Below are positions 1 through 64,000 of a stretch of 64,000 nt of DNA, in pieces. How positions within the stretch are numbered: position 1 is the first letter of the stretch; the number at the start of each line of letters is the position of its first letter. Position numbers and translations under genes: made by a program. The DNA is taken from the NCBI RefSeq assembly GCF_054482595.1, contig NZ_CM137008.1. The stretch is one strand, 5' to 3'. The notes under the pieces were generated by a model. The model had not been told where the DNA came from. It saw nothing but the letters and a program-made list of their open reading frames with translations, and did not search any database.

Positions 1-1
1 A

Positions 2-1327
2 ATTGTCGCCGACGAACGCACCAACAGTGTGATTGTCAGTGGTGACCCGGCCACGCGGGACAAAATGCGCCGCCTGATCCGTCGGCTGGACTCAGAAATG
101 GAGCGCAGCGGCAACAGCCAGGTTTTCTATCTCAAATACAGCAAAGCCGAAGATCTGGTCGATGTACTGAAGCAGGTCAGCGGCACGCTCACGGCGGCTA
201 AAGAAGAGGCGGAAGGCACGGTCGGTAGCGGGCGTGAGGTTGTCTCCATCGCCGCCAGCAAACACAGTAATGCCCTGATTGTAACCGCGCCGCAGGACAT
301 CATGCAGTCGCTGCAAAGCGTGATTGAACAACTGGATATTCGCCGTGCTCAGGTGCACGTCGAGGCGTTGATCGTGGAAGTGGCCGAAGGCAGTAATATC
401 AACTTCGGCGTGCAGTGGGCGTCGAAAGATGCCGGATTAATGCAGTTTGCTAATGGTACGCAGATCCCTATCGGTACGCTGGGCGCAGCCATTTCTCAGG
501 CGAAACCGCAGAAAGGCTCGACGGTGATCAGTGAAAACGGCGCAACCACCATTAATCCGGATACCAACGGCGATCTCTCCACGCTCGCCCAGCTTCTTTC
601 CGGCTTTAGCGGTACGGCGGTTGGCGTGGTGAAAGGCGACTGGATGGCGCTGGTACAGGCGGTTAAAAACGACTCCAGCTCGAACGTTCTCTCCACGCCG
701 AGCATCACCACGCTGGACAACCAGGAAGCCTTCTTCATGGTGGGTCAGGACGTTCCGGTATTAACCGGCTCTACCGTTGGCTCCAATAACAGCAATCCTT
801 TCAATACAGTAGAGAGGAAAAAAGTCGGCATCATGCTGAAAGTCACGCCGCAGATTAACGAAGGTAACGCGGTACAGATGGTGATTGAGCAGGAAGTCTC
901 GAAGGTGGAAGGACAGACCAGCCTCGACGTGGTGTTTGGTGAGCGCAAACTGAAGACCACCGTGCTGGCTAACGATGGTGAACTGATCGTGCTTGGCGGT
1001 CTGATGGACGACCAGGCGGGAGAAAGTGTGGCGAAAGTGCCGCTGCTGGGCGATATCCCGTTGATTGGTAACCTGTTTAAATCGACGGCGGATAAAAAAG
1101 AAAAACGTAACCTGATGGTGTTTATCCGTCCGACCATTCTGCGTGACGGTATGGCGGCAGACGGCGTGTCGCAGCGCAAATATAACTATATGCGCGCCGA
1201 ACAGATCTATCGCGATGAGCAAGGCTTAAGCCTGATGCCGCACACCGCGCAGCCGGTACTGCCAGCGCAAAACCAGGCCTTACCGCCGGAAGTACGTGCG
1301 TTCCTTAATGCCGGGAGAACGCGTTAA
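2..1327 (+). CDS. gspD: Type II secretion system secretin GspD, C-terminal part (5-prime partial; gene starts upstream of window)
   Basis: In-frame translation from position 2 ([21 protein letters not shown]...) matches the secretin C-domain; stop overlaps the gspE start at 1327. Confidence 0.9.
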
Positions 1328-2820
1328 TGGTGCCTGTAGCACAGGAAACCACCGCTAACACCGTGCGTCTGCCCTACAGTTTCAGCCGTCGGTTTAGCCT
1401 GGTGGCATGGTGCGAAGCGTCGCTGGAGATCCTCCATGTGCATCCGTTGTCGCTCTCTGTTTTGCAGGAGCTGCAGCGGGGGCTGAACGCGCCCTTTACG
1501 CTGCGGCAAATCGACGAGGCCGAATTTGAACAGCGACTGAATGCGGTCTGGCAGCGGGACTCTTCCGAGGCCCGCCAGCTAATGGAAGATCTCGGTTCTG
1601 CTGAGGACTTTTTTACTCTCGCTGAAGAACTGCCGGAAACGGAAGATCTGCTGGAAAGTGACGACGATGCGCCGATCATCAAACTGATCAACGCCATGCT
1701 GGCAGAGGCGATTAAAGAAGGCGCTTCGGATATTCACATCGAGACGTTTGAAAAGAGTCTGGTGATCCGTTTTCGCGTTGACGGCACATTACATGAAATG
1801 CTGCGCCCGGGGCGCAAACTGGCCTCGCTGCTGGTATCGCGTATCAAGGTGATGGCACGGCTGGATATCGCCGAAAAGCGCGTACCGCAGGATGGACGTA
1901 TTGCGCTGCTGCTGGGCGGTCGGGCGATTGACGTGCGTGTCTCCACCATGCCCTCCGCCTGGGGCGAGCGCGTGGTGCTGCGACTGCTGGACAAAAACCA
2001 GGCCCGCCTGACGCTGGAGCGTCTGGGGCTTAGCCAGCAACTGACCGCGCAGTTGCGCCAGCTGTTACACAAACCGCACGGCATCTTTCTGGTAACGGGG
2101 CCGACGGGTTCCGGAAAAAGCACCACGCTGTACGCCGGATTGCAGGAGCTGAACAACCATTCGCGCAATATTCTCACGGTTGAAGACCCCATCGAATACA
2201 TGATTGAAGGAATTGGTCAGACACAGGTTAACACCCGCGTCGGCATGACCTTTGCCCGTGGCCTGCGCGCGATTTTGCGTCAGGACCCGGATGTGGTGAT
2301 GGTCGGTGAAATCCGCGATACCGAAACCGCAGAAATCGCCGTCCAGGCTTCACTTACCGGACACCTGGTCCTTTCCACGCTGCATACCAACACGGCGGTG
2401 GGGGCGATCACGCGTTTGCAGGATATGGGCGTGGAGCCTTTCCTGCTCTCTTCCAGTCTGACGGGCGTGATGGCGCAGCGACTGGTTCGCACGCTGTGCC
2501 CCGACTGCCGCCAGCCCGCGCCTGCCACTGACGAAGAAAAACGCCTGCTGGGAATTACCGACGCGCGTACCGTCACTCTGTACCATCCGCAGGGCTGCCC
2601 CGCCTGTAATCATAAAGGTTTCCGCGGACGTACTGCCATCCATGAGCTGATCGTGGTGGATGCCACATTGCGTGATTTGATCCACCGTCAGGCCGGGGAA
2701 CTGGAGCTGGAACGTTATGTCCGGCAACACTCTGCGGGCATCCGCAGCAACGGCATTGAGAAAGTGCTCGCCGGAGAAACCTCTCTCGATGAAGTTCTGC
2801 GGGTAACCATGGAGGCGTAA
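1327..2820 (+). CDS. gspE: Type II secretion ATPase GspE
   Basis: 497 aa with Walker [11 protein letters not shown] and C-terminal CxxC...CxxC motifs; start overlaps gspD stop. Confidence 0.95.
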
Positions 2821-4043
2821 TGGCACTGTTTTACTATCAGGCGCTGGAGCGTAATGGTCGCAAAACCAAAGGCATGATTGAGGCGGATTCCGCGCGTCAT
2901 GCCCGCCAGTTGTTGCGCGGTAAAGATCTCATTCCCATGCACATTGAAGCCCGGATGAATGCTTCGGCAGGGGGAATGTTGCAGCGTCGGCGACACGCAC
3001 ATCGTCGCGTGGCGTCGGCAGATCTGGCGCTGTTCACGCGCCAACTGGCAACGCTGGTGCAGGCAGCAATGCCGCTGGAAACCTGCTTACAGGCGGTCAG
3101 TGAGCAAAGTGAAAAACTGCATGTAAAAAGCCTCGGAATGGCGCTGCGCAGCCGGATTCAGGAAGGTTACACCCTGTCGGACAGCCTGCGCGAACATCCC
3201 CGCGTCTTTGATTCCCTGTTTTGTTCGATGGTGGCTGCCGGAGAAAAATCCGGGCATCTCGACGTGGTGCTTAATCGCCTGGCGGATTACACCGAACAGC
3301 GACAGCGCCTGAAATCACGTCTATTGCAGGCCATGCTCTATCCGCTGGTTCTGCTGGTGGTGGCAACGGGCGTGGTCACTATTTTGCTGACGGCAGTGGT
3401 GCCGAAAATCATCGAACAGTTCGATCACCTCGGACACGCGCTGCCCGCCACCACCCGCGCGCTTATCGCCATGAGTGACGCGTTACAGGCCAGCGGCGTT
3501 TACTGGCTGGCGGGATTGCTGGCGCTTCTGGTGCTGGGGCAACGGCTACTCAAAAATCCTGTTATGCGCCTGCGCTGGGACAAAACCTTGCTGCGCCTGC
3601 CCGTGACAGGGCGTGTTGCGCGCGGACTGAATACGGCGCGGTTTTCCCGCACCTTAAGCATCCTCACCGCCAGCAGTGTTCCGCTGCTGGAAGGGATTCA
3701 GACCGCTGCCGCCGTGTCGGCAAATCGCTATGTCGAGCAACAACTGCTGCTGGCGGCAGATCGCGTCCGCGAAGGAAGCAGTCTGCGCGCTGCACTGGCG
3801 GAGTTGCACCTGTTCCCACCGATGATGCTGTACATGATCGCCTCCGGCGAACAGAGCGGCGAACTGGAAGCCATGCTTGAGCAGGCAGCGGTCAACCAGG
3901 AACGGGAATTTGATACCCAGGTGGGGCTGGCGTTAGGGCTGTTTGAACCGGCGCTGGTGGTGATGATGGCGGGCGTGGTGCTGTTTATCGTCATCGCCAT
4001 CCTCGAGCCGATGCTGCAACTGAACAATATGGTTGGAATGTAA
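2820..4043 (+). CDS. gspF: Type II secretion inner-membrane platform protein GspF
   Basis: 407 aa polytopic protein following gspE; start overlaps gspE stop. Confidence 0.92.
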   Translation: MALFYYQALERNGRKTKGMIEADSARHARQLLRGKDLIPMHIEARMNASAGGMLQRRRHAHRRVASADLALFTRQLATLVQAAMPLETCLQAVSEQSEKLHVKSLGMALRSRIQEGYTLSDSLREHPRVFDSLFCSMVAAGEKSGHLDVVLNRLADYTEQRQRLKSRLLQAMLYPLVLLVVATGVVTILLTAVVPKIIEQFDHLGHALPATTRALIAMSDALQASGVYWLAGLLALLVLGQRLLKNPVMRLRWDKTLLRLPVTGRVARGLNTARFSRTLSILTASSVPLLEGIQTAAAVSANRYVEQQLLLAADRVREGSSLRAALAELHLFPPMMLYMIASGEQSGELEAMLEQAAVNQEREFDTQVGLALGLFEPALVVMMAGVVLFIVIAILEPMLQLNNMVGM

Positions 4044-4059
4044 TTTACGGAGTTATCAC

Positions 4060-4515
4060 ATGAATTCGTTATCCCGCACACAAAAACCACGGGCAGGTTT
4101 TACCCTGCTGGAAGTGATGGTGGTGATTGTTATTCTTGGCGTCCTGGCAAGTCTGGTGGTGCCTAACCTGTTGGGCAACAAAGAGAAAGCGGATCGGCAA
4201 AAAGCCATCAGCGATATCGTGGCGCTGGAAAACGCACTGGATATGTACCGACTGGATAACGGGCGTTATCCAACTACCGAGCAGGGGCTTGAGGCGCTGA
4301 TCCAGCAGCCAGCCAATATGGCGGACGCCCGCAACTACCGTACTGGTGGATACATTAAACGACTGCCAAAGGATCCGTGGGGCAATGATTATCAGTATCT
4401 CAGCCCGGGTGAAAAAGGGCTGTTTGATGTTTATACCCTGGGGGCGGATGGTCAGGAAAACGGGGAAGGCGCTGGCGCAGATATCGGTAACTGGAATTTG
4501 CAGGAGTTTCAGTAA
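4060..4515 (+). CDS. gspG: Major pseudopilin GspG
   Basis: Prepilin-type N-terminus GFTLLEVMVVIVILGVLA; chosen ATG at 4060 has CGGAG 7 nt upstream (ORF track begins at 4033). Confidence 0.9.
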   Translation: MNSLSRTQKPRAGFTLLEVMVVIVILGVLASLVVPNLLGNKEKADRQKAISDIVALENALDMYRLDNGRYPTTEQGLEALIQQPANMADARNYRTGGYIKRLPKDPWGNDYQYLSPGEKGLFDVYTLGADGQENGEGAGADIGNWNLQEFQ

Positions 4516-4518
4516 GCA

Positions 4519-5082
4519 GTGCCTGAACGCGGATTCACACTTCTGGAAATCATGCTGGTGATTTTCCTTATCGGCCTTGCCAGTGCGGGCGTGGTACAGA
4601 CGTTTGCGACCGATTCTGAATCGCCCGCGAAAAAAGCGGCGCAGGATTTTCTGACTCGCTTTGCGCAGTTTAAAGACAGGGCAGTGATCGAAGGGCAGAC
4701 ACTCGGTGTACTAATCGACCCGCCGGGATACCAGTTTATGCAGCGTCGTCAGAGGCAGTGGTTGCCCGTTTCTGCGACCCGGTTATCGGCACAGGTTACG
4801 GTGCCGAAACAGGTGCAGATGCTGTTACAACCCGGAAGTGATATCTGGCAGAAGGAATATGCGCTGGAGCTGCAACGTCGTCGCCTGACGCTGCACGATA
4901 TTGAACTGGAGTTGCAAAAAGAGGCGAAAAAGAAGACGCCGCAGATCCGTTTTTCGCCTTTTGAACCCGCCACGCCGTTTACGCTGCGCTTCTACTCAGC
5001 GGCGCAAAACGCATGTTGGGCGGTAAAACTGGCACACGATGGCGCGTTATCCCTCAGTCAATGTGATGAGAGGATGCCATGA
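4519..5082 (+). CDS. gspH: Minor pseudopilin GspH
   Basis: GTG start; N-terminus GFTLLEIMLVIFLIGL prepilin motif; operon position. Confidence 0.85.
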   Translation: MPERGFTLLEIMLVIFLIGLASAGVVQTFATDSESPAKKAAQDFLTRFAQFKDRAVIEGQTLGVLIDPPGYQFMQRRQRQWLPVSATRLSAQVTVPKQVQMLLQPGSDIWQKEYALELQRRRLTLHDIELELQKEAKKKTPQIRFSPFEPATPFTLRFYSAAQNACWAVKLAHDGALSLSQCDERMP

Positions 5083-5450
5083 AGCGCGGATTTACCTTGC
5101 TGGAAGTGATGCTCGCACTGGCGATTTTTGCGCTGGCTGCCACGGCGGTGTTACAGATTGCCAGCGGTGCGCTGAGTAATCAGCACGTTCTTGAGGAGAA
5201 AACGGTAGCAGGCTGGGTGGCTGAAAACCAGACCGCGCTGCTCTACCTGATGACCCATGAACAACGGGCGGTCAGGCATCAGGGCGAGAGCGATATGGCT
5301 GGAAGCCGCTGGTACTGGCGAACCACACCGCAGAATACAGGCAACGCGCTGCTCCAGGCGGTGGATATTGAAGTCAGCCTTCACGAAGACTTTTCGTCGG
5401 TAATTCAGTCACGACGCGCCTGGTTTAGCGCCGTGGGAGGCCAACAGTGA
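5079..5450 (+). CDS. gspI: Minor pseudopilin GspI
   Basis: N-terminus MKRGFTLLEVMLALAIFALA; 4-bp overlap with gspH. Confidence 0.85.
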   Translation: MKRGFTLLEVMLALAIFALAATAVLQIASGALSNQHVLEEKTVAGWVAENQTALLYLMTHEQRAVRHQGESDMAGSRWYWRTTPQNTGNALLQAVDIEVSLHEDFSSVIQSRRAWFSAVGGQQ

Positions 5451-6052
5451 GAAGGACTCGCGCTGGTTTCACGTTACTGGAAATGCTGGTGGCGATAGCC
5501 ATTTTTGCCTCACTGGCACTGATGGCGCAGCAGGTGACAAACGGCGTCACACGTGTGAATAGTGCCGTCGCCGATCACGATCAAAAACTAAACCTCATGC
5601 AGCAAACGATGAGTTTTCTGACCCACGATCTGACACAAATGATGCCGCGTCCGGTAAGAGGCGATCAGGGCCAGCGTGAATCAGCGTTACTGGCGGGCGC
5701 TGGCGTGCTGGCGTCTGAGAGTGAAGGAATGCGCTTTGTACGCGGCGGCGTGGTTAATCCGTTGATGCGTCTGCCGCGCAGTAATCTGCTCACCGTCGGT
5801 TACCGCATTCATGACGGTTATCTCGAACGGTTAGCCTGGCCGCTGACCGACGCAGCAGGCAGCGTGAAGCCAACAACGCAAAAGTTGATTCCGGCGGATT
5901 CGCTCCGTTTGCAGTTCTACGACGGCACACGCTGGCAGGAGAGCTGGTCATCACTTCAGGCGATCCCAGTGGCGGTACGCATGACCCTGCACTCGCCGCA
6001 ATGGGGCGAGATTGAACGCATCTGGTTGTTACGCGGGCCGCAATTATCATGA
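5447..6052 (+). CDS. gspJ: Minor pseudopilin GspJ
   Basis: GTG start; N-terminus AGFTLLEMLVAIAIFASL; overlaps gspI stop. Confidence 0.85.
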   Translation: MRRTRAGFTLLEMLVAIAIFASLALMAQQVTNGVTRVNSAVADHDQKLNLMQQTMSFLTHDLTQMMPRPVRGDQGQRESALLAGAGVLASESEGMRFVRGGVVNPLMRLPRSNLLTVGYRIHDGYLERLAWPLTDAAGSVKPTTQKLIPADSLRLQFYDGTRWQESWSSLQAIPVAVRMTLHSPQWGEIERIWLLRGPQLS

Positions 6053-7026
6053 TCAGCTCACCACCAAAACGCGGAATGGCACTGGTCGTGGTGCTGGTAT
6101 TGCTGGCGGTCATGATGCTGGTAACCATCACGCTTTCCGGGCGGATGCAGCAACAACTTGGGCGAACGCGCAGCCAGCAGGAGTACCAGCAGGCGCTATG
6201 GTACAGCGCCAGTGCTGAAAGCCTGGCGTTGAGCGCGCTCAGTCTGAGTCTGAAAAATGAACAACGTGTGCATCTGGCACAGCCGTGGGCTTCTGGCCCT
6301 CGTTTTTTCCCACTGCCGCAGGGGCAAATCGCCGTCACTCTGCGTGACGCACAGGCCTGCTTTAACCTGAATGCCCTCGCTCAGCCGACGACGGCGTCGC
6401 GTCCGCTCGCGGTACAACAACTGATTGCCCTGATCACGCGCCTCGATGTGCCTGCTTATCGGGCCGAATTAATTGCTGAAAGCCTGTGGGAGTTTATTGA
6501 CGAAGGCCGCAGTGTGCAGACGCGTCTGGGGCGTGAAGACAGTGAGTATCTTGCCCGTTCGGTGCCGTTCTACGCCGCCAATCAACCGCTGGCTGATATC
6601 AGCGAGATGCGCGTGGTACAGGGAATGGACGCCGGACTTTATCAAAAACTGAAACCGCTGGTCTGTGCGCTGCCGATGACCCGCCAGCAAATCAACATCA
6701 ATACCTTAGACGTCACGCAAAGTGTGATTCTTGAGGCGCTGTTTGACCCGTGGTTAAGCCCTGTTCAGGCGCGGGCGTTATTACAACAACGTCCGGCGAA
6801 GGGCTGGGAAGATGTCGATCAGTTTCTTGCACAGCCGCTACTTGCTGACGTCGATGAGCGTACTAAAAAACAGCTAAAAACCGTCCTGAGCGTGGACAGC
6901 AATTACTTCTGGCTGCGTTCAGATATCACCGTGAATGAGATTGAACTGACGATGAACTCGTTAATTGTCCGCATGGGCCCACAACACTTTTCGGTTCTCT
7001 GGCATCAGACAGGAGAAAGTGAGTGA
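6049..7026 (+). CDS. gspK: Minor pseudopilin GspK
   Basis: 325 aa with N-terminal hydrophobic segment; operon position and overlap with gspJ. Confidence 0.85.
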   Translation: MISSPPKRGMALVVVLVLLAVMMLVTITLSGRMQQQLGRTRSQQEYQQALWYSASAESLALSALSLSLKNEQRVHLAQPWASGPRFFPLPQGQIAVTLRDAQACFNLNALAQPTTASRPLAVQQLIALITRLDVPAYRAELIAESLWEFIDEGRSVQTRLGREDSEYLARSVPFYAANQPLADISEMRVVQGMDAGLYQKLKPLVCALPMTRQQININTLDVTQSVILEALFDPWLSPVQARALLQQRPAKGWEDVDQFLAQPLLADVDERTKKQLKTVLSVDSNYFWLRSDITVNEIELTMNSLIVRMGPQHFSVLWHQTGESE

Positions 7027-8201
7027 GTTCCATGCTTGAGATTTTTTTCCCGCTTTGCGCCTCCGACACCATCCGCTGGCAGCGCCGTACACCCGACGTG
7101 GAGCACGGTATCTGGCCTGACGTTGCTGACGAACGTCTCCAGCAATGGCTGCAAACTGATGCGATTCGACTCTACATTCCCGGCGAATGGATCAGCGTCT
7201 GGCAGGTTGAACTGCCTGATATCCCCCGCAAGCAGATACCGACTATTCTGCCCGCCTTACTGGAAGAGGAGCTGAACCAGGATATCGACGAACTGCATTT
7301 TGCCGCGTTGAAAATCGACCAGCAACAGGCAACCGTGGCAGTGATTCACCAGCAGCATATGCGCAACATTGCGCAGTGGTTGCAGGCAAACGGCATCACC
7401 CGCGCCACCGTTGCACCGGACTGGATGTCCATGCCTTGTGGTTATATGGCTGGCGATGCACAGCGAATTATTTGCCGCATCGATGAATGCCGTGGATGGA
7501 GCGCCGGGCTGGCGCTGGCTCCGGTCATGTTCCGCGCCCAGCTCAATGAGCAGGATTTACCGCTTTCGCTAACTGTAGTCGGCATTGCACCGGAAGAACT
7601 ATCAGCATGGGCTGGCGCAGACGCTGAACGCCTGACCGTTACGGCTCTGCCAGCCATTACCACTTATGGCGAACCGGAAGGGAACCTGCTAACAGGGCCG
7701 TGGCAGCCTCGCGTCAGCTACCGAAAACAGTGGGCGCGCTGGCGAGTGATGATTCTGCCGATATTGCTGATTCTGGTTGCGCTGGCAGTGGAACGGGGCG
7801 TGACGTTATGGAGCGTCAGCGAACAGGTGGCGCAAAGCCGCGACCAGGCTGAGAAACAGTTCTTAACGTTGTTCCCGGAGCAGAAGCGGATTGTGAATTT
7901 ACGCTCTCAGGTGACGATGGCGCTGAAAAAATATCGCCCACAGGCCGACGATACCCGGCTGCTCGCCGAGTTGTCAGCGATAGCCAGCACCCTGAAATCA
8001 GCGTCACTTTCCGACATCGAAATGTGTGGTTTCACCTTTGATCAAAAACGCCAGACGCTTCACCTCCAGTTGCGGGCAGCAAACTTTGCCAGTTTCGACA
8101 AACTGCGTAGTGCACTGGCAACCGATTATGTTGTGCAACAGGACGCGTTACAGAAAGAGGGTGATGCGGTTTCCGGCGGCGTAATGTTGCGGAGGAAATA
8201 A
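7023..8201 (+). CDS. gspL: Type II secretion protein GspL
   Basis: 392 aa with a single central TM (WARWRVMILPILLILVALAV); GTG start overlapping gspK stop. Confidence 0.85.
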   Translation: MSSMLEIFFPLCASDTIRWQRRTPDVEHGIWPDVADERLQQWLQTDAIRLYIPGEWISVWQVELPDIPRKQIPTILPALLEEELNQDIDELHFAALKIDQQQATVAVIHQQHMRNIAQWLQANGITRATVAPDWMSMPCGYMAGDAQRIICRIDECRGWSAGLALAPVMFRAQLNEQDLPLSLTVVGIAPEELSAWAGADAERLTVTALPAITTYGEPEGNLLTGPWQPRVSYRKQWARWRVMILPILLILVALAVERGVTLWSVSEQVAQSRDQAEKQFLTLFPEQKRIVNLRSQVTMALKKYRPQADDTRLLAELSAIASTLKSASLSDIEMCGFTFDQKRQTLHLQLRAANFASFDKLRSALATDYVVQQDALQKEGDAVSGGVMLRRK

Positions 8202-8202
8202 C

Positions 8203-8739
8203 ATGTTACGCGATAAATTTATTCACTATTTTCAGCAATGGCGTGAACGCCAGTTAAGCCGTGGCGAACACTGGCTGGCACAACACCTGGCGGGGCGTTC
8301 TCCGCGTGAAAAGGGCATGTTACTGGCAGCGGTGGTGTTCCTGTTTAGCGTCGGATATTACGTCCTCATCTGGCAGCCGTTGAGCGAACGGATAGAACAA
8401 CAGGAGACGATGTTGCAGCAGCTGGTGGCAATGAACACCCGACTGAAGAACGCCGCGCCGGATATTATTGCAGCGCGAAAATCTGCCACAACAACGCCTG
8501 CGCAGGTATCGCGGGTCATCAGTGACAGTGCTTCCGCGCACTCGGTGGTCATCAGGCGGATAGCCGAGCGTGGGGAGAATATTCAGGTCTGGATAGAACC
8601 TGTGGTGTTTAATGACCTGCTGAAATGGTTAAACGCACTGGATGAAAAATATGCGCTGCGGGTGACACAAATTGATGTCAGTGCTGCTGAGAAGCCTGGG
8701 ATGGTGAATGTGCAGCGGCTGGAGTTTGGACGGGGGTAA
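8203..8739 (+). CDS. gspM: Type II secretion protein GspM
   Basis: 178 aa with N-terminal TM (MLLAAVVFLFSVGYYVLIW); last gene of the operon. Confidence 0.85.
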   Translation: MLRDKFIHYFQQWRERQLSRGEHWLAQHLAGRSPREKGMLLAAVVFLFSVGYYVLIWQPLSERIEQQETMLQQLVAMNTRLKNAAPDIIAARKSATTTPAQVSRVISDSASAHSVVIRRIAERGENIQVWIEPVVFNDLLKWLNALDEKYALRVTQIDVSAAEKPGMVNVQRLEFGRG

Positions 8740-8765
8740 AGTATCAGGAGATTAATATCAATAAA

Positions 8766-8794
8766 ATTACTCTCGTTAACGTGGCGAGAGTAAT
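8766..8794 (+). terminator. Perfect 10-bp inverted repeat (ATTACTCTCG...CGAGAGTAAT) just downstream of gspM; possible terminator
   Basis: Hairpin read directly from sequence; the T-run lies about 20 nt downstream, so terminator function is uncertain. Confidence 0.3.
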
Positions 8795-8840
8795 TCCCCC
8801 AGACTTTATAAGCTAATTTTTTTCGTGAAGGTTATTGTCA

Positions 8841-8875
8841 GATCCAAAAGCAAAAACCCGCCTTGTGGGCGGGTT
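8841..8875 (-). terminator. Rho-independent terminator (minus-strand sense), likely the ancestral tRNA-Phe terminator
   Basis: Stem AACCCGCC/GGCGGGTT with TTGT loop, followed on the minus strand by TTTTTGCTTTTGG. Confidence 0.55.
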
Positions 8876-8887
8876 CTTAAGAATTAG

Positions 8888-8909
8888 TGGTGCCGGACTC
8901 GGAATCGAA
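8888..8909 (-). repeat. 22-nt remnant of a tRNA-Phe 3-prime end (TTCGATTCCGAGTCCGGCACCA); candidate att repeat of a pheV-type island
   Basis: Minus strand carries the T-loop and acceptor 3-prime strand ending in CCA but no tRNA body; identity to tRNA-Phe is from memory (one G fewer than I recall). Confidence 0.6.
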
Positions 8910-9019
8910 GATTTCTTTTATCATATTGATATTAATATAATTTGTTTGGTTTGATTAAAAATGTACCCTCAATTATACCCGCAGTCCCTTTTGATATCGA
9001 AAGGGAATCACACTCGGGA

Positions 9020-9865
9020 TCAGGCTGAGAGCACAGAAGGAAAGTGCCTGGCTATTATATCGTTAATTCTGTCAATCAGCTCCAGCCTTTTGAAAGTGAT
9101 GTGTGCAGATCCCTTCTTAAAGTATTTAATGATGAACATCTCATCTTCATAGCGTCCTTTACCCTGAACGGATTGTATGTGGTCATCCAGATTAATGGTG
9201 ATATTCCCCCGGTTGTCGGGGATCGGTTTACCGCTGAGCAGATGCAACATTCTTTCCAGGTCAGCCAGGCGATCTGCCTGCATTCCACTGATAAGATGAA
9301 ATCCCCACTGGTCCCACCTCACCAGATTGTTGACGATAATTTTACTGCCAAATTTACAGGGTGAGTTGGTTTTGTAATCCCAGCTCAGCCCTTTGAAGAC
9401 GTTGAGCACTCCCCGCTCAAACACTTCATCCTTATTCTGGTGCAGTTGTTCAAATGTGCTCAGAATGTTCGCTTCACTGATTTCCGGAAAATTATCATAT
9501 TCCAGTGACCTGTACCATGTGTCCCGGGTCTGCGCATCCATCAGACTCTGCATCCCGGAACGTTGCATCAGGTCACGCCAGATTTCGCGATCGAGATTGC
9601 GTGTGATGGCTTTCATTGCGGTTTCCGGTTTCTCCATCAGCCAGCAGCCGCAGCGAAAATCCTGTTTCATCGCCCAGTCCAGGGCGGTTTTACCTCCAAT
9701 ACTTTCTGTCAGTACTGAGATTTCTGCCAGTTGCCGGATAAGTGTGTCGATTTGCAGCAGCGCACTCTTTCGTACAGCCAGAATGTGGCGGATACTGGTT
9801 GAGCAGATAACGTCCGTATGCCCGTTGACCAGTTCCGGGCGGGAGATTGTGATATCTGACATCAT
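9020..9865 (-). CDS. Conserved island protein of unknown function (possibly DUF4942-type)
   Basis: 281-aa ORF immediately downstream of the toxin-antitoxin module; the minus-strand terminator at 8841-8875 follows it. Family assignment is from memory only. Confidence 0.55.
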   Translation of the reverse strand: MMSDITISRPELVNGHTDVICSTSIRHILAVRKSALLQIDTLIRQLAEISVLTESIGGKTALDWAMKQDFRCGCWLMEKPETAMKAITRNLDREIWRDLMQRSGMQSLMDAQTRDTWYRSLEYDNFPEISEANILSTFEQLHQNKDEVFERGVLNVFKGLSWDYKTNSPCKFGSKIIVNNLVRWDQWGFHLISGMQADRLADLERMLHLLSGKPIPDNRGNITINLDDHIQSVQGKGRYEDEMFIIKYFKKGSAHITFKRLELIDRINDIIARHFPSVLSA

Positions 9866-9946
9866 CGTTTTTCCTTTTGGTTTATAAACGAAAACGCCAG
9901 CCGTATTCAGGCTGGCGTCAGTGGAATGAAGTCTGGTGAGTGAGAT

Positions 9947-10144
9947 TCACCGGTTCTGGTGCAGAAGCGGCAGTTGGCGCAGGGTATGGATATCCTCCCT
10001 CGCCTGTTCAATACAGGACAACAGTGCTGCCGAATCCGTTTTATCCTCATTGTTGTCAAAGATAATTCCGGATTCGCAGTCGATATTGTCCTGCAGCCAC
10101 GCAATCAGAATATCCAGTGCGGTTTCCGTGGTTAATGATTTCAT
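9947..10144 (-). CDS. Small hypothetical protein (65 aa)
   Basis: ATG at 10144 preceded by AGGAG; sits between the yeeW-like ORF and the 281-aa ORF. Confidence 0.45.
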   Translation of the reverse strand: MKSLTTETALDILIAWLQDNIDCESGIIFDNNEDKTDSAALLSCIEQAREDIHTLRQLPLLHQNR

Positions 10145-10155
10145 GTTGCTCCTGG

Positions 10156-10644
10156 TTACCAGTTGAAAGTGGGTAAACCCGGCAGGCATTCAGCGCTGGC
10201 ATCCAGATGAATGAGACTGACACCATAACGTCGGGTAAGTGTGACAACCAGACGGCGGAACGTTTTTGACAGCCCCAGGCGCTTAAGCCGCAGAACCGGA
10301 TACGGCCACGCATCAGTACGTAACAGATAGCCGCTGCCGGTAAAATGAATCCATTCTGATTCACCGAAGTCACTGGTCTGGTGTGACAGCGAGTACAGCC
10401 AGGCGTTGTCCGTTTCCGTGATATGTGCGGTACTGCAGTGTATACCGGTCAGGACAGCAAATGGTGGCATGCAGTCTGTTGAGGCCCGGTCAGATGCATC
10501 AACAACACGAAGGGAGTGGCCATTATCACAGACCACGTTAATCAGTTCAGCGAGATTAACACCATCGACGTCAACGACAATGCGTCCCATGTTCAGTGCC
10601 TGCACGTTAATGCTGTCGGCTTCCAGCGTCAGGGCCAGTTTCAT
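10156..10644 (-). CDS. YeeW-like hypothetical protein downstream of the CbtA-family toxin
   Basis: 162-aa ORF whose start overlaps the cbtA-like stop by 4 bp (ATGA), suggesting translational coupling. Confidence 0.55.
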   Translation of the reverse strand: MKLALTLEADSINVQALNMGRIVVDVDGVNLAELINVVCDNGHSLRVVDASDRASTDCMPPFAVLTGIHCSTAHITETDNAWLYSLSHQTSDFGESEWIHFTGSGYLLRTDAWPYPVLRLKRLGLSKTFRRLVVTLTRRYGVSLIHLDASAECLPGLPTFNW

Positions 10645-11018
10645 TGTTTCGCCTCCGGATGTTTCCCCTGGGTAATGTTATTTACCGTTCTGTAGTTATC
10701 GCGGGTCATCAGGCCGGTTGCCCTGCGAGCCCGGAGAATATCAATACTGTTTATTAACTGAGAGCGGGTACAGGCGCTGAATCCCGGCTGGTCGGTACGT
10801 ATCAGTGCGTATTTTTCAACGAGAAAGTTCACCGTATCACACAGTGAAATGCCAGCTTCAATATGCTGCTCAATCACACGTTCATCGGCGAACGGTGTGT
10901 CATTCAGTGTGAGGCCATAGTGCTGGTCCAGCAACCGGGACAGCAGTGTCTGCCAGATGGTGACGGGAGGCGGGCAGCGCGATGCCTCCCGTACATGCGT
11001 GTCGGGTAATGTTTTCAT
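10641..11018 (-). CDS. cbtA: CbtA/YeeV/YkfI/YpjF-family toxin
   Basis: 125 aa; sequence (MKTLPDTHVREASRCPPPVTIWQTLLSRLLDQHYGLTLNDTPFADE...) closely resembles CbtA as I recall it. Confidence 0.85.
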   Translation of the reverse strand: MKTLPDTHVREASRCPPPVTIWQTLLSRLLDQHYGLTLNDTPFADERVIEQHIEAGISLCDTVNFLVEKYALIRTDQPGFSACTRSQLINSIDILRARRATGLMTRDNYRTVNNITQGKHPEAKQ

Positions 11019-11107
11019 ACTGAAGATTTTCCTGATATGCAGAGATGAAAAATGGAAAAGTGGCGTGGTGAAAACACCAGGCCGGAGCAGAAGGTTATTC
11101 CGGAGAG

Positions 11108-11476
11108 TTAATTTTTCATTTCGGGTGTCGGATAAACAGCCAGATAAACGTAACCACAGGAGCCGAGGGTGTCGGCTTCACAGGTCAGCCCCTTCGCATA
11201 CAGTGTCACGGTATGCTGATGGCGGGGATTCAGTTCACCGCTGGTGAGCATGAGCTCCAGTTGTTTCATCAGCAGCGGAAAGGCCTGGTCCAGATGGTAC
11301 GCATCCGCGTCGCTGAACCGGCCTCTGATACCGGCGCGGTCGGCAAGGTAATGCAACTGATTGCCCTCCTGCACCAGACGGGCGCCGAAACAGGGCGTCA
11401 CGGTGCAGGGTAGTCCCCACCAGGGACGGTCATGATTGTCATCGGGATGCGTTGTCCCGGAGAGTGTGTCTGACAC
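11108..11476 (-). CDS. cbeA: CbeA/YeeU/YfjZ-family antitoxin
   Basis: GTG start at 11476 with GAGGA upstream gives 122 aa (VSDTLSGTTHPDDNHDRPWWGLPCTVTPCFGARLVQEG...), matching YeeU-type length and sequence. Confidence 0.85.
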   Translation of the reverse strand: MSDTLSGTTHPDDNHDRPWWGLPCTVTPCFGARLVQEGNQLHYLADRAGIRGRFSDADAYHLDQAFPLLMKQLELMLTSGELNPRHQHTVTLYAKGLTCEADTLGSCGYVYLAVYPTPEMKN

Positions 11477-11525
11477 GATAAAATCCTCACAGAAAATCGG
11501 TGAATGATAGTTTAACGATGACGGG

Positions 11526-12170
11526 TCAGCCGGCGCGCAGACCGGCTTCGGTGAAGGTGTATTCGTTGATGAGTAGGGCCTCATCCACAGCGGCGTCTGA
11601 GGTCAGCCAGTCGTACTCGTTTTCCAGTTGACGGTACAACCAGAAGGCCAGGCCGCGCAGGGCTTCGCTGACAGCGGCTTCCGCATCGGTTGTCATAGTC
11701 TGACCAGTCGGACTGTTCTGGGTGACGGTGATATCCATGCTGTACGGATGGCAGTAGCGTCCCCTGTGGTGGATTTCAGCCTGCAGTTGCCAGAAGTTAC
11801 GCTTTTGCACCGCCTGCAGGGCATCCGCGATACGATGAAGTTCATGCTCCTGTGGGGCATACTTCCGGATTCTTCTGACTGTCGCTGGCTGCCAGTGCCA
11901 GCGTCCTTCAAAACAGGCTCCGTCCCCCTGGCTGCAGAATCCGCTGAACCAGATGCTCGGCTCCTCCATAAACCTGCCGTTGCTGAGCCGGAAAACGCGC
12001 TGGCGGAGGTCAATTCCGAAAATGCCACAGACCTCCCTGAAGTCTTCATACACGTTTTCATACCAGTTGCTGTCAGCATGATGCTGACGGTACCCGTCGC
12101 GGGCTTTTTCCTGTGCGGTGGAGGATAGCTCATTCAGTGTATACACGGTGGTGGTGATAATTCTGTTCAT
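11526..12170 (-). CDS. Hypothetical protein (214 aa) between yeeT-like and cbeA-like genes
   Basis: Long ORF with protein-like composition (WFSGFCSQGDGACFEGRWHW); not recognised; atypical position for this module. Confidence 0.5.
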   Translation of the reverse strand: MNRIITTTVYTLNELSSTAQEKARDGYRQHHADSNWYENVYEDFREVCGIFGIDLRQRVFRLSNGRFMEEPSIWFSGFCSQGDGACFEGRWHWQPATVRRIRKYAPQEHELHRIADALQAVQKRNFWQLQAEIHHRGRYCHPYSMDITVTQNSPTGQTMTTDAEAAVSEALRGLAFWLYRQLENEYDWLTSDAAVDEALLINEYTFTEAGLRAG

Positions 12171-12188
12171 CAGAATTCCCTTCCTGGC

Positions 12189-12410
12189 TCAGTTCAGGGT
12201 GACGCTCATCAGCCGGACATACGGGCCAAAACTGTCCTTACGGCGTTCTGCAAACACGGCCAGTACACCGGGAATATCCTGCACTTCACGACCGGTATAC
12301 GCTTCAGTGCTGCCGTGCCAGCGGTATTTGCCGGTGCAGAACGGAAAAAGACGGGATGCAGGATGCTGTTGGTGAATACGCATGGCTTCACCACGGGTGA
12401 TGATTTTCAT
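12189..12410 (-). CDS. yeeT: YeeT-like DUF987 protein
   Basis: 73 aa (MKIITRGEAMRIHQQHPASRLFPFCTGKYRWHG...), near-identical to YeeT as recalled. Confidence 0.8.
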   Translation of the reverse strand: MKIITRGEAMRIHQQHPASRLFPFCTGKYRWHGSTEAYTGREVQDIPGVLAVFAERRKDSFGPYVRLMSVTLN

Positions 12411-12478
12411 AGTGGGATACCTCTGAAGACAGAAGATAAAAGTGAAAACAGGTGTGATGTGGTTGTGACGGTGACGGG

Positions 12479-12955
12479 TTAAAGCAGACCATGTTCGGCA
12501 AAGGAGAAAACCTGGCTGCCACCGACTATCAGATGGTCCGGCACCCGGATATCCACCAGGCCCAGTGCCTGTACCAGACGTTCCGTGATAAGGCGGTCTG
12601 CCTTGCTGGGTGTGACTTCACCGGACGGGTGATTGTGTGTCAGCACCACAGCAGCGGCATTGTGATACAGGGCGCGTTTAATCACTTCACGGGGATGGAC
12701 TTCCGTGCGGTTGATGGTGCCGGTGAAGAGGGTTTCACCGGCAATCAGCTGATTCTGGTTGTTCAGATACAGCACCCGGAACTCTTCACGCTCCAGTCCC
12801 GCCATGTTCAGAATCAGCCATTCTCGTGCCGCACGGGTGGAGGTGAAGGCCACGCCGGGTTCATGAAGATGGCGGTCCAGGGTTTTCAGGGCCCGTTGAA
12901 TGAGGCTGCGCTCGCCGGGCGTCATCTCTCCGGGCAGAAAGGAAAGCTGTTGCAT
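12479..12955 (-). CDS. yeeS: RadC-like JAB-domain protein (YeeS/YfjY/YkfG family)
   Basis: JAMM-type motif HNHPSGEVTPSKAD; preferred ATG at 12955 has GGAG upstream (ORF track begins at 12970). Confidence 0.85.
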   Translation of the reverse strand: MQQLSFLPGEMTPGERSLIQRALKTLDRHLHEPGVAFTSTRAAREWLILNMAGLEREEFRVLYLNNQNQLIAGETLFTGTINRTEVHPREVIKRALYHNAAAVVLTHNHPSGEVTPSKADRLITERLVQALGLVDIRVPDHLIVGGSQVFSFAEHGLL

Positions 12956-12970
12956 TGTACTTCTCTCCAT

Positions 12971-13456
12971 TCAGTCGATGATGCGCATAATGGCGCTGCA
13001 TTCCGGATGCTGCAGGGCGTAATCCCGTAGACGGTAATAATGAACCGTCATGGCATAATTCTCTGTACGACAGGCGTGATGGCTGTACGTCATCAGACAG
13101 GCGGCAATACCAGCAGCTTCCGGGCCCATTTCAGCGCGGTTACCATTCATGGCATTGAACAGCACCCAGGTTTCTCCATCATCTTCATCCGGTTCGGGCG
13201 CCATAAATGCGCCGCCGTTATTCAGGGTGTACAGATTCCAGATACCACCGCAGTAGTCTTCACACAGACGGTCCATCCAGCCGAAGACACGGGGCTCCAG
13301 GGTCACCCACTGTGGAATGAGGCCAAAGTGCTGCGGCCAGAAGCTGATACGTTGTTCATCAGGGACGGGAGTAGCAACCAGTTGGGGCTGGTTATTCCCT
13401 GGTGCAGTAGTTACGGAAACAGAAGGTGTGGTGGAGCTATGCGAAAAGGTTGTCAT
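12971..13456 (-). CDS. Antirestriction protein (YfjX/YafX, KlcA/ArdB-like)
   Basis: 161-aa ORF immediately upstream of the radC-like gene in the conserved CP4-type order; family from memory. Confidence 0.7.
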   Translation of the reverse strand: MTTFSHSSTTPSVSVTTAPGNNQPQLVATPVPDEQRISFWPQHFGLIPQWVTLEPRVFGWMDRLCEDYCGGIWNLYTLNNGGAFMAPEPDEDDGETWVLFNAMNGNRAEMGPEAAGIAACLMTYSHHACRTENYAMTVHYYRLRDYALQHPECSAIMRIID

Positions 13457-13547
13457 GAGATTATTCCTTATAAAAAGTAAATGAATGGAAGAATGCCTGA
13501 GGACTGGTACAGACGTGAGTCAGGGCTGCACTTTCAGGGAAACAGCA

Positions 13548-14366
13548 TCAGCGCATGCTCTCCAGCAGCGTTTCTGCCATCACCCACAATGCGCGATTGA
13601 GCTTAATGTCCGTGTCGATGCTGTGAATGGCCCGGGTGTGGATACGTTTTCCTTTAGCGCTGCGACCGGAAATCCCGCCTTTCAGCATATTCTCCTGGAT
13701 GGTCTGATAAGCACTCCACAGGTCCTTACCGTAATCCTCCCGGCGTCGTGGCGTCAGAATGTCGGCGGTGGTGACGGGCTGATGTTCGTCACCATAACGG
13801 TAAGTCAGTGCCGCCTGTGCCAGCGCCTGACGTGCCGGTGGCGGCAGAATCAGCGACTGCATGGCATCACGCTTTTCCTCAATCCGGTCAAACACGCCCA
13901 CCACCTCGTAAGCCCCTTCGATAACTTTCTCCACTACATTTCCCCGGTGTGGAACACGCACTTCCCCCAGAGACTGACCACAGACGCAGCCGTTCTGGCA
14001 GACGAATCTGAAGTAACCCGGTAGCATCTGGTAGCTGGAGGTACCGTCATGGGAGTTGAGCAGAATAATTTCAGGGACATGTTGTCCGGTTATCTCCCCG
14101 TCACGCCGCAGACGCAGCATGTGTTTGGTGTATTCCCGGCGGCTCTGGTCGCGCACGCGGGTCTGGCAGGCAAAGAACGGCTGAAAGCCTTCCTGCTGCA
14201 GATTTTCCAGGACGGTGATAGTGGGAATGTACGCATAGTGTTCACTTCGGGAGGTATGTCGGTTTTCCCCAAAAATACTCGGTACATGGCGCATCAGTTC
14301 TTCGTGTGTCAGCGGACGGTCACGGCGTATCTGATTTACATGACCAAAACGACTGGCTAATTGCAT
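13548..14366 (-). CDS. DUF932-family protein (YafZ/YfjQ-like)
   Basis: 272-aa ORF at the position and size of YafZ/YfjQ in CP4-type modules. Confidence 0.7.
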   Translation of the reverse strand: MQLASRFGHVNQIRRDRPLTHEELMRHVPSIFGENRHTSRSEHYAYIPTITVLENLQQEGFQPFFACQTRVRDQSRREYTKHMLRLRRDGEITGQHVPEIILLNSHDGTSSYQMLPGYFRFVCQNGCVCGQSLGEVRVPHRGNVVEKVIEGAYEVVGVFDRIEEKRDAMQSLILPPPARQALAQAALTYRYGDEHQPVTTADILTPRRREDYGKDLWSAYQTIQENMLKGGISGRSAKGKRIHTRAIHSIDTDIKLNRALWVMAETLLESMR

Positions 14367-14455
14367 ACTTTGCTCCTTATGAATGAGTTAGCGGTATAAA
14401 TGAAAAGGCCGCGTCTCCCGGAGAAGACGCGGCCTGATGGATGAAATGAAGACGT

Positions 14456-14725
14456 TTATTGCCTGAGAATTCCCTCGCTGGCGAGATACGGGTTTAGCTG
14501 TTTTCCGGCATCAGGTTCAAAATTCCAGCAGCGCCAGCGTAGCTGGCCTTCAGCGTTGCGGATCACCAGCCGGAAATGCGTTCCCTGGTCATCTTCAATA
14601 AGCACATTAAGGTAAGCCGTTGTGACGGCAAGAGCCTGGTTGCGTGAGAAAGGGCCTTCGGGCAATAAACGTGATGTACAACCTGGCATATCTGTTGCTC
14701 CCTGTAAGTAAAAGGCCCCGGTCAT
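14456..14725 (-). CDS. Small hypothetical protein (89 aa) between antigen 43 and the DUF932 gene
   Basis: ORF with protein-like composition; not recognised. Confidence 0.4.
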
Positions 14726-14759
14726 GATGACCGGGGCCTGAAGGGGAGTGACCTGATTA

Positions 14760-17606
14760 TCAGAAAGTCACATTCAGTGTGGCCTGACCGTTATAACCTT
14801 CAGCGCTGCTGCCGCTGACACTGTGGGCATAACCGGCCTGAACGCCCAGGGTGATATTTTCCCGGACACGGGCTTCCAGTCCGGCCTGCAGGTCCAGTGT
14901 CGTGCCATTCCGGGACGGTGAGAACGTCATGTTACTGCCGGCTGCGGCTGTACCCATGCTCATGTCCCCCCGGGAGCTGAAGGTGCGGATAACAGAAGGC
15001 TGTACCCACCAGTTCACCTGCAGTTCACGCACACTGTGTTTGGCACTGTCGCGCAGGGTGTCACGGGATGAGGTGCCTTTACCAAAGTTCATATCGTTGT
15101 GGCTGCCCAGACGGAAGCCGGCACGCACATGTTGTGCACTGCCATGCCCGAACTTCACATAACCGGCGTTATCCTGGCCGTCATCCAGGGAGAGTCCCTG
15201 CCAGGTGTACTGCAGTTGCGGCTCCAGCATCAGATTGTCAGTGATACTGAAGGGCAGACCGGTTTCCAGTGAGCCCAGCCAGCCCCAGCCCCGGGCGCGG
15301 AAGTCGTTATTGTCCGATGACGCTTTCATGCTGTGGCGGGTTCCCTGTGCCACAATGTCAGCCCACAGGCCGGAGGACGTGTGTGTCAGATTCAGGTATC
15401 CGCCCAGGCTGCCGGCATCATCCCGGACCGTGCCGGCGCGGGAACCGTCATCATCCTTAACATCAACGGAAGAATGGCCTGCAGCACCATATACCCCTGT
15501 CGTCAGAGACATACCGGCAACCTCTGTTCTCAGCAGGTCACCCTCCAGACGGACGAAGCCATAGCTGCCGCTGCTTTCCGGCGTGGCTCCACGGGCAATA
15601 CCGCCGTTGTTATCGTGACCGAGATGACCGCCCTGAATGCTGAGACGGACGCTGTTATTTTCACCGTTTACACCGGTCTGATGGCTGCGGGAGCCTGCCA
15701 GAATCCGGTCATAGTCCATTGCCTGTGTCAACATGGATGTATACAGGGGGACTTCAGCACGATAAGCATTTTCACTGCGCAGGTACCAGTCTTCATCGCT
15801 GTCACGGTTCAGGGTGTAGTTAAAGGCGCCGGCCTGAAGCGGGCGACTCAGAGCAAATGCACCTTCTTCTGTGGTGGCACCATTCTGTGCATCCACAACC
15901 CGGATACCCTGTCCGGAGGTTGCCACCCCGAGGTTACTGTTTCCGACATTTGTAAACGCAAGCCAGGTTTTGCCGGTTGCCTGACCACCATTAATCACCA
16001 GCTGGTCAGAGGCATTGCTGCCATCAAGGCGAACACGCATATTGATGGTGCCACCCTGACCGGTGAGGTTACTGGTGGTCAGTTTATGGAACGTTACCGG
16101 GGCGTCGCCTTTTGCAACAGCACGGCTCAGGACGGCATCCTGTGTCGTCTGATTATCAAAGCGAATCTCCCCTGCGTTAACAATATCGCCGGTACTGACC
16201 ACATCACCATTCAGTACCATGCTGGCGCCTTTACTGAGCTGTGTTCTGCCACTCAGACTTCCCCCGGCAGCCAGCGTCAGTGTTCCACGATGTCCGACAG
16301 TGGTGTTGCCAGCCTGTCCCCCGGCATTAACCGTAAAGCTGCCGCCATTTTCCAGCAGCAGGCCGCTGGCCTGACCGGATATGCCATCAATACTGAACTT
16401 ACCGCTGGCATTGGTCCCCTCAACAGTGGCACCACTGTCTGCAATCAGGGCACCACCGGATGTCATGGTGACACCTGTCGCCTTACCACCGGCAGACACT
16501 GCCAGGGTACCGCCGTCATCCACCCGTGTTTTCTGCGCTGAATGACCCTCCAGTACATCCAGACGACCGCCGGACTCCAGAACAACACCGTCAGCCTTAC
16601 CGTTTTCCACCGCGAAATTGCCCAGACGGTTGCTGCCGGTGACGGTTGCCGCCGTACTGGTGACCAGTGCGCCTCCCTGCTTCAGGGTGACATTCGTGGC
16701 TGTACCACCGGCGTTCACCTGCAGTTTGCCTTTCTGGTTAACGGTGGTGAAATCCGCCAGACCACCTTCCTTGATAATCTGCCAGCCGTCACTGTTCACA
16801 ACAGTGTCAGACGTTGTACCTCCGTTGTGCACATACTGGTACCCCCCATTCAGCGTGGTATCCAGTGCGTGACCATGTACCGTCTGGTCGCCGCCGGCAT
16901 AAACCACCGTGGTGTTTGCCACTCCGGTGGCTACCACAATCTGACGACCATTTTTATTGATGGTGGTACGTACGGCATCTCCGCGAACAAACTGTCCGGT
17001 ATCAGCATTTTCCGCATCCGGTCCTCCTTCTGCGCCGGTATTCACAACCGTGTCGGTTGCCATTGCGCCGGATTTGACGGCCTGCCAGCCCTTCTCATTA
17101 ATGACGGTACCCGTTGCAATCCCGCCTTCATGTACCCACTGCTCACCGCCGTTCAGAGTGGTGTTCACTGCCTGCCCCTGAAGGCTCTGTCCTCCTCCGG
17201 CACTGATAACCGTGTCTGAAACGCTTCCTCCGGCATTCACTCTCTGAAGACCACCACCGGTGACAGTAGTGTTGTTGGCGATACCGCCATTTTGTATCCA
17301 TTGTCCGCCGGTATTGGCCTCGTTATCCGGCCCATACTCCAGCCCGGTACTGATGGTCATTCCGTTGGCCGTACCGAGGACAATCTGGTTGTCATGATTT
17401 GTCAGTGTTCCGTCGTTCACGGTTTCTCCCGCCTGTACAACCGTGTCAGCAGCCAGTGCCGGGACTGATGTGACAGCAGCAAGAGACAGTGCAACCGCCA
17501 CACCGGCGCGTTTTCCCCGTGAGCGGGCCAGTTCGGAGGCCACCACCAGGGTGCCCGTAATGTGATTCCATACCAGCCTGTAGCTGGTGTTCAGATGTCG
17601 TTTCAT
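14760..17606 (-). CDS. flu: Antigen 43 (Ag43) self-associating autotransporter adhesin
   Basis: Start at ATG 17606 ([28 protein letters not shown]...); repetitive passenger domain and C-terminal beta-barrel ending ...GQATLNVTF. Confidence 0.92.
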
Positions 17607-17823
17607 CAGCTTTTCCTTACAGAGGGTGAATAAAAAAGCCGGTACCCACAAATGTGGATACCGGCAGGTACAAAACAGCATGGTCAGATAAAGTGGTTTT
17701 TCCCGGGCATAAATGCTTCCCTTCTCTCATCCGCCAGAGAAGTATCAGTCCGTTGTGTGCAATTCCGTTCTGCATGATGAAGAGATTCAGCTGCCTTTTC
17801 GCAGACCATTAACCACTATAAAC

Positions 17824-17859
17824 GATCGATAGTAACGATCGATACCTGTTTTATCGATC
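17824..17859. promoter_or_regulatory. Three clustered GATC sites upstream of the Ag43 gene (candidate Dam/OxyR phase-variation switch)
   Basis: GATC at 17824-17827, 17837-17840 and 17856-17859, about 220-250 bp upstream of the Ag43 start. Confidence 0.7.
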
Positions 17860-17977
17860 GTTTTATTCTATTAACGACAAGGCGGTCACGCAAGAGAAAC
17901 AGGAGGAGTATGAGGGGTTTGTGTCATGTTTTCAGTTGGTTAACGTAATGTTATCAGGCATTTCCCTGGCAGACTGT

Positions 17978-18850
17978 TCAGAAGAAAATCCAGTTCCATA
18001 CAGCGCGGGCAACAGAGACCACCGTGTCACGGACGGCACGCAGAACCGTGCGTGCAACAGAGGCAATACAGACGCTCTCCGCTGTGTCAAATATCCGGTC
18101 CACCGCACCGGTAAACTGTTCACGGGCCTGAGACCGGACAGATTCCGTGCGCAGCTCGTCCTGCAGGCGGGTCATCAGGGGACTGGCGGCATGGTCGGGA
18201 AGCGCTGTCATGAGCGCACTGACCAGCGTATCCAGTTCCCAGCCGGTGCGGGCCGATACGGCCACAACCGGATGTACGGGCCGGAACAGACGGAATACCG
18301 CCTCCGTTTTTTCGCGAATATTCTGTGCCTGTGCGGGAGAAGGCTGAATGCCGGCCATATCCCATTCATGGCAGGGCTCCGTTTTGTCGGCCTGCGTCAC
18401 CACAAACAGCACCTGCTGATGTCCCCGGTGCAGGATGTGTCGCCAGAAATACTCATCCACAGACAGGGCACGGTCATCGGCTTTAATCAGCCACAGTACC
18501 AGGTCAAGTTCAGGCAGAATGTCACGGTACAGGGCTTCATACTCTGCATCCCTGTCCCGGCTCTCGCCCACCCCGGGCAGGTCAGTGATAATCATACTGT
18601 GACCGTGGCCACTCAGACGGAAGCGCCGCACTTCCCGGGTGCCGGCGTGAACATCACTGACCGGGGTGACCTCCCCCTGAAACAGTGCATTACAGAGTGA
18701 GGATTTACCGGCCCCGCTTTTCCCCATAATGCCAATCACGGGTTCGTGACTGGTGAGTTTGCGCAGATGTTCCAGGATGTGACGGGAAAGTGAGTAAGGC
18801 AGGGAGGAGAGCGGTTTTTCAATTGCCTCAATGGCATCAGACGGATTCAT
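17978..18850 (-). CDS. yeeP: YeeP/YkfA/YfjP-family GTPase
   Basis: P-loop GKSGAGKSSL and DLPG motif; preferred ATG at 18850 (ORF track begins at 18913). Confidence 0.8.
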   Translation of the reverse strand: MNPSDAIEAIEKPLSSLPYSLSRHILEHLRKLTSHEPVIGIMGKSGAGKSSLCNALFQGEVTPVSDVHAGTREVRRFRLSGHGHSMIITDLPGVGESRDRDAEYEALYRDILPELDLVLWLIKADDRALSVDEYFWRHILHRGHQQVLFVVTQADKTEPCHEWDMAGIQPSPAQAQNIREKTEAVFRLFRPVHPVVAVSARTGWELDTLVSALMTALPDHAASPLMTRLQDELRTESVRSQAREQFTGAVDRIFDTAESVCIASVARTVLRAVRDTVVSVARAVWNWIFF

Positions 18851-19204
18851 ACATGTATTCCCGGTGAAAAAAGACAAAACCCCCGCACACCGGAAAGGTG
18901 GCGGGGGACTCACGGAGATAATATATGTCTGAAATTATTTGGAATGCAGGTATATGTGGCTGATACAGGTCTGAATCTAATCTGACAGTCCGCTCTGTGC
19001 CAGTAGCGGACGTTACTAACATAATTCAAGAAGATTAAAGTATTCCGGAAACGATTTTGTTAGAATGTTTTAATTATGTAACCAAGATACATTTTCTTAT
19101 GAGAGTATATGCGAGTTTTTATCTTATAATCAGAAGATTACAATCTGAACTTGTGATAGTAAAGTTACATAATTAATTATGTTAACATTGAAAAAATCAT
19201 AGGA

Positions 19205-19945
19205 ATGCTAGTGATAAAGCCTGAAATTACATCTCTATTCAAATACTGCCCTATCGGTAAGAATCAATTAAGTGCTCTTGCACAGCGGAAAATCTGGTAC
19301 TCAAAACCGGCAGGATTTAACGATCCTTTTGACACCCAATTTTATGTGAGAGGACAAAGGCATGTGTACGAACGGGAAATGGACTCTGAAAAATTATCAG
19401 CCATTTTTGGTGAAGATATGTCAGATGTAATGGTTTCCAAAAAACGTTCTCTTGATGAACTTTTGGACAGATTTAAAAGCGGTTTAGAAAAGTTAGGTAT
19501 TCTTTCACTAGCAAGCAGTAACAAAAATTTGCTGATGTGGTCGCATTATGCTTCTGAACATAAAGGTATGTGCTTAGAGTTTAAACGCATCGCCGGCACA
19601 GCCTTAGCAGATGATAAAATAACTAGGCCGATGAATTACAATGATAATTATCCATCGATACAGGCAAGTTCAATTTTAAATGAAGTCGATACATTATCTA
19701 ATAAAATTAGAATATTACATACAAAATCTAAACATTGGGAATACGAGCAGGAGTGGAGGCATGTAGTTGAGCAAGGTAATGAGTTACATCCTTGGCCCGC
19801 AGAATTAATTTCTGTTTATTTCGGCTGCAAGACAGATATGTCAGATATACATTTGGTAAGAAGTATAATTACGGACCCAAATGTTAATTACTATAAAGGA
19901 AATTTGTACAGTGATAAATTTGACATTTATTTTCAACCGATATAA
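19205..19945 (+). CDS. DUF2971-like protein (MWSHYA motif); function unknown
   Basis: 246-aa ORF in a visibly AT-rich segment; contains LLMWSHYASEHKG; family assignment from memory. Confidence 0.55.
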   Translation: MLVIKPEITSLFKYCPIGKNQLSALAQRKIWYSKPAGFNDPFDTQFYVRGQRHVYEREMDSEKLSAIFGEDMSDVMVSKKRSLDELLDRFKSGLEKLGILSLASSNKNLLMWSHYASEHKGMCLEFKRIAGTALADDKITRPMNYNDNYPSIQASSILNEVDTLSNKIRILHTKSKHWEYEQEWRHVVEQGNELHPWPAELISVYFGCKTDMSDIHLVRSIITDPNVNYYKGNLYSDKFDIYFQPI

Positions 19946-20090
19946 TTACGTAAAAACATATATACATTAACTAATGTTAAGTATTGTAAATACATCACGA
20001 TCGATTGAATGTCTGCTGTTCGCTCGCAGCGGACCTTCAGTTCATGTAACTTTTCCGCTTCGTACCAAAAGCGGACGTCAAAATGTATGT

Positions 20091-20438
20091 TCAGCTAGCG
20101 TAAGTTGAGCGTTTCATAATGATGTCTCTCTGCGGGTCTGACCCAACCTGACAAATATGCTCTCCAACCTCGGTAAACCCAAGCTTACGATAAAAAGAGA
20201 TTGCCCTTGGGTTATATTCCCAGACACCTAACCAGACAGGATCCGATCCCTTTGCCTCAAATTCAGCAAAGCACTTTTGCATCAGTGCTTGCGCAAATCC
20301 TTTACCATGGTAGGGCTCATCGACATACAGGCACAGAATTTCTCTGGCATAGATGCTATTGACACAGGGAGGAAACTCTTCCCACCTTAGTTGAGCGTCA
20401 ATTTGTGGCGAAAACCCATGAGTTAGAAATTCAATCAA
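20091..20438 (-). pseudogene. GNAT-family N-acetyltransferase fragment (N-terminally truncated)
   Basis: 115 aa with GNAT-like C-terminal core (YHGKGFAQALMQ...FYRKLGFTEVG) but too short for a full GNAT domain. Confidence 0.5.
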
Positions 20439-20528
20439 TTACAGGAAGGAAAAGTAAAGGAGGGGGTGGCTCTCTTTAGGAGAGCCATGAGTGGAAATGG
20501 ATATTAGAAGAAAGGAGTTGTTTCCACA

Positions 20529-21665
20529 TTAAAAATTAAGTTCATACCTATCAATTACACCATTTTTTATTCTGTAAATAACATTAGATGAAATTGACTC
20601 AAAGTAAACATACCCAACTGCTTGGATTATATTTATTAGCATGCAAGAAAATGAAACAATGAATAGTGGCAGCGAGGATGTGTTGTAGTTTACCAGGTAA
20701 ATAAATTCGCCATAATACAATGGCCCACACATTGCGAGTGCTAATGATATAAATAAAAAACCTTTTATTGCTTTAATTAAAAATATAGAGGCGTTTATTT
20801 GTTTTCTTATCTTTTCATCGCCTAAGAGATAAAGGTTGAAATCTTGAGATTTTGTTGTGTCCACTGAGAAGATATTAAGAATATGTGGGTATATCAATGA
20901 TATATCCTTTGTTTTCATAAGATTCATCATCTCTATTCTCCGCGTGACGAACAGTGAACCCAACCAAAAAACCATGAATACAGGCATAGCATAACTAGCT
21001 ATTTTGGCTATACTTATCAATGATACACTAGATGCCATGTCACCTATTTTAAATGGGATAATTAAGGTTGATTCTATGTTGACTATCTCTATCTTTGAAT
21101 TACTCTCATCTTTTATTTTTCCATCCAACCAGTTCATTGCATCATGATAGTTTGCGATTTTATCTTTTTCAGGAAGGGCCGATTCTATTTTATCCCTTAC
21201 AATATAGCCCACACTTGATTTTTCAATCTCTTTTTTCAACACATCGTACATAAAGTATTTTAACTCATTAATTGAACTCACCTCATCAAGGTCTATTTCA
21301 CGCAATCCCTCATTTATCATTTTTTTTCTAATGGAAAAGAATTCATTTTCTATTTCTGATTTATATCTTACTGTGTCCATCTCTGATTTATTTATTCTTT
21401 TTCGAAAGTCTAGAATATCAGATACGCTTTCATTAACAGCTGAAATTTGTGTTTCGATAAATTCTATTTTTCTTCTTTTTGTTTCAATTTGTTGTTTTAT
21501 ATCTTTGTATGAGGTTATTAAAGCAAATAGGTTTTGGCTGCTTAATGTAATTAATAAAGAGCAGGTGAGGAAACTAAAAATAACAACAACAATACTCATG
21601 TATAATAATCTATCAAATCTCTTTCCCAGTTCGTACAACCTATCCACTATTCTTCTCACTTTCAA
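20529..21665 (-). CDS. Membrane protein with N-terminal TM, central coiled-coil-like region and C-terminal TM cluster; function unknown
   Basis: 378-aa ORF in very AT-rich DNA; start uncertain (TTG 21665, GTG 21644 with GAGAAG upstream, or ATG 21599). Confidence 0.55.
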   Translation of the reverse strand: MKVRRIVDRLYELGKRFDRLLYMSIVVVIFSFLTCSLLITLSSQNLFALITSYKDIKQQIETKRRKIEFIETQISAVNESVSDILDFRKRINKSEMDTVRYKSEIENEFFSIRKKMINEGLREIDLDEVSSINELKYFMYDVLKKEIEKSSVGYIVRDKIESALPEKDKIANYHDAMNWLDGKIKDESNSKIEIVNIESTLIIPFKIGDMASSVSLISIAKIASYAMPVFMVFWLGSLFVTRRIEMMNLMKTKDISLIYPHILNIFSVDTTKSQDFNLYLLGDEKIRKQINASIFLIKAIKGFLFISLALAMCGPLYYGEFIYLVNYNTSSLPLFIVSFSCMLINIIQAVGYVYFESISSNVIYRIKNGVIDRYELNF

Positions 21666-22508
21666 AGGCGATATAGATAGGTTATATCATGCCTTCATCT
21701 TTTGAACTAAACAATCTATATCAGATAACAGTTCTCTTCGCAGTTGTGTCCCTACTCTTTGGTGGCCCGTAGGCTCCTGAGCTGGACATCGTGCGGGACT
21801 ACCTCACAGTCAATTGTAAGCAGTAAAGAGGAACGAGAACCATTCATAGAGCCTAACACACTAAATGCCGCATTGAATCCCACGACTCGGCACGATCAAC
21901 GTAAGATAATCGGAGCTTGCTGCATGGTGACAAATGGAAAATGTGAAGGTAAAGAAAACGACATTACTAACTGACGTTTGTATCTAACACTGGGGACAGG
22001 TCACCTTGAATCGATGGAAGTCTCATTATTCAGAAGCCGTGCTTCTCAGGGTTCTCCTGCAGTGGATAGTTTGTACGATTTGCTCCTCCGGACACTACGG
22101 GCCAGAAAAGTTGAAAATTGAGACTATGTACCAGGTGCCTCAACGTCCGCTCATCGCTCACAACGGACCTTCAGCTCAGCCGCTCCGGCCGCTTCATGCA
22201 ATGAATGTACGCAGCCAGTCAGAATATTAAGGTGCGGATTTCAGTTCACTTGTCAGCCCTGTGATGCAACAAGTTGCGGCTCCGGTTCGTGGGAGAGATG
22301 AAACGACGGTAGCTGAAGTTACTGAAATGAAGAATTCAGAGAGACTGAATGATATGCCTCACCTTTAGTGAATAGTGTAAAAACGGGAGACTCTCACCCG
22401 GGATTATCCACTCATGCTCAATGTATAATTTTCGTGTCCCTCACAGGTAAGGGCCGGATACATTTGTTGAGTACGCTGCAGAATTGGTAATCGGGGACCC
22501 TGCCGTCT

Positions 22509-22721
22509 TTAACTCCGGGTCTTATGCTGCTCATTTGCCACAAAATCCAGGTGCGCCTGCTCAATCATTTCATTCAGCATTTTTTTTGGGGGGACACCAC
22601 GACTTCGGGCAATACTTTCAAGCTGTTTGTGGATTTTTCCGGACAGTTTCAGCGGGACGGAACCATCAGCACGTTCATCACGCCTTTTTTGTTGCTCCCT
22701 GGCACTTTTCAGTTCATCCAC
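22509..22721 (-). CDS. Small putative ribbon-helix-helix-like protein (70 aa)
   Basis: Charged small protein with VPLKLSGKIHKQLESIARSRG pattern; overlapped by plus-strand ORFs, so coding status is uncertain. Confidence 0.3.
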   Translation of the reverse strand: MDELKSAREQQKRRDERADGSVPLKLSGKIHKQLESIARSRGVPPKKMLNEMIEQAHLDFVANEQHKTRS

Positions 22722-24429
22722 AATATAGCTGCTCTTCTCGCATTTTTGCCGATTTTAAAAATGCGAACAAAACATCCGTACATGATGTACAGATTAAACT
22801 GCCAGGGACTGGTGTCAGAAAACCTCCGGTTAGCCTGCTCTTTCCGGAATGTGCCGGTTATGAAAAACCGGAAATTCAGTCTCTGTTGTAAGATGTACCC
22901 TCTGATACTACGTTTTCGTTTTCTCTGTGTATTTAACTCACTGTATTTATTTTCTTTTTAAGCCTGACTGATATTCTCCGGTCATAGTGTGCCTGATAGA
23001 CATCCCGTAACCTTCTCATTTTTATATAAAAATACCTGCACTGTCTTCAGCGCATCTGTCTCCTTTAAGTAAAAAATGTTTTCACGTATTGCTGTAAATT
23101 CATTTTAAATCAGTATGTTATCCTGATATTGCTGTCTCCTGGTTTGATGCGTAATCGTTCTGCCTTTCTGGATGATTCTGGTGCTTCCGGGTGCATTCTC
23201 CTCTGCACATGCAACAGTTCGTCATCGCCACGTGCCCAAAAGCATATAAAAACGAATCGAATCTGATCGTTTTTTCAATCGTTTTTCACAGGAATTTCGT
23301 AGGGTGTTCTCCGCTATAGCCTCCATATTTGCTGTCTTTTTCTTCATAAATCGTATGCAATATAACCAGTCTGTCAAGACATCTTCCCTGCTGTTGAGGT
23401 GACGATCTCATTTCTGGTCTTTTCCGGGAGAGAGACGGTCAGATGAGCGAGCCGGATTTACTGCCAGAGGTACTCCCCGCGGCAGAAAATAGTGCTCCTG
23501 TTTCCGCAATCCGGGATCGGCAACGTCCCATGGTTAATGCCACTTGCAGCGTCAGGCACTGCAGGTTTACGTCGTGATCTGATTTCTTCTGCACTTATCC
23601 CGATCACGGAAGTTCCCCCTGCGCAGACATCGGTTCCTGCCGACATCTCACAATACCGCCAGGCAGTCATGCAGTAACACCCGCAATGCGGTCTGCGGTT
23701 TTAAGCGCACTCTCCTGTATTCAGTGCACCGATAATGCATCATAGAAAGTCCGGGGGGAGTTACTGAATGTCTGTTAAGTGGTGCCGTGGGTGGAGACTG
23801 CTTACTTTTCCACAGTAACTGCAGTCATTCAGGATGCTCAGGAGAGAATATGTCAACGCCACGGGCCGGGCCATTTTCATGCCAGCCAGGATATTTTCAA
23901 TATTGATGCTGTCTGCTTTTCACCATTTCATCCTCACTGACTGATGTTGTATTTTTGTGCAGCACTACAGATTTGCGTTTCTCTTTTAACTGGTCACGCT
24001 CTCCTTTGATATTCAGCGTGGTTGAGTGATGCAGCAGTTGATTCAGGATTGCTGTTGCCCTGCAACCACCATATCAACTTCTTCCCGGCATGCCGGCGCT
24101 GGTATCCAGGCCGGGTTTCGAAGTGAAGCGTTCCTGACGGACTCATTGATATCCGGGCCGGATGTAGTCATGCAGCATGGAACGTCTACCCGTATACACT
24201 GACGGCGTCCGGCCGTGTACATCTCTTCCGCGGTTCAGGGAGCGCTGTCGCCATGTACTTATTGTCACCAGGAGAGGCATGTACCGCAGCATGCCAGCTC
24301 AGCAGTGACAGGATGCCCTTAAGACATCCGTCATGGCTCAGTATGACGACGCCCCCGCTCTGCAGGTGAGCATGCGGGGCCGGGAGCAGCATTCCCGTAT
24401 TTTGCCGCACCTTCCGGAAGCAACCGGCA

Positions 24430-25047
24430 TCAGTTACGGTTATCGTCAACCGTTGTGCGGTATGCCAGGAGCACGTACTGATCCATCAGATCCGCCAGTG
24501 CTGCGTTCTGCTTCTGACGGTCGATGATCCATTCCCCCAGCTCTTTTTCTGATTTACGTTTCAGGTTCTCCGTCCAGTCGTCAAGGCTGTTTCCGGTCAT
24601 TAAATCAAGCCAGCAAAGCCAGACCAGTTTGAGGCGCAACTCAGTGCCACCAAACTGACGGAAGAGGCTGATCAGTTTATTTGCCAGAGAACGCCGCCTC
24701 AGACGTTCACATTCAGACAGCAGAATGCCTTCCAGCATCGGATGATGAACCAGCAGATGTTCGCTGGTGCATAAGTTCACCACCAGATCATCATCCAGGG
24801 GCGGCGTGGCCCGTTTGTCAGAGCCATAAATCAGCCGGTGCAGACTCCGGGGGACGATGGCAATCTCCGGTTTTTCACCATTGAATGACACCCACCCGGG
24901 CGTCAGATTATGGAAGTAGTGGATATTCGGATGACATACGCCCCAGGATACGGCGTGCCGGGTGAAGCCGGTCAGCCATTTCTGGTAGCTTTCGTGGAGC
25001 AGCTCGTAACGGGTCTGATACTGTGGTTTCATTTTCATATTCCTCAC
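24430..25047 (-). CDS. Hypothetical protein (205 aa) downstream of alpA
   Basis: ORF co-oriented with the AlpA-like gene; not recognised. Confidence 0.5.
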   Translation of the reverse strand: MRNMKMKPQYQTRYELLHESYQKWLTGFTRHAVSWGVCHPNIHYFHNLTPGWVSFNGEKPEIAIVPRSLHRLIYGSDKRATPPLDDDLVVNLCTSEHLLVHHPMLEGILLSECERLRRRSLANKLISLFRQFGGTELRLKLVWLCWLDLMTGNSLDDWTENLKRKSEKELGEWIIDRQKQNAALADLMDQYVLLAYRTTVDDNRN

Positions 25048-25125
25048 GGGGGATAACAGGCAGCAGAACGCCGCCGGCAGGCCGGAGATTGCGTCTGCTG
25101 TGGGTGAAGGGGCAGTGGTTAAAAA

Positions 25126-25335
25126 TTACGGACGGGACTGTGCAATACGCGCCTGCAGCCAGGCTTCCACTTCACTTTTCAGCCAGCGGGAGCTGCGGCC
25201 AAGTTTGATGGGAGCCGGAAAGGCCCCATCCTTGATGAGCTTGTAAAACCACTTATCGGTCAGGCCGGTCAGCTGAGTGATAAACGCCATATCGACCATC
25301 TGGTCATCCATCAGCGAAACTGGGGGGGGGGTCAT
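25126..25335 (-). CDS. alpA: AlpA-family phage/island transcriptional regulator
   Basis: 69 aa with AlpA-type HTH (ITQLTGLTDKWFYKLIKDGAFPAPIKLGRSSRWLKSEVEAWL); codons 2-5 lie within a C10 homopolymer. Confidence 0.8.
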   Translation of the reverse strand: MTPPPVSLMDDQMVDMAFITQLTGLTDKWFYKLIKDGAFPAPIKLGRSSRWLKSEVEAWLQARIAQSRP

Positions 25336-26409
25336 AAAAATCTCCTCCGGATGTTGTTAATCTCAACCGGCGTTGATGATGAAAACAACGCACCACCTTC
25401 ACCGGCATAACAACCGGGGAGAAACGTAAAAAATCAGTAGGGGAATATTCCTGCCAGGAGAGAAACGGTTGTGTACAGGCAATACAGGTTGTCTGTTTTG
25501 TCAGTGAAGCCGGTATAAACGGAAGATGATTTTGTGTTGCCGGAATATGGGATGGTATTTTGTCGTGACGGAATCAGTATTTTCAGTGATGATTATTACT
25601 GCGCAGGGGAGTACCGGAGAGAAACCACGCCCTGTACCTGCCAGAGCGGTGGTTTGTATTGACTGAACGGAAGATAAAGCGAGGTAAACACTGTTGTGGT
25701 GAGCGGAGAAGACTGAGATTATTCTCTGTAATTACAAACAACAGTGATCTTATCCGGTTTTTTTACCGTTACGGGTTTCAGGGGATCAATTTTATAGACC
25801 GGGGTAATGACCACGCCGTAATTTATGGAGAAAAGCGGGATCCAGCAATAAACGTCAGGATATTTCTGTGTCTCCGGAATACCTTTTGTGCCAGAGGCCA
25901 TCAGATCTTTAACGCTCACGAAAAATGACTTCCGCAGATCAAAAAAGTACTCGTTATATATCACATCCTTTGCCAGCAGGATGACTGCATTACCAACAGC
26001 CGATTTTACAGGTGTTTCATCAGGTGGATTATCGTGATTGTATATTGTTCTTTCTATATAAATAAAACAGGCATATTTCGTCTTCTCCCCGGATAGTTGC
26101 ATCTGGTATTCGCAAATGTCTTTGATATACCGACTTTCAACCCTTCCAATCATCTTATCCCGGCGATAGTGTCTTTTATGTTTCAGCGCGTACAGAACAC
26201 CATTTGAACTGTCAAACTCCAGGACACTTCTGGTGAAAAGTTTGTTTTCCCAGATCTCCAGACAATACTTCTCTGCACTGACGACATTGCGTTTGTGGGG
26301 AAGATTCCGTTGATACACTCCATTTAATAAGCGTGACTGCAGTTCGCCTGCAAGTTGATAGTAACAGTTAATGTCATTAAGGACAGGTGCTGTGGCGTTG
26401 GATTTGCCC

Positions 26410-27315
26410 CTATATTTCCAGACACCTGTTATCACTTAACCCATTACTGGCTTGCTGCCGTAGATATTCCCGTGGCGAGCGATAACCCAGTGCACTATGC
26501 GGATGCCATTCGTTATAATGCTCGAATGCCTCTGCAAGGTTCTTTGCTGCCGTTAACCCGTCTGGTTTGGGCATGACACTGATGTAGTCACGCTTTATCG
26601 TTTTCACGAAGCTCTCTGCTATGCCGTTACTCTCCGGACTCCGCACCGCCGTGTTCTTCGGTTCAAGCCCCAACATCCGGGCAAACTGCCGTGTTTCATT
26701 AGCCCGGTAGCATGAACCATTATCCGTCAGCCACTCTACTGGAGACGCCGGAAGCTCGTTGCCGAAACGGCGTTCCACCGCTCCCAGCATGACGTCCTGT
26801 ACTGTTTCACTGTTGAAGCCGCCCGTAGTGACCGCCCAGTGCAGTGCCTCACGGTCACAGCAGTCCAGCGCGAACGTGACTCGCAGTTTTTCTCCGTTAT
26901 CACAGCGGAACTCGAACCCGTCAGAGCACCATCGCTGATTACTTTCTTTCACAGCCACTCTGCCGGTATGTGCCCGTTTCGATGGCGGTACAGCGGGTTT
27001 TCGCTCAAGCAACAGCGCATTCTGGCGCATGATCCGGTAAATACGTTTGGCATTGATCGCAGGCATACCATCAAGTTCGGCCTGTCTGCGAAGCAGCGCC
27101 CATACCCGACGATAACCATATGTGGGCAGCTCTCCGATAACATGGTGTATACGGAGAAGCACATCCGTATCATCTGAGTGACGGCTGCGGCGACCATCTT
27201 TCCAGTCATCGGTTCGTCTGAGAATGACGTGCAACTGCGCACGCGACACCCGGAGACAACGGCTGACTAAGCTTACTCCCCATCCCCGGGCAATAAGGGC
27301 GCGTGCGCTATCCAC
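26410..27315 (-). CDS. insD: IS2 transposase OrfB (InsD), normally expressed by frameshifting from orfA
   Basis: 301 aa with DDE catalytic core, matching IS2 InsD as recalled. Confidence 0.9.
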
Positions 27316-27638
27316 TTTTTTGCACGCCCGTATTCAACGGCTTCTTTAAGGAGTTCATTTTCCATCGTTTTTTTGCCGAGCAGGCGCTGGAGTTCTTTAA
27401 TCTGCTTCATGGCGGCAGCAAGTTCAGAGGCAGGAACGACCTGTTCTCCTGCGGCCACAGCAGTAAGACTTCCCTCCTGGTATTGCTTGCGCCAGAGAAA
27501 TAACTGGCTGGCTGCCACACCGTGTTGCCGGGCAACAAGGGAGACTGTCATTCCCGGTTCAAAACTCTGCTGAACAATAGCGATCTTTTCCTGTGTAGTA
27601 CGCCGTCTGCGTTTCTCCGGTCCTAAGACATCAATCAT
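27273..27638 (-). CDS. insC: IS2 transposase OrfA (InsC)
   Basis: [47 protein letters not shown]... matches IS2 InsC as recalled. Confidence 0.9.
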
Positions 27639-28180
27639 CTGCTCTCCAATGACTAGTCTAAAAACTAGTATTAAGACTATCACTTAAATAAGTGATATTG
27701 GTTGTCTGGAGATTCAGGGGGCCAGTCTAGGCGTTGAGTAATGTGTTGATTACCTTAGAGCGCGAAAGTTTGTGGGTATGACAGTACTCATCCACAATTC
27801 GCAGTGTCTCATCACTGGTCATATTGAAAGTTATACGTGTTGTCATGATGAAGTTTTCTGTTAATCATACTGGTTGATATGCATAACATTTCATAAAAAA
27901 TACTGTTAATTCATATAATTGATTTTTTGACTGGTTTTATCCTCGTGTGGTGGAAAGCAGTATTACTGCCACTGTAGTCAGCATAAATCTATCACACAGA
28001 ACCACCGAAAATGAAGCATTGCTCAGGGGGAAGCTGCCACTCGTATGAGTTCTCTGAACCATGATAACCAGTATTTTTCGTTTTGGGTGATTTGTTTATC
28101 GTTACAGCTACATACAGTTCATGTACCATTAAAAAATAATAAAGGTTAATTAGTATTATTTATAGAAGTATGTTTATGTA

Positions 28181-28480
28181 ATTCTACCGTGTAAATGAAC
28201 CCTGTAATTCTACCTTGTAAATACACCTTGTAACCAAGTCCTGTAGAAGTCTGTCTCATAGAGGTATCTGTGCAGTGATATTCTCTGTAGTAGTACTTGT
28301 AACTCTGTTCTTAACTCTCTCTTCAGTAATGTAGTCCCGCAACACCTGAATATAAATCTGTAATGTTCACACACTGACTGTAACGTGCTTTGTTAAGTAA
28401 TGTCTGCTATTTTTTTTCTGTTATTTTTCCTGTTGTTTTCTGTATTTTGTTGTATGGTGTAATAACTATTCTGAACCCGT
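28181..28480. repeat. Array of short phased YTGTA/CTGT-containing repeats in an ORF-poor AT-rich segment
   Basis: Tandem copies of CTGTAATTCTACC(G/T)TGTAAAT at 28181-28225, then recurring CTGTA/TGTAA/CTGTT motifs every 10-13 bp. Confidence 0.4.
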
Positions 28481-29262
28481 CATCACCTTTATAGCTAAGA
28501 GTATGACTTCGCCAGTGTTGATACTGTGGATAACGGTGATTAAGGAATTACTGTTAATGATCTGTTCCTGCAGCTCACCTGATGAGTTTTGGTAGTAATA
28601 CGTAAAAGAGTATGCCTCATGTCATTAAAAAGTCTTCCGGAGTGTTGTTTAACCCTGTACCTCTGTTACTCATGTAGTACGTTGCGGAAAGCTACGTTAA
28701 TTGTAATATCTGGTTATGGCGTTATGCCTTCAGTATTAAAAACATCTTTTACCGGAGAAACTGGGAAGTGGAAAGGCTTTCGGGATAACGTCAGGCCATT
28801 ATGACGATATTACGTTAATCACAGTACAAGATAACGAGAGGGTAATGGAATTTTAAACCAGAGTAGTTCCACTGTTGTTCACTGGAAAAAGTGATTTCCC
28901 ACGCGCGTTATAAGCTTACTCCAGAGGAGATGGAAGCCTTCAACTCTGCGGTCGATCACCGGCTGGCAGAACTGACCATGAACAAACTTTACGATCGTGT
29001 TCCCGCTTCAGTCTGGAAATATGTTACCTGATAAATGTTTCTGATGAAGTACAGTCGTCACAATGACATCACTTCAGATATTATCTGCGCTGTGATTGAC
29101 TGTCACGTATGCCGTTCTCTGTATGGTTCTGATACCCGGGTGTGGTCCCACTTTCTCTGTGGCGCCCGGGGAGTTGTGAACCTGCACGTCTTCGTGTGAT
29201 AACGTTTTCTTCAAAAATTACGCCAGCGCTTCTTCCTGTGTTACAGAACACGAGGAAGAAAC

Positions 29263-29862
29263 ATGAAGACTTACAACACCAATCCCGGTTACGAAATGGA
29301 TCCCCAGCTCCTGACACACTTTAACCAGCATCTGGATTCATTATTCGGGGTATATTCGAAACTGTTACCGTTCAGAATGGATTTTGCTTACCGAAAAAAC
29401 ACCCTCAGCTACAGATGTGCCTGCAGGTACGCCATGTGCGCGGAGATACTGCGACTGATTAACGAAGTGGGAGAGAAACTGGTCGGGTATGCCTGGGTAA
29501 TGGAATATACGGAACGTAAAGGGCTTCACATTCATTTTGTGGGCTATCTGAACGGTCAGAGCCACAGGAGTTCGTATCTGGTATCCAGATTGATGGGAGA
29601 TATCTGGAGGCGGGTTACCGGGGGTGATGGTTACTACCACTGGTGCCGGTTTAATAAAAATTATCCGGTAAACATTAACCACGTCATTCACTATTCAGAT
29701 CACAAAGCGGTGAATGCCTTACGCTATGCCCTCAGCTACCTGGCCAAACGAGAACAGAAAGAATGTGGCATCATCCTGAAATGCAGCGGGCTTCCTGAAA
29801 AAAGTAACCGGGGTCGACCGCGACTGGGCAGCACCCTGCCGGAGACTTATTCTCTGGTGTAA
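29263..29862 (+). CDS. Rep-like protein, putative inovirus Gp2 / YagK-YfjJ family (HIH motif)
   Basis: 199-aa ORF with GAGGAAG RBS; motif GLHIHFVGYLNG; shares a pattern with ORFs at 31511 and 47998. Confidence 0.5.
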   Translation: MKTYNTNPGYEMDPQLLTHFNQHLDSLFGVYSKLLPFRMDFAYRKNTLSYRCACRYAMCAEILRLINEVGEKLVGYAWVMEYTERKGLHIHFVGYLNGQSHRSSYLVSRLMGDIWRRVTGGDGYYHWCRFNKNYPVNINHVIHYSDHKAVNALRYALSYLAKREQKECGIILKCSGLPEKSNRGRPRLGSTLPETYSLV

Positions 29863-30233
29863 GACCCTGAACGACAACTACGGGCTGGCGCTAATTGTTA
29901 CGGTCGGTTCCGGAGGCCACTTCAGGGACTCTGCGCATTTTTTACGACATGGCTATTCCGTATGAACCATACGGAGATTTAACCATGGCACATTCTTTAC
30001 CATTCCTTCCGGCAACCGATACAGCGCATCCTCCGATGTCCATCCCTGCCTGCTGACAGTTTTTTACGCCGGTGGGCCATTGTGTGACAACCACAGTGCT
30101 GTAACAGCAACCAGCCTGCTTTACCCAAACTCCAGTCCAGATTTTAACTGAACCGCCATTCACACCCTGACCACACTGCCCGTACCGGGACAGCTGTTGC
30201 CTGCGTGTCGTCTGGCTGCTGAGGAATATGACG

Positions 30234-30617
30234 ATGTACGCAAAATCCTTTATTGCATTTGATGGCAACGGGCGTCTGACGGGTGCCCGTACCGCACAGA
30301 CTGCACCTTACGATCGCTACACTTGCCACCTTTGCGGCAGTGCGCTCAGATACCACCCGCAATACGACACTGAGCGTCCCTGGTTTGAACACACTGACAA
30401 CGGGCTGACGGAGCACGGTCAGCAGTGCCCTTATGTCAGACCGGAACGCAGGGAGATACAACTGATTAAGCGTTTGCAGCAATTCGTACCGGATGCCTTA
30501 CCCGTGGTGCGTAAAGCCAGCCGGCACTGCAGACAATGTCATCACGATTATTATGGGGAGCGGTACTGCACGCACAGCCATACCGGGCACTTCAGTGAGG
30601 AGGGGGTGGCAGAATGA
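30234..30617 (+). CDS. Cys-rich putative zinc-binding protein (paralog 1)
   Basis: CHLCGSALRYH...WFEHTD and CRQCHHDYYGERYC motifs; ATG 30234 has better RBS spacing than 30228. Confidence 0.5.
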   Translation: MYAKSFIAFDGNGRLTGARTAQTAPYDRYTCHLCGSALRYHPQYDTERPWFEHTDNGLTEHGQQCPYVRPERREIQLIKRLQQFVPDALPVVRKASRHCRQCHHDYYGERYCTHSHTGHFSEEGVAE

Positions 30618-31039
30618 ACGGTATAAAAACGGGGCTGGGGATCACGCCGGGTGAACACATTATCAGTGCTGATTCTGCGCTCAGCAGAAATATCCGGCAG
30701 TGTTTCTGCCTTTCCTGTCATGGCCGGTTGATTTTGCAGACAGATGCTCAGGGGGCGTGGTTTGAGCACGATTTACATGTCCTGAGCGAGCAACAGAAGG
30801 CAGCCTGCGTGGTGCTGAATCCGGAAAAGTCCCACCCTTACATTGAGGATATGGAGATGTTTTTATCGCCATTACCGGTCGTGCTGGAGTGGCATTGTGT
30901 GATGTGTGAGCAGTTTTTTCATGGGAAGAAATTCTGTGAGGCCTGTGGTACGGGGATTTATTGCAGAGCGGTATGTACGAAGTCTGTTTACAGCTACCAG
31001 CCAGACTTGTTTCAGGACTGCGGAGGTGCGAGTACTTAA
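30614..31039 (+). CDS. Cys-rich putative zinc-binding protein (paralog 2)
   Basis: CLSCHGRLILQ...WFEHD and CVMCEQ...CEACGTGIYC motifs; start overlaps the previous stop by 4 bp. Confidence 0.5.
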   Translation: MNGIKTGLGITPGEHIISADSALSRNIRQCFCLSCHGRLILQTDAQGAWFEHDLHVLSEQQKAACVVLNPEKSHPYIEDMEMFLSPLPVVLEWHCVMCEQFFHGKKFCEACGTGIYCRAVCTKSVYSYQPDLFQDCGGAST

Positions 31040-31510
31040 TCCGAAATCTCCGCTCTGCGCAGGGCGTTCAGAGATATCGCAACCTGCATTTTATCCGGTG
31101 TTTCGCACCTGCCCCGTTCGTGACACAAAGGCGTGACACCGGATATCCGCAGTCCTGCTTACCTGAATAAAACCCGGGGTATTGATTGTGTACTGTGGTG
31201 CGAAATCGCACCGTGATCGCGGATTCGCCGAATCCGCACTGTGGTGTCAACCAACCATACGCGAGAGTCCTCTCCGTATTTATCAGTGCCTCAGGACGAT
31301 TTCTGCATAGTTAATCCAGGGGGCTGCATTGTTTATTTCCCTGCTAATGGATGTGACATCCAGGATATTCATGATCCTGATTTCCCTGAGCAGTATCAGC
31401 GCTTATTGGCACGTCTGGATTATCTGACGAAGCCCGATGCTAAAGCATCAGGTCAGCGTAACTCTGGCTACAGCGGTTTTTGACCTGTTGTAACTGTAAG
31501 GTGATTTATT

Positions 31511-32077
31511 ATGTATACAGAATCAAACGTTAAGCTTTCCTGTAACGCCCTCTGGCAAAAGTGTGTCCTTGCAACTCTGTATCGGGCTGCAGCCACACAT
31601 CCTGAAATTAAATTATTACAATTTAAATTAATACCAGGACAGGGTATTAATAAGGCCATTCCCTCTCTGATGGCTGATTTTACTGGTGAACTGCATAGAC
31701 TCATTTCTGAATATTTGCAGTGTAAGCGACGTAAAGATAAATCTGTTGAGCCCACCCCTTTATATTATCTCTGGAGTAGGGAGGCTGTGGCTAACGATAC
31801 CACTCCTTATCTTATGGTGCTGCTACTTAATAACGATGTCTGGTGTAAGAGTCGTGAGGTGGTGGTTCTCAGAAATCTGATTGAGCAGGCGTGGGGAAAA
31901 GTATTGGGTGAAGATAACTCCATTACACATCTGGTTGTGTATCCTGAAGTGCTGTCGTTGGTATTTGATGCAGCTAACACATACAACGCTGAGCCTGGTG
32001 TACTGGAACAGACGGCCCAGGCTTACATTGAATCGCATGGTGCCATTGAACGTCATCTTGGGTGTAGTGACTTTTAA
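31511..32077 (+). CDS. Hypothetical protein, second Rep-like (Gp2-family-like) paralog
   Basis: 188-aa ORF with pattern GINKAIPSLMADFTGELHRLISEY...PYLMVLLLNND resembling the 29263 and 47998 ORFs. Confidence 0.45.
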   Translation: MYTESNVKLSCNALWQKCVLATLYRAAATHPEIKLLQFKLIPGQGINKAIPSLMADFTGELHRLISEYLQCKRRKDKSVEPTPLYYLWSREAVANDTTPYLMVLLLNNDVWCKSREVVVLRNLIEQAWGKVLGEDNSITHLVVYPEVLSLVFDAANTYNAEPGVLEQTAQAYIESHGAIERHLGCSDF

Positions 32078-32407
32078 CGTCAGGTGATGCATAAGGGCCT
32101 TTCGCTGAGAGGCCCTGTTTACACAATTAAATAAATCGAGCCCGACCAACAATTTTGATGTTAACAGCAGGATTATTGAGGGGCAATCAATGTGTTCTTC
32201 GGTAGCGATTACGGTAGTGAACGGACCTGCTGTCTGAATGGCATCGATCCGCAAGCGTATCGGCGCCATATTCTGAGCGTACTACTGAAATGGCTAATGG
32301 CAGTAAAGAGAGACTTTACGTATATTTGCATAAAGCAGGATTTTACGACTAGTCAACATTCTTTATAATTCTTCAGGTTCAGAGTATCTGACATATAGGG
32401 TTATGTA

Positions 32408-33124
32408 TTGGGGAGACATTTAATGTTTGGCCATCTGTTACGATACTTTAGTTTCTGTAAAAAAGATTTATTAGTATTTCATCCTGAATCTGATTACTCA
32501 GATAATTTACATAAAGCCTTCTCTTTTACAAAAAGGCTAGGATTTAATGAAGAATGGAATGGGGTCACAAAAAACAAAGAATATGATTATCAGGATGTCT
32601 TCAGTCATGTCTGTCTGCAGTCTGGTGTGACAGACTTTTCCGCTTCAGCAGGACAATGCTTAAAGTGGAGTCATTATTTTCAGCCATATTTTGAGAATAT
32701 CCTTGAATGTCGGGTATGGGTTACCGTTGGACAACTCTGGAAACAGGAACGATTTATTTACAATCCGTCAGTTGCGGATTTTCAGCGCTGGTCTGAAAAA
32801 GGGATTCAGCCTGAAGATTTTAGACATCACTCGGGGTTTAACTTTCATGCGTGGTTGACGACGGAAAATGGTGTGATTGTGGATGTTTCCTTTATGAGTA
32901 CGTTATCGCGGCGATTACCTGAACACCTGAGTGAAGTCAGTGGAAGTGTGATTATTGGCACGCCAGAGACGGTTCTTCCTGAGTATAAATATGTTCCCAT
33001 GATTGTCGGTCAGAGGATTGTTGAGAAAATAGAAAAACGCTCTTTCATTGGTTTTCTGGCGCACGACGATATTGATTTATATACAGTACCTGCAATCTTG
33101 GTTCCGGTATGGAAAGAATGTTAA
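32408..33124 (+). CDS. Hypothetical protein (238 aa), ORFan
   Basis: Long ORF in AT-rich DNA with balanced protein-like composition; no recognisable motif. Confidence 0.45.
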   Translation: MGRHLMFGHLLRYFSFCKKDLLVFHPESDYSDNLHKAFSFTKRLGFNEEWNGVTKNKEYDYQDVFSHVCLQSGVTDFSASAGQCLKWSHYFQPYFENILECRVWVTVGQLWKQERFIYNPSVADFQRWSEKGIQPEDFRHHSGFNFHAWLTTENGVIVDVSFMSTLSRRLPEHLSEVSGSVIIGTPETVLPEYKYVPMIVGQRIVEKIEKRSFIGFLAHDDIDLYTVPAILVPVWKEC

Positions 33125-33443
33125 AGCACGGAATAACACTATGCACTTACCGCTTTCCGGAACTCAGCTTGTTACCTGAGCGGTCAACAGAGCAGTCTTT
33201 CAGTGTCTGCACTTGGTTGCCACTAAACCGGAGTCATTTATCAGAAGTATATGTTCATGGAAGGATATTGTCAGCGCCAGTGATATAAGACGGTAATGAG
33301 GATAGCCATCCCGCATGGGTTTCCTCAACACTGGTCACTGTGACAAGCGCACCATGATCGTCTTTGTATCGCTGATTGACTTTCGATAATAGAACATCTT
33401 CTGACATAAATTTTAGTACGGTAACAATTAACTAAATTTTCAT

Positions 33444-33710
33444 GTGGTAGCACTGAATCAGGAGACTGCGTTTCCTGATGTGTGCTTCTGCAGCCGTTAC
33501 CGGATACAGACTTCGATACCAGTTACTTCGACATCCGCCATGTGTCCTGGGACCCGCTATAACGAAGTTGGAGGTAATCAGTACAGCGTTCCCGAAATGC
33601 TGTGTGGTCAGCCAGTCTCGATACGAATATCGCTGAACGATGAGTTGCGGATCTACAGTAATGAGAAACTGGTGGCCTCACATCGCCTCTGCTCAGTGTC
33701 GTCTGGCTAG
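33444..33710 (+). pseudogene. IS21-family transposase (IstA) C-terminal fragment
   Basis: YSVPEMLCGQPVSIRISLNDELRIYSNEKLVASHRLC resembles the IstA C-terminal domain; no N-terminus or istB follows. Confidence 0.5.
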
Positions 33711-33799
33711 CAGATAGTACCGGAACCTCACGCCCCGCTCTGGCAGCAGATCAGTCAGGTGGAACATCGACCACTGAGTGCCTATGAGGAGCTGTTGTG

Positions 33800-35520
33800 A
33801 TGCATGTGTCAACGACGGATGAAAGTGGCTCTTCCGCAACCTGGGTGGAGATTTTCATGCCAGTGGACTCATTACCCTCTGCCTGAGTAGTTCAAATCCT
33901 GCTCGACCATACATCTGGCGTTTCAGCATCTTCAGGCGATTTACATGACCTTCGACAACACCATTACTCCAGTGACTACTGATTGCCTCACATATAGCTG
34001 CAGCATCAGCTTCCATCCCCGCCGCCACGCGCCGAAATTCTGCTGAACCGCTTTCGTGGACTCGAGTGAACCAACTGCTTAGCTGTGATTTATTTTGGGT
34101 TTTCAGAATACGGTAGAACTCGAGTGCCAGTTGCTGCGCTATTTTCAGCTCAGGTTCTTTTTCACACATCAGACTAATAAATCGGGAAGCATAATTTTCT
34201 TCATCCCTGGTTATTCTCCAGGGCATCAACCAGCGGCTTACCCGGGACACTGAAGGAAGTCTGACGGCAGTAGTAACCGGTGGGTTCCAGCCTTTACGCC
34301 ATTTGGCAACCGCATCCCTGACGATGGTTTCACTGCCTGTAAATCCCCGGGCCACCATTTCCCGCCATATCCGGCTGGCGTTATAATTACCACTTTCTCG
34401 TTGCTCTTTTAACCACTCCCTCCATGGGTCCAGAAGCCCTCGCTTTGGCGGTCGGGTTGACATTTCAGGGAATGTTCCTGAACGCACCCAGCGACTGACT
34501 GTCACACGCGACAGGCCTGTAATACGGGATATTTCCCTGAAACTACATCCCTTGTTATGCAGGGCCATAACCTCTGTCCAACGCTGATGCCGTTTTTTGC
34601 GGGTTTGTTGTTTTAGGCGTTCCGGACGACGGAGCGATGCTGCAGGCACAGATGGTTCTGGATCAGGTGATTTCTTTGGTGACAACTCACTGGCAACAAG
34701 ACGTATCAGAGGTATATGTCTGTACATCATTCGTTCAGGCGCATCGCCAATATTTTTTAGCAGATGCCATCGATCGGCCACCTGTCTGGCCTGAGGTGCA
34801 CCTTCACGTGCTGCTGTCGCATAGACTCCACTGCGATCACGCGAGACAATCTGTATTTCCGGATATTTTCTGAACCAGGTCGCCAGCGTACGCTGATCAC
34901 GGCCGGGAAGCAGGACGAGGGGAGGGTGAGTATCAAGATTGACGATTAACGTACCGTAACGGTGGCCCCGATGCCACGCCCACTCATCAATACCGACATG
35001 AGGCGAGCCTGACTGTTTCGTCTCCGGGGTATTGATAACCCTGCGAAGGAGAGTATCAGCACTGCAACGGAGACCCACTGCCGTTGCTGCCCGTTTCCCG
35101 GCCTCACCTCCGGCGATTAATCCCAGTTGACGTTGTAAATTTTGTAACGCCTGTGAAGACTGTTGGTGTGAACCGGCGAAGGGAGCAAGCGACTCGGCAA
35201 AAATTTTACGTGAACAAGCCGGGTTACGGCAGTACCAGTGGCGGACAGAAAATACAAGCCATAGCGTATGTCCTGAGCAGGGTAGATGCTGTATCCGGCG
35301 CCGACGACAACTATGAACAGAGTCGCTACGCTTAAAGCATTCAGGACATTGTGCTGTTTTGCGTTTTCCGTGGAGATGGAGGGTTATACCGTCAGAGCTA
35401 ATAATTTGTCGACTGCATCGCCATCCGCAAGGTAACTGTAGAAGTGTCTTAAGAGAGTGCATTGCGTTGCCCATGACTTAAAACAGCTTAGATCTTTGTT
35501 CACCAGAAAGTTTCATCCAT
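33800..35520 (-). mobile_element. ISL3-family insertion sequence (approximate ends)
   Basis: Contains a single 539-aa ISL3-type transposase gene; element ends were not mapped. Confidence 0.5.
33855..35474 (-). CDS. ISL3-family transposase
   Basis: N-terminal Cys-rich zinc-finger region, central DDE region and C-terminal SNGVVEGHVNRLKMLKRQMYGRAGFELLRQRVM. Confidence 0.8.
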   Translation of the reverse strand: MGNAMHSLKTLLQLPCGWRCSRQIISSDGITLHLHGKRKTAQCPECFKRSDSVHSCRRRRIQHLPCSGHTLWLVFSVRHWYCRNPACSRKIFAESLAPFAGSHQQSSQALQNLQRQLGLIAGGEAGKRAATAVGLRCSADTLLRRVINTPETKQSGSPHVGIDEWAWHRGHRYGTLIVNLDTHPPLVLLPGRDQRTLATWFRKYPEIQIVSRDRSGVYATAAREGAPQARQVADRWHLLKNIGDAPERMMYRHIPLIRLVASELSPKKSPDPEPSVPAASLRRPERLKQQTRKKRHQRWTEVMALHNKGCSFREISRITGLSRVTVSRWVRSGTFPEMSTRPPKRGLLDPWREWLKEQRESGNYNASRIWREMVARGFTGSETIVRDAVAKWRKGWNPPVTTAVRLPSVSRVSRWLMPWRITRDEENYASRFISLMCEKEPELKIAQQLALEFYRILKTQNKSQLSSWFTRVHESGSAEFRRVAAGMEADAAAICEAISSHWSNGVVEGHVNRLKMLKRQMYGRAGFELLRQRVMSPLA

Positions 35521-35547
35521 TTTCTTCCACCCAAGTTGCGGAAGAAC

Positions 35548-35590
<43 letters not shown>

Positions 35591-35859
35591 TACACCAGCG
35601 AAACCACACAGGTAGCTATTACCATATGTGGTAATACACTAGTTACAGGAAAAACATGCAGGTTCCGCAATACGTTGTGTGTTGCTGCTTAGTCAGGATC
35701 TTTTCTTCCATGCGAGATACGACAACACTTTTGAGGAAAGATGTTCACAACTGGTGGGGCGATTGCAACAGGTTTGTGCAGAACTCCCCCCGGATGGCAA
35801 TGCAGGGGGGAAAGGATTTTTCAGGTTGACCGCCCAGGTACATCAAATCAGTATGCTGC

Positions 35860-36585
35860 TCACGCCTGACGGTGCGATGAGTAATGTATTTCATACTCTT
35901 CCCGGTAGAGAGTTTCCCCCCAAAGAACCGGTTTATTCTCAGCAGTCAAATAAGTATGTTGTCGTACCAGAATTGGGCGGGAACGCTTTATTTTCAGCTT
36001 CTGGGCCGCATCCCGGCTGGGCAGCGCCACATGAACCTGGTTGGCAATTGTCTGTATCTCTATGCGAAGTGCCTGCTCAAAAATGTTTTGCAACGCATGG
36101 ACTTCCAGTTCCTGCTTATCTATTTGCAGGGCAAGAATTGAAGGCATATAACGAATTTCGAATGCAATTGGCTGCTGATTTATCAAGCGCAACCTTAACA
36201 GCCGATGGATGCTCTCTTTGCCTGATAACATCAGTTTTGTCCGTAAGAGTTCTGACGTTGAGACAGGTGCGAATTCGACGAGTTGATATTCGAGGTGTTT
36301 GTCGACACCAACCAGATCTTTTTCAAAAAATCCAAGAGATTGCGTATCCATTACGGTGATAATGGAAGGTTTTTTAACGAAGGTTCCACGTCCCCGAATG
36401 CGTTCAATCAATCCATCCGTAAGAAGACCCTGCATCGCATGGACCACTGTCGCTCGGGTGGTATTAAATTGGGCTGCAAGTTCGTTTTCAGAAGGTAAGC
36501 GTTCGCCTTGTTTATATACATTTTGTGCTATTCCATTGCGTAATGCTTCTCTGATCTGCAGGTAAATTGGCAAATTGCGATGCAT
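35860..36585 (-). CDS. GntR-family transcriptional regulator (HutC/UTRA-type)
   Basis: N-terminal winged HTH (LPSENELAAQFNTTRATVVHAMQGLLTDGLIERIRGRGTFV) and a C-terminal effector domain; divergent from the amidohydrolase gene. Confidence 0.85.
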   Translation of the reverse strand: MHRNLPIYLQIREALRNGIAQNVYKQGERLPSENELAAQFNTTRATVVHAMQGLLTDGLIERIRGRGTFVKKPSIITVMDTQSLGFFEKDLVGVDKHLEYQLVEFAPVSTSELLRTKLMLSGKESIHRLLRLRLINQQPIAFEIRYMPSILALQIDKQELEVHALQNIFEQALRIEIQTIANQVHVALPSRDAAQKLKIKRSRPILVRQHTYLTAENKPVLWGETLYREEYEIHYSSHRQA

Positions 36586-36613
36586 GTCAAATTAATCCTT
36601 CATTCTAAGTTGC

Positions 36614-36625
36614 ATAGTCAACTAT
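36614..36625. promoter_or_regulatory. Palindrome ATAGTCAACTAT in the divergent intergenic region; candidate GntR operator
   Basis: Perfect 5-2-5 inverted repeat containing a GT...AC core, between the regulator and the amidohydrolase gene. Confidence 0.3.
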
Positions 36626-36707
36626 ACAACTTCAAGGGTGACGGTATGTCATTTTAGCAGATATCACCTTCAGGTGTGGTCAGTTAAACATAAATGAGTT
36701 AGAGAAA

Positions 36708-37505
36708 ATGATTTTTGATACGCATGCGCATGTTTTTGTTCGAGGATTACCATTAGCGGAACATTGCCGATATGTTCCTGATTACGACGCCACACCGGAG
36801 AGTTATCTGACTCACTTGGATCGGTTTGGCATTGATGTTGGTATTCTGGTGCAACCCAGTTTTCTGGGGACGGATAACCACTATATGCTTGAGGCTCTTC
36901 GCCGTTACCCTACCCGGTTTCGTGGTGTAGCCGTTGTGGATCCAAACATTACGCGCTGTAAACTGGATGAAATGGCAAAATTAGGGGTCACTGGTATCCG
37001 CTTAAATTTAGTCGGCGTGGAAATTCCCGATCTTACGCAACCTGCATGGCAACACCTGTTAGAACATATTAAAGCCCTGGGATGGCATGTTGAGCTACAC
37101 AGAGCTGCGCGCGACTTGCCAGCGTTAATTACGGTATTACTTAAATCCGGTGTAAAGATTGTCGTTGACCATTTCGCGTTGCCTTCTCAGGAAGAGAAAC
37201 AAAACGATCCCGGATTTCAGTTTCTCCTTGAGCATGCAGAAACGCAGCAAATCTGGTTGAAACTTTCTGGCGCCTATCGCAATGGCAGTACTGAAACTCT
37301 CAACGATAACGTGGCACCGTTAATTCCTCTCCTGCTGCAGCATTTTGGACCTGCACATTTATTGTGGGGTAGCGACTGGCCACATACTCGATACGAAAAT
37401 GTCGTCAATTATCAAAAAACGTTCGAGTTACTGACGCAGCAAATACCTGATAAAGAAATGAGAAATAAAATTTTATCGGTTAGTGCAGAATCACTTATCG
37501 ATTAG
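36708..37505 (+). CDS. Amidohydrolase-2 family metal-dependent hydrolase (lactonase/decarboxylase-like)
   Basis: 265 aa with N-terminal HAH (MIFDTHAHVF) and C-terminal GSDWPH motifs typical of TIM-barrel amidohydrolases. Confidence 0.8.
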   Translation: MIFDTHAHVFVRGLPLAEHCRYVPDYDATPESYLTHLDRFGIDVGILVQPSFLGTDNHYMLEALRRYPTRFRGVAVVDPNITRCKLDEMAKLGVTGIRLNLVGVEIPDLTQPAWQHLLEHIKALGWHVELHRAARDLPALITVLLKSGVKIVVDHFALPSQEEKQNDPGFQFLLEHAETQQIWLKLSGAYRNGSTETLNDNVAPLIPLLLQHFGPAHLLWGSDWPHTRYENVVNYQKTFELLTQQIPDKEMRNKILSVSAESLID

Positions 37506-37536
37506 TTGGATTGAGAATATAGTCGAAAGGTATATC

Positions 37537-38886
37537 ATGAGCATATTTTATAAAAAAAGCTGGTACAAGTGGATTGTATTGGTGGTTTGTATTCTTGCCT
37601 ATTCATCAGGAAACCTGGTGCGCTGGAATTATACGGGAATATCGCAATATCTTATTGGTGAATGGCACATTGGAAAAGAAGAATTGGGGATCCTTGGTTC
37701 CGCATTCTTTTATGCCTACGCGATTGGGCAAAGTCCCTGGGGAACACTTACCGATATATTAGGCGGACGCAGAGTTATTTCTATCGGTATTTTAATTACC
37801 GCTATTATGTTCTCTCTCTTTGCTTTTGCGGGTGGCTACCATGCCGCTATCATCATTCGAGTATTAATGGGATTTGTTGGGGCGGCAACATTTGTGCCTT
37901 GTATGGCGGTACTTTCTCGCTGGTTTAGTAAAAAGGAGCGAGGTATGGTGCTGAATATCTTCTCTGGCACAGGTGGTGGATTAGGTGAGCTGTGGTCCTT
38001 TTTATTAATGCCATTGATTTCATTATTTATGGTAGGCGGCGCTACCGTGCTTGGCCTGAGCTCCTGGCGTGCATCTACGCTAATTATGGCGTTTGTCACA
38101 CTGGCGATCATGATCCTCTGTTTTGTCGGTATGCGCTCCGACCCGTCGGAATTAGGTCTTCCGTCCGTTGTTGAACAGGAGACGCGTAAGCAGGCGAAAG
38201 AACATAGCTATGCCAGGACACTGCTTAATGCGTTGCGCGATCCGTGGTTCTGGGTCATTACATTCGCCTGGCAAGGTTTTACCGTTTCTCTGCGTCTGCT
38301 ACCGGCCTGGTTGCCTATCTATGCGGCAGCTTACTACAAACAGACACAGGGATTATCCAGCGTTGAGGCGATGGTCGCAGGAGGTATGATAGCATCAGTG
38401 TATGTTGCCGGACGTATTTTGGGAACGCCTGTCTTTGGCAAATTATCTGACTTTTTGCTTGTCAGTTATAACGTACCAAGAACATTGATTATTGCTTGCT
38501 TCCATATCTTTATTACCGTCTCAATGTTTGCTCTTAGCCATCAAATGCCTTCCACATTTTTATTTGCAGTTCTGGTTTTTGTGATTGGTGCCGCGATAAA
38601 TATGTTCCCTCTGGTTAATGCAGTCGTCGCAGAAATCTGGCCGGTTAAAACGGGGGGCGCGTTAATGGGGATGGTGAATACGGTTGGGCAGTTAATAGGT
38701 GCCTCAGCGTTGGCCTACAGTGGTTTTATGGCAGAAAAATTTTCCATAGCCGGAGCAGGATACAGTTTTGAGTATCGTGGCATTTGGTATTTGGCAATGA
38801 TATTCAGTTCAATATCTATCCTGGCGTCTCTGTTGGCGATGCATCGCGAAAAACAAAGTATTCGGGAAAATGCCTTGAGTCATTAA
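37537..38886 (+). CDS. MFS transporter
   Basis: About 450 aa with roughly 12 hydrophobic segments; ATG at 37537 preceded by AAAGG. Confidence 0.85.
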   Translation: MSIFYKKSWYKWIVLVVCILAYSSGNLVRWNYTGISQYLIGEWHIGKEELGILGSAFFYAYAIGQSPWGTLTDILGGRRVISIGILITAIMFSLFAFAGGYHAAIIIRVLMGFVGAATFVPCMAVLSRWFSKKERGMVLNIFSGTGGGLGELWSFLLMPLISLFMVGGATVLGLSSWRASTLIMAFVTLAIMILCFVGMRSDPSELGLPSVVEQETRKQAKEHSYARTLLNALRDPWFWVITFAWQGFTVSLRLLPAWLPIYAAAYYKQTQGLSSVEAMVAGGMIASVYVAGRILGTPVFGKLSDFLLVSYNVPRTLIIACFHIFITVSMFALSHQMPSTFLFAVLVFVIGAAINMFPLVNAVVAEIWPVKTGGALMGMVNTVGQLIGASALAYSGFMAEKFSIAGAGYSFEYRGIWYLAMIFSSISILASLLAMHREKQSIRENALSH

Positions 38887-38891
38887 GCATA

Positions 38892-39947
38892 ATGTTTAAT
38901 CATATATTTACCCAGGTCAAACGTTCAGAAAATAAAAAAATGGCGGAAATCGCCCAATTCCTGCATGAAAATGATTTGAGCGTTGACACCACTGTCGAAG
39001 TATTTATTACCGTAACCCGCGATGAAAAGCTTATCGCGTGCGGCGGAATTGCCGGAAATATTATTAAATGCGTTGCTATCAGTGAATCCGTTCGCGGTGA
39101 AGGACTGGCGCTGACATTAGCCACCGAACTGATAAACCTCGCCTATGAGCGGCACAGCACGCATCTGTTTATTTATACCAAAACCGAATACGAGGCGCTG
39201 TTCCGCCAGTGCGGTTTTTCCACGCTGACCAGCGTCCCCGGCGTGATGGTGCTGATGGAAAACAGCGCCACGCGACTGAAACGCTATGCCGAATCGCTGA
39301 AAAAATTTCGTCATCCAGGGAACAAGATTGGCTGCATTGTGATGAACGCCAATCCCTTTACGAATGGTCACCGTTATCTGATTCAACAGGCTGCGGCACA
39401 GTGCGACTGGTTGCATCTGTTTTTAGTCAAAGAAGATTCTTCACGCTTCCCCTATGAAGACCGGCTGGATCTGGTGTTAAAAGGCACCGCCGATATTCCA
39501 CGCCTGACCGTGCATCGCGGCTCCGAATACATCATCTCCCGCGCTACGTTCCCTTGCTACTTCATTAAAGAACAGAGCGTCATTAACCATTGTTACACCG
39601 AAATTGATCTGAAGATTTTCCGTCAGTACCTCGCTCCCGCGCTGGGTGTAACTCACCGCTTTGTCGGTACTGAACCCTTTTGTCGCGTTACCGCCCAGTA
39701 CAACCAGGATATGCGCTACTGGCTGGAAACGCCGACTATCTCCGCACCGCCCATCGAACTGGTTGAAATTGAGCGGCTGTGTTACCAGGAGATGCCGATA
39801 TCCGCTTCCCGGGTACGCCAACTGCTGGCGAAAAACGATCTCACGGCTATCGCGCCGCTGGTCCCTGCAGTCACGCTGCATTATTTGCAGAACCTGCTTG
39901 AGCACTCCCGCCAGGACGCGGCAGCTCGTCAAAAGACCCCCGCATGA
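38892..39947 (+). CDS. citC: Citrate lyase ligase CitC
   Basis: Sequence (…VKRSENKKMAEIAQFLHENDLSVDTTVEVFITVTRDEKLIACGG...) matches E. coli CitC as recalled; start codon choice is uncertain. Confidence 0.88.
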   Translation: MFNHIFTQVKRSENKKMAEIAQFLHENDLSVDTTVEVFITVTRDEKLIACGGIAGNIIKCVAISESVRGEGLALTLATELINLAYERHSTHLFIYTKTEYEALFRQCGFSTLTSVPGVMVLMENSATRLKRYAESLKKFRHPGNKIGCIVMNANPFTNGHRYLIQQAAAQCDWLHLFLVKEDSSRFPYEDRLDLVLKGTADIPRLTVHRGSEYIISRATFPCYFIKEQSVINHCYTEIDLKIFRQYLAPALGVTHRFVGTEPFCRVTAQYNQDMRYWLETPTISAPPIELVEIERLCYQEMPISASRVRQLLAKNDLTAIAPLVPAVTLHYLQNLLEHSRQDAAARQKTPA

Positions 39948-39961
39948 GAAACAGGTGAAAA

Positions 39962-40258
39962 ATGAAAATAAACCAGCCCGCCGTTGCAGGCACCCTTGAG
40001 TCTGGGGATGTGATGATACGCATCGCCCCACTCGATACGCAGGATATCGACCTGCAAATCAACAGCAGCGTTGAGAAACAGTTTGGCGATGCCATTCGCA
40101 CCACCATTCTGGACGTTCTCGCCCGCTACAACGTGCGCGGCGTACAGCTGAATGTCGATGACAAAGGCGCACTGGACTGCATTTTACGTGCACGACTGGA
40201 AGCCCTGCTGGCACGCGCCAGCGGTATCCCGGCTCTGCCATGGGAGGATTGCCAATGA
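39962..40258 (+). CDS. citD: Citrate lyase acyl carrier protein CitD
   Basis: 98 aa ([42 protein letters not shown]...). Confidence 0.9.
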
Positions 40259-41163
40259 TTTCCGCTTCGCTGCAACAACGTAAAACTCGCACCCGCCGCA
40301 GTATGTTGTTTGTACCTGGTGCTAATGCCGCGATGGTCAGCAACTCCTTCATCTACCCGGCTGATGCCCTGATGTTTGACCTCGAAGACTCCGTTGCATT
40401 GCGTGAAAAAGACACCGCCCGCCGCATGGTTTACCACGCGCTGCAACATCCGCTTTATCGCGATATTGAAACCATTGTGCGTGTAAACGCGCTGGATTCC
40501 GAATGGGGTGTTAACGACCTGGAAGCCGTCGTTCGCGGTGGTGCGGACGTTGTGCGTCTGCCGAAAACCGATACCGCTCAGGATGTTCTGGATATCGAAA
40601 AAGAGATCCTGCGTATCGAAAAAGCCTGTGGTCGTGAACCCGGCAGTACCGGCCTGCTGGCGGCGATTGAATCTCCGCTGGGCATTACCCGCGCGGTAGA
40701 AATCGCTCACGCTTCCGAGCGTTTGATCGGTATCGCCCTCGGTGCAGAAGACTATGTGCGCAACCTGCGTACAGAACGCTCCCCGGAAGGAACTGAACTG
40801 CTGTTCGCTCGCTGCTCCATTTTGCAGGCCGCGCGTTCTGCGGGTATTCAGGCGTTCGATACCGTCTATTCCGACGCTAACAACGAAGCCGGATTCCTGC
40901 AAGAAGCCGCCCACATCAAACAGCTGGGCTTTGACGGCAAATCGCTGATCAACCCGCGTCAGATTGATCTGCTGCACAACCTCTACGCACCGACCCAGAA
41001 AGAAGTGGATCACGCCCGCCGCGTCGTAGAAGCCGCTGAAGCCGCCGCTCGCGAAGGCCTCGGCGTGGTTTCCCTGAACGGCAAGATGGTGGACGGTCCG
41101 GTTATCGATCGCGCCCGTCTGGTGCTCTCCCGCGCAGAACTTTCCGGCATCCGCGAAGAATAA
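40255..41163 (+). CDS. citE: Citrate lyase beta subunit CitE
   Basis: Start [34 protein letters not shown]...; overlaps citD stop (ATGA). Confidence 0.9.
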
Positions 41164-41173
41164 GGCAATCAAA

Positions 41174-42706
41174 ATGACGCAGAAAATTGAACAATCTCAA
41201 CGACAAGAACGGGTAGCGGCCTGGAATCGTCGCGCTGAATGCGATCTTGCCGCTTTCCAGAACTCGCCAAAGCAAACCTACCAGGCTGAAAAAGCGCGCG
41301 ATCGCAAACTGTGCGCCAACCTGGAAGAAGCGATTCGTCGCTCTGGTTTACAGGACGGCATGACGGCTTCCTTCCATCACGCTTTCCGTGGCGGTGACCT
41401 GATCGTCAATATGGTGATGGACGTCATCGCGAAGATGGGCTTTAAAAACCTGACTCTGGCCTCCAGCTCCCTGAGTGATTGCCATGCGCCGCTGGTAGAA
41501 CACATTCGCCAGGGCGTGGTTACCCGCATTTATACCTCTGGCCTGCGCGGTCCACTGGCGGAAGAAATCTCCCGTGGTCTGCTGGCGGAACCGGTGCAAA
41601 TCCACTCTCACGGCGGACGTGTGCATCTGGTACAGAGCGGCGAACTGAATATCGATGTGGCTTTCCTCGGCGTCCCGTCCTGTGATGAATTCGGTAATGC
41701 CAACGGCTACTCCGGTAAAGCCTGCTGCGGCTCCCTCGGCTATGCAATGGTTGATGCCGACAACGCAAAACAGGTCGTGATGCTTACCGAAGAACTGCTG
41801 CCTTATCCGCATAATCCGGCAAGCATTGAGCAAGATCAGGTTGATCTGATCGTCAAAGTTGATCGCGTTGGCGATGCTGCAAAAATCGGCGCTGGTGCTA
41901 CCCGTATGACCACTAACCCGCGCGAACTGCTTATTGCCCGTAGCGCTGCGGATGTGATTGTTAACTCTGGCTACTTCAAAGAAGGTTTCTCTATGCAGAC
42001 CGGCACCGGCGGCGCTTCGCTGGCGGTAACCCGTTTCCTGGAAGACAAAATGCGTAGCCGCGATATTCGCGCCGACTTCGCCCTCGGCGGTATTACCGCA
42101 ACGATGGTTGATCTGCACGAAAAAGGTCTGATCCGCAAACTGCTGGATGTGCAGAGCTTTGACAGCCATGCTGCGCAATCGCTGGCCCGTAACCCCAATC
42201 ACATCGAAATCAGCGCCAACCAGTACGCTAACTGGGGGTCGAAAGGCGCATCGGTTGATCGTCTCGACGTGGTGGTACTGAGTGCGCTGGAAATTGACAC
42301 CCAGTTCAACGTTAACGTGCTGACCGGCTCTGACGGCGTACTGCGTGGTGCTTCCGGTGGTCACTGCGATACCGCAATTGCCTCTGCGCTTTCCATCATC
42401 GTCGCGCCGCTGGTACGCGGTCGTATTCCGACGCTGGTGGATAACGTGCTGACCTGCATCACCCCGGGCTCCAGTGTCGATATTCTGGTCACAGACCACG
42501 GCATCGCTGTTAACCCGGCACGTCCGGAGCTGGCAGAACGTCTGCAGGAAGCGGGGATCAAAGTGGTTTCTATTGAGTGGCTGCGTGAACGTGCGCGTCT
42601 GCTGACCGGTGAACCACAGCCGATTGAATTCACCGACCGCGTCGTTGCCGTTGTGCGTTACCGCGATGGCTCGGTGATCGATGTTGTGCATCAGGTGAAG
42701 GAATAA
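41174..42706 (+). CDS. citF: Citrate lyase alpha subunit CitF
   Basis: 510-aa ORF in operon position after citE. Confidence 0.9.
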   Translation: MTQKIEQSQRQERVAAWNRRAECDLAAFQNSPKQTYQAEKARDRKLCANLEEAIRRSGLQDGMTASFHHAFRGGDLIVNMVMDVIAKMGFKNLTLASSSLSDCHAPLVEHIRQGVVTRIYTSGLRGPLAEEISRGLLAEPVQIHSHGGRVHLVQSGELNIDVAFLGVPSCDEFGNANGYSGKACCGSLGYAMVDADNAKQVVMLTEELLPYPHNPASIEQDQVDLIVKVDRVGDAAKIGAGATRMTTNPRELLIARSAADVIVNSGYFKEGFSMQTGTGGASLAVTRFLEDKMRSRDIRADFALGGITATMVDLHEKGLIRKLLDVQSFDSHAAQSLARNPNHIEISANQYANWGSKGASVDRLDVVVLSALEIDTQFNVNVLTGSDGVLRGASGGHCDTAIASALSIIVAPLVRGRIPTLVDNVLTCITPGSSVDILVTDHGIAVNPARPELAERLQEAGIKVVSIEWLRERARLLTGEPQPIEFTDRVVAVVRYRDGSVIDVVHQVKE

Positions 42707-42709
42707 GTC

Positions 42710-44123
<1,414 letters not shown>

Positions 44124-44148
44124 ATCATTAATATATCCGGAGTTAACT

Positions 44149-46746
44149 ATGTTAAAAGAATACCGTAAGCATGTAGCTGAGCGTGCCGCTGAGGGGATTG
44201 CGCCCAAACCCCTGGATGCAAACCAAATGGCCGCGCTTGTAGAGCTGCTGAAAAACCCGCCCGCGGGCGAAGAAGAATTCCTGTTAGATCTGTTAACCAA
44301 CCGTGTTCCCCCTGGCGTTGATGAAGCCGCCTATGTCAAAGCAGGCTTCCTGGCTGCTGTCGCCAAAGGTGAAGCCAAATCCCCACTGCTGACACCGGAA
44401 AAGGCCATCGAACTGCTGGGCACCATGCAGGGTGGTTACAACATTCATCCGCTGATCGACGCGCTGGATGATGCCAAACTGGCACCGATCGCTGCCAAAG
44501 CACTTTCTCACACGCTGCTGATGTTCGATAACTTCTATGACGTAGAAGAGAAAGCCAAAGCAGGCAACGAATATGCGAAGCAGGTAATGCAGTCCTGGGC
44601 GGATGCCGAATGGTTCCTGAATCGCCCGGCGCTGGCTGAAAAACTGACCGTTACCGTCTTCAAAGTCACTGGCGAAACCAACACCGATGACCTCTCTCCG
44701 GCACCGGATGCGTGGTCACGCCCGGATATCCCACTGCACGCGCTGGCGATGCTGAAAAACGCCCGTGAAGGCATCGAGCCAGATCAGCCTGGTGTTGTTG
44801 GCCCGATCAAACAGATTGAAGCTCTGCAACAGAAAGGTTTCCCGCTGGCGTACGTCGGTGACGTTGTGGGTACGGGGTCATCGCGTAAATCCGCCACGAA
44901 CTCCGTTCTGTGGTTTATGGGCGATGATATTCCACATGTGCCGAACAAACGCGGCGGTGGTTTGTGCCTCGGCGGTAAAATTGCACCCATCTTCTTTAAC
45001 ACGATGGAAGATGCGGGTGCACTGCCAATCGAAGTCGACGTCTCTAACCTGAACATGGGCGACGTAATTGACGTTTACCCGTACAAAGGTGAAGTGCGTA
45101 ACCACGAAACCGGCGAACTGCTGGCAACCTTCGAACTGAAAACCGACGTGCTGATTGATGAAGTGCGTGCTGGCGGCCGTATTCCGCTGATTATCGGGCG
45201 TGGCCTGACCACCAAAGCGCGTGAAGCACTTGGCCTGCCGCACAGTGATGTGTTCCGTCAGGCGAAAGATGTCGCTGAGAGCGATCGCGGCTTCTCGCTG
45301 GCGCAGAAAATGGTAGGTCGTGCCTGCGGTGTGAAAGGCATTCGTCCGGGCGCGTACTGCGAACCGAAAATGACTTCTGTAGGTTCACAGGACACCACCG
45401 GCCCGATGACCCGTGATGAACTGAAAGACCTGGCGTGCCTGGGCTTCTCGGCTGACCTGGTGATGCAGTCTTTCTGCCACACCGCGGCGTATCCGAAACC
45501 AGTTGACGTGAATACGCACCACACGCTGCCGGACTTCATTATGAACCGTGGCGGTGTGTCGCTGCGTCCGGGTGACGGCGTAATCCACTCCTGGCTGAAC
45601 CGTATGCTGCTGCCGGATACCGTCGGTACCGGTGGTGATTCCCATACCCGTTTCCCGATCGGCATTTCTTTCCCGGCAGGCTCCGGTCTGGTGGCATTTG
45701 CTGCTGCAACTGGCGTCATGCCGCTGGATATGCCGGAATCCGTTCTGGTGCGCTTCAAAGGCAAAATGCAGCCGGGCATCACCCTGCGCGATTTGGTACA
45801 CGCTATTCCGCTGTATGCGATCAAACAAGGTCTGCTGACCGTTGAGAAGAAAGGCAAGAAAAACATCTTCTCTGGCCGCATCCTGGAAATTGAAGGTCTG
45901 CCGGATCTGAAAGTTGAGCAGGCCTTTGAGCTGACCGATGCGTCCGCCGAGCGTTCTGCTGCCGGTTGTACCATCAAGCTGAACAAAGAACCGATCATCG
46001 AATACCTGAACTCCAACATCGTCCTGCTGAAGTGGATGATCGCGGAAGGTTACGGCGATCATCGTACCCTGGAACGCCGTATTCAGGGCATGGAAAAATG
46101 GCTGGCGAATCCTGAGCTGCTGGAAGCCGATGCAGATGCGGAATACGCGGCAGTGATCGACATCGATCTGGCGGATATCAAAGAGCCAATCCTCTGTGCT
46201 CCGAACGACCCGGATGACGCGCGTCCGCTGTCTGCGGTACAGGGCGAGAAGATCGACGAAGTGTTTATCGGTTCCTGCATGACCAACATCGGTCACTTCC
46301 GTGCTGCGGGTAAACTGCTGGATGCGCATAAAGGCCAGCTGCCGACCCGCCTGTGGGTGGCACCGCCAACCCGTATGGACGCCGCGCAGTTGACCGAAGA
46401 AGGCTACTACAGCGTCTTCGGTAAGAGTGGTGCGCGTATCGAGATCCCTGGCTGTTCCCTGTGTATGGGTAACCAGGCGCGTGTAGCAGACGGTGCGACG
46501 GTGGTTTCCACCTCTACCCGTAACTTTCCGAACCGTTTGGGTACTGGCGCGAATGTCTTCCTGGCTTCTGCGGAACTGGCCGCTGTTGCGGCGCTGATTG
46601 GCAAACTGCCGACGCCGGAAGAGTACCAGACCTACGTGGCGCAGGTAGATAAAACCGCCGTTGATACTTACCGTTATCTGAACTTCAACCAGCTTTCTCA
46701 GTATACCGAGAAAGCGGATAGGGTGATTTTTCCTAGTGTGGTTTAA
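44149..46746 (+). CDS. acnB: Aconitate hydratase B / 2-methylisocitrate dehydratase AcnB
   Basis: 865 aa; N-terminus [47 protein letters not shown]... matches AcnB throughout; RBS CCGGAG upstream. Confidence 0.93.
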
Positions 46747-46815
46747 GAAGTCAGTGTGCTGCGTATAAAAAGCTAATACCAGGCTGCCTGTCATATCGAT
46801 TTCATGCAGGATAAG

Positions 46816-46846
46816 TAGAACTCCGTCTAATCTAGACGGAGTTCTA
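46816..46846. repeat. Palindrome TAGAACTCCGTCTA-ATC-TAGACGGAGTTCTA downstream of acnB; related copy at 58007-58040
   Basis: Perfect 14-bp inverted repeat with 3-nt spacer; a near-copy abuts the start of IS66 orf1 at 58007-58040. Confidence 0.45.
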
Positions 46847-46989
46847 TTGTATTGATGGCTTTGGTAGAAGCGTAAGTGTACAGCGAGAGCTGTATTGACA
46901 GGAATGCGTTATTCAGTTGGCAGTGTATTGCGCAGGGGGAGCCGTTCGCTGACGTAAGCGGCTCGTCAGAACCGTATTGATATTTACTG

Positions 46990-47531
46990 AGCGGTCAGTT
47001 CAACTTTCCAGGGCAACAGATCACGTACCCGGTTTGCCGGCCAGTCCTGGATATGTTCAATGACGTAACGCAGCCATTTTCTGGCTCCTCATTGTTCAGA
47101 CGGCATGTGCCGATCAGCGAGTACAACACCGCCGCATGTTCGCCACCGTTGTCGGAACCCACGAAGAGCCAGTTTTTCCGGCCTACGGCCACTCCCCGTA
47201 AGGCGTTCTCTGCGATGTTGTTGTCGATTTCCACCCAGCCATTGCTGCAGTACACATTCAGGCCATCCCACTGTTTCAGCAGGTATGCGAACGCTTTTGC
47301 CGTATCCGAGTGACGCGACAGTGTTTTCATCTGAGTCTGTATCCAGTCATACAGTGACTGCATCAGTGGCGCAGCTCTGGCTTTTCTTGCTGCCAGACGC
47401 TGTTCTGCTGAACATCCCCGGACTTCTGCCTCGGTGGCATACAGTTCACCGATACGCTGCAGGGCTTCCGTGGTGATGTCGGTTGGCACTCTTACATGCA
47501 CATCGTGGATTCTTCTCCGGGAATGAGCCAT
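46990..47531 (-). pseudogene. IS66-family transposase TnpC, C-terminal fragment with frameshift near the 3-prime end
   Basis: [50 protein letters not shown]... matches the TnpC C-terminal half; the true C-terminus is in another frame. Confidence 0.7.
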
Positions 47532-47997
47532 ACACGCGGCTTCCGTTACTCTGCCGGATTCGTATAACGCCTAAGCATCGGCCTGAAGCACACCACAAAG
47601 ACTGGCCTTCAGGCTGTACACGCAGCCAAAGCGTTTATCGTTGAACACCACATTTTTCTGGCTGATGTCCCATTCTTCACGCAGCATAGCAATCAGTTGT
47701 GGTGTGCAGGTAAGCAGCAAGCGAAAAGGCAGTTCAAAACTGGTGACGTAATCCACATTCAGCAGGGCAATACGCAGCAGTTCTTCTGGCCCTGCCTCTG
47801 TCTGCCGACACTCCTCCAGAACATCCTGCTACTGCCGACGAAGATATGGAGATTCATTCAATTCTGTAAAACCGTATTTATCCGCCAGATAGTCAATTCG
47901 TGTACGCATACTGAAAAGAATTCCGTATAAAAATTCAGCAGACAAAACTTTATCAGCCCATAAGAATCAACGGAAGAGCCAGTAACGTACCAGATTA

Positions 47998-48510
47998 TCA
48001 CCTGGCTATTGTTGCCATAACGGGTAACATAAGGGACTGAACAGTTGTCTTTAGCACAACGAACTGATCTAATGTACCTGAACGGTCAACCTGAAAACAG
48101 CTTTCCAACCGACATTGTCCGCCAGCGTTTATCCCCGACCAGGTCTGTTGCAGTAAATCCACCACTTGCGAACATTCTTCATCAACTGTGGCACTGACCC
48201 GCAGATGGCAAATGCTCGCCTGGCTGAGCAGCAACAGGCATCGTATTGTTGCTTCTCCATGTTGTTCCAGCAACCAGCGTAATACCACCGGCGGTGCTGG
48301 ACTGGCAGTGTGATTACGCTCAGTAATATGTTCTTGCACCTGTCGGTAAAAGGCAGTACAGAATGCATGAATCTGTTGCCCGTTGATGTTTCCTTCTGCC
48401 GAATAGAGCGTGAAGTGGACTGCCAGCAGACGCGGCCAGTGGTCCACCGCCTGCTGAACAAAACGCCAGATATCTCCCGGCTCTGAAAGTAACGCTTCGG
48501 TTATTTGCAC
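47998..48510 (-). CDS. Hypothetical protein, third Rep-like (Gp2-family-like) paralog
   Basis: 170-aa ORF with pattern GNINGQQIHAFCTAFYRQVQEH...IRCLLLLSQAS resembling the ORFs at 29263 and 31511. Confidence 0.4.
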   Translation of the reverse strand: MQITEALLSEPGDIWRFVQQAVDHWPRLLAVHFTLYSAEGNINGQQIHAFCTAFYRQVQEHITERNHTASPAPPVVLRWLLEQHGEATIRCLLLLSQASICHLRVSATVDEECSQVVDLLQQTWSGINAGGQCRLESCFQVDRSGTLDQFVVLKTTVQSLMLPVMATIAR

Positions 48511-48659
48511 GGAATACTACTCCTTCAGACTCTGTTAAGTTTTGTTTGTTAAACCGGTGCAGACCTGCAGGAAAGCACGCCAGCACCGGCACTGTACGAT
48601 ATAAACATCCGGTACCGGGGATACGAATGGAATGACGAATACGCCAGAAAAGGGATAAC

Positions 48660-49827
48660 AACCTTCCTCATAATGGTGAAATCATTCGCTATCGGTTACA
48701 CGGTACGCGATGTCGCCAAAGGCAGCTGGATCGACGAATCCACGGTCACGCTACCGAAAGCGCCGCCGCTTAACACCCTGCCTCGGGCGACCAAAGTGCC
48801 GGAGCCACTGCCGCCGCAGGAAGATTACACCTTTGAAGGTTACCGCAACGCCGACGGCAGCGTGGGCACCAAAAACCTGTTGGGTATTACCACCAGCGTG
48901 CACTACATGGCAGACGTTGAGGACTACGTGGTTAAAATTATCGAACGCGACCTGCTGCCGAAATACCCGAGCATCGACGGCGTGGTCGACTTGAACCACC
49001 TCTACGGCTGTGGCGTAGCGATTAATGTACCGGCCGCCGTGGTGCCAATTCGCACCATCCATAATATTGCGCTGAACCCAAACTTCGGTGGCGAAGTGAT
49101 GGTGGTGGGCATGCAGTGCGGTGGCAGCGACGCGTTCTCCGGCGTTACCACTAACCCCGCTGTCGGCTACGACTCTGACCTGCTGGTGCGCTGCGGCGCA
49201 ACGGTGATGTTCTCCGAAGTCACTGAAGTACGCGACGCCATTCATCTGTTAACGCCACGCGCCATCAATGAAGAAGTGGGCAGGCGTCTGCTCGAAGAGA
49301 TGGCCTGATACGATAACTATCCCGATATGGGCAAAACCGACCGCAGCGCCAACCCTTCGCCGGGCAACAAAAAGGGCGGCCTCGCCAACGTGGTAAAGAA
49401 AGCACTCGGCTCCATTGCTAAATCGGGTAAAACCGCAATTGTTGAAGTGCTGTCGCCCGGTCAACACCCGACTAAACGCGGATTAATTTACGCCGCGACG
49501 CCAGCCAGCGATTTTGTCTGTGGCACGCAACAGGTGGCTTCGGGTATCACCGTGCAAGTGTTTACGACCGGCCGTGGTACGACGTACGGCCTGATGGCGG
49601 TACCCGTCATTAAAATGGCGACCCGCACCGGGCTGGCGAACCACTGGTTTGATTTAATGGATATTAACGCAGGCACTATCGCTACCGGCGAAGAGACCAT
49701 TGAAGAGGTGGGCTGGAAGTTGTTCCACTTTATTCTCGACGTCGCCAGCGGGAAGAAGAAAACTTTCTCGGATCAATGGGGATTGCATAACCAGCTGGCA
49801 GTGTTTAACCCGGCACCGGTGGCCTGA
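48660..49827 (+). pseudogene. garD: Galactarate dehydratase GarD-like gene, decayed (5-prime truncated, shift near 48680, in-frame TGA at 49306)
   Basis: Two same-frame ORFs (48673-49308 and 49327-49827) separated by TGA where GarD has Trp; homology starts mid-SAF domain; about 60 aa fewer than expected. Confidence 0.7.
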
Positions 49828-49889
49828 TATTCTCTTCATACATTAAGTTGTATTATGCCCGATAACGCTTGTTTATCGGGCATAGTGAA

Positions 49890-50714
49890 TCACAGCGAAG
49901 ACGCGAGCTCCCCGACCAGAATCACTTCAACCCCAGCCTTTCGCAAGCCTTCCAGACTATCCGCAGGAATGCCTTCATCAACAATGATCATGTCGATACG
50001 TTTAGTATCAATGATCTTATGTAAACTGGAACGATTGAACTTACTGGAATCGGTGACCACGATGATCCGTTCCGCAACTTCGCACATCCGGCGGTTTAAA
50101 CGGGCTTCATCTTCATTATGCGTGCTGACGCCGCGCTCCAGATCGATCGCATCTACACCAAGAAACAGCATATCGAAGTGGTAATTTTGCAGCGATTGCT
50201 CAGCCTGATCGCCGTAAAAAGATTGCGACTGACGGCGCAAATGCCCGCCGGTCATCAGCAGCTCAACGCCTTCCGCTTCCAGCAACGCATTAGCCACGTT
50301 CATACCGTTGGTCATCGCAATTACGTCAGTGTGCTTGCGCATCAGACGAGCAATCTCAAAAGTGGTGGTCCCGGAATCGAGGAGCACCCGATGACCTGGC
50401 TGAATCAACTCAACGGCAGCTTTCGCAACGCTGCGTTTCATCGCGGTGTTCAGTGCGCTTTTGTCTTCCACTGATGGCTCGACTGACGGCGTCGTGCTAT
50501 CGCAGATCAACGCGCCACCATAGGCACGCACAGCGATCCTCTGCTTTTCCAGAAACGCCAGATCGTTGCGGATCGTCACAGTAGATACGCCATACAATGC
50601 CGACAGATCGTTAACCTGCACACTCCCTTGCTGTCGCAGACGCTGAATGATCTGTTCTCGTCGCTCGCTGGTGCCTGTCACTCGCTTCTCACCTGAAGCG
50701 TCGGTATTACTCAT
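49890..50714 (-). CDS. agaR: DeoR-family repressor AgaR
   Basis: [57 protein letters not shown]...; DeoR HTH plus sugar-binding domain. Confidence 0.9.
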
Positions 50715-50962
50715 AGTAAGTCCTTTCGTAAAACTTTCGTTTCATTTCGTTTTGCCTATTAACGCCTTTCTATTAAGCAAATGCAAGCCCACCTTGCCCA
50801 TTGGCGCAAGCTACTCTCGTTTCACTGACTTTCATTATGTTTCTTTTGTGAATCGGATCAGAAAACCATTATCTTTCGTTTTATTTTTATCTCACCATGA
50901 CGCAGTATGAACTGAAACAAAACGAAAGATTAATATCGCAGCAATCTGAACTGGAGAGGAAA

Positions 50963-51301
50963 GTGAAACATCTGACAGAAATGGTGAGGCAGTACAAAGC
51001 GGGCAAAACAAATGGAATTTATGCCGTTTGTTTTGCCCGCTTTGTGCTGCATGGGGCGAGCGATGTGCCGGATGAGTATGTTCGTCGCACCATTGGGCCA
51101 GGCGTCTGCAAAGTCAACGTTGCAACCGAGTTGAAGATCGCCTTCTCTGACGCCATCAAAGCTTGGTTTGCTGAAAATCAGCAGAGCAACGATCCGTGCT
51201 TTTACATGCGGGTTGGCATGGACGCCATGAAAGAGGTGGTCAGAAGCAAAATCGCCGTCTGCGGCTCGGCAAATCGATTACGGCTACCGGCGGAGGCCTG
51301 A
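50963..51301 (+). pseudogene. In-frame deletion-fusion of kbaZ 5-prime end to kbaY 3-prime end (aga operon remnant)
   Basis: GTG 50963 with GGAGAGGA RBS; KbaZ-like N-terminus ([22 protein letters not shown]) switches at about 51030 to a class II aldolase C-terminus ([22 protein letters not shown]...). Confidence 0.6.
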
Positions 51302-51414
51302 TCCAACAGCGTATTACCTCAATATTTCAAAATAATTATAAGTCTCACAAATATGAAGGCGCGTCCTTAAACCGGGTAGCGCCTTCCATTATCCTAAAAT
51401 TCGAGGAGCCCTAT

Positions 51415-52986
51415 ATGACACAAAAAAAATCTTTTAAATCAAAATTATGGGAGTTTTTACAAAGTCTGGGAAAAACCTTTATGTTCCCGGTTTCGCTTCT
51501 TGCCTTTATGGGATTGCTGCTGGGTATCGGTAGTTCAGTCACCAGCCCTTCCACCATTACTAGTTTTCCCTTTCTGGGCGGCGAATTTACCCAGTTGACC
51601 TTTGGCTTTATCGCTATGGTCGGTGGCTTTGCTTTTACCTATCTGCCGCTGATGTTTGCCATGGCGATCCCCATGGGGCTTGCCAAGCGCAACAAAGCGG
51701 TCGCTGCCTTTGCCGGGTTCGTTGGCTACATGCTGATGAACATGAGCATTAATTATTACCTGACGGCTACCCACCAGCTTGCCGACCCCGCCACCATGAA
51801 ACAGGTAGGACAATCGATCGTGCTGGGCATTCAAACCCTGGAGATGGGGGTATTAGGTGGCATTGTGGTTGGGGTTATCACCTATTTTCTGCATGACCGT
51901 TTTCAGGACACGGTTCTGCATGACGCCTTCGCCTTCTTTAGCGGCATTCGTTTCGTGCCGATTATTACCGCGCTCACCCTGTCGCTGGTGGGTCTGTTCA
52001 TTCCCATGCTGTGGGAATACGTCGCGCTGGGCATCGCGGGTATTGGGCATATCATCCAGAGCACCAGCGTTTTCGGCCCCTTCCTCTACGGCGTAGGCGT
52101 GCTGCTGCTTAAACCTTTTGGTCTGCACCACATCCTGCTGGCGATGGTGCGTTTTACCCCAGCAGGCGGCATTGAAATGGTAAATGGCCATGAGGTCGCC
52201 GGGGCGCTGAATATCTTCTACGCCGAGCTCAAAGCCGGCCTGCCGTTTAGCCCGCACGTTACCGCGTTTCTGTCACAAGGGTTTATGCCGACCTTTATCT
52301 TCGGTTTACCCGCCGTGGCTTACGCCATCTACCGCACCGCGCGTCCGGAAAATCGGCCGGTCATTAAGGGGTTGCTGCTTTCCGGCGTGCTGGTTTCCGT
52401 CGTCACCGGTATTTCAGAGCCGATTGAGTTCCTGTTCCTGTTTATCGCCCCCGCGCTTTACGCCTTCCATATCGTCATGTCTGGCCTGGCGCTGATGGTA
52501 ATGGCCCTGCTGGGAGTGACCATCGGCAATACCGACGGCGGCATTCTGGATCTGCTGATTTTCGGCGTGATGCAGGGAATGTCGACCAAATGGTATCTGC
52601 TGTTCCCGGTTGGTATTGCCTGGTTTGCCATCTACTTCTTTGTCTTCCGCTGGTACATCCTCAAACACAACATCAAAACGCCGGGCCGCGAGGTGGATGT
52701 TCAGGGGGCACAGCAAGCCGTCGAGGCGAACACCCGCGCGCGCGGAAAATCAAAATACGATCACGAGCTTATCCTGCGTGCGCTCGGAGGTAAAGAGAAC
52801 ATTGAGTCGCTTGATAACTGTATTACCCGCTTGCGTCTGGTGGTGAAAGATATGGGCCTTATCGATCAGCAGGCGCTGAAAGCGGCAGGCGCGTTGTCAG
52901 TGGTGGTGCTTGATGCGCATAGCGTGCAGGTGATCATCGGACCGCAGGTACAGAGCGTCAAAACCGGCATTGAAGCCTTAATTTAA
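51415..52986 (+). CDS. PTS EIICB component, glucose/maltose (MalX-like) family
   Basis: ATG 51415 with GAGGAG RBS; EIIC membrane domain plus C-terminal EIIB (LGGKENIESLDNCITRLRLVVKD) with phospho-Cys motif. Confidence 0.85.
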   Translation: MTQKKSFKSKLWEFLQSLGKTFMFPVSLLAFMGLLLGIGSSVTSPSTITSFPFLGGEFTQLTFGFIAMVGGFAFTYLPLMFAMAIPMGLAKRNKAVAAFAGFVGYMLMNMSINYYLTATHQLADPATMKQVGQSIVLGIQTLEMGVLGGIVVGVITYFLHDRFQDTVLHDAFAFFSGIRFVPIITALTLSLVGLFIPMLWEYVALGIAGIGHIIQSTSVFGPFLYGVGVLLLKPFGLHHILLAMVRFTPAGGIEMVNGHEVAGALNIFYAELKAGLPFSPHVTAFLSQGFMPTFIFGLPAVAYAIYRTARPENRPVIKGLLLSGVLVSVVTGISEPIEFLFLFIAPALYAFHIVMSGLALMVMALLGVTIGNTDGGILDLLIFGVMQGMSTKWYLLFPVGIAWFAIYFFVFRWYILKHNIKTPGREVDVQGAQQAVEANTRARGKSKYDHELILRALGGKENIESLDNCITRLRLVVKDMGLIDQQALKAAGALSVVVLDAHSVQVIIGPQVQSVKTGIEALI

Positions 52987-52997
52987 CAGGAGGAGTG

Positions 52998-54173
52998 ATG
53001 TTTGATTTCGACAAAATCATTGAGCGTCAAAGTGATAAGTGCCGTAAATGGGACCATACCTTTGTTTGCTCGCGTTTCGGTGACGTCCCGGAGTCCTTTA
53101 TCCCCCTGTGGATAGCCGATATGGATTTCACCTCACCACCTGCGGTGATTGACGGTTTCCGGCGCATCGTGGAGCACGGCACCTTTGGTTATACCTGGTG
53201 CTTTGACGAATTCTACGACGCGGTCATTGCCTTCCAGCGCAAACGTCATCAGGTTGAGGTGGAAAAGTCGTGGATCACGTTGACCTACGGCACCGTATCC
53301 ACGCTGCACTACACGGTTCAGGCATTCTGCAAACCGGGTGACAGCGTGATGATGAACACGCCGGTCTACGATCCTTTTGCGATGGCGGCACAGCGCCAGG
53401 GCGTGCAGGTACTGGCTAACCCGCTGCGCGTGGAGGAAAACCGCTATCAGCTTGATTTTAATCTGATAGAAGAACAGCTCAAAACCCACCGTCCAACGCT
53501 GTGGTTCTTCTGCTCGCCACATAACCCGTCCGGCAGGATCTGGCGCGAGGAAGAAATACGCCAGGTGTCCGATCTCTGTCAACGCTACGGCACGATTCTG
53601 GTGGTCGATGAGGTTCACGCTGAACACATTCTGGATGGCAAATTCGTCAGTTGTCTCACCTCTGGCTGTGCCGCCCAGGACAACCTGATCGTGCTCACAT
53701 CGCCCAACAAAGCGTTCAATTTGGGCGGGCTGAAAACCTCCTACTCCATGATTCCAGACGACTCGCTGCGCCAGCGCTTCCGCCAGCAGCTCGAGAAGAA
53801 CTCCATTACCTCGCCCAATTTGTTCGGGGTATGGGGAATCATTCTGGCCTATCAACACGGTCTGCCCTGGCTCGACGCGCTGAACGGTTATCTGCAAGGC
53901 AACGCCCGGTATCTGGCGGATGCCCTCCAGACCCACTTCCCGGCGTGGAAGATGATGAACCCGGAATCGTCGTATCTGGCGTGGATAGACGTAAGCGCGG
54001 ATGAGCGTAGCGCAACGCAGCTAACCCAACATTTCGCACGGCAGGCAGGCGTGGTCATAGAAGACGGCAGCCACTATGTACAAAACGGTGAAAACTACCT
54101 GCGGATTAATTTTGGCACCCAGCGCTACTGGCTGGAGCAGTCCATTAACCGAATGCTGAAAAATGACAAATAA
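52998..54173 (+). CDS. MalY/PatB-like PLP-dependent C-S lyase (class I/II aminotransferase fold)
   Basis: About 390 aa with SPNKAFNLGGLK (PLP-lysine region); immediately downstream of the PTS gene. Confidence 0.85.
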   Translation: MFDFDKIIERQSDKCRKWDHTFVCSRFGDVPESFIPLWIADMDFTSPPAVIDGFRRIVEHGTFGYTWCFDEFYDAVIAFQRKRHQVEVEKSWITLTYGTVSTLHYTVQAFCKPGDSVMMNTPVYDPFAMAAQRQGVQVLANPLRVEENRYQLDFNLIEEQLKTHRPTLWFFCSPHNPSGRIWREEEIRQVSDLCQRYGTILVVDEVHAEHILDGKFVSCLTSGCAAQDNLIVLTSPNKAFNLGGLKTSYSMIPDDSLRQRFRQQLEKNSITSPNLFGVWGIILAYQHGLPWLDALNGYLQGNARYLADALQTHFPAWKMMNPESSYLAWIDVSADERSATQLTQHFARQAGVVIEDGSHYVQNGENYLRINFGTQRYWLEQSINRMLKNDK

Positions 54174-54186
54174 GGATCTTACCCCG

Positions 54187-64000: not shown

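What the first reader, a model, noticed from the sequence alone, without database searches (positions are those of the whole stretch)
25321..25335. C10 homopolymer inside the first codons of the alpA-like regulator
The AlpA-like gene begins ATG ACC CCC CCC CCA (MTPPP), with ten consecutive C residues (G on the plus strand, 25322-25331). Tracts this long are prone to slipped-strand mispairing, so the regulator could be switched on and off by plus or minus 1 frameshifts.
Basis: partly seen in the sequence, partly recalled or inferred. Interest (0 to 1): 0.45.

Follow-up and report, generated by a model that had tools for sequence, protein, structure and literature searches.

The report
Variable poly-C tract in alpA-like gene
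A run of ten C's right after the start codon of a small island-encoded DNA-binding regulator in E. coli is real and differs in length (7 to 11) between closely related strains, so it flips the gene in and out of frame, but it looks like a young, slowly mutating hotspot rather than a proven fast on/off switch.

Summary
G10 lies at 25322-25331 (+), which is C10 in codons 2-5 of a 69-aa AlpA/Xis-family gene (25126-25335, minus strand). It is the only homopolymer of 9 or more bases in the window.

The upstream ATG is the true start. GGAGGAG sits 6 nt before it, and both this motif and the in-frame ATG are kept in every diverged allele examined. M1 is invariant in 35 homologues from Enterobacterales.

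The tract is derived: ancestral ATG ACC ACC CCA became C7 by one A>C change and then expanded. Complete E. coli genomes carry C7 (121), C8 (17), C9 (5), C10 (6) and C11 (1). Metagenome contigs carry C7-C9. Identical flanking haplotypes hold different lengths, while clones sequenced by different laboratories keep one length. The polymorphism is therefore real and heritable, roughly 1000 times faster per site than substitution, but slow.

C7 and C10 are in frame. C8, C9 and C11 give 7-10-aa leader peptides that stop on or beside an internal ATG (M9). Restarting there could still make a 61-aa protein with the whole DNA-binding domain, so "off" may be leaky; this is inferred.

No evidence shows the tract is selected. 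It is a new example of a known mechanism, of modest interest.

The parts
25322..25331 (-). C10 homopolymer (G10 on the + strand) spanning codons 2-5 (ACC CCC CCC CCA = T P P P) of the alpA-like gene. In this window it is in the in-frame state.
   Evidence: Length polymorphism C7-C11 at the same site in other E. coli.
25333..25335 (-). ATG start codon of the alpA-like gene.
   Evidence: Conserved in-frame ATG in all alleles examined. M1 is invariant in 35 homologues.
25342..25348 (-). Shine-Dalgarno sequence GGAGGAG, 6 nt (ATTTTT) upstream of the ATG.
   Evidence: Read directly. The motif is kept as GGAGGA (GGAGAAG, one mismatch, in L010) at the same distance in alleles whose surrounding 5' sequence has diverged.
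25126..25335 (-). alpA-like CDS, 69 aa, an AlpA/Xis-type winged-helix DNA-binding protein.
   Evidence: ORF. Pfam PF05930 residues 13-60 and PF12728. PHROG 'excisionase and transcriptional regulator'. Weak sequence matches to PDB 8C3T (AlpA family) and 1Z4H (TorI).
25309..25311 (-). Internal in-frame ATG (M9). The C9/C12-frame leader ORF stops at a TGA that overlaps it (UGAUG). The C8/C11-frame leader stops 2 nt downstream of it. NCBI's annotation pipeline starts the gene here (61 aa) in C8, C9 and C11 genomes.
   Evidence: frame table. (61-aa WP_001341133.1 annotated in C11, C9 and C8 genomes).
25297..25299 (-). Second internal in-frame ATG (M13), 4 nt downstream of the C8/C11-frame leader stop codon. 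It still precedes the Pfam domain.
25304..25408 (-). 34-aa ORF (MPVKV...) that overlaps the SD, start and tract in another frame. It would fuse in frame with alpA at C9 or C12. It is the source of the 92-115-aa database gene calls and is probably not a real gene.
   Evidence: P0001, P0003 and P0017.
24430..25038 (-). Downstream co-oriented gene (about 202 aa, no family match), always adjacent to the alpA-like gene and probably in the same transcription unit.
   Evidence: Synteny in every locus fetched. No Pfam, NCBIfam or PHROG hit.
25719..26400 (-). Upstream co-oriented yagM-like gene (PF27701/UCP007319). In this window its 5' end is cut off by IS2.
   Evidence: 'YagM family protein'; PF27701; breakpoint at 26400.
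26401..27736 (-). IS2 insertion (1,336 nt including the target duplication), 1,065 nt upstream of the alpA ATG, with its transposase genes in the same orientation as alpA.
   Evidence: IS2 TnpA/TnpB. (boundaries by comparison with L001).

Best explanation
The C10 run is a genuine slippage-prone homopolymer that arose recently inside the first codons of an island-borne AlpA/Xis-family regulator gene.

Origin. One A>C substitution turned the ancestral ATG ACC ACC CCA (MTTP) into ATG ACC CCC CCA (C7). Replication slippage then lengthened the run stepwise to C8, C9, C10 and C11 in different E. coli lineages.

Effect on reading frame. The run lies between the real start codon and the DNA-binding domain, so each one-base change moves the gene between three frames. 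At C7, C10 and C13, ribosomes loaded at the strong SD translate the full protein. At C10 the N-terminus is Thr-Pro-Pro-Pro. At C8 and C11, or at C9 and C12, the same ribosomes make a 7-10-residue peptide. That peptide terminates on or next to an in-frame internal ATG (M9, with M13 close by).

Inferred consequence. Out-of-frame alleles lose most, but probably not all, AlpA synthesis. Termination-reinitiation could still give a 61-aa protein with an intact domain.

Rate. The switch operates on the time scale of clonal divergence, at roughly 1000 times the per-site substitution rate. It is not rapid within-culture phase variation.

Most likely nature. It is a mutational by-product in a decaying, IS-riddled island, not a selected contingency locus. 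The window carries the in-frame (ON) C10 allele.

Shown: the tract, the start codon, the polymorphism, and the frame consequences at sequence level. Inferred: the expression effects, the reinitiation, the rate in absolute terms, and the lack of adaptive value.
For: Tract and gene.

True start upstream of the tract:
- The SD motif (GGAGGA; GGAGAAG in one allele) and the in-frame ATG are kept in six alleles with diverged 5' regions and with codon-level changes (ACC ACC CCA; GCT ACC CCA; GCT ACC CCT).
- In 35 homologues from Klebsiella, Citrobacter, Enterobacter, Cronobacter, Dickeya, Pectobacterium, Providencia and others, M1 is invariant, the usual length is 68 aa, and positions 9 and 13 are Leu or Phe, not Met.

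Derived origin: strain 536 and O104:H4 carry ATGACCACCCCAG. The MTTPV protein is on at least 1000 contigs, against 286 for MTPPV and 137 for MTPPPV.

Length polymorphism:
- In 5,426 complete genomes: C7 in 121 records; C8 in 17, C9 in 5, C10 in 6 and C11 in 1, all with identical 45-nt flanks. Sequences were read directly for 20 of them.
- Short-read-style metagenome contigs: C7 x2, C8 x3, C9 x2. Further draft assemblies: C8 and C9.

Recurrent change on one background:
- Over 150 nt upstream plus 1,050 nt downstream, one haplotype holds C10 x5 and C11 x1. Another holds C9 x5 and C8 x1. The two assemblies of NCTC86 hold C7 and C8. C8 and C9 also occur on other mosaic backgrounds.
- Among 19 loci of the window's haplotype group there are only 5 variable nucleotide columns in 1,200 nt, against at least 4 tract changes. 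Three 6-nt homopolymers nearby never vary.

Not random assembly noise: five of the six C10 genomes (China, USA) were fetched. They and the window share one haplotype and are near-identical over 4 kb downstream (four identical; L019 differs at 8 positions). The 5 C9 genomes (Korea, Italy, Thailand and one more) keep one length; the four whose flanks were fetched share one haplotype.

Frame consequences. The annotation pipeline falls back to the 61-aa M9 start in C8, C9 and C11 genomes. The 61-aa product is on 748 contigs.

Domain starts after M9: Pfam residues 13-60. The TorI alignment begins at query residue 8.

Background:
- Indel rates in E. coli rise exponentially with run length, and 8-bp G.C runs are already outliers in the K-12 genome (PMC8510543).
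- A 5' poly(A) tract in Listeria inlA gives an 8-aa peptide and mutates about 1000-fold faster than point mutation (PMC2831843).
Against: - No expression or within-population data exist. Reinitiation at M9 is inferred only from geometry, and a stop within 10 codons in each alternative frame is expected by chance in roughly a third of cases.
- Out-of-frame alleles are common and fixed in clones: 23 of the 29 expanded (C8-C11) alleles among complete genomes, and 748 contigs with the 61-aa call. This fits a tolerated leaky OFF, but it fits a dispensable gene equally well.
- The NCTC86 C7/C8 discrepancy could be a long-read homopolymer error rather than biology.
- The structure model was too poor (mean pLDDT 57.9) to say whether residues 1-8 matter.
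- L8 is nearly invariant in the family and would be lost in the 61-aa form.
Confidence: 0.65

Rival explanations
1. Adaptive contingency locus. The tract is maintained by selection as a true phase-variation switch. It stochastically turns the AlpA-like regulator on and off, and with it island gene expression or excision, as poly-G/C tracts do in Neisseria, Haemophilus and Campylobacter.
For: - The location is classical: within the first codons, downstream of a strong SD.
- Several lengths in all three frames circulate.
- The tract has kept expanding rather than being interrupted.
- A second 'A-less' series exists: ATG-C8 on 184 contigs, ATG-C10, and ATG-C11 on 3 contigs.
- ATG-C8 restores the frame on the haplotype group in which C8 is the shortest member seen among complete genomes.
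Against: - The tract is absent from the ancestral and most common allele and from all other genera. About 150 of 5,426 complete genomes carry C7 or longer.
- Length is fixed within clones sampled on different continents, so switching is slow.
- The length distribution decays from C7 as a neutral stepwise walk would, with no enrichment of in-frame lengths.
- The island is degraded: integrase remnant, IS2, IS3, ISEc38.
- E. coli coding sequences generally avoid such runs (PMC1378130).
Confidence: 0.15
2. Transcriptional slippage buffers the genotype. RNA polymerase stutters on the 8-11-nt run and produces mRNAs with one more or one fewer C. Every allele then yields a mixture of in-frame and out-of-frame messages, and DNA tract length matters little.
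For: This rests only on general knowledge that bacterial RNA polymerases slip on long homopolymers, best documented for runs of nine or more A or T. It would explain why out-of-frame alleles persist in clones without further decay of the ORF.
Against: Nothing in these data tests it. From general knowledge, slippage is weaker on C/G runs because the rC:dG hybrid is stable. The alleles are too young for the lack of ORF decay to be informative: there are no substitutions in alpA within the haplotype group.
Confidence: 0.1
3. The real start codon is the internal ATG (M9) and the tract lies in the 5' untranslated leader. Length changes would then not frameshift the protein. At most they would alter a short upstream ORF.
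For: NCBI's pipeline annotates the 61-aa M9 product without a pseudogene flag in C8, C9 and C11 genomes. The Pfam domain begins at residue 13.
Against: - No purine-rich SD precedes M9 (sequence), whereas GGAGGAG lies 6 nt before the upstream ATG and is conserved.
- Homologues in other genera have Leu at position 9 and Phe or Leu at 13, yet keep M1 and a 68-aa length.
- Codon-level conservation (T/A-T-P-V-S-L) holds between M1 and M9.
Confidence: 0.07
4. Sequencing or assembly artefact. The run is really one fixed length, and the apparent C7-C11 series reflects homopolymer miscalls.
For: Long-read platforms miscall G/C homopolymers. Two assemblies of NCTC86 disagree, C7 against C8.
Against: - Lengths co-segregate with flanking SNP haplotypes and are reproduced in independent projects.
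- C8 and C9 appear in SPAdes-type metagenome contigs.
- The C10-encoded MTPPPV protein is on 137 contigs and the 61-aa form on 748.
- Neighbouring 6-nt runs never vary in the same assemblies.
Confidence: 0.03

Closest known systems
Homopolymeric-tract frameshift switches in the 5' coding region. Examples: the Listeria monocytogenes inlA 5' poly(A) tract (PMC2831843), homopolymeric tracts in Bordetella pertussis (PMC1891110), and poly-G/C contingency loci of Neisseria, Haemophilus and Campylobacter.
   Same: A mononucleotide run lies within the first codons. One-base slippage yields a peptide of about 8 aa instead of the protein. Strain-to-strain length polymorphism arises repeatedly. The per-site rate is about 1000 times that of point mutation, which is my rough estimate here and the measured figure for inlA.
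   Different: The host is mismatch-repair-proficient E. coli, which has few such loci. The tract is young and present in only a small minority of strains. Switching seems slow, at clone level. The geometry allows reinitiation at an internal ATG, so the OFF state may be leaky. The gene affected is a mobile-element regulator, not a surface structure.
Reversible A7/A6 frameshift in kpsC of ExPEC K96 capsule loci (PMC13410964).
   Same: This is an E. coli example of rare slipped-strand mispairing in a coding homopolymer. It is seen both in laboratory mutants and in natural genomes.
   Different: That case has experimental reversion data and a phenotype (capsule loss). The run is shorter and made of A, it sits mid-gene, and it has two states only.
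AlpA / Xis (PF05930) proteins of integrative elements: CP4-57 AlpA, KplE1 TorI (PDB 1Z4H), and PICI master regulator AlpA (PMC11773190).
   Same: A winged-helix protein of about 70 aa with a PF05930 match, encoded on a tRNA-associated island and followed by island backbone genes. The family acts either as a transcriptional activator of element genes or as an excisionase.
   Different: Sequence similarity to characterised members is weak (E about 1e-3 to solved structures). The gene is not adjacent to an integrase in the parts examined. Its target and activity are unknown. PMC11773190 itself notes that the 'AlpA family' label lumps together functionally different subfamilies.
Termination-reinitiation (translational coupling) at overlapping stop and start codons such as UGAUG in bacterial operons.
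   Same: In the C9/C12 frame the leader ORF's UGA overlaps the AUG of M9 (UGAUG). In the C8/C11 frame the stop lies 2 nt after M9 and 4 nt before M13.
   Different: Here the arrangement is accidental. It pre-exists in the ancestral sequence and is specific to E. coli alleles. Its use is untested.

Membership tests
AlpA / excisionase-type winged-helix proteins (Pfam PF05930 Phage_AlpA; TIGR01764 'excise') | Significant match to the family profile over the whole domain. | tested here: met
   PF05930 i-E 5.3e-9, residues 13-60 = model 3-51 of 51. PF12728 HTH_17 7e-7. TIGR01764 scores only 21.9 bits, below its 28.8 cut-off. PHROG 66 and 2790 'excisionase and transcriptional regulator'.
AlpA / excisionase-type winged-helix proteins (Pfam PF05930 Phage_AlpA; TIGR01764 'excise') | Small (about 60-80 aa) single-domain protein encoded on an integrative mobile element. 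| tested here: met
   69 aa. It lies in an island with Ag43, YeeP-like GTPase, KlcA, RadC-like, CbeA/CbtA and YagK/YfjJ genes and many IS elements.
AlpA / excisionase-type winged-helix proteins (Pfam PF05930 Phage_AlpA; TIGR01764 'excise') | Partnership with a cognate tyrosine integrase (adjacent, or in the same element). | tested here: inconclusive
   Only a frameshifted integrase remnant is annotated at the cadC end of the equivalent island in SM107. The tRNA-proximal end lies outside the window, which contains no tRNA.
AlpA / excisionase-type winged-helix proteins (Pfam PF05930 Phage_AlpA; TIGR01764 'excise') | DNA binding that activates element genes or directs excision. | not testable with these tools
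   No experimental data on this subfamily were found in the literature searches.
Slipped-strand (simple sequence repeat) phase-variable contingency locus | The repeat tract is placed so that unit changes alter expression, i.e. inside the CDS downstream of the true start, or in the promoter. | tested here: met
   The tract occupies codons 2-5 downstream of the conserved SD and ATG.
Slipped-strand (simple sequence repeat) phase-variable contingency locus | Tract length is polymorphic among closely related strains, with recurrent independent changes. | tested here: met
   C7-C11 occur on identical flanks. Different lengths sit within single haplotypes. There are at least 4 changes against 5 SNPs in 1.2 kb.
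Slipped-strand (simple sequence repeat) phase-variable contingency locus | High-frequency, reversible switching within a clonal population (typically above about 1e-5 per division). | not testable with these tools
   Only consensus assemblies are available. Indirectly, length is stable within clones from different laboratories and continents, which argues for a low rate. The NCTC86 pair differs, C7 against C8.
Slipped-strand (simple sequence repeat) phase-variable contingency locus | A demonstrated ON/OFF change in gene product or phenotype. | not testable with these tools
   None available. Predicted SD accessibility does not change with tract length. Possible reinitiation at M9 is inference.
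Slipped-strand (simple sequence repeat) phase-variable contingency locus | The repeat is maintained by selection: conserved as a repeat across lineages or orthologues. | tested here: not met
   The ancestral and commonest allele has the interrupted ACCACCCCA. Other alleles have GCTACCCCA or GCTACCCCT. Other genera have unrelated codons.

The most novel reading that the evidence does not exclude
The tract is a working three-state translational dimmer for an island master regulator in E. coli.
- In-frame lengths (C7, C10) give full-length AlpA. C10 adds an EF-P-dependent Pro-Pro-Pro start.
- The two out-of-frame classes give different low levels of a 61-aa AlpA through leader-peptide termination-reinitiation: UGAUG overlap in one class, a nearby stop in the other.
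- Lineages would thereby tune, heritably and reversibly, the expression or excision of a pheV/pheU-type island that also carries the phase-variable adhesin Ag43.

This would be one of very few simple-repeat contingency loci in E. coli, and the first to control a mobile-element regulator.
Probability: 0.12. Interest if true: 0.6.

Novelty: new member of a known kind. Interest (0 to 1): 0.35.

Why it matters
E. coli is usually regarded as nearly free of simple-repeat contingency loci, and its genes avoid long mononucleotide runs. This locus shows the birth of such a tract in nature: one substitution joins two short C runs, and expansion then runs from C7 to C11. The tract sits in the first codons of a mobile-island regulator.

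There are two practical points:
- This gene is annotated as 61, 68, 69 or 92-115 aa depending on tract length and gene caller. Pan-genome and presence/absence analyses will therefore split one gene into several.
- Tract length is a fast-evolving marker that separates otherwise identical island haplotypes.

If the AlpA-like protein controls island genes or excision, strains with different tract lengths would differ heritably in island behaviour. That remains to be shown.

Tried and rejected
- SD sequestration by the C-run. The terminator scan flagged G-run/CTCCTCC pairing on the + strand. Folding the mRNA leader for the ancestral allele and for C7-C12 gave the same energy (-22.9 to -23.7 kcal/mol) and the same mean unpaired probability of the SD (0.37-0.41). 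Rejected.
- Known RNA element or promoter near the tract. Rfam at E<=1 over 23000-28000 found nothing. The sigma-70 consensus scan over 24900-25800 found nothing, so the promoter is unidentified.
- Function of the neighbours. The about 202-aa downstream protein and the yagM-like protein have no NCBIfam, PHROG or Pfam-A hit from my searches. The only lead is the precomputed PF27701 on the upstream gene.
- Structure. AlphaFold2 with a 35-sequence alignment gave mean pLDDT 57.9. That is too poor to judge the N-terminal tail, so no fold search was run.
- Exact source strain. No complete genome has the window's IS2/yagM configuration in one piece.
- Literature. Four full-text searches found no description of this tract or of phase variation in an AlpA-family gene. 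The 'AlpA' hits were the unrelated Helicobacter adhesin.
- Single or repeated origin of the A>C change. The C7 alleles sit on two very different downstream haplotypes, with IKMGRS against IKLGRS protein bodies. Recombination and recurrence could not be told apart.
- C13 (MTPPPPV) and C4 (MTPV) products are not in the 15-billion-protein collection.

Full report
**1. The observation**

The + strand at 25301-25360 reads TGGTCATCCATCAGCGAAACT-G10-TCATAAAAATCTCCTCCGGATG.... On the minus strand this is GGAGGAG ATTTTT ATG ACC CCC CCC CCA GTT TCG CTG ATG GAT GAC CAG ATG. G10 occupies exactly 25322-25331. The ATG is at 25335-25333. The ORF 25126-25335(-) encodes MTPPPVSLMDDQMVDMAFITQLTGLTDKWFYKLIKDGAFPAPIKLGRSSRWLKSEVEAWLQARIAQSRP.

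It is the only homopolymer of 9 or more bases in the window. An i.i.d. model expects 0.056 such G-runs. Dinucleotide-preserving shuffles give a mean of 0.16, and 12 of 100 shuffles have at least one. All four C7 matches in the window belong to this one tract, whereas shuffles give about 6. So the run stands out in a sequence that otherwise lacks G/C runs.

The protein matches Pfam PF05930 (Phage_AlpA) over residues 13-60 and also HTH_17. It matches PHROG families named 'excisionase and transcriptional regulator'. It matches weakly the solved AlpA-family protein 8C3T and the excisionase TorI 1Z4H.

**2. Where translation starts**

Three lines of evidence place it upstream.
- GGAGGAG lies 6 nt before the upstream ATG. 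Nothing purine-rich precedes the internal ATGs.
- Six alleles from other E. coli islands have otherwise diverged 5' regions (ggaggagatttttATG, ggaggaacattctcATG and ggagaagatttttATG). All keep the SD-like motif, its spacing and the in-frame ATG. The codons after the ATG vary in a coding manner: ACC ACC CCA, GCT ACC CCA, GCT ACC CCT.
- The family is widespread in Enterobacterales, usually at 68 aa. In an alignment of 35 members M1 is invariant. Positions 9 and 13, which are Met in E. coli, are Leu and Phe or Leu elsewhere.

The tract is therefore inside the coding region.

**3. Origin of the tract**

Strain 536, O104:H4 and many others carry ATG ACC ACC CCA GTT (MTTPV). A single A>C change gives ATG ACC CCC CCA (C7, MTPPV).

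In a collection of about 15 billion proteins, contig counts are as follows:

| Product | Tract state | Contigs |
|---|---|---|
| MTPPV | C7 | 286 |
| MTPPPV | C10, as in the window | 137 |
| MPPPV | 'A-less' ATG-C8 | 184 |
| MPPPPV | 'A-less' ATG-C11 | 3 |
| 61-aa product called from M9 | out-of-frame lengths | 748 |
| MTPPPPV / MTPV | C13 / C4 | absent |

**4.

Megablast of the 601-bp locus against 5,426 complete E. coli genomes returned near-identical hits whose spans differed by single bases. A 104-nt probe with identical 45-nt flanks gave C9 x5, C10 x6, C8 x17 and C11 x1. A 66-nt C7 probe matched 121 records exactly.

I fetched 20 of these loci and read the tract directly:
- C10 in L001 and L018-L020
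- C11 in L002
- C9 in L003 and L021-L023
- C8 in L004 and L024-L028
- C7 in L029-L031
- ATG-C8 in L005

A pattern scan of 241 million metagenome records found seven contigs: C7 x2, C8 x3 and C9 x2, several with SPAdes-style names. Draft assemblies that encode the 61-aa product added more C8 and C9.

**5. Real and recurrent, or artefact?**

I aligned 150 nt upstream and 1,050 nt downstream with the tract removed. This gave 11 haplotypes:
- One haplotype contains C10 x5 (including the window) and C11 x1.
- One contains C9 x5 and C8 x1.
- Two contain only C8.
- The two assemblies of NCTC86 are identical in their flanks but have C7 and C8.
- C8 and C9 also occur on two further mosaic backgrounds.

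Five of the six C10 genomes were fetched. They and the window share one haplotype and are near-identical over 4 kb downstream; four are identical and L019 differs at 8 positions. The four C9 genomes whose flanks were fetched share one haplotype and IS3 arrangement. They come from different countries and projects. Length therefore co-segregates with lineage, which random homopolymer miscalls would not produce.

Within the window's haplotype group (19 loci) only 5 nucleotide columns vary in 1,200 nt. In 2,250 nt downstream there are 8 SNPs and one gap column, and three 6-nt homopolymers never vary. The tract has changed at least four times. That puts its per-site rate about three orders of magnitude above substitution. 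The same order was measured for the 5' poly(A) tract of Listeria inlA (PMC2831843).

This agrees with published work. Indel rates in E. coli rise exponentially with run length, and 8-bp G.C runs are already outliers in the K-12 genome (PMC8510543). Clonal stability also means switching is slow. This is microevolution between clones, not demonstrated within-culture phase variation. The NCTC86 pair could be either a real change or a long-read error.

**6. Consequences for the reading frame**

| Tract length | Product from the upstream ATG | Stop position relative to internal ATGs |
|---|---|---|
| C7, C10, C13 | 68-70-aa protein | none (in frame) |
| C8, C11 | MTPP(P)SFADG* | stop lies 2 nt after the M9 ATG and 4 nt before the M13 ATG |
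| C9, C12 | MTPP(P)QFR* | UGA overlaps the M9 AUG (UGAUG) |

NCBI's pipeline annotates the 61-aa M9 product, without a pseudogene flag, in the C8, C9 and C11 genomes.

The Pfam domain starts at residue 13, and the TorI alignment starts at residue 8. A 61-aa product would therefore keep the DNA-binding fold. It would lose the variable MTTPV and the conserved S-L.

I infer that out-of-frame alleles are strongly reduced but possibly not null, through termination-reinitiation. This is geometry, not measurement, and the stops pre-exist in the ancestral sequence.

The in-frame C10 allele of the window encodes Thr-Pro-Pro-Pro at residues 2-5. From general knowledge of EF-P, such a motif near the start tends to stall ribosomes. 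Even ON alleles (C7 against C10) may therefore differ in output; this too is inference.

Predicted mRNA folding shows no length-dependent masking of the SD.

**7. Context**

The gene sits between a yagM-like gene and a conserved gene of about 202 aa of unknown family, in every locus examined. The island has the CP4-44/CP4-6 type of backbone: YagK/YfjJ (inovirus Gp2-like) genes, Hha/YmoA, a YeeP-like GTPase, Ag43, DUF905, DUF932, KlcA, a RadC-like protein and CbeA/CbtA. Its cargo is citCDEFXG, an acnB paralogue and several IS elements.

In SM107 and Santai the island abuts cadC, and only a frameshifted integrase remnant is annotated there. In the window it abuts the T2SS gene yghD. The window contains no tRNA, so the tRNA-proximal end lies outside it. 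An IS2 (26401-27736) interrupts the yagM-like gene 1,065 nt upstream of alpA.

AlpA-family proteins are either activators of element genes or excisionases, and the label covers functionally different subfamilies (PMC11773190). Nothing is known about this subfamily.

**8. Adaptive or not**

The evidence points against a selected contingency locus:
- The tract is absent from the ancestral allele, from other alleles and from other genera.
- About 150 of 5,426 complete genomes carry C7 or longer.
- The length distribution falls off from C7 as a neutral stepwise walk would (121, 17, 5, 6, 1), with no enrichment of in-frame lengths.
- Out-of-frame alleles are fixed in successful clones.
- The island is decaying.
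- Genomes in general select against such runs (PMC1378130).

The only hint the other way is the ATG-C8 allele (MPPPV, 184 contigs). It is in frame, and it lies on the haplotype group where C8 is the shortest A-Cn length seen among complete genomes. It could therefore be a frame-restoring loss of the A. It could equally be an A>C substitution in a C7 allele, and C7 with this protein body does exist (286 contigs).

**9. Verdict**

- Correct: the tract is slippage-prone, length-polymorphic and frame-shifting, and the start codon call is right.
- Unproven: that it gives a clean on/off switch, that it switches fast, or that it is selected.

It is a new example of a known mechanism in a species where such loci are rare. 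It is of modest interest, and it is useful as a caution for annotation and pan-genome work.

Noticed in passing
window 26401-27736: An IS2 copy (1,336 nt with target duplication) is inserted in the 5' part of the yagM-like gene, 1,065 nt upstream of the alpA ATG and in the same orientation. No complete E. coli genome shows this exact configuration. Other strains carry IS3-family insertions at different points just upstream of alpA, for example GTEN_97 and NCTC86. The alpA upstream region appears to be an IS hotspot, and read-through or hybrid promoters might drive alpA.
   Followed up: partly
window 25304-25408 (-): A 34-aa ORF (MPVKVVRCFHHQRRLRLTTSGGDFYDPPPSFADG) overlaps the alpA SD, start and tract. 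In some alleles this upstream ORF is in frame with alpA, and by frame arithmetic the same holds at C9 or C12. Database gene calls of 92-115 aa for the same gene come from such upstream starts. One gene therefore appears under at least five lengths (61, 68, 69, 92/93, 115 aa).
   Followed up: partly
L005 (NZ_CP097170.1) tract; proteins P0122, P0124, P0001: A second, 'A-less' tract series exists: ATG-C8 (MPPPV, 184 contigs), ATG-C10 (P0001) and ATG-C11 (MPPPPV, 3 contigs). ATG-C8 is in frame and could be a frame-restoring derivative of the out-of-frame A-C8 allele.
   Followed up: partly
L028 (NZ_LR217818.1) vs L029 (NZ_CP019778.1): Two assemblies of the historic strain NCTC86 have identical flanks but C8 and C7 respectively. 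This is either a genuine change between stocks or a long-read homopolymer error.
   Followed up: no
window 29-8739 vs L018 37381-40601: In the window the island abuts the type II secretion genes gspD..gspM/yghD (the pheV neighbourhood). In Santai and SM107 the identical alpA module, with 4 kb of downstream sequence 100% identical, lies next to cadC (the pheU neighbourhood). The same island module occupies two Phe-tRNA-associated sites in different strains. The window contains no tRNA gene.
   Followed up: partly
window 14760-17681 (-): An Ag43/Cah autotransporter gene, classically phase-variable through Dam/OxyR, lies about 8 kb downstream in the same island and in the same orientation as the alpA-like gene.
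   Followed up: no
window 35679-46746: The island cargo includes a GntR regulator, an amidohydrolase, an MFS transporter, a full citCDEFXG citrate-lyase cluster and an acnB paralogue. It is bounded by ISEc38 (33855-35474) and IS66 fragments (46995-47531, 56496-57191).
   Followed up: no
window, whole: Apart from the tract there is no C or G run of 7 or more in 64 kb, although dinucleotide shuffles give about 6 C7 matches. All other runs of 7 or more are A or T, at most 8 long.
   Followed up: yes
L031, L029, L030, L011, L014 vs window 25126-25335: C7 alleles in these loci sit on a very different downstream haplotype (protein body IKMGRS instead of IKLGRS, and a different allele of the downstream gene). 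Even so, the 45 nt on each side of the tract are identical. This implies either recombination within alpA or a recurrent A>C change.
   Followed up: partly

Follow-up and report, generated by a model that had tools for sequence, protein, structure and literature searches.

The closest known counterpart of the insertion analysed here is the IS2A copy of Escherichia coli K-12, which lies in yaiX: it is 1331 bp long, carries defined left (IRL) and right (IRR) ends and an overlapping orfA/orfB pair with an A6G frameshift site, and is flanked by a 5-bp target duplication (ATTAC); the annotation of yaiX likewise shows a pseudogene in two parts from which the gene can be reconstructed in silico. The ends of IS2 have been described as 5'-TGGATT (IRR) and 5'-TAG (IRL), and its transposition as a two-step route through a figure-of-eight and then a minicircle (PMC3299598).

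For the interrupted gene, the K-12 relative is YagM (b0279) of the cryptic prophage CP4-6, and for the N-terminus of its product the ribbon-helix-helix (RHH) proteins of the CopG/Arc/MetJ type, ParD-type antitoxins especially, are counted among the closest known systems. A literature search on yagM brought up no functional study; the papers found mention the gene only in screens and in work on Rho termination.

The window, i.e. the whole stretch of DNA that was analysed, comprises 64,000 nt (one strand) of contig NZ_CM137008.1 from assembly GCF_054482595.1. We are highly confident that an active IS2 transposed into codons 38-39 of a YagM-family gene, 263 codons long, which belongs to a CP4-type island of E. 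coli; the event is predicted to have ended the production of the full-length protein. The case is a classical IS2 insertional knockout, already known in kind. The element and its flanks consist of the following features:

26399-27729, minus strand: complete IS2 copy of 1331 bp (from sequence, length and comparison with K-12 IS2A)
26394-26398: target-site duplication GGCGT on the IRR side (read from the sequence)
27730-27734: target-site duplication GGCGT on the IRL side (read from the sequence)
27273-27638, minus strand: IS2 orfA, InsC-like, 121 aa, protein identical to K-12 InsC1
26410-27315, minus strand: IS2 orfB, InsD-like, 301 aa, with a DDE/rve transposase domain, intact, 10 amino-acid differences from K-12 InsD1

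A reading of the letters alone, made before any database search (the sequence-only reading), had placed IS2 at these coordinates, and the element does have the length, ends, orfA/orfB pair and A6G site of IS2. On the plus strand, the element starts with TGGATTTGCCCC and ends with GGGGCCAGTCTA (direct reading of positions 25500-28100 and a script check). Its IRR end is thus read as TGGATTTGCCCC on the plus strand at 26399, and its IRL end as TAGACTGGCCCC on the minus strand at 27729; both terminal repeats are present (IRL 5'-TAGACTGG..., IRR ...CAAATCCA-3'), with at least the terminal 12 bases at both ends identical to those of K-12 IS2A. These ends also agree with the published ones (PMC3299598). 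The overlapping orfA and orfB are accompanied by the -1 frameshift motif AAAAAAG at positions 27321-27315 (IS position 409), and identical products in other assemblies carry PF01527 for orfA, and PF00665 (rve) and PF13683 for orfB. On re-inspection, the pentamers GGCGT were the same on both sides, as had been claimed, for which the probability by chance is about 1 in 1024.

Against K-12 IS2A, the copy shows neither indels nor a difference in length, and 1272 of the 1331 positions agree (95.6%); the 59 mismatches include those behind the 10 substitutions in OrfB, and the flanking duplication is GGCGT in place of ATTAC. In ISfinder practice, isoforms of an IS share at least 95% nucleotide identity with the reference element, and the copy therefore falls within IS2 as an isoform, yet a borderline one. 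It is identical over all 1331 positions to the IS2 of strains LR14 and GTEN_97, where it occupies other nearby sites, which shows that this variant is mobile. Judged by its intact ends and frames, the element is an apparently active isoform and looks functional. Copies identical to it are labelled just 'IS3 family transposase' in RefSeq, and no second IS2 copy was found within the 64-kb window.

The interrupted gene is represented by two fragments, and a third, mechanical reading frame spans one of the junctions:

27727-27846, minus strand: YagM-family gene, 5' fragment, codons 1-39 and a TAG stop, which is bases 1-3 of the IRL (ORF reading)
25719-26393, minus strand: YagM-family gene, 3' fragment, codons 40-263 plus stop (coordinates by script)
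25719-26435, minus strand: mechanical hybrid ORF of 238 aa, GTG start inside the IS2 IRR, running into the 3' fragment (ORF list)

The 5' fragment opens with an ATG at 27846 and its 39 codons translate to MTTRITFNMTSDETLRIVDEYCHTHKLSRSKVINTLLNA. When IS2 and one copy of GGCGT were excised by script, codons 1-39 (27846-27730) continued in the same reading frame into the other 224 codons (26393-25722), giving a restored ORF of 263 codons (792 nt; stop codon 25721-25719) with no internal stops. The joining of the 39 codons to the remainder in an open frame had been predicted correctly, whereas the predicted sizes of 226 codons for the remainder and about 265 aa for the restored protein were each too large by two, because the residues N38 and A39, which are repeated by the duplication, had been counted twice. 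The hybrid ORF consists of 14 residues from IS2 and the duplication followed by the 3' fragment, in a frame that differs from that of orfB; the same 238-aa ORF was recorded by gene callers in other assemblies, and no convincing ribosome-binding site was seen for its GTG start. The two gene fragments deserve annotation as a single pseudogene.

A search of 5426 complete E. coli genomes with the 792 nt of the restored gene gave matches in 758, in 750 of them with at least 80% coverage in one place, and an uninterrupted gene of 100% identity is present in seven (Santai, SM107, GTEN_97, FXCREC004, 4FM, FXCREC035 and LR14). This identity proves the empty site and the insertion to the base, so that the word 'precise' used for the event holds. 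'Recent' holds only in a relative sense: neither half of the gene has a substitution relative to the intact allele, but the interrupted allele is already present in at least four other assemblies.

These assemblies came to light when the 238-aa hybrid ORF was looked up by its exact sequence; the ORF occurs on at least six contigs, including those of GCA_974491075.1 (a 5.2-Mb contig), GCA_900093905.1, GCA_002930285.1 and GCA_016785725.1; across the junction, each of the four named assemblies matches the window at 100% identity, along as much as 6717 bp. The insertion is a real allele common to several assemblies and no artefact. It is undecayed, although by now it has spread among several sequenced isolates. 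Four matches to the junction with at least 80% coverage in complete genomes were rejected; they were two-piece joins, with an IS copy upstream of an intact gene.

A repeat-induced misjoin that put IS2 into an intact gene during assembly would be in keeping with the multiple copies of IS2 in E. coli and with the frequent breaks of draft contigs inside IS2, and the junction of the window is indeed absent from all 5426 complete RefSeq E. coli genomes. However, a misjoin would not yield a perfect 5-bp direct duplication of the target, and at least four independent assemblies run unbroken through the left junction (the 5.2-Mb contig through both junctions), all 100% identical to the window; the identical junction in these public assemblies rules out an assembly artefact, the probability of which we consider next to nil. 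Hardly any more credible is homologous recombination between two IS2 copies, in which the insertion would mark the end-point of an inversion or deletion and the two gene halves would not have been contiguous originally. IS2 is multi-copy, IS-mediated rearrangements are common, and in strain EC21Z-147 an IS2 in this region lacks a duplication and abuts an ISL3 element; but recombination would leave non-matching flanks, whereas here GGCGT stands on both sides and the rejoined allele is 100% identical to intact genes. Furthermore, the surrounding 24 kb keep the order of GTEN_97 to the left and to the right of the insertion, with an identity of about 100%; the matching duplication together with this collinearity excludes a recombination end-point.

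A different matter is why IS2 is found here repeatedly. In near-identical E. coli islands (loci L001, L003, L010, L011 and L012 were compared), at least five independent IS2 insertions, that of the window included, fall into the interval corresponding to positions 25621-28578 of the window (about 3 kb), and their five duplications all differ (GAAAC, GGCGT, CTCTT, TTCAC and GTGAG). In window coordinates, the IS2 copies of the other strains are placed as follows:

25621-25625: GTEN_97, opposite orientation, duplication GAAAC, 100% identity to the IS2 of the window
28574-28578: LR14, duplication GTGAG, 100% identity
28366-28370: FXCREC004, duplication TTCAC, 97.8% identity
about 28320: KD0845, duplication CTCTT, 98.0% identity
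about 28169: EC21Z-147, no duplication, abutting ISL3, 95.7% identity

Two further strains carry an IS3 element in the same 3-kb stretch. That one IS2 copy hopped locally among the three sites occupied in the window, GTEN_97 and LR14 was rejected in favour of the simpler independent insertions, because elements of the IS3 family copy out while the donor stays, and because each strain has one copy in the region and a clean empty site at the other positions.

With an IS-free reference of 2265 bp, 27 records of at least 99% identity were among the matches listed; seven of these 27 listed closest relatives carry an IS3-family element within that 2.27-kb stretch, and none of the 27 carries one inside the CDS. 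Taken together with the five independent hits and the persistence of the interrupted allele in several assemblies, this frequency could be read as selection on this regulatory region, either because cells gain from losing the YagM-family protein (for example, if it carries a cost or keeps island genes repressed) or because IS2 changes how the alpA-like gene downstream is transcribed; there are reports of IS2 ends that create or activate promoters for neighbouring genes. All other insertions are intergenic, however, and about 99% of the carriers (750 of 758) have an intact CDS, which argues against a general benefit of gene loss. Nor did a consensus scan detect a promoter-like site across the junction of IS2 and gene, and a 384-bp spacer with a terminator-like hairpin precedes alpA. 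The cluster can also be explained without selection, since the most-hit region is AT-rich (32-36% GC) and regional target hot spots of IS2 are on record from phage P1. Selection for the insertion is thus very unlikely in our judgement, and a regional preference of IS2 for AT-rich targets is the simplest explanation of the cluster, which makes this 3-kb stretch a tidy natural example of such a preference.

The protein encoded by the restored gene had been called unrecognised in the sequence-only reading, which was too strong: its family is known, although no function is assigned to it. In RefSeq, WP_040235184.1, which is identical to it, goes under 'YagM family protein' or 'hypothetical protein', and PF27701 (UCP007319) is precomputed on all 28 homologues and on both fragments; by its sequence, the split gene is a member of this YagM family. 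Scans of the restored protein against Pfam-A (a version that lacks the PF27701 model), PHROGs and PADLOC gave no match, and a scan against NCBIfam gave sub-threshold matches only.

The family is small: HMMER, run exhaustively over 1.84 billion representatives, gave 38 clusters at E-values of 0.001 or less. The homologues with source names come from E. coli, Citrobacter, Salmonella, Pectobacterium and Aeromonas. Full-length homologues of 42-57% identity are found in Citrobacter, Salmonella, Pectobacterium and one further source; the subgroup of the restored protein has 52-57% identity across the three named genera, and full-length conservation at this level argues for a functional gene under constraint.

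K-12 YagM aligned over its full length at 25% identity (BLASTP, E-value 3e-14) and is only a distant relative of the restored protein. The two share the type of island and a similar gene order (a yagM-type gene, a small gene, and a further gene with no known role), but the small gene is ykgV in K-12 and an AlpA-family helix-turn-helix (HTH) gene in the window. The annotated K-12 YagM (L002, 5946-6800) has about 35 extra N-terminal residues that it shares with no homologue in the family alignment, and the true start of K-12 YagM may lie further downstream.

An AlphaFold2 model of the restored protein was computed from a 25-sequence alignment (mean pLDDT 80). The modelled N-terminus is RHH-like; the best PDB sequence match of the family profile was CopG (residues 1-37; E-value 0.92, not significant), and the RHH family aCcr1 of NCBIfam was matched over residues 6-33 below threshold, so an RHH assignment of the N-terminus is a reasonable, unproven reading. 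In the models, the 5' fragment holds most of the putative RHH motif, and the 3' fragment comprises a long helix and an alpha/beta C-terminal domain. The latter is confidently modelled and had no match among solved folds; a Foldseek search against viral structures returned nothing at E-values of 0.001 or less.

IS2 sits inside helix 2 of the predicted RHH. The 39-residue head compares with 45 residues in CopG, i.e. about 85% of a minimal RHH of CopG size is kept, and the 39-aa fragment might retain some activity. An identification of the protein as a ParD-like type II antitoxin was rejected because no toxin partner is adjacent: the neighbours are the AlpA-family and Hha-family genes, followed by the YfjJ-like gene and that of the 205-aa protein, and there was no PADLOC match.

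For the route by which the allele arose, the pathway described for IS2 (PMC3299598) would apply: the element, of the IS3 family, would have been copied out and pasted in via a figure-of-eight and then a minicircle, followed by a staggered attack on the target, and the GGCGT duplication would stem from repair of the 5-bp stagger. Translation would now end after residue 39, at the TAG with which the IS2 left end begins. The N-terminal RHH motif would be severed from the remaining 224 residues, which would lose both their start codon and their promoter. From this arrangement, the full-length protein is predicted to be no longer made, and the allele to be null or to yield at most a 39-aa RHH peptide.

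The genes around the split gene were examined for its likely context:

25126-25335, minus strand: AlpA-family HTH gene, 384 bp downstream of the split gene on the same strand (PF05930, E-value 4e-9)
24430-25047, minus strand: 205-aa protein with no family (no Pfam match; conserved beside AlpA in Citrobacter- and Pectobacterium-type loci)
28882-29031, plus strand: Hha/YmoA-family gene, divergent from the split gene (PF05321, E-value 5e-20; annotated likewise in relatives)
29263-29862, plus strand: YagK/YfjJ-type gene with an inovirus Gp2-like Rep domain, divergent from the split gene (below the Pfam cut-off; RefSeq annotation)

The hairpin in the 384-bp spacer between the split gene and alpA is weak, and with spacer and hairpin in place strong polarity on alpA would not be expected. 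In a Citrobacter-named locus (L004-L006) and in a Pectobacterium locus (L007), a YagM-like gene is divergent from a YfjJ-like gene, from AlpA and from the gene of a 191-aa protein, to which the 205-aa protein of the window has 46-51% identity (neighbours in L004 and L007); on one further contig, a YagM-like gene lies between an AlpA/YfjJ pair and an integrase. Thus the YagM-like gene, AlpA, the YfjJ/Gp2-like Rep and the 191-205-aa protein form a recurrent four-gene module of CP4-type islands, seen in loci linked to E. coli, Citrobacter and Pectobacterium. The module occupies positions 24430-29862 of the window, 6043-8798 of L004, 6066-8795 of L007 and 5805-10250 of L009, and its gene order in E. 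coli differs from that in the Citrobacter- and Pectobacterium-linked loci.

Several other elements of the neighbourhood were recorded. Six 13-bp units of the form TGTAAnTnnACCn are arranged head-to-tail at 28177-28254, about 330-400 bp upstream of the split gene. Within the divergent intergenic region, this array looks like iterons or an operator; it is a candidate only, to which the RHH protein or the YfjJ-like Rep could bind. The intergenic regions of the Citrobacter-type and Pectobacterium loci showed no such array. At 25321-25330, ten consecutive G (C on the coding strand) fall in codons 2-5 of the alpA-like gene (MTPPPV...), which is annotated with a length of 207 or 210 nt in related strains, and the run could be a slipped-strand variable tract. 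At 30228-31039, two tandem paralogous genes with a DUF7828 and a zinc-ribbon domain adjoin further YagK/YfjJ-type genes. An Rfam search over positions 20000-34000 returned nothing at gathering score.

Genomic placement and the RHH head suggest, as a best guess, that the YagM-family protein is a DNA-binding regulator of the divergent AlpA/YfjJ-like control region of the island. A more far-reaching proposal combines several of these points: the protein would be an uncharacterised core regulator of CP4-type islands, with an RHH head, a long helix and a sensor/effector alpha/beta domain that has no counterpart among solved folds; it would control a divergent AlpA/YfjJ-like excision-replication module, possibly via the 13-bp array; the IS2 allele would be a natural knockout that alters the stability of the island; and the repeated IS2 hits would go beyond target preference. 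Taken as a whole, this proposal is unlikely.

IS2 knockouts with 5-bp duplications are textbook material and the intact allele is common, and the finding in itself therefore matters little. The interrupted allele can serve as a convenient marker of a few related E. coli isolates. Its residual value for the family is that in the window a YagM-family gene would be naturally inactivated, a gene the product of which likely joins an RHH head to a domain without structural relatives among solved folds.

Follow-up and report, generated by a model that had tools for sequence, protein, structure and literature searches.

A question raised by this locus is what a stretch of DNA of about 1 kb, devoid of any annotated gene in its best-preserved form, is doing upstream of a small Rep-like gene in an E. 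coli genomic island. The window (the whole stretch of DNA analysed, 64,000 nt) is an E. coli island of the CP4-57/P4-like type (CP4-44/CP4-57), whose cargo here includes Ag43, a YeeP-like GTPase, CbtA/CbeA and the isrC/IS102 RNA, and the segment under study was matched in hundreds of complete E. coli chromosomes. An earlier interpretation made from the letters alone, referred to below as the sequence-only reading, had described this segment as AT-rich and had suggested a degenerate integrative element. The second description is right as context and the first is confirmed by the GC content, which is 34-42% in the segment as compared with 50-58% in its flanks. In alleles free of insertion sequences, e.g., that of strain Santai (L001), the leftward genes encode a 202-aa hypothetical protein, an AlpA/excisionase-type HTH protein and a 263-aa yagM-like protein, while the rightward genes encode a short Hha/YmoA protein, an "inovirus-type Gp2 / YagK-YfjJ" protein and two zinc-ribbon proteins, with ~1 kb of unannotated DNA between the two sets. 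The parts of the locus, as placed on the window, are as follows.

25719-27846, minus strand: yagM-like gene, split by IS2 into 25719-26398 and 27730-27846 (from the RefSeq annotation of uninterrupted alleles, mapped onto the window).
26399-27729, minus strand: IS2 insertion, 1331 bp long, with GGCGT as its 5-bp target duplication (junctions compared with the empty site in L001).
27847-28130, no strand assigned: upstream/leader DNA of the yagM-like operon, conserved and specific to the island family of the window.
28131-28170, plus strand: invariant AT-rich box of ~40 bp, candidate cis site of the Gp2-type HUH protein, with its core AGGTTAATTAGTATTATT at 28143-28160.
28162-28171 (left copy, ATAGAAGTAT) and 28258-28267 (right copy, ATAGAGGTAT), plus strand: 10-bp direct repeat bracketing the array, of which one copy is left in alleles L011 and L147.
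28177-28254, plus strand: 13-bp tandem array of six units, a VNTR, in which TGTAATTCTACCN alternates with TGTAAATNNACCY and the last two units are degenerate.
28255-28845, no strand assigned: variable AT-rich spacer, with 17-85% identity per 50-nt block between alleles.
28846-29031, plus strand: decayed hha2/hha3-type Hha paralogue, beginning ATG GAA TTT TAA and with 19 nt deleted (aligned with the intact gene of strain 536).
29032-29262, plus strand: leader preceding the Gp2-type gene; in a hairpin at 29230-29258, the Shine-Dalgarno sequence GAGGAAG is base-paired.
29263-29862, plus strand: Gp2 / YagK-YfjJ-type gene of 199 aa, a predicted HUH endonuclease, with the motifs H89-I-H91 and Y155-x3-Y159-x2-K162.

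The order of the leftward operon is conserved, with the yagM-like gene first (its start codon lies at 27846 in the window), followed by the AlpA/excisionase-type HTH gene (25126-25335) and the gene for the 202-aa hypothetical protein (24430-25038). The intact 263-aa yagM-like protein has a ribbon-helix-helix (RHH)-like N-terminus, with a weak RHH-type NCBIfam match at residues 6-33, and gave no match in a Pfam search; a scan of genome contigs for orthologues outside the species returned one mis-binned MAG only, and no defence system was matched among the neighbouring genes by PADLOC. The yagM-like gene is present in 771 genomes and the adjoining non-coding DNA in 753, a nearly one-to-one linkage. 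The element that interrupts the gene in the window is also identified by IS3-family/IS2 annotations in related records and, at the position occupied by yfjI in L008, the window and near-identical alleles only display a remnant annotated as a partial AAA family ATPase. Among five divergent alleles, mean pairwise identity over 27847-28130 is 83-94%, as compared with 91-98% for the yagM/alpA genes alongside, and no similarity was found between this stretch and the non-coding DNA of UTI89-type families.

The non-coding DNA itself is found at full length in 713 genomes and is annotated in none of them. A hidden coding sequence in 27847-28845 was rejected, as six-frame translation gives stops only; so were a 71-aa ORF (28589-28804), which is annotated in no allele and is broken by non-triplet indels in others, and a small hydrophobic ORF following the box, whose frame, as read from the sequences, is not kept between families. 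The earlier statement that the whole segment lacks a convincing ORF does not extend to 28846-29031, however, which corresponds to a decayed Hha-family gene: a stop is found at codon 4, only the 49 C-terminal codons are still open, and RefSeq lists a 49-aa Hha/YmoA protein at 28882-29031. Part of the supposedly ORF-free DNA is thus a dead hha paralogue. Strain 536 has an intact 70-aa version (NCBIfam Hha PRK10945, E 1e-30), and the copy in the window gives no match to the full-length Hha profile. PMC4864382 and PMC6480617 deal with the hha2/hha3 paralogue group of pathogenic E. coli and its link to flu-yeeR islands. The remnant belongs to the same paralogue group as these loci (Prieto 2016, Bernabeu 2019), and the island type is also the one that is tied there to hha2/hha3 (flu-yeeR, cbtA/cbeA); unlike these loci, the gene in the window has its N-terminal part destroyed. 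Text searches of the same two articles found no mention of an upstream/intergenic region.

The spacer that precedes the remnant is poorly conserved and, together with the repeat zone, parts of it are far more variable than the first 280 nt of the segment. Its T-rich 11-12-nt repeat (28412-28448) is swapped for unrelated sequence in other alleles, and ~110-nt tandem units considered in 28497-28845 were rejected, one 35-nt imperfect direct repeat (28610-28642 / 28722-28757) alone being significant. It also includes one perfect DnaA box (28525-28533, minus strand), located 270 nt past the end of the array and 365 nt from the invariant box. In other strains, the non-coding DNA that separates yagM from hha is frequently interrupted by IS3-family elements. 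Stretches of ~1 kb that lack a conserved ORF and are nonetheless kept at full length in this many genomes could encode a regulatory RNA, and sRNAs are plentiful in islands (PMC4104026); a non-coding RNA in this segment had in fact been proposed, and a conserved structured 5' UTR within 27847-28845 would be a variant of the same idea. However, no Rfam family was matched, whether at the gathering score or with E<=1, no terminator-like site came out of a scan for such sites, the conserved 334 nt gave fold z-scores of only -0.57 and -0.90 on the two strands, and the region is subject to frequent indels and segment replacement. Esr41, a known EHEC sRNA of OI-43, maps to another place in that island, between z1181 and z1182, and was rejected as the RNA of this segment. 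An RNA gene or structured leader here is therefore very unlikely.

The most conspicuous part of the segment is its tandem array. It had been described as made of 25-bp repeats; that the repeat is tandem was confirmed, but its length is 26 bp, i.e., a super-unit of 2 x 13 bp, and the array comprises six in-phase 13-bp units, or 78 bp in total. TGTA starts at 28177, 28190, 28203, 28216, 28229, and 28242, a spacing of exactly 13 nt, and TRF and a repeat finder report, over 28177-28233, a 13-nt period with 3.7 copies and a 26-nt period with 2.2 copies (87% match). The pattern TGTAA-N8-TGTAA-N8-TGTAA has four overlapping matches in the 64-kb window, all within the array, versus 0.01 expected. The regularity ends there. 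TGTA, CTGT, and TGTAA are enriched and strand-biased in the segment (CTGT occurs 19 times versus 7.8 expected, a count reached in none of 1000 shuffles, and TGTA 19 times versus 5 for TACA), and the sequence-only reading had seen in these motifs a spacing of 10-13 bp maintained over ~300 bp. Past 28254, the successive TGTA spacings are in fact irregular (44, 12, 32, 29, 20, 62, 10, 7), and periodograms detected no significant period, either over 28170-28480 (p 0.40 for TGTA, 0.22 for TGTA+CTGT) or in the DNA beyond the array (p 0.69 and 0.14, respectively).

Copy number of the 13-bp units differs between alleles, which have 0, 3, 4, 6, 8, 9, or 11 of these head-to-tail units. In L011 and L147, the whole array has been deleted precisely between the flanking ATAGARGTAT direct repeats, leaving a single copy of the latter, and yet L147 has a full-length, intact Gp2-type gene. 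With 0 to 11 copies and alleles devoid of any, the array is thus a dispensable VNTR, which corrects the weight first given to these repeats; and since repeats are absent from the Hafnia-type relatives described below as well as from two alleles of the window family, they are not required.

What is shared by distant relatives lies directly to the left of the array. Paralogous Gp2-type genes, with ~70% nucleotide and 60% protein identity, are found in UTI89, EDL933 (OI-43/48), O111, O104:H4, and others, and they too are preceded by 0.8-1.4 kb of unannotated DNA. When the window was compared with these upstream regions (UTI89, EDL933, etc.), the sole shared stretch was 28131-28182, which contains the core AGGTTAATTAGTATTATT. 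This core is identical at 18/18 positions between Gp2 clades that share 60% protein identity, and the extended consensus of the box reads AATAAT-WW-core-WRTRGRAGT; between families, the DNA to its left and 45 nt to its right show no more identity than random sequence (~61% with this scoring). With a 61-nt query, the box was found in 2090 of 5426 complete E. coli genomes, at 2515 places and annotated at none, as compared with 2579 genomes for the Gp2-type gene. At all 12 E. coli loci inspected, it is on the strand of the Gp2-type gene and 590-1160 nt upstream of it, and the distance ranges from 0.2 to 1.6 kb (230 to 1600 nt) over all loci inspected. Its left neighbour varies, and can be the YfjI helicase, an unrelated 610-aa protein, the divergent yagM operon or a 392-aa protein.

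The association extends beyond E. coli. In Hafnia alvei and related contigs, a 16/18 variant of the core, TTAGGTTA-TTAGTGTTATTTTATAAAGAAG, is located 230-315 nt upstream of a gene whose product is only 38% identical, and in two such Hafnia-type loci the box is upstream and on the strand of the gene. The pairing of this variant with the 38%-identity clade hints that variants of the box may change together with the Gp2 clade. A scan of metagenomes with a degenerate core yielded 121 matches: in each of the 15 with extended flanks, a Gp2-type gene follows on the strand of the box, and none of 58 chance-type matches of the 17-18-mer core has one, these being counted only if at least 1.5 kb of room was available. 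No box was found upstream of yfjJ or yagK in K-12, no second box-like copy, as would be expected of a transposon end, was found downstream, and neither the box nor the repeat unit gave a match in the literature searched. None of 50,697 phage records matches the box and, among the matches listed for plasmids, the good ones sit in records labelled E. coli; on these grounds, a mimic of a helper-phage cos/pac site and a plasmid origin were both rejected. The module formed by the box and the Gp2-type gene is widespread and appears to be undescribed. As for the protein-binding array that had been suggested upstream of the Rep-like gene, the existence of a conserved cis element is upheld, but, judging from these comparisons, this element is the adjacent box and not the array.

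In E. coli families, short direct repeats nonetheless start within ~15 nt after the box. They are 12-13 nt long and of family-specific sequence: 13-mers TGTAAWTNNACCN in the window family, two copies of GTTATGTTRTCT in UTI89/EDL933 and two of GGTATYTGTGGT in O104. The type of repeat tracks the left neighbour and not the Gp2 protein, the latter being 96-98% identical between loci with different repeats; GTTATGTTRTCT is for instance paired with one YfjI type, while the YfjI of the window family (in L008), which is only 37% identical to it, is paired with TGTAA units. One explanation for this variability is that repeats and spacer have no function and are slippage-prone minisatellite sequence in decaying AT-rich DNA that collects insertion sequences, the box being a mere recombination junction between modules. 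Copy numbers of 0 to 11 with loss of the array by recombination between the flanking 10-bp repeats, large allele-specific replacements in the spacer, and insertions of IS2, IS3, and ISEc31 in many strains are all in line with this possibility, as are the breakpoints of homology between families, one coinciding exactly with the box and another lying within the 3' end of the Gp2 gene. This explanation suits the array and the spacer, but not the box, whose conservation base for base across genera amid randomised surroundings is hard to square with neutral persistence; taken as a whole, it is improbable.

The dependence of the repeats on the left neighbour bears on another explanation, in which a YfjI-type (P4 alpha/SaPI Rep-like) helicase would use an origin just 3' of its own gene, as in SaPIs/PICIs, with the box as unwinding element and the repeats as iterons. 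An iteron-containing origin had also been put forward by the sequence-only reading. There are resemblances to P4 ori/crr, to theta origins (pSC101, P1, R6K) and to the SaPI/PICI ori, namely the AT-rich tandem repeats near replication-type genes and, in sister families, the position of the box just 3' of the P4-alpha-like helicase gene. In six of the E. coli loci fetched for inspection, the box is 210-230 nt past the YfjI stop, and YfjI matches the PHROG DNA helicase family (E 2e-62); the perfect DnaA box of the spacer could be considered as a further argument. However, the box also follows the unrelated 610-aa protein, in which no helicase signature is seen, and its left neighbours in Hafnia are divergent genes, without YfjI. 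In the window family, a three-gene operon of 2.4 kb separates yfjI from the box, and the window retains only the ATPase remnant where L008 has yfjI. The repeats, which can be missing, do not behave as iterons either: iterons would be at least three repeats of ~17-22 bp in phase with the helix (~11 or 22 bp), whereas the units here are 13 bp long, i.e., 1.24 turns, and unphased, and their number and sequence are not fixed as in a replicon family. The adjoining protein is of the HUH type and not a cognate iteron-binding initiator such as Rep_3 or pi. Of the AT-rich unwinding element and the DnaA/IHF sites that would be expected next to iterons, the locus has the AT-rich box, adjacent to the repeats, and the one perfect DnaA box 270 nt past the array, and no IHF consensus was found. 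Comparison with P4-type ori/crr regions was negative as well, with no exact copy of the P4 type I iteron TGTTCACC and two 7/8 matches versus 0.93 expected, of which the one that could be checked by alignment (at 28364) is not conserved in other alleles. More generally, P4 iterons, the IHF consensus, the Ogr/Delta TGT-N12-ACA dyad and the phiX origin were rejected, none occurring above chance. An origin of this type is thus quite unlikely.

The nature of the downstream protein points in a different direction. The 199-aa protein displays weak Pfam matches to REP_ORF2-G2P and YagK_YfjJ_C, and H89 and H91 (the HUH motif), Y159 and K162 are among the residues that are invariant in 13 homologues with identity down to 18%, K-12 YfjJ and YagK included, a Tyr-x-x-Lys motif thus being kept alongside the HUH histidines. 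Given these weak matches and invariant residues, the earlier designation of the gene as Rep-like is reasonable. The AF2 model has a ferredoxin-like fold, and HUH nucleases (parvovirus NS1, circovirus, AAV, geminivirus Rep, TnpA-REP) are enriched among its best, albeit weak, PDB matches, so that the predicted fold is compatible with this class of enzymes. An HUH motif and a catalytic Tyr, which are expected of the protein adjoining an HUH site, are thus both present in the sequence. Expression of the gene may be controlled at the level of its leader, whose hairpin (29230-29258) has a folding energy of -19.3 kcal/mol (z = -3.9) and a sequence conserved in alleles. YagK/YfjJ ("inovirus Gp2-type") proteins are among the commonest uncharacterised genes of enterobacterial islands, and Gp2-like genes were reported as core genes, of unknown functions, in a widespread island class (bioRxiv 10.1101/2024.08.29.610337).

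A short core that is conserved across a protein family and linked to its gene, as is expected of rolling-circle/HUH sites, is precisely what the box provides. Conserved cores with adjacent, lineage-variable direct repeats form the nic/bind layout of pMV158-type double-strand origins (dso) and geminivirus origins, and are also known in oriT-relaxase modules. Because the locus shows this layout, with a conserved core, linkage to an HUH gene and lineage-specific repeats, the box is taken as the putative cis site of the Gp2-type nuclease. With the anatomy, conservation and linkage directly observed, we infer that the HUH protein nicks or binds the box, and we tentatively favour, as a serious possibility that we would not yet call probable, a site of nick or origin type at which the repeats would be accessory.

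The likeness to rolling-circle dso (pMV158 family, Ff gpII, geminivirus/CRESS) lies in the family-conserved short core upstream of a small HUH-type gene and in the short direct repeats, differing between lineages, directly after this core; it is one of sequence layout alone, no characterised member of the YagK/YfjJ family having been found in the literature searched. Unlike these origins, the box has no GC-rich stem-loop, its repeats are dispensable (0 to 11 copies), and the element is chromosomal, within an integrase-bearing island, with up to 1.6 kb between box and gene. The oriT and small relaxase modules of integrative mobilisable elements are similar in having a cis site upstream of an HUH gene in an integrated island without transfer machinery of its own; they differ in that no known MOB relaxase signature was found here and that there is no inverted repeat at the putative nic site. 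No conserved hairpin was detected around the box, where only 6-7-bp A/T stems are seen, and not in every family. This lack of a hairpin, the range of distances to the gene (230-1600 nt) and the dispensability of the repeats count against an HUH site, as does the fact that the repeat type follows the left neighbour and not the Gp2 protein.

Equally, a box this AT-rich and this strictly conserved could be a nucleoid-protein site or an operator. This leads to the alternative of transcriptional control, where the box, used by an island regulator (AlpA-type, a Gp2-type autoregulator, or H-NS/Hha) as operator or nucleation site, would govern the long leader of the Gp2 gene, and the 13-mers would serve the divergent yagM operon as tandem promoter-like units or as sites for a regulator. 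Several observations are in favour of such control. The N-terminus of the yagM-like protein is RHH-like, and RHH proteins bind tandem repeats. The minus strand of every 26-bp repeat contains a promoter-like TTACA-16-TAGAAT site (4/11 sites in the region, versus 4.5 expected); these units could drive the yagM operon via a conserved leader of 280-330 nt, and the 280 nt between array and yagM start are indeed conserved in the manner of a leader. The hairpin sequestering the ribosome-binding site is taken as showing that the Gp2 gene is regulated. In addition, an Hha paralogue gene is located inside the region, and the DNA is AT-rich and belongs to islands of a kind that H-NS/Hha represses (PMC6480617). 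On the other hand, inspection of the sequences shows no sigma-70 -35/-10 arrangement at the box that all families retain, the distance between box and gene varies 7-fold, UTI89-type families keep the box and repeats of their own without a divergent left gene, and conservation base for base across genera would be unusual for H-NS sites. Taken by itself, transcriptional control is somewhat unlikely as the role of the box, and it is nearly as plausible as the HUH cis site.

The locus is best viewed as a conserved module in which an invariant box of ~40 bp is followed, at 0.2-1.6 kb and in the same orientation, by a gene for a small Gp2/YagK-YfjJ-type predicted HUH nuclease. This module is carried by CP4-57/P4-like islands of Enterobacterales, and the segment studied here is its non-coding head. 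To this, the window family has added a divergent yagM-like/AlpA-like operon abutting the left side of the box, a 13-bp VNTR right after the box and, inserted between the box and the nuclease gene, an hha2/hha3 gene that has since decayed. If the box is indeed the site of the HUH protein, it would act as the rolling-circle double-strand origin or as an oriT-like site of the excised island, and the adjacent short direct repeats, differing between families, variable in number and liable to loss, would be accessory; their role may be that of auxiliary binding sites or, in the window family, of promoter-like units for the leftward operon. A wider proposal, possible if doubtful, is that the box is the nick/origin site of an unrecognised HUH system by which CP4-57/P4-like islands replicate by rolling circle or are mobilised after excision, with the hypervariable repeats tuning or specifying the process. 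The islands in question are present in ~40% of E. coli, including EDL933 (OI-43/48), UTI89, 536, and Nissle.

The box provides a concrete substrate for binding, nicking, replication or mobilisation assays on a class of islands whose replication and transfer are poorly understood, and a "y-gene" would thereby become a tractable HUH system. The box can also be used as a simple sequence marker of the module in genome annotation. A further point of likeness to rolling-circle origins is the stretch TAGTATTAT within the box, which is identical at 8/9 positions to the nanovirus/circovirus sequence TAGTATTAC.

Two landmarks bound a module of about 1.4-1.8 kb, which recombines as a single unit: the box, the invariant AT-rich element at 28131-28170 (+), and a homology break within the 3'-terminal part of the Gp2-type gene (29263-29862 (+), of the YagK-YfjJ type and encoding a predicted HUH endonuclease). 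In the window (29820-29862) and in the compared loci L017-L025, homology between island families ends within this 3'-terminal part, directly past the RGRPR codons, and the protein therefore carries one of two alternative C-termini, …LGSTLPETYSLV or …HN. The features discussed below are the following.

Features of the module and of its surroundings
17625-17861 (-), IS102/isrC RNA (Rfam match, 74.6 bits)
26399-27729, complete IS2 interrupting the yagM-like gene; the 5-bp target GGCGT is duplicated
27958, 28151, 28288 and 28593 (+), 28186 and 28212 (-), 9-mers that differ from TAGTATTAC at one position at most
28412-28448, T-rich tandem repeat of 11-12 nt, TTTTTCTGTTA x 3.4
28525-28533 (-), single perfect DnaA box, TTATCCACA (0.03 expected)
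28610-28642 and 28722-28757, imperfect 35-nt direct repeat, TATGCC..ATTAAAAA..CCGGAG
28846-29031, decayed hha2/hha3-type Hha paralogue (codon 4 is a stop; 19-nt deletion)
29230-29258, hairpin in which the Gp2-type gene's Shine-Dalgarno sequence is paired (-19.3 kcal/mol, z -3.9)
31511-32077, second YagK/YfjJ-domain paralogue, without the HUH histidines

Hafnia-type loci also have a hairpin at the equivalent place before the Gp2-type gene, but a different one, and together with the Shine-Dalgarno hairpin of the window this suggests that the gene is under translational control. The second paralogue is probably an inactive copy, since the HUH histidines are missing from its sequence. Several sister families (L020, L021, L024 and L025) have, after the Gp2-type gene, a 787-aa protein annotated as 'TOTE conflict system archaeo-eukaryotic primase domain', and others have zinc-ribbon (DUF7828) pairs, as in the window.

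The DnaA box is retained in four of five divergent alleles. TAGTATTAC is the nick nonamer of circovirus/nanovirus; the six 9-mers close to this motif, which was picked post hoc, compare with 0.67 in shuffles, and one of them lies within the box and two within the 13-mers (a tandem array at 28177-28254). The segment holding the T-rich repeat is replaced by a wholly different sequence in strain 536 and other alleles. The 35-nt repeat (p<0.002 versus shuffles) is located immediately upstream of the hha remnant, whose remaining 49 codons are RefSeq protein WP_072146520.1; most of the records compared carry this same annotation here.

In other strains, IS3, IS2 or ISEc31 is inserted within the non-coding DNA itself, between the yagM-like and Gp2-type genes, making this region a collector of IS elements. 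Elsewhere in the island, the IS102/isrC RNA is flanked by the GTPase gene and the Ag43 gene, an arrangement shared with CP4-44 of K-12.

What the first reader, a model, noticed from the sequence alone, without database searches (positions are those of the whole stretch)
29263..33124. Co-oriented cluster of Rep-like paralogs, Cys-rich paralogs and an ORFan
Five plus-strand genes lie in AT-rich DNA. Two of them (29263, 31511), and a third at 47998-48510 elsewhere, share a pattern (G..IN...F....EY/EH...P...W..E......L.LLL) that resembles the inovirus Gp2 / YagK-YfjJ family. The 238-aa protein at 32408-33124 has no recognisable features. No known function can be assigned to the cluster, so it is a candidate accessory system.
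Basis: inference. Interest (0 to 1): 0.5.

Follow-up and report, generated by a model that had tools for sequence, protein, structure and literature searches.

The report
Genomic-island backbone genes, not one system
The five genes are a patchwork stretch of the backbone of a very common E. coli genomic island: a probable DNA-nicking enzyme with its zinc-ribbon partners, decayed and inactive copies of that enzyme, and an unrelated swapped-in enzyme gene, so this is largely ordinary and not a new five-gene system.

Summary
The window is E. coli chromosome. Region 29263-33124 lies in a CP4-57/SRL-type integrative island, between the AlpA gene and cargo.

- **Observation, partly confirmed.** Five co-oriented ORFs exist. 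29263 (199 aa) and 31511 (188 aa) hit Pfam YagK_YfjJ_C, but only at profile level. The two Cys-rich proteins are true paralogs (Zn_ribbon_11 + DUF7828). The "third paralog" at 47998 is on the minus strand and has no hit in the Pfam library searched here. The DNA is only mildly AT-rich (47% vs 51% GC).
- **HUH gene.** The 199-aa protein keeps all three HUH endonuclease motifs. In 11 of 17 related loci with downstream sequence it is followed by zinc-ribbon genes. An AlpA gene follows it in 15 of 16 loci outside E. coli. Pieces of this module occur in 71% of complete E. coli genomes.
- **Inactive copy and relics.** The 188-aa protein has lost the HUH histidines and the tyrosine, yet has dN/dS of about 0.15. 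Two relics of further copies flank it.
- **The "ORFan".** It is not an orphan: 90 homologous clusters, invariant Cys and His, and a confident model resembling transglutaminase/papain-like enzymes. It replaces a different cassette and occurs in only 82 genomes.

Best reading: an island replication or mobilisation module, plus relics and cargo. The nicking function is inferred, not shown.

The parts
28891..29031 (+). Short Hha/YmoA-like ORF (46-49 aa). It covers only the C-terminal two thirds of Hha.
   Evidence: NCBIfam Hha 4.5e-21, profile positions 28-71 of 72. Pfam HHA. RefSeq annotates a 49-aa product. The SRL island has the same Hha / YfjJ-like adjacency.
29263..29862 (+). 199-aa HUH (Rep-type) endonuclease-like protein with all catalytic motifs and a basic G-RPR tail.
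29905..30016 (+). Relic of the upstream region and first codons of a second, tandem HUH gene, lying in the spacer before Zn1.
   Evidence: 81% identity to L026 4894-5007, which spans the start of the HUH gene (4977-5546) of the common E. coli array. Tandem HUH genes occur in L016, L024 and L025.
30228..30617 (+). Zinc-ribbon / DUF7828 protein 1 (129 aa).
   Evidence: Pfam Zn_ribbon_11 and DUF7828. Conserved CxxC..FEH..C and CxxC..Y.G..CxxC motifs; this copy reads CTHSH at the last pair. dN/dS 0.11 against L026.
30614..31039 (+). Zinc-ribbon / DUF7828 protein 2 (141 aa). It is a paralog of the first and overlaps it by 4 nt.
   Evidence: BLASTP E 1e-9 against Zn1. Pfam hits. dN/dS 0.24.
31241..31483 (+). 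3' relic of a YagK/YfjJ-type gene. The Tyr motif RLDYLTK is still readable.
   Evidence: It is the third YagK_YfjJ_C hit in the region. It aligns to the C-terminus of K-12 YagK and YfjJ. dN/dS about 1.0, from 11 non-synonymous and 3 synonymous changes. A full-length 204-aa gene occupies this place in strain C7.
31511..32077 (+). 188-aa YagK/YfjJ-like protein without HUH histidines or catalytic Tyr; a non-catalytic paralog.
   Evidence: Pfam YagK_YfjJ_C 7.6e-10. It reads TPYLMV and VLEQTAQ where K-12 YagK has HYHICL and RLDYLTK. dN/dS 0.10-0.18 in six pairwise comparisons. Found in 1255 of 5426 genomes.
32408..33124 (+). 238-aa protein (RefSeq start 32423, 233 aa): uncharacterised family with a transglutaminase/papain-like fold and a probable Cys84-His147-Asp159 triad. 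It is a cargo cassette.
33296..33400 (-). DUF4222 gene fragment; the conserved right flank of the variable slot.
   Evidence: 86% identity to L026 9661-9776. RefSeq annotates a pseudogene.
25126..25335 (-). AlpA-family regulator (69 aa). In other genera it lies between the HUH and zinc-ribbon genes.
   Evidence: Pfam Phage_AlpA on the identical-context gene. It clusters with 68-94-aa ORFs placed 550-920 bp from the HUH start, same strand, in 13 of 16 other loci, after a second HUH copy in two more, and upstream on the opposite strand in L011.
24430..25047 (-). 205-aa protein of unknown function that travels with the module.
   Evidence: Homologs lie just downstream of the HUH / zinc-ribbon genes in L010, L012, L014 and L015.
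47998..48510 (-). Here it is displaced from the array it usually belongs to.
   Evidence: Precomputed PF27752 on all listed relatives; the name UCP030791 comes. No hit in the Pfam library searched here. hhalign against YagK-like: E 0.0078, probability 5%. In L026-L030 this family directly follows the 188-aa gene.

Best explanation
The five ORFs are not one system. They are a mosaic stretch of the conserved backbone of a CP4-57 / SRL-type integrative genomic island.

**Functional core.** The core is the 199-aa HUH endonuclease and the two DUF7828 zinc-ribbon proteins. In other Enterobacterales these sit in one co-oriented gene string with the excision regulator AlpA.

**Proposed mechanism (inferred, not shown).** After AlpA-driven excision, the HUH protein is guided by the zinc-ribbon proteins and its basic C-terminal tail. 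It nicks one strand of the circular island at an origin and becomes covalently linked through Tyr159. This starts rolling-circle-type replication that amplifies the island for onward transfer.

**The other pieces.**
- 31511 encodes a non-catalytic paralog. It is kept under purifying selection and probably binds the same DNA or partners as a regulator.
- 29905-30016 and 31241-31483 are relics of further HUH-type genes.
- 32408-33124 is unrelated cargo: a transglutaminase/papain-like Cys-His-Asp enzyme that has replaced another cassette in a variable slot.
For: **Island context**
- RefSeq annotation of a copy 99.7-100% identical over window 12464-48400, and of its left flank in that strain, shows Ag43, GTPase, DUF932, antirestriction, JAB/RadC-like (YeeS-type), CbtA/CbeA and a helix-turn-helix regulator that is AlpA by Pfam.
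- The SRL island has the same YfjJ-like / Hha / AlpA order.
- A preprint on a related island class lists inovirus Gp2-like, alpA, RadC and intY as likely core functions.

**HUH protein**
- Pfam Rep and YagK hits.
- Motifs conserved across genera: RxDFxY, HuH and YLxK.
- Fold hits to Rep and NS1 nuclease domains.

**Module synteny**
- Zinc-ribbon genes follow the HUH gene in 11 of 17 loci that have downstream sequence, in about ten genera.
- An AlpA homolog follows the HUH gene on the same strand in 15 of 16 loci outside E. coli.
- GTPase, DUF932-like (weak match) and RadC genes lie upstream on the opposite strand.
- An Acinetobacter plasmid shows the same Gp2-like / DUF932 / lambda-exonuclease neighbourhood.

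**Selection and mosaicism**
- dN/dS: Zn1 0.11, Zn2 0.24, inactive paralog 0.10-0.18, relic about 1.
- Cassette replacement and relics.
- Unequal prevalence: 3836, 1255 and 82 genomes.
Against: - No nicking, replication or expression data exist for any member.
- No origin-like hairpin or iteron was found. Repeat and k-mer scans of the spacers and upstream regions gave nothing shared across genera.
- In E. coli, AlpA has been separated from the HUH gene by rearrangement.
- Many E. coli copies of the HUH gene are frameshifted, so the function may be dispensable or decaying in this species.
- Related islands also carry DUF3987-type proteins (YfjI in CP4-57), which could supply replication instead.
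Confidence: 0.5

Rival explanations
1. The HUH protein is a relaxase-like nickase. It mobilises the excised island as single-stranded DNA through a helper conjugative element, rather than acting as a replication initiator. The zinc-ribbon proteins would be relaxosome accessory factors.
For: The module sits next to genes annotated as antirestriction, DUF932, RadC-type and GTPase. From general knowledge, not tested here, such genes are typical of the leading regions of conjugative elements. Of 108 plasmids with a homolog, 80 are typed mobilizable. Phage records almost never carry the gene: 2 of 50,697.
Against: The Pfam and fold matches are to Rep-type proteins, not to relaxases. No coupling protein or mating-pore genes are nearby. 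The mobility typing of those plasmids rests on other genes. The one plasmid inspected was typed non-mobilizable. A related island class is reported to move by phage transduction.
Confidence: 0.2
2. One reading: the five genes act together as one accessory system, for example anti-phage.
For: The genes are co-oriented and closely spaced. Island slots of this kind often carry defence genes: AbpAB and RnlAB lie beside yfjJ in CP4-57. A 35%-identical homolog of the 238-aa protein lies just after a CBASS operon and beside TIR-domain genes.
Against: No PADLOC match for any protein. The five genes do not co-occur outside a small set of E. coli genomes: 29 genomes carry at least 80% of the segment. 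The HUH / zinc-ribbon pair occurs without the others in other genera. The 238-aa gene occurs with quite different neighbours. Two pieces are relics. The 238-aa gene has its own promoter-like site at 32342-32369.
Confidence: 0.06
3. The Rep-like genes are decaying leftovers of an integrated filamentous phage (inovirus) and have no present function.
For: The family name and Pfam link to inovirus Gp2. Relics and frameshifted copies are frequent. One paralog has lost its catalytic residues.
Against: No inovirus morphogenesis or coat genes are annotated nearby. Only 2 phage records match. Synteny with AlpA and zinc-ribbon genes holds across genera. dN/dS is well below 1 for the zinc-ribbon genes and the inactive paralog. 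The catalytic motifs of the HUH protein are conserved.
Confidence: 0.05
4. The HUH protein is a nuclease used against other DNA rather than for the island's own propagation. It could attack incoming single-stranded phage or plasmid DNA, or act as a domesticated transposase-like enzyme on repeats.
For: It is a small stand-alone HUH domain (199 aa) with no helicase or primase domain. From general knowledge, that size is similar to Y1 transposases of the IS200/IS605 type. Its island neighbourhood is rich in conflict genes.
Against: There is no Pfam match to Y1 transposases and no defence-model match. No associated repeated palindromes were found. The tight linkage to AlpA points to the island's own life cycle.
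Confidence: 0.12

Closest known systems
E. coli K-12 YagK (CP4-6) and YfjJ (CP4-57), Pfam PF11726 YagK_YfjJ_C, annotated 'inovirus-type Gp2 protein'
   Same: Both are island-borne proteins of about 200 aa. 31511, the relic at 31241 and, weakly, 29263 match the Pfam family. K-12 YagK and YfjJ carry HYH and DY[LM]TK motifs at the positions where 29263 has HIH and SYLAK.
   Different: 29263 is a distinct subfamily: about 24% identity to K-12 YagK in the multiple alignment. It is paired with zinc-ribbon genes, which the K-12 genes lack. 31511 has lost both motifs. None of these proteins has a tested function.
HUH rolling-circle replication initiators (Pfam PF23343 REP_ORF2-G2P; parvovirus NS1 and AAV Rep nuclease domains by fold)
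   Same: Three-motif architecture with two metal-binding histidines and a Tyr-x-x-Lys motif, on a ferredoxin-like fold.
   Different: There is no helicase domain and no identified origin. The protein sits in a chromosomal island, not a phage or plasmid replicon. Sequence similarity is marginal (E about 1e-4). The second tyrosine (Y155) is Phe in several genera, so only one catalytic Tyr is likely.
CP4-57 / SRL pathogenicity island / Pseudomonas I23-I44-I55 class of integrase + AlpA islands
   Same: They share core genes: AlpA, RadC-type, DUF932, GTPase, Gp2-like and Hha-like.
   Different: In this copy AlpA is inverted away from the HUH gene, an IS interrupts a backbone gene, and no integrase is annotated in the stretch examined (window about 12.5-64 kb). 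In other strains the same 188-aa and 233-aa gene pair abuts a P4-type integrase.
Transglutaminase/papain-like cysteine enzymes (Salmonella SseI deamidase domain, LapG-type bacterial transglutaminase-like proteases, protein glutaminases)
   Same: For the 238-aa protein: an invariant Cys in a GQC context and an invariant His in HAW followed by Asp/Glu. The structural neighbours are consistently of this superfamily.

Membership tests
YagK/YfjJ (Pfam PF11726) | Significant match to the family profile | tested here: met
   31511: 7.6e-10. 29263: 4.4e-4. The relic 31241-31483 is the third member with E <= 0.001.
YagK/YfjJ (Pfam PF11726) | The same profile match for the claimed third paralog, 47998-48510 | tested here: not met
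   No Pfam hit even at E <= 10. hhalign E 0.0078, probability 5%. A few database sources name close relatives 'inovirus Gp2 family protein'.
HUH endonuclease superfamily | His-hydrophobic-His metal-binding motif | tested here: met
   29263 has HIH. H89 is 17/18 and H91 18/18 across genera. For 31511 the feature is not met: it reads PYL in that place.
HUH endonuclease superfamily | Catalytic Tyr in a Y-x-x-K motif on a helix C-terminal to the HUH strand | tested here: met
   29263 has SYLAK. Y159 and K162 are 17/18 and lie in helix 147-161 of the model. For 31511 the feature is not met: it reads LEQTAQ.
HUH endonuclease superfamily | Ferredoxin-like alpha+beta nuclease fold | tested here: inconclusive
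HUH endonuclease superfamily | Site-specific single-strand cleavage with a covalent 5'-phosphotyrosine link | not testable with these tools
   This needs biochemistry.
Inovirus (filamentous phage) replication protein Gp2 | Located in a filamentous-phage genome with morphogenesis and coat genes | tested here: not met
   No such genes are annotated within 15 kb either side. Only 2 of 50,697 phage records hold a relative.
Zn_ribbon_11 / DUF7828 | Profile match and conserved Cys/His ligands | tested here: met
   Best E-values are 3.8e-15 and 4.1e-31, and both proteins match. CxxC..FEH..C plus CxxC..CxxC are conserved, but Zn1 of the window has lost the last Cys.
Transglutaminase/papain-like cysteine hydrolases (for 32408-33124) | Cys-His-Asp/Glu residues conserved in family order on the papain-like core | tested here: met
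Transglutaminase/papain-like cysteine hydrolases (for 32408-33124) | Match to a curated sequence profile of the superfamily | tested here: not met
   No Pfam, NCBIfam, PHROG or PADLOC hit. The PDB sequence search gave nothing meaningful.
Known anti-phage defence systems (PADLOC-DB) | Any component matching a defence model | tested here: not met
   Zero hits for all eight proteins at E <= 0.1.

The most novel reading that the evidence does not exclude
The HUH-AlpA-zinc-ribbon gene string is the so far unrecognised replication or mobilisation engine of the CP4-57/SRL class of islands, which are present in most E. coli. If so, these 'cryptic prophages' would be active elements driven by HUH-type nicking. 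A second, independent possibility is that the 238-aa transglutaminase-like protein is a new single-gene enzyme of phage-host or plasmid-host conflict.
Probability: 0.3. Interest if true: 0.6.

Novelty: new member of a known kind. Interest (0 to 1): 0.3.

Why it matters
Islands of this class carry virulence, resistance and defence cargo in most E. coli, yet how they replicate and move after excision is poorly understood. An intact HUH nickase tied to AlpA across Enterobacterales gives a concrete, testable candidate for that step. The fold assignment gives a first handle on an uncharacterised protein family found across Proteobacteria. As a finding about this window, though, it is an ordinary, already annotated backbone segment with relics.

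Tried and rejected
- Pairwise BLASTP among the three 'paralogs' found nothing significant.
- PDB sequence searches with both family profiles gave no meaningful hits.
- Rfam on 22-34 kb found no RNA family.
- Repeat and inverted-repeat scans of 28.7-33.4 kb found only short, chance-level pairs and no origin-like hairpin.
- A shared 11-mer scan of the 1.2 kb upstream of the HUH gene in 16 loci found only a block shared by a subgroup, not including the window.
- The terminator scan was at chance level. The promoter-like count (18 vs 10.7 +/- 3.5 in shuffles) was about two standard deviations above chance and was not followed up, apart from the site upstream of the 238-aa gene.
- I looked for fusion proteins linking the HUH and zinc-ribbon domains. 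The candidates P0037, P0042 and P0046 are deletion or frameshift artefacts.
- I first read the motif as a two-tyrosine type (YxxxYxxK). I dropped this because the first Tyr is Phe in several genera.
- Contexts of four homologs of the 238-aa protein lay on contigs too short to be informative.
Full report
**Where we are**

The 4.6-kb segment around the finding matches E. coli chromosomes at 99-100% identity. Parts of it occur in 4347 of 5426 complete genomes, but only 29 carry at least 80% of it in one place.

A copy in strain Santai is 99.7-100% identical over window 12464-48400. Its RefSeq annotation places the segment in a CP4-57-like island:
- On one side, read on the opposite strand: JAB/RadC-like (YeeS-type), antirestriction, DUF932, DUF905, Ag43 and GTPase genes, with CbtA/CbeA further out in the same strain. 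A helix-turn-helix regulator follows; by Pfam in identical contexts it is AlpA.
- Then the finding's genes.
- On the other side: IS elements and metabolic cargo (citrate lyase, acnB).

The Shigella SRL island shows the same local order of YfjJ-like, Hha-like and AlpA genes. A preprint on Pseudomonas islands lists an inovirus Gp2-like protein with intY, alpA, RadC and YqaJ as likely core functions, without testing it.

**The observation**

The five plus-strand ORFs are real.

- *Cys-rich pair.* The two proteins are paralogs (31% identity, E 1e-9) of the Zn_ribbon_11/DUF7828 type.
- *Rep-like pair.* 29263 hits REP_ORF2-G2P and YagK_YfjJ_C weakly. 31511 hits YagK_YfjJ_C at 7.6e-10. The two are not similar by BLASTP; profile-profile comparison gives E 3.5e-4 with a collinear alignment.
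- *Claimed third paralog.* 47998-48510 is on the minus strand. It has no hit in the Pfam library searched here and only a weak profile match to the YagK-like set (E 0.0078, probability 5%). Of two elements tested separately, 'G.IN' is in 31511 and 47998 only, and 'L.LLL' is in none.
- *Base composition.* The region is 47.1% GC against 50.7% for the window. Only the last gene is clearly AT-rich, at 39.6%.

**The HUH protein and its partners**

An alignment of 17 relatives and a second alignment of 18 proteins from other genera show three conserved motifs:
- SKLLxxRxDFxY, with R38, D40 and Y43 invariant.
- H-u-H, with H89 in 17/18 and H91 in 18/18. The one exception is a frameshifted copy.
- LSYLxK, with Y159 and K162 in 17/18.

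A conserved basic G-RPR/G-RRR tail follows. A second tyrosine four residues upstream is Phe in several genera, so a single catalytic tyrosine is likely.

A scan of one genome per species found 18 loci in Enterobacterales.
- In 11 of the 17 with downstream sequence, the HUH gene is followed on the same strand by one or two zinc-ribbon genes.
- In 15 of the 16 loci outside E. coli that carry it, a 68-94-aa AlpA homolog follows the HUH gene on the same strand. In 13 of them it starts within about 100 bp of the HUH stop; in two it comes after a second HUH copy. Where zinc-ribbon genes are present, AlpA lies between HUH and them.
- GTPase, RadC and (by a weak match) DUF932-like genes lie upstream on the opposite strand.
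- An Acinetobacter plasmid shows the same Gp2-like / DUF932 / lambda-exonuclease neighbourhood.

The conserved unit is therefore HUH-AlpA-zinc ribbon(s). In E. coli, AlpA and a 205-aa gene have been inverted away from it. The zinc-ribbon proteins share CxxC..FEH..C and CxxC..Y.G..CxxC motifs. They evolve under purifying selection, with dN/dS 0.11 and 0.24 against a diverged E. coli copy.

**Relics and the inactive paralog**

I compared the window with the common E. coli array (L026: HUH189-Zn127-Zn141-YagK fragment-YagK188-UCP030791-207aa-77aa-DUF4222).
- 29905-30016, in the spacer after the HUH gene, corresponds to the start of L026's own HUH gene. It is a relic of a second tandem copy. Tandem copies exist in three other genera.
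- The relic at 31241-31483 has dN/dS of about 1 on few changes. It is a full-length 204-aa gene in strain C7.
- The 188-aa protein reads TPYLMV and VLEQTAQ where YagK has HYHICL and RLDYLTK. It cannot be an HUH nuclease. Its dN/dS is 0.10-0.18 in six comparisons, so it is probably a maintained non-catalytic protein.

**The 238-aa 'ORFan'**

It has no hit in Pfam, NCBIfam, PHROGs or PADLOC. An exhaustive search of 1.8 billion representatives finds 90 clusters, 53 of them at E <= 1e-10. In 48 aligned members, Cys84 (in a GQC context), His147 (in HAW-T) and Asp/Glu159 are essentially invariant.

The gene occupies a variable slot. Between the same flanks (the 188-aa gene and the DUF4222 fragment) the common array carries UCP030791-207aa-77aa instead. 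It occurs in only 82 of 5426 genomes, always on the chromosome. It is almost absent from plasmids and absent from phages.

Its homologs sit among changing neighbours on mobile elements:
- just after a CBASS operon and among TIR-domain genes;
- beside resolvase, SRAP, UmuDC and ArdC genes;
- beside a Schlafen/AlbA_2 protein;
- beside a PRTRC ubiquitin-like system.

There is no constant partner.

**The 'third paralog'**

All listed relatives of 47998-48510 carry the precomputed family PF27752, named UCP030791 in the context tables. In other E. coli islands this family directly follows the 188-aa gene. It is therefore a regular member of the array that is displaced here beside IS66 remnants. A second, partial copy lies at 35622-35860. 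Homology to YagK-like proteins remains unproven.

**Interpretation**

The parts differ strongly in distribution: 3836, 1255 and 82 genomes. Only the HUH / zinc-ribbon part is syntenic across genera. No part matches a defence model. The cluster is a mosaic of island backbone, relics and cargo.

The most likely working part is the HUH nickase with its zinc-ribbon partners. They probably act on the excised island to start replication. A relaxase-like role in transfer is the main rival. This mechanism rests on what is established for HUH enzymes in general, on the intact motifs and on the AlpA linkage. No origin was found, and no experiment exists.

**Verdict**

This is an ordinary segment, already annotated at family level. 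Interest is modest.

Noticed in passing
window 26401-27729: A 1.3-kb IS3-family insertion (ORFs of 136 and 301 aa) is absent from the otherwise near-identical Santai copy. It interrupts the 263-aa UCP007319 backbone gene, leaving a 238-aa ORF at 25719-26435.
   Followed up: partly
window 35622-35860 (+): A partial second copy of the UCP030791 family (45-56% identity to residues 73-152 of the 47998 protein) lies just past ISEc38. It overlaps a spurious 226-aa ORF.
   Followed up: no
window 30228-30617: Zn1 of this window reads CTHSH where relatives have C-x-x-C. One predicted zinc ligand of the C-terminal ribbon is therefore lost.
   Followed up: no
L038-L040, 4712-8735: A 35%-identical homolog of the 238-aa protein lies 78 bp after a SMODS-HORMA-AAA-DUF6602 (CBASS-like) gene string and is followed by several TIR-domain genes. 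It could be part of that system or only a neighbour.
   Followed up: no
window 27730-28880: A 1.1-kb stretch with no gene annotated in the Santai copy, 37% GC, lies upstream of the Hha-like and HUH genes and holds a cluster of promoter-like sites. A comparable gene-free gap precedes the HUH gene in other E. coli arrays.
   Followed up: no
window 30995-31047: A 53-nt piece at the end of Zn2 matches, at 98% identity, a site annotated gspC in another E. coli strain (hit H73). This is unexplained.
   Followed up: no
AFDB50 hits A0A1C3RLV3 and A0AB73G0Q2: Two structural relatives of the 238-aa protein are named 'TmRNA' in UniProt. This is probably a mis-annotation of genes lying in islands integrated next to ssrA.
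   Followed up: no
L033 and L034, 7248-10452: In some strains the 188-aa and 233-aa gene pair lies directly beside a P4-type integrase at the island end, after an IS66. This shows how freely this backbone is rearranged.
   Followed up: no

What the first reader, a model, noticed from the sequence alone, without database searches (positions are those of the whole stretch)
30228..31039. Translationally coupled pair of paralogous Cys-rich proteins sharing a CxxC...WFEH motif
The adjacent ORFs overlap by 4 bp (ATGA). Each has an N-terminal C-x2-C-[GH]...WFEH(T)D segment and a C-terminal Cys/His cluster (CRQCHHDYYGERYC; CVMCEQ...CEACGTGIYC). Tandem duplicated zinc-ribbon-like proteins of this kind could be nucleic-acid-binding or nuclease-associated; I do not recognise the family.
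Basis: seen in the sequence. Interest (0 to 1): 0.45.

Follow-up and report, generated by a model that had tools for sequence, protein, structure and literature searches.

The report
Paired zinc-finger genes of an island
Two overlapping genes encode related small zinc-binding proteins of a catalogued family with no known function; they are standard backbone genes of a very common E. coli genomic island, and their front half has the same fold as the zinc finger of the DNA-cutting competence protein CoiA.

Summary
Gene A is at 30234-30617 (the ORF opens at 30228) and gene B at 30614-31039. They overlap by ATGA and are paralogues (BLASTP E=1e-9).

Both proteins are DUF7828 (PF25165) plus Zn_ribbon_11 (PF11682, ex-DUF3279). 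RefSeq already calls them "putative zinc ribbon protein". About 71% of complete E. coli genomes carry an A-like gene.

New here:
- The C-domain is a Cys4 ribbon. This window's A has lost the fourth Cys (Ser115) and the conserved Trp (Arg97).
- The genes sit in a conserved cassette across Enterobacterales: HUH Rep-like YagK/YfjJ, AlpA, Zn, then in pair-bearing loci Zn plus a Rep paralogue that has lost the HUH and Tyr motifs.
- Both genes are under purifying selection (dN/dS about 0.18).
- They are absent from 50,697 phage genomes.

An AF2 model of an A-linker-B fusion gave no confident heterodimer (pTM 0.38).

My best guess is inferred, not shown: nuclease-less DNA-recognition or adaptor subunits of the island's Rep/AlpA maintenance or mobilisation module. 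This is a catalogued, uncharacterised family of moderate interest.

The parts
30234..30617 (+). Gene A: a 127-aa protein with a DUF7828 (CoiA-N-like CCHC zinc finger: C31, C34, H53, C65) and a degenerate Zn_ribbon_11 (C99, C102, C112, then Ser115 where Cys is expected; Arg97 where Trp is expected). The mechanical ORF opens at 30228.
   Evidence: Pfam DUF7828 E=4.1e-31 and Zn_ribbon_11 E=1e-4. RefSeq WP_040235185.1 'putative zinc ribbon protein'.
30614..31039 (+). Gene B: a 141-aa paralogue with a DUF7828 (C32, C35, H52, C65) and an intact Cys4 Zn_ribbon_11 (C95, C98, C108, C111), followed by a Cys-rich tail predicted with low confidence. Its ATG overlaps the stop codon of A (ATGA).
   Evidence: Pfam E=3.7e-22 and 3.8e-15. 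AF2 model pLDDT 85.5. RefSeq WP_001013324.1.
30597..30606 (+). Shine-Dalgarno-like GAGGAGGGGG for gene B, inside the 3' end of gene A.
   Evidence: Read from the sequence. The GGAGG core is 10 nt upstream of ATG 30614.
30150..30226 (+). Conserved non-coding leader immediately upstream of gene A (...CCGCCATTCACACCCTG.CCAyGCTGCCCGTACCGGGACGGCTGACGCCTGCGTGTCGTCTGGCGGTAAGGA). It contains a small hairpin with a GGGACGG core in which G, A, C and one further G are invariant.
   Evidence: It is 80-90% identical at DNA level across >=12 genera and carries 1-2 nt indels, so it is non-coding. RNAalifold finds only a weak 6-pair hairpin with almost no covariation.
29263..29862 (+). Upstream neighbour REP1: a YagK/YfjJ 'inovirus-type Gp2' protein with an HUH-like motif (LHIHFV) and a Tyr motif (SYLAKREQK).
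   Evidence: REP_ORF2-G2P E=1.8e-4; YagK_YfjJ_C E=4.4e-4; motifs conserved in all 16 upstream Rep-like proteins aligned.
31241..31483 (+). C-terminal fragment of another YagK/YfjJ Rep-like gene (it keeps LDYLTKP) between B and REP2. This marks the region as mosaic.
   Evidence: RefSeq 'YagK/YfjJ domain-containing protein'.
31511..32077 (+). Downstream neighbour REP2: a YagK/YfjJ paralogue (the UCP030791 type in other loci) that lacks both the HxH motif and the Tyr motif.
   Evidence: (YagK_YfjJ_C E=7.6e-10).

Best explanation
**What it is (shown).** A and B are paralogous small proteins, each with two zinc sites.
- The front domain is a CCHC zinc-finger domain with the fold of the N-terminal domain of competence protein CoiA (Pfam DUF7828).
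- A helical linker follows.
- The back domain is a Cys4 zinc ribbon (Pfam Zn_ribbon_11).
- There is no catalytic domain.

They are backbone genes of the CP4-type, tRNA-associated genomic islands of Enterobacterales. They sit in a conserved co-directional cassette:
- an HUH-motif Rep-like YagK/YfjJ protein
- (AlpA)
- Zn protein A
- Zn protein B
- a Rep-like paralogue that has lost its HUH and Tyr motifs
- then the cargo genes.

**How it most likely works (inferred).** The proteins act as non-catalytic recognition or adaptor subunits for the island's own AlpA/Rep-like maintenance module, which handles excision, rolling-circle-type replication or mobilisation. They would use the CoiA-N-like finger and the ribbon to hold single-stranded or branched DNA, or a partner protein. 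B is made in step with A through the overlapping stop/start and its internal ribosome-binding site.

In this particular window A has lost one ribbon ligand, so its ribbon may be impaired.
For: **Identity**
- Pfam hits.
- Ligand columns conserved in 206 sequences.
- AF2 model with pLDDT 85.5 and two folded domains.

**CoiA-N fold**
- 8 of 40 family members give weak Pfam CoiA_N hits.
- Full-length CoiA binds ssDNA more stably than dsDNA and is a structure-specific endonuclease. Its N-terminus is described as a putative zinc finger (bioRxiv 10.1101/2024.02.06.579203).

**Context**
- The order Rep-like, AlpA, Zn holds even around the most divergent members and on a Klebsiella plasmid-borne island.
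- 10 distinct loci with a Zn pair have a second Rep-like gene directly downstream (in one of them, L011, the B copy is split). 5 loci with a single Zn have a single Rep. 3 loci with a decayed second Zn have no second Rep.
- Upstream Reps keep HxH plus Y-x2-K. Downstream Reps have lost both.

**Function under selection**
- dN/dS about 0.18.

**Coupling**
- A 4-bp or 13-bp overlap is conserved across genera.

**Not phage-borne**
- No match in 50,697 phage genomes.
Against: - No binding or activity data exist, and no paper mentions the family.
- The proteins are not basic: pI 7.7 and 5.7, family median 7.6.
- A stays 64-85% identical whatever the type of the upstream Rep, which ranges from 23 to 95% identity. 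It therefore does not co-vary with that supposed partner.
- An AF2 model of an A-(GGGGS)6-B fusion gave pTM 0.38 and pLDDT 74.6, so there is no confident heterodimer. The alignment was shallow and 15 of its 25 rows were artificial pairings.
- In E. coli C the pair survives intact in a decayed island remnant with no Rep-like gene. That hints at a Rep-independent role.
- The role of the CoiA N-domain itself has not been mapped.
Confidence: 0.4

Rival explanations
1. A and B are island transcription regulators. They would be zinc-finger activators or repressors, functionally analogous to the Ogr/Delta zinc-finger activators of P2/P4. They would act downstream of AlpA on island or host promoters, possibly through RNA polymerase.
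For: - The genes lie directly downstream of the regulator AlpA in most loci.
- A ~75-nt non-coding leader upstream of A is conserved across genera and travels with A rather than with the Rep type. That would fit an operator or autoregulatory site.
- A and B are far more conserved than the flanking Rep-like genes. This fits a conserved host target such as RNA polymerase.
- There is a marginal profile hit to RPB9, which has two zinc ribbons joined by a linker (E=0.0096).
- P4 Delta being a tandem duplication of an Ogr-like unit is from my own knowledge and was not tested here.
Against: - No Ogr_Delta or other transcription-factor Pfam hit appeared for any of 40 members.
- The structural relatives are CoiA-type nucleases, not regulators.
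- There is no HTH domain.
Confidence: 0.25
2. A and B form a selfish or protective two-gene module of the island. This could be anti-phage defence, anti-defence or an addiction module, independent of the Rep-like genes.
For: - The pair sits at the border of the variable cargo region, which often carries defence genes. One example is an SNF2 helicase + AAA ATPase + S8 peptidase + methylase cluster next to it in Klebsiella.
- An intact A+B' pair is all that is left of an island remnant in E. coli C.
- A CoiA domain occurs in an experimentally found E. coli anti-phage protein (PMC9519451).
- The overlapping two-gene layout is typical of toxin-antitoxin-like pairs (my own knowledge).
Against: - No PADLOC model matched.
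- There is no enzymatic or membrane domain that could act as an effector.
- The two genes are paralogues of each other, which is unusual for toxin-antitoxin pairs.
- Many islands carry a single copy.
- The position is fixed in the backbone next to Rep/AlpA rather than scattered among cargo.
Confidence: 0.15
3. In this window the pair is a decaying remnant without current function. The family may be functional elsewhere.
For: - A has lost the fourth ribbon Cys and the conserved Trp. These states are seen in 2 of 164 and 4 of 182 sequences.
- No AlpA gene lies between REP1 and A here.
- A Rep gene fragment lies between B and REP2.
- An IS2 element sits 2.5 kb upstream, and the surrounding island is full of pseudogenes and IS elements.
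Against: - Both reading frames are intact, with good ribosome-binding sites.
- The same allele is 100% identical in at least 7 complete genomes.
- His114 or His116 could replace the lost Cys as a zinc ligand (inference).
Confidence: 0.15

Closest known systems
Pfam DUF7828 (PF25165) + Zn_ribbon_11 (PF11682, formerly DUF3279); RefSeq 'putative zinc ribbon protein' / 'DUF7828 domain-containing protein'; some UniProt entries named 'Ybl85'
   Same: Both proteins match both models over their full length. Identical proteins are already in RefSeq (WP_040235185.1, WP_001013324.1). The AFDB50 Foldseek top 50 are all such proteins.
   Different: Nothing differs in kind. Gene A of this window has a rare Cys-to-Ser loss of the fourth ribbon ligand. 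The family has no described function and no paper in the searched library.
Competence protein CoiA (N-terminal domain CoiA_N, PF25164; nuclease domain PF06054). It is a D-loop resolvase of natural transformation in Bacillota.
   Same: - The N-domain has the same layout: two short strands and a helix, a CxxC knuckle, a beta hairpin ending in an aromatic-F-x-H motif (WFEH here), then a helix and a Cys.
- There are weak Pfam CoiA_N hits in 8 of 40 members.
   Different: - There is no PD-(D/E)XK nuclease domain and no CoiA C-terminal region. A Cys4 zinc ribbon follows instead.
- The proteins are 127-141 aa, against roughly 300 aa or more for CoiA.
- They are found in Enterobacterales genomic islands and are not competence genes of Bacillota.
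- The window's two proteins give no CoiA_N hit themselves.
RPB9 / TFS-type proteins (two zinc ribbons joined by a linker) and generic zinc ribbons such as eL43
   Same: The spacing of the two metal sites is similar. A profile search of PDB sequences gives a marginal RPB9 hit (E=0.0096) and eL43 hits at E 0.4-0.6. Legacy UniProt and JGI names ('DNA-directed RNA polymerase...', 'ribosomal protein L37AE/L43A') probably come from this resemblance.
P2 Ogr / P4 Delta zinc-finger late-gene activators
   Same: Both are small zinc-binding proteins of an integrative element that also encodes an AlpA/Vis-type regulator, and both occur as a tandem pair of related units. This is an analogy from my own knowledge.
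   Different: No sequence similarity was detected. No Ogr_Delta hit appeared among 40 members. The family is absent from 50,697 phage records.

Membership tests
Pfam DUF7828 (PF25165) | Significant full-length match to the family HMM | tested here: met
   A: E=4.1e-31, model positions 1-87 of 87. B: E=3.7e-22, positions 2-86 of 87. 40 of 40 aligned relatives match.
Pfam Zn_ribbon_11 (PF11682) | Significant match to the family HMM | tested here: met
   B: E=3.8e-15, positions 1-36 of 37. A: E=1e-4, positions 7-32 of 37, a weaker and partial match.
Pfam Zn_ribbon_11 (PF11682) | Four Cys ligands, CxxC...CxxC | tested here: inconclusive
   B has C95, C98, C108 and C111. A has C99, C102 and C112 but Ser115 at the fourth position. 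Cys is there in 161 of 164 sequences. Neighbouring His114 or His116 might substitute, which was not testable.
CoiA competence protein family | N-terminal zinc-finger domain (CoiA_N, PF25164) | tested here: inconclusive
CoiA competence protein family | PD-(D/E)XK nuclease domain (PF06054) | tested here: not met
   No such Pfam hit for A, B or any of 40 relatives. The proteins end shortly after the ribbon. They are therefore not CoiA family members.
   No HNH-type family appears among the Pfam hits down to E=10 for A and B or down to E=0.1 for 40 relatives.
RPB9/TFS two-ribbon transcription factors | Significant sequence or structure match to RPB9/TFIIS-type ribbons | tested here: not met
Known anti-phage defence system components (PADLOC-DB v2) | Match to a defence-protein model | tested here: not met
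   0 families at E<=0.01 for A, B and three neighbours.
Phage protein families (PHROGs) / phage genomes | Match to a PHROG, or presence in phage genomes | tested here: not met
   No PHROG for A or B. tblastn of A against 50,697 phage records found no match.

The most novel reading that the evidence does not exclude
The Zn proteins are nuclease-free descendants of the CoiA DNA-recognition module. They would read a single-stranded or hairpin/branched DNA intermediate of the island and license its HUH Rep-like enzyme. In pair-bearing islands, A and B would work with an active Rep plus a catalytically dead Rep paralogue. If so, CP4-type 'cryptic prophage' islands, present in most E. coli, would have their own rolling-circle replication or mobilisation machinery with a new kind of zinc-finger specificity factor.
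Probability: 0.15. Interest if true: 0.6.

Novelty: already known. Interest (0 to 1): 0.33.

Why it matters
These genes are among the most widespread uncharacterised backbone genes of E. coli genomic islands. An A-like gene is present in 3853 of 5426 complete genomes.

The same cassette also sits on a Klebsiella plasmid-borne island about 4 kb upstream of an RND efflux cluster. Nobody knows how CP4-type islands are maintained or moved.

Three findings turn a DUF into a testable hypothesis about island replication or mobilisation:
- the fixed cassette of HUH-type Rep-like gene, AlpA and Zn protein(s);
- the link between a second Zn gene and a second, motif-less Rep paralogue;
- the CoiA-N fold of the front domain.

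They also offer a nuclease-free model for studying what the CoiA N-terminal finger recognises. As a scan finding, however, it is a catalogued family, not a new kind of system.

Tried and rejected
- **Curated libraries.** NCBIfam, PHROGs, PADLOC and PDB sequence searches with A and B returned nothing useful.
- **Literature.** Searches for DUF7828, DUF3279, PF11682, Ybl85, YfjJ/YagK and DUF932/AlpA/DUF2913 found no paper on the family or the cassette.
- **Foldseek AFDB50.** The top 50 were all family members, so nothing new came out.
- **RPB9-like reading.** Rejected. It rests on a marginal sequence hit with no structural support.
- **Locus search with the diverse alignment.** The search for related loci with A2 failed because no conserved 7-mer exists. 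It was repeated with an A-type alignment and gave 16 loci.
- **First fusion alignment.** It mixed fused and single sequences and was mis-registered by MAFFT because A and B are paralogues. It was discarded and rebuilt from fused rows only.
- **A-B heterodimer by AF2 fusion.** No support (pTM 0.38). No PAE or coordinates were available, so this is inconclusive rather than negative.
- **A's C-terminal 'CxC' tail plus B's 'CC' tail as a shared metal site.** Considered and set aside. In the 13-bp-overlap loci A's tail codons are the same bases as B's MRML start. The window's A lacks the tail.
- **Nick-site reading of the conserved leader.** Unlikely to be a REP1 site, because it travels with A and not with the Rep type.
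- **Rfam.** No hit in 27500-33500.
- **K-12 CP4-44.** It has no copy.

Full report
**1. The observation**

The window has two same-strand ORFs, 30228..30617 (129 aa) and 30614..31039 (141 aa). They share the four bases ATGA, which are the start of B and the stop of A.

RefSeq and every homologue start A at the second ATG, 30234 (MYAKSF...). A GAGGA at 30221-30225 is well spaced for that codon.

B has its own strong ribosome-binding sequence, GAGGAGGGGG at 30597-30606, inside the end of A.

The two proteins are paralogues: 31% identity over 81 residues, E=1e-9.

**2. What family it is**

Both proteins match Pfam DUF7828 (PF25165; E=4e-31 and 4e-22). Both also match Zn_ribbon_11 (PF11682, the former DUF3279; E=1e-4 and 4e-15).

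The 1.1-kb region is 100% identical to several complete E. coli genomes. There the genes are annotated 'putative zinc ribbon protein' or 'DUF7828 domain-containing protein'.

- 3853 of 5426 complete E. coli genomes carry at least an A-like gene. The median is 2 places per genome and the maximum is 7.
- 1406 genomes carry this A+B lineage.

The family is small and narrow.
- A profile search of 1.84 billion representative proteins found 270 at E<=0.001. Nearly all are the same 120-170 aa two-domain protein or fragments of it.
- A scan of 100,044 species genomes for A-type genes returned 16 loci, nearly all Enterobacterales.
- No NCBIfam, PHROG or PADLOC model matches. No solved structure is related by sequence. 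No paper in the searched library names the family.

**3. Anatomy of the proteins**

In a 206-sequence alignment two sets of ligand columns are conserved in >=95% of sequences that have a residue there:
- C32, C35, H52 (the H of WFEH) and C65;
- C95, C98, C108 and C111 (B numbering).

An AlphaFold2 model of B, built on a 40-sequence alignment, has mean pLDDT 85.5. Both domains score above 90, the linker is less certain, and the Cys-rich tail is disordered. The layout is:
- two short strands and a helix;
- the CxxC knuckle;
- a beta hairpin ending in WFEH;
- a helix ending at C65;
- a linker helix;
- a three-stranded ribbon.

Gene A of this window is unusual. The fourth ribbon Cys is Ser115 (THSHTG instead of THCHTG). 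The conserved Trp before the ribbon is Arg97. These states occur in 2 of 164 and 4 of 182 sequences.

Both genes evolve under purifying selection across genera, with median dN/dS of 0.18 and 0.17. Many comparisons are saturated at synonymous sites.

The proteins are not basic: pI 7.7 and 5.7, family median 7.6.

**4. The fold relationship**

| Search | Result |
|---|---|
| Foldseek vs AFDB50 | Top 50 all family members |

Eight of 40 family members also give weak Pfam CoiA_N hits, the best at 1.3e-3.

CoiA is a PD-(D/E)XK, structure-specific endonuclease and D-loop resolvase of natural transformation. It binds ssDNA better than dsDNA. Its N-terminus is described only as a small putative zinc finger (bioRxiv 10.1101/2024.02.06.579203).

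A and B have no nuclease domain. They therefore share a module with CoiA but are not CoiA family members.

A marginal profile hit to RPB9 (E=0.0096) probably reflects the spacing of two metal sites. It has no structural support.

**5. Genomic context**

The window is a composite genomic island. It starts after the gsp type II secretion genes, with the island from about 8878. The same island lies next to cadC in strain Santai.

The left part, on the minus strand, is the classical CP4-type backbone:
- AlpA;
- a DUF2913/YfjI-like gene;
- a GTPase;
- Ag43;
- DUF932;
- an antirestriction gene;
- a RadC-like JAB gene;
- CbeA/CbtA.

A and B belong to a second, plus-strand module:
- an Hha-like gene (28891-29031);
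- REP1 (29263-29862);
- a 371-nt spacer;
- A and B;
- a Rep-gene fragment (31241-31483);
- REP2 (31511-32077).

REP1 matches REP_ORF2-G2P and YagK_YfjJ_C. REP2 matches YagK_YfjJ_C.

**6. The cassette is conserved**

I looked at loci from Salmonella, Klebsiella, Mixta, Superficieibacter, Tenebrionibacter, Siccibacter, Yokenella, Serratia, Citrobacter, Atlantibacter, Leclercia and Trabulsiella. I also looked around the most divergent family members.

The order is always a Rep-like gene, AlpA (or AlpA, DUF2913, Rep-like), then one or two Zn genes, then cargo.

The A+B pair is not an E. coli duplication. It occurs with a 13-bp overlap in many genera.

| Zn genes in the locus | Rep-like genes | Distinct loci |
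|---|---|---|
| Zn pair (B copy split in one, L011) | A second Rep-like gene directly downstream | 10 |
| Single Zn gene | A single Rep-like gene | 5 |
| Decayed second Zn gene | No second Rep-like gene | 3 |

The loci are not phylogenetically independent, so this is a pattern and not a statistic.

In an alignment of the Rep-like proteins, all 16 upstream copies keep an HxH motif followed by hydrophobic residues and a Y-x2-K motif. This is the signature of HUH endonucleases, which I recognise from my own knowledge. All 9 downstream copies shown have lost both motifs.

**7. What argues against a simple 'Rep partner' model**

- A is 64-85% identical between loci whatever the type of REP1, which ranges from 23 to 95% identity. 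B and REP2 co-vary only partly. A and B are thus the constant core between variable Rep-like genes.
- In E. coli C an intact A+B' pair is all that remains of an island remnant.
- An AF2 model of A-(GGGGS)6-B reproduced the same fold for both halves but gave pTM 0.38, so no confident heterodimer. The alignment had 10 true pairs and 15 artificial pairings. No PAE was available, so the test is weak.

**8. Interpretation**

*Shown:*
- the identity of the family;
- the two zinc sites;
- the CoiA-N-like fold;
- the conserved cassette;
- purifying selection;
- absence from phages and rarity on plasmids (29 of 72,556 records).

*Inferred (about 0.4):* the proteins are non-catalytic DNA- or partner-recognition subunits of the island's AlpA/Rep-like maintenance or mobilisation module.

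*Rivals:*
- island transcription regulators (0.25);
- a defence, anti-defence or addiction pair (0.15);
- for this allele specifically, decay (0.15).

**9. Verdict**

The family is already catalogued (Pfam DUFs, RefSeq names) but has no known function. The added value here is the CoiA-N fold link and the Rep/AlpA cassette rule.

Interest is moderate to low for a scan (0.33). It would be higher if the Rep-licensing model proved true.

Noticed in passing
window 30150-30226: A non-coding leader just upstream of gene A is 80-90% identical across at least 12 genera, as conserved as the coding sequence, and carries 1-2 nt indels. It contains a small hairpin (GCTGCCCGT-ACC-GGGACGGC) with a GGGACGG core in which G, A, C and one further G are invariant. 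It follows A rather than the type of the upstream Rep or AlpA gene. It could be an operator, a 5'-UTR element or a protein-binding DNA site.
   Followed up: partly
window 31013-31157: Nested inverted repeats start in the last codons of B. The outer arms are 12 nt and 100% complementary; the inner arms are 15 nt and 87% complementary. As single-stranded DNA the region folds at -32 kcal/mol, z=-3.7 against shuffles. It lies in a mosaic stretch next to a Rep-gene fragment. No Rfam match.
   Followed up: partly
window 28177-28228: Four head-to-tail 13-bp repeats (TGTAAttctaccN / TGTAAatgaaccN) sit in the AT-rich intergenic region upstream of the Hha-like/REP1 genes, with more TGTAA-containing words nearby. 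They look like iterons. Conservation in other loci was not checked.
   Followed up: no
window 29263-29862 and 31511-32077 (plus 47998-48510, minus strand): The 'inovirus-type Gp2'/YagK-YfjJ proteins fall into two classes. Upstream copies have HxH and Y-x2-K motifs (HUH-endonuclease-like). Downstream UCP030791-type copies have lost both. A third motif-less copy lies at 47998-48510.
   Followed up: partly
window 26401-27729: An IS2 copy (InsA-like ORF 27273..27683 and OrfB-like ORF 26410..27315, minus strand) is inserted here relative to strain Santai, which is otherwise 99.8-100% identical. It lies beside the 238-aa ORF (25719..26435, minus strand), between AlpA and the Hha-like/REP1/Zn module.
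   Followed up: partly
window 1-8877 versus 8878 onward: The island abuts the gsp type II secretion cluster in this strain, whereas near-identical island DNA lies next to cadC in E. coli O157:H16 Santai. The same island therefore occupies two different chromosomal sites in different strains.
   Followed up: partly
L034 (Klebsiella pneumoniae plasmid NZ_CP110517.1, 73958-77356 and 79726-85600): The full cassette Gp2, AlpA, Zn, Zn, Gp2, DUF2913 sits on an IncFIB/IncHI1B plasmid about 4 kb upstream of an RND efflux cluster that PLSDB flags as a predicted adeF-like resistance gene. The island type can therefore carry resistance cargo on plasmids.
   Followed up: no
proteins P0074, P0231, P0067/P0053: Natural chimeras exist. 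P0074 joins an A-type N-domain to a B-type ribbon. P0231 has two DUF7828 domains and one ribbon. P0053 and P0067 join this window's B-type N-domain to another lineage's ribbon. This shows frequent recombination between paralogous copies.
   Followed up: no
L035 (E. coli C, NZ_CP029371.1 110660-111456): At the CP4-44 position, an intact A plus B' pair (13-bp overlap) survives between IS and pseudogene fragments with no Rep-like gene or AlpA. K-12 has no copy at the same locus.
   Followed up: partly

What the first reader, a model, noticed from the sequence alone, without database searches (positions are those of the whole stretch)
33444..35530. IS21 remnant abutting an ISL3-family element at the junction between island cargo and core-like genes
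A C-terminal IstA fragment without istB sits directly beside an ISL3-type transposase gene. To the left is AT-rich island cargo; to the right a GntR/amidohydrolase/MFS module and core metabolic genes. This is a likely IS-mediated rearrangement breakpoint.
Basis: partly seen in the sequence, partly recalled or inferred. Interest (0 to 1): 0.3.

Follow-up and report, generated by a model that had tools for sequence, protein, structure and literature searches.

The report
Three nested insertion sequences inside island
The flagged spot is a pile-up of three known jumping genes nested inside one another, deep inside a large E. coli genomic island and not at its edge; the middle one (IS100) has been hollowed out by the innermost one (ISEc38), and this turns out to be what ISEc38 does almost everywhere it is found.

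Summary
Window 33269-35594 is a three-level nest. An IS21-like remnant (29-bp left terminus, 189-bp filler, last 313 nt of istA) was hit at the start of istB by IS100. Only 20 bp of IS100's right end (33807-33826) and 46 bp of its left end (35549-35594) survive. They bracket an intact 1,722-bp ISEc38 (ISL3 family, 33827-35548). None of the three has a target duplication.

The junction is not island versus core. K-12 homology ends at 8909 (pheV 3' repeat). The GntR/amidohydrolase/MFS module occurs in only 31 of 5,426 complete E. coli genomes, and island DNA runs past 64000. The true breakpoint is the outer IS100 left terminus (35594|35595), where other genomes diverge.

Unexpectedly, about 90% of distinct ISEc38 contexts sampled (isolates and metagenomes) sit at the same register of IS100's terminal repeats, just outside a GATCCA motif. 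Most lie between two outward-facing IS100 termini with the interior gone. Rare simple insertions there carry 8-bp duplications.

As submitted, the finding is ordinary. The ISEc38/IS100 targeting is a modestly interesting side result.

The parts
8887..8909 (-). Copy of the last ~23 nt of tRNA-Phe (pheV). This marks the distal boundary of the genomic island; core gspD-gspM/yghD lies at 1-8738.
   Evidence: blastn of the window against K-12 MG1655 stops at 8909, inside the pheV 3' end. gsp annotation comes. No intact tRNA is in the window.
33269..33297 (+). Left terminus (29 bp) of an IS21-like element.
   Evidence: 29/29 identical to the left end of the annotated IS21 on pSF-166-1, L005 2040-2068.
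33298..33486 (-). 189-bp filler replacing about 930 bp of IS21 interior. It contains the 5' part of a DUF4222 gene (pseudogene) and its upstream DNA.
   Evidence: RefSeq pseudogene annotation. Window 33317-33486 matches DUF4222 genes in many genomes. There is no IS21 similarity.
33487..33806 (+). IS21-like istA 3' fragment (pseudogene), including the istA stop and the first 6 nt of istB.
   Evidence: Pfam Mu-transpos_C_2 at E=4.4e-11. 91.9% nt identity to IS21 L005 3001-3319. RefSeq note reads 'frameshifted; internal stop; missing N-terminus'.
33807..33826 (-). IS100 right-end terminus (outer part of repeat R1, 20 bp; one A missing from the canonical 21-mer TGTCAACGACGGATGAAAAGT).
   Evidence: Sequence comparison with annotated IS100 copies. 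The same IS21'|IS100 junction, with IS100 interior still attached, is present in strain EC0880B.
33827..35548 (-). ISEc38 (ISL3 family), 1,722 bp. Right inverted repeat (IR) 33827-33849, left IR 35526-35548, intact transposase gene 33855-35474.
   Evidence: Ends are confirmed by independent copies that carry 8-bp duplications. The protein is 5 aa different from the variant found in multi-copy strains.
35549..35594 (-). IS100 left end, 46 bp (repeat L1 plus the outer part of L2). The junction with ISEc38 lies immediately outside the second GATCCA motif.
   Evidence: 45/46 identity to IS100 positions 1-46. Other genomes diverge exactly at 35594|35595.
35595..35772 (+). 178-bp orphan fragment of an unrelated island module. 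Elsewhere it lies upstream of an ilvN-pseudogene/DeoR/rbsK/fucP cluster.
   Evidence: 161 bp are shared with 1,243 genomes by megablast, and 178 bp by sensitive blastn. In those genomes the sequence continues leftwards across the point where IS100 abuts it here.
35860..38886 (.). Accessory GntR regulator (35860-36585, minus), amidohydrolase (36708-37505, plus) and MFS transporter (37537-38886, plus). A second citCDEFXG-acnB set follows.
   Evidence: Pfam hits. RefSeq annotation. Present in 31 of 5,426 genomes.

Best explanation
The locus is a dead-end nest of three insertion sequences that marks a seam between two cargo modules of a pheV-type genomic island.

Inferred order of events:
1. An IS21-like element inserted into the island. 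Much of its interior was later replaced or lost.
2. IS100 inserted, in minus orientation, a few nucleotides into istB of that element.
3. ISEc38, which normally makes 8-bp duplications, integrated into the IstA-binding terminal repeats of IS100, at the fixed position just outside a GATCCA motif. Here it hit repeat R1 on one side and repeat L2 on the other.
4. The 1,888-bp IS100 interior (positions 47-1934) was lost. This happened either by recombination between two directly oriented ISEc38 copies or by an ISEc38-mediated adjacent deletion. The result is a single intact ISEc38 bracketed by outward-facing IS100 termini.
5. Separately, the IS100 copy (or its left terminus) took part in a rearrangement that placed an unrelated 178-bp fragment and the GntR/cit/acnB module against its outer left end.

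What is shown: the anatomy, the absence of duplications, the order IS21-like then IS100 then ISEc38, and the general ISEc38 preference for IS100 ends. What is inferred: the route by which the interior was lost and the event at the outer left terminus.

Today only ISEc38 is potentially mobile. IS21' and IS100' are inert.
For: Anatomy.

Order of events: strain EC0880B carries the identical IS21'|IS100 junction with 377 bp of IS100 interior and no ISEc38.

Both ISEc38 junctions keep exactly the 8 bp that would be the outer copy of a target duplication. These are IS100 right-end positions 14-21 and left-end positions 39-46 counted from the termini. That pattern is expected if each junction was made by ISEc38 strand transfer and not by random deletion.

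ISEc38 makes 8-bp duplications when it inserts simply: fliN TATTTAAT, IS66 tnpC ACTTTCAG next to GGATC, a 36-bp IS100 right-end remnant ACTTTTCA, and IS100 L1 with interior present ACTATTGC.

Intermediates with IS100 interior on one side exist: the SMBL chromosome (IS100 1-1941 then ISEc38-like) and plasmid Sx181.

Generality: 15 of 17 distinct isolate contexts are at IS100 termini. So are about 19 of 21 distinct metagenome contexts, one of them at another TGT-ended terminus of unidentified origin.

Breakpoint at 35594|35595. The 178-bp fragment is continuous across that point in other genomes.

Island context.
Against: No genome was found with an intact IS100, or with ISEc38 plus IS100 interior, at this exact locus with both flanks. 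The interior-loss step is therefore inferred from other loci.

The window-type and ST3-type genomes share the same ISEc38/L2 junction but have different DNA outside the 46-bp left end. This needs either recombination across only 46 bp, recombination within ISEc38 between two independently targeted copies, or end activity supplied in trans. I could not tell which.

Searches for reciprocal junctions found nothing exact.

Contexts with two right-type termini (R1/R1) cannot arise from a single IS100 and require additional recombination.
Confidence: 0.8

Rival explanations
1. One reading: an IS21 remnant and an ISL3 element abut at the boundary between horizontally acquired island cargo and core chromosomal genes, marking where an IS-mediated event joined island to core.
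For: ISEc38 lacks a duplication and its flanks are not contiguous anywhere. GC content is lower to the left.
Against: Island DNA runs from 8910 to beyond 64000 relative to K-12. The right-hand module is in 31 of 5,426 genomes and is followed by IS66 remnants and further accessory modules. The immediate flanks of ISEc38 are both IS100.
Confidence: 0.05
2. The shell consisting of IS100 termini plus ISEc38 (1,788 bp in this copy, ~1.76 kb in the commoner 21-bp/21-bp form) arrived here ready-made, mobilised as a unit by IS100 IstA/IstB supplied in trans. It was not formed in place.
For: Two other contexts have 5-6-bp direct repeats outside the IS100 21-mers (CCTCC and CCTCCG), the size IS21-family elements make (PMC10122671). 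IstA can pair two right ends in vitro, which would fit R1/R1 shells.
Against: At this locus the IS21'|IS100 junction exists elsewhere with IS100 interior attached, so the right terminus was already here. There is no 5-bp repeat around the shell here. IstA of IS5376 needs two complete repeats per end in vitro, and most shells keep only 21 bp. The repeats at the other two loci are equally explained by an intact IS100 that was later gutted in place.
Confidence: 0.1
3. One-step replacement: the ISEc38 transpososome used two IS100 ends held together (for example synapsed by IstA) as a split target. One ISEc38 end joined each IS100 end, so the interior was discarded in a single event.
For: Every shell keeps the outer 8 bp at both junctions. 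R1/R1 combinations are frequent, and IstA pairs like ends in vitro. Small deletions recur at positions 13-16 of the 21-mers, at the outer edge of the 8-bp stagger, hinting at irregular gap repair.
Against: There is no precedent that I know of. Ordinary simple insertions with duplications into the same sites exist, so a two-step route is sufficient. This was not testable here.
Confidence: 0.05

Closest known systems
ISEc38 (ISL3 family insertion sequence of E. coli)
   Same: About 99% nt identity to copies annotated as ISEc38. 1,722 bp, GG(C/T)TCTTCC-type terminal repeats, 539-aa DDE_Tnp_ISL3 transposase with an N-terminal zinc ribbon.
   Different: This copy has no 8-bp target duplication, because each end abuts a different end of IS100. 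It carries a private S4A change.
IS100 (IS21 family; istA/istB)
   Same: Terminal 20 bp (right) and 46 bp (left) match annotated IS100 copies, with TGT...ACA tips in the correct inverted arrangement.
   Different: No istA or istB: 1,888 bp of interior are missing. No 5-bp duplication, and the two outer flanks are unrelated.
IS21
   Same: 29-bp left terminus at 100% identity and the last 320 bp of istA through the istB start at 92% identity.
   Different: About 930 bp of interior are replaced by 189 bp of unrelated DNA. istB and the right end are absent, so this is a remnant.
IS4321/IS5075 (IS1111 family), which target the terminal inverted repeats of Tn21-family transposons (from my own knowledge; not checked here)
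   Same: An IS that integrates at one fixed position inside the terminal repeats of another mobile element and thereby disables it.
   Different: Those use a DEDD transposase, insert in one orientation and make no duplication. ISEc38 is a DDE/ISL3 element, makes 8-bp duplications, is seen in either orientation and often ends up replacing the host element's interior.
pheV/pheU-associated mosaic genomic islands of E. coli
   Same: Bounded by a pheV 3'-end repeat. Carries a CP4-like backbone (Ag43, CbtA/CbeA, YagK/YfjJ) and metabolic modules separated by IS debris. The same island body sits next to cadC (pheU side) in strain Santai.
   Different: Nothing unusual for this class. The window shows only the distal part; the integrase/tRNA end lies beyond 64000.

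Membership tests
ISL3 family / ISEc38 | Transposase with a DDE_Tnp_ISL3 domain and an N-terminal zinc ribbon | tested here: met
   PF01610 at E=4e-34 and PF14690 at E=1.8e-6. RefSeq name ISEc38.
ISL3 family / ISEc38 | Terminal inverted repeats of the GGCTCTT type at both ends of a 1.2-2.3 kb element | tested here: met
   21/23 repeats at 33827-33849 and 35526-35548; 1,722 bp. Other copies end at the same bases.
ISL3 family / ISEc38 | 8-bp direct target duplication | tested here: not met
   ATGAAAGT vs TGATTTCA at this copy. The feature is met at other copies, so the family assignment stands and the absence here reflects later loss of one side.
IS21 family (IS21-like remnant) | IstA transposase gene | tested here: inconclusive
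   Only the C-terminal ~100 codons are present, with a frameshift and stop. This is enough to identify ancestry but not a functional member.
IS21 family (IS21-like remnant) | istB helper gene and both terminal repeats | tested here: not met
   istB is reduced to 6 nt. The left terminus is present and the right terminus is absent.
IS100 (IS21 family) | TGT...ACA termini with multiple IstA-binding direct repeats | tested here: met
   The outer part of R1 (20 bp), and L1 plus the outer part of L2 (46 bp), are present in inverted arrangement.
IS100 (IS21 family) | istA/istB genes and a 5-bp target duplication | tested here: not met
   The interior is replaced by ISEc38. Flanks are ATGCA vs CCAGC.
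Island/core boundary | One flank conserved at this position across the species, with tRNA or att repeat at the junction | tested here: not met
   The right flank is in 31 of 5,426 genomes. The real boundary, with the pheV repeat, is at 8887-8909. No tRNA is in the window.
Target-specific IS (inserting into another element's terminal repeats) | Independent insertions at the same register of the target sequence, with normal insertion hallmarks | tested here: met
   Junctions lie directly outside GATCCA at IS100 L22, L47 and R22, and at R56 in a Klebsiella relative. Four simple insertions carry 8-bp duplications, three of them at GGATC-adjacent sites.
Target-specific IS (inserting into another element's terminal repeats) | Experimental demonstration of target choice | not testable with these tools
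   Needs transposition assays.

The most novel reading that the evidence does not exclude
ISEc38 and its relatives may be specialised hunters of IS100-type elements. They recognise the IstA-binding repeat (…A(A/T)AGT|GATCCA) that occurs twice at each IS100 end, and integrate there. Through a second hit they delete the IS100 interior, leaving ~1.76-kb shells that keep IS100 tips. One IS would thereby systematically inactivate another, and might still be moved by IstA/IstB supplied in trans. The window's copy would be one such shell, an unusual one that used repeat L2. The weaker claim, a strong sequence-specific target preference, is very likely true (about 0.85). The probability given here is for the full version, with systematic gutting as a biological strategy and/or trans-mobilisation.
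Probability: 0.3. Interest if true: 0.55.

Novelty: new member of a known kind. Interest (0 to 1): 0.3.

Why it matters
For the window itself the value is correct annotation. The island/core boundary is 24.5 kb away. The 'IstA fragment next to ISL3' is really IS21' < IS100' < ISEc38. The recombination seam lies at the IS100 tip.

More generally, the survey suggests that ISEc38, which is widespread in E. coli and routinely listed in resistance-genomics reports, almost always lives inside IS100 ends and destroys IS100 in the process. If that holds, it is a clear natural case of one insertion sequence preying on another. It explains why ISEc38 copies usually lack target duplications. It also warns annotators that short IS100 tips flanking ISEc38 are meaningful landmarks of past IS100 copies and of the rearrangements they mediated.

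Tried and rejected
1. I first assumed the whole window was colinear with strain Santai and read its cadABC/pheU annotation onto window 1-21000. Direct comparison showed the match starts only at 8878, and the window carries an extra 1.3-kb IS at 26400-27730. The left end is in fact gspD-gspM next to pheV.

2. I tested whether the true element is 1,764 bp with 44-bp inverted repeats, with the IS100-like 21-mers being part of ISEc38. This is rejected: copies in fliN, IS66 and IS100 remnants have 8-bp duplications directly at the 1,722-bp ends.

3. I searched for a pre-existing 42-bp palindrome (two abutted 21-mers) as an empty target. There was no match in 5,426 genomes.

4. I scanned one genome per species for the ISEc38 terminal repeat. 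It returned only a chance hit in a planctomycete and was uninformative.

5. I searched for the reciprocal products of the presumed IS100 rearrangement: the IS100 right end next to the left continuation of the 178-bp module, and the IS100 left end next to IS21 istB. Neither exact junction was found. Twelve genomes have an IS100 42 bp further along, and three plasmids have IS100 elsewhere in IS21.

6. I tested whether the ST3-type arrangement is a simple deletion derivative of the window type. The MarR-side flank is not in the window or in the continuation of the Santai island, so this is not supported.

7. Literature: 28 papers mention ISEc38, all of the 15 listed being resistance or pathogen genomics surveys. 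A search for ISL3 plus IS100 targeting found nothing relevant.

8. The 226-aa ORF 35679-36359 antisense to the GntR gene has no family match and is treated as spurious.
Full report
WHERE THE WINDOW LIES

The window is E. coli chromosome. Positions 1-8738 are the core type II secretion genes gspD to gspM/yghD. Homology to K-12 MG1655 ends at 8909, inside a copy of the last ~23 nt of pheV. In K-12, pheV lies only 148 bp from yghD. Everything from 8910 to the end of the window is therefore a pheV-type genomic island.

The same island body, 99.6-100% identical from 8878 onward, sits next to cadC (the pheU side) in strain O157:H16 Santai. There it continues for about 27 kb beyond the window's end before an integrase gene. 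The window contains no tRNA gene. The finding at 33.4-35.5 kb is about 24.5 kb inside the island.

CHECK OF THE OBSERVATION

The IstA fragment is real. ORF 33444-33710 hits Pfam Mu-transpos_C_2 at E=4.4e-11. At the DNA level, 33487-33806 is 91.9% identical to the last 313 nt of istA of an annotated IS21, including the overlapping stop/start TGATG and 6 nt of istB.

The ISL3 element is real. It encodes an intact 539-aa transposase on the minus strand (33855-35474) with DDE_Tnp_ISL3 at E=4e-34 and the ISL3 zinc ribbon. RefSeq names it ISEc38 in identical loci. Its ends are 33827 and 35548, giving 1,722 bp with 21/23 inverted repeats. Hundreds of other copies align to exactly these end points.

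The 20 bp between the IstA fragment and ISEc38 (33807-33826, TGTCAACGACGGATGAAAGT) are the outermost bases of the right end of IS100. The 46 bp on the other side of ISEc38 (35549-35594) are the first 46 bp of the left end of IS100, in the matching inverted orientation. ISEc38 therefore sits where the 1,888-bp interior of a minus-strand IS100 should be.

The IS21-like remnant also begins earlier than reported. Its 29-bp left tip is at 33269-33297 (29/29 identity). It is followed by 189 bp of unrelated DNA that includes the 5' part of a DUF4222 gene.

To the right of the IS100 tip lies a 178-bp orphan piece (35595-35772). It belongs to a different island module found in about 1,240 genomes, where the sequence continues leftwards across the point at which IS100 abuts it here. 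Then come the GntR regulator, amidohydrolase and MFS genes and a second citCDEFXG-acnB set.

NO ELEMENT HAS A TARGET DUPLICATION

- ISEc38: ATGAAAGT vs TGATTTCA.
- IS100: ATGCA vs CCAGC.
- IS21-like: the right end is missing.

The two ISEc38 flanks joined together are found contiguous in none of 5,426 complete genomes.

THE JUNCTION IS INSIDE THE ISLAND, NOT AT ITS EDGE

The GntR/amidohydrolase/MFS block is present in only 31 of 5,426 genomes. It is followed by IS66 debris and further accessory modules.

WHERE THE REARRANGEMENT BREAKPOINT LIES

Twenty-six genomes carry the ISEc38/IS100-left-end junction.

- In 17 of them the DNA continues as in the window.
- In at least seven (for example strain ST3, where the island is at pheV) everything from window 26262 to 35594 is shared. 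The sequence then switches to a MarR gene and, about 5 kb on, the integrase and pheV.

The seam is thus the outer tip of the IS100 left end, 35594|35595. It is not the ISEc38 ends or the IS21 remnant.

ORDER OF EVENTS

Strain EC0880B has the identical IS21'|IS100 junction (…GTGATGCA|TGTCAACGACGG…). There IS100 continues for 377 bp into its interior and no ISEc38 is present. IS100 therefore entered the IS21-like element first, and ISEc38 came later and in place.

WHY ISEc38 LACKS A DUPLICATION, AND A GENERAL PATTERN

I examined other ISEc38 copies to test its end points and found a consistent picture.

Simple, evidently recent insertions have 8-bp duplications:
- fliN in strain M8 (TATTTAAT);
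- an IS66 transposase gene in SK6988 (ACTTTCAG, preceded by GGATC);
- a 36-bp IS100 right-end remnant (ACTTTTCA);
- IS100 repeat L1 with IS100 interior present (ACTATTGC) in metagenome contigs.

Most copies, however, lie between two outward-facing IS100 tips of about 21 bp. The right-end type is TGTCAACGACGGATGAAAAGT and the left-end type is TGTCACGAACGGTGCAATAGT. They occur in right/left, left/right or right/right combinations, with the IS100 interior gone.

Counting distinct flank contexts:
- 15 of 17 from isolate genomes are at IS100 ends;
- about 19 of 21 from an unbiased metagenome scan for the ISEc38 end are at IS100-type ends, one of them at another TGT-ended terminus of unidentified origin.

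IS100 has four GATCCA motifs in its terminal repeats, at left-end positions 22 and 47 and right-end positions 22 and 56. ISEc38-clade junctions are seen immediately outside all four:
- L22 and R22 are common;
- L47 is the window's right junction;
- R56 occurs in a Klebsiella plasmid relative with 73% aa identity, which like another relative (74%) is flanked by diverged IS21-family tips.

Intermediates with IS100 interior on one side exist: the SMBL chromosome (IS100 1-1941 then an ISEc38-like element) and plasmid Sx181.

In every shell, the 8 bp next to each ISEc38 end are the outer copy of what would have been the duplication. Each junction was therefore made by ISEc38 integration, and the interior was lost precisely between two ISEc38 ends.

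MECHANISM, AND WHAT IS SHOWN VERSUS INFERRED

Shown:
- the three-level nest and the insertion order;
- the seam at the IS100 tip;
- ISEc38's 8-bp duplications;
- its strong bias for one register of IS100's terminal repeats.

Inferred (confidence about 0.6 for the route): ISEc38 inserted at R1 and at L2 of this IS100. The interior was then removed by recombination between two direct ISEc38 copies or by an ISEc38-mediated adjacent deletion.

A one-step split-target integration into synapsed IS100 ends is not excluded. Trans-mobilisation of ready-made shells by IstA/IstB is suggested by 5-6-bp repeats outside the tips at two other loci (CCTCC and CCTCCG). It is unlikely for this locus because of the EC0880B evidence. 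It is also unlikely in general because IstA of IS5376 needs two complete repeats per end in vitro (PMC10122671). That paper also reports 5-bp duplications and pairing of two like ends.

How the unrelated 178-bp fragment came to abut the IS100 tip is not resolved. Nor is it clear why window-type and ST3-type genomes share the inner junction but differ outside a 46-bp end. Reciprocal junctions were not found.

COMPARISON WITH KNOWN SYSTEMS, AND NOVELTY

All three elements are catalogued IS, and RefSeq already annotates the ISEc38 transposase and the 'Mu transposase domain' pseudogene here. IS nests and IS-mediated seams in pheV/pheU islands are commonplace. As submitted, the finding is ordinary and partly misread.

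The habit of ISEc38 to settle in, and hollow out, IS100 ends was not found in the searchable literature. It resembles the known targeting of Tn21-family terminal repeats by IS4321/IS5075 (my own knowledge), with a different transposase class and outcome. I rate it a new member of a known kind of behaviour, of modest specialist interest.

CAVEATS

- Contexts sampled through protein look-ups and metagenome contigs are not phylogenetically independent, although I de-duplicated by outer flank.
- Many metagenome contigs end inside the IS, so only one flank is seen.
- No experiment supports target choice.
- The window's exact source strain is not in the complete-genome set. It differs from all 17 closest loci by one base at 35465.

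Noticed in passing
window 26400-27730: A 1,331-bp IS3-family element (ORFs of 136 and 301 aa, IS2-like by size) is present in the window but absent from the otherwise identical island in strain Santai. In strain ST3 the same element is itself split by another IS3.
   Followed up: partly
window 8878-64000 vs NZ_CP007592.1: The same island body (>99.6% identical) lies next to yghD/pheV in the window's genome but next to cadC/pheU in strain Santai. pheU and pheV offer the same attachment sequence, so the island (or a large part of it) has occupied both sites.
   Followed up: partly
window 38892-46746: The island carries a second citCDEFXG citrate-lyase cluster fused to an acnB copy, downstream of the GntR/amidohydrolase/MFS genes. 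The whole block is rare (31 of 5,426 genomes) and is bounded on the right by IS66 debris.
   Followed up: no
L012 (NZ_CP103508.1 1895776-1897497) and about 2,800 other genomes: A 95%-identical ISEc38-like pseudogene copy sits at a similar chromosomal position (~1.8-2.0 Mb) in many of the listed genomes; about half of complete E. coli genomes carry a near-full-length copy. It too is sandwiched between IS100-type 21-mers (left-type/right-type), so the association is old.
   Followed up: partly
flanks of ISEc38 in window 33807-33826, L010/L016, L019, L021, L024, L110: Small deletions (1, 3, 4 or 8 nt) recur at positions ~13-16 of the IS100 21-mers. This is the outer edge of the 8-bp stagger, and the 5 bp next to ISEc38 are always kept. 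It may be a footprint of irregular gap repair and is unexplained.
   Followed up: no
L074 10043-10069 and L110 (metagenome contigs): ISEc38 abuts another TGT-ended terminus, TGTCCAGACCCGCTGTTGTGAGAAAGT, which is neither IS100 nor the IS21 copy examined. ISEc38 may also target the ends of a further IS21-family element.
   Followed up: partly
L050, L051 (Klebsiella pneumoniae plasmids pBIC-1a and CP082800): ISL3 relatives with 72-74% aa identity to the ISEc38 transposase are present on more than 1,000 Klebsiella plasmids in the collection. In the two copies examined, the flanks are diverged IS21-family tips, one with a 56-bp right end (junction at the fourth GATCCA-equivalent site).
   Followed up: partly
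window 35595-35636 region; 12 genomes incl. NZ_CP115984.1 ~4356790: In 12 other genomes an IS100 is inserted 42 bp further into the same 178-bp module. This short stretch has therefore been hit by IS100 at least twice independently.
   Followed up: partly
window 33298-33486: About 930 bp of the IS21-like element's interior are replaced by 189 bp carrying a DUF4222 gene fragment, leaving a 29-bp IS21 tip. How this replacement arose is unknown. There is no GATCC motif at the junction, so it does not look like ISEc38's work.
   Followed up: no
window 35465: A single base (C here, A in Santai (direct comparison); all 17 window-type loci show one mismatch to the window in this 146-bp stretch) changes transposase residue 4 from Ser to Ala. 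Because of it the exact protein is not on record in the large protein collection.
   Followed up: yes
window 30228-31039: Two adjacent paralogous genes encode DUF7828 plus zinc-ribbon proteins, next to YagK/YfjJ-domain genes. This is typical CP4-57-like island backbone of unknown function.
   Followed up: no
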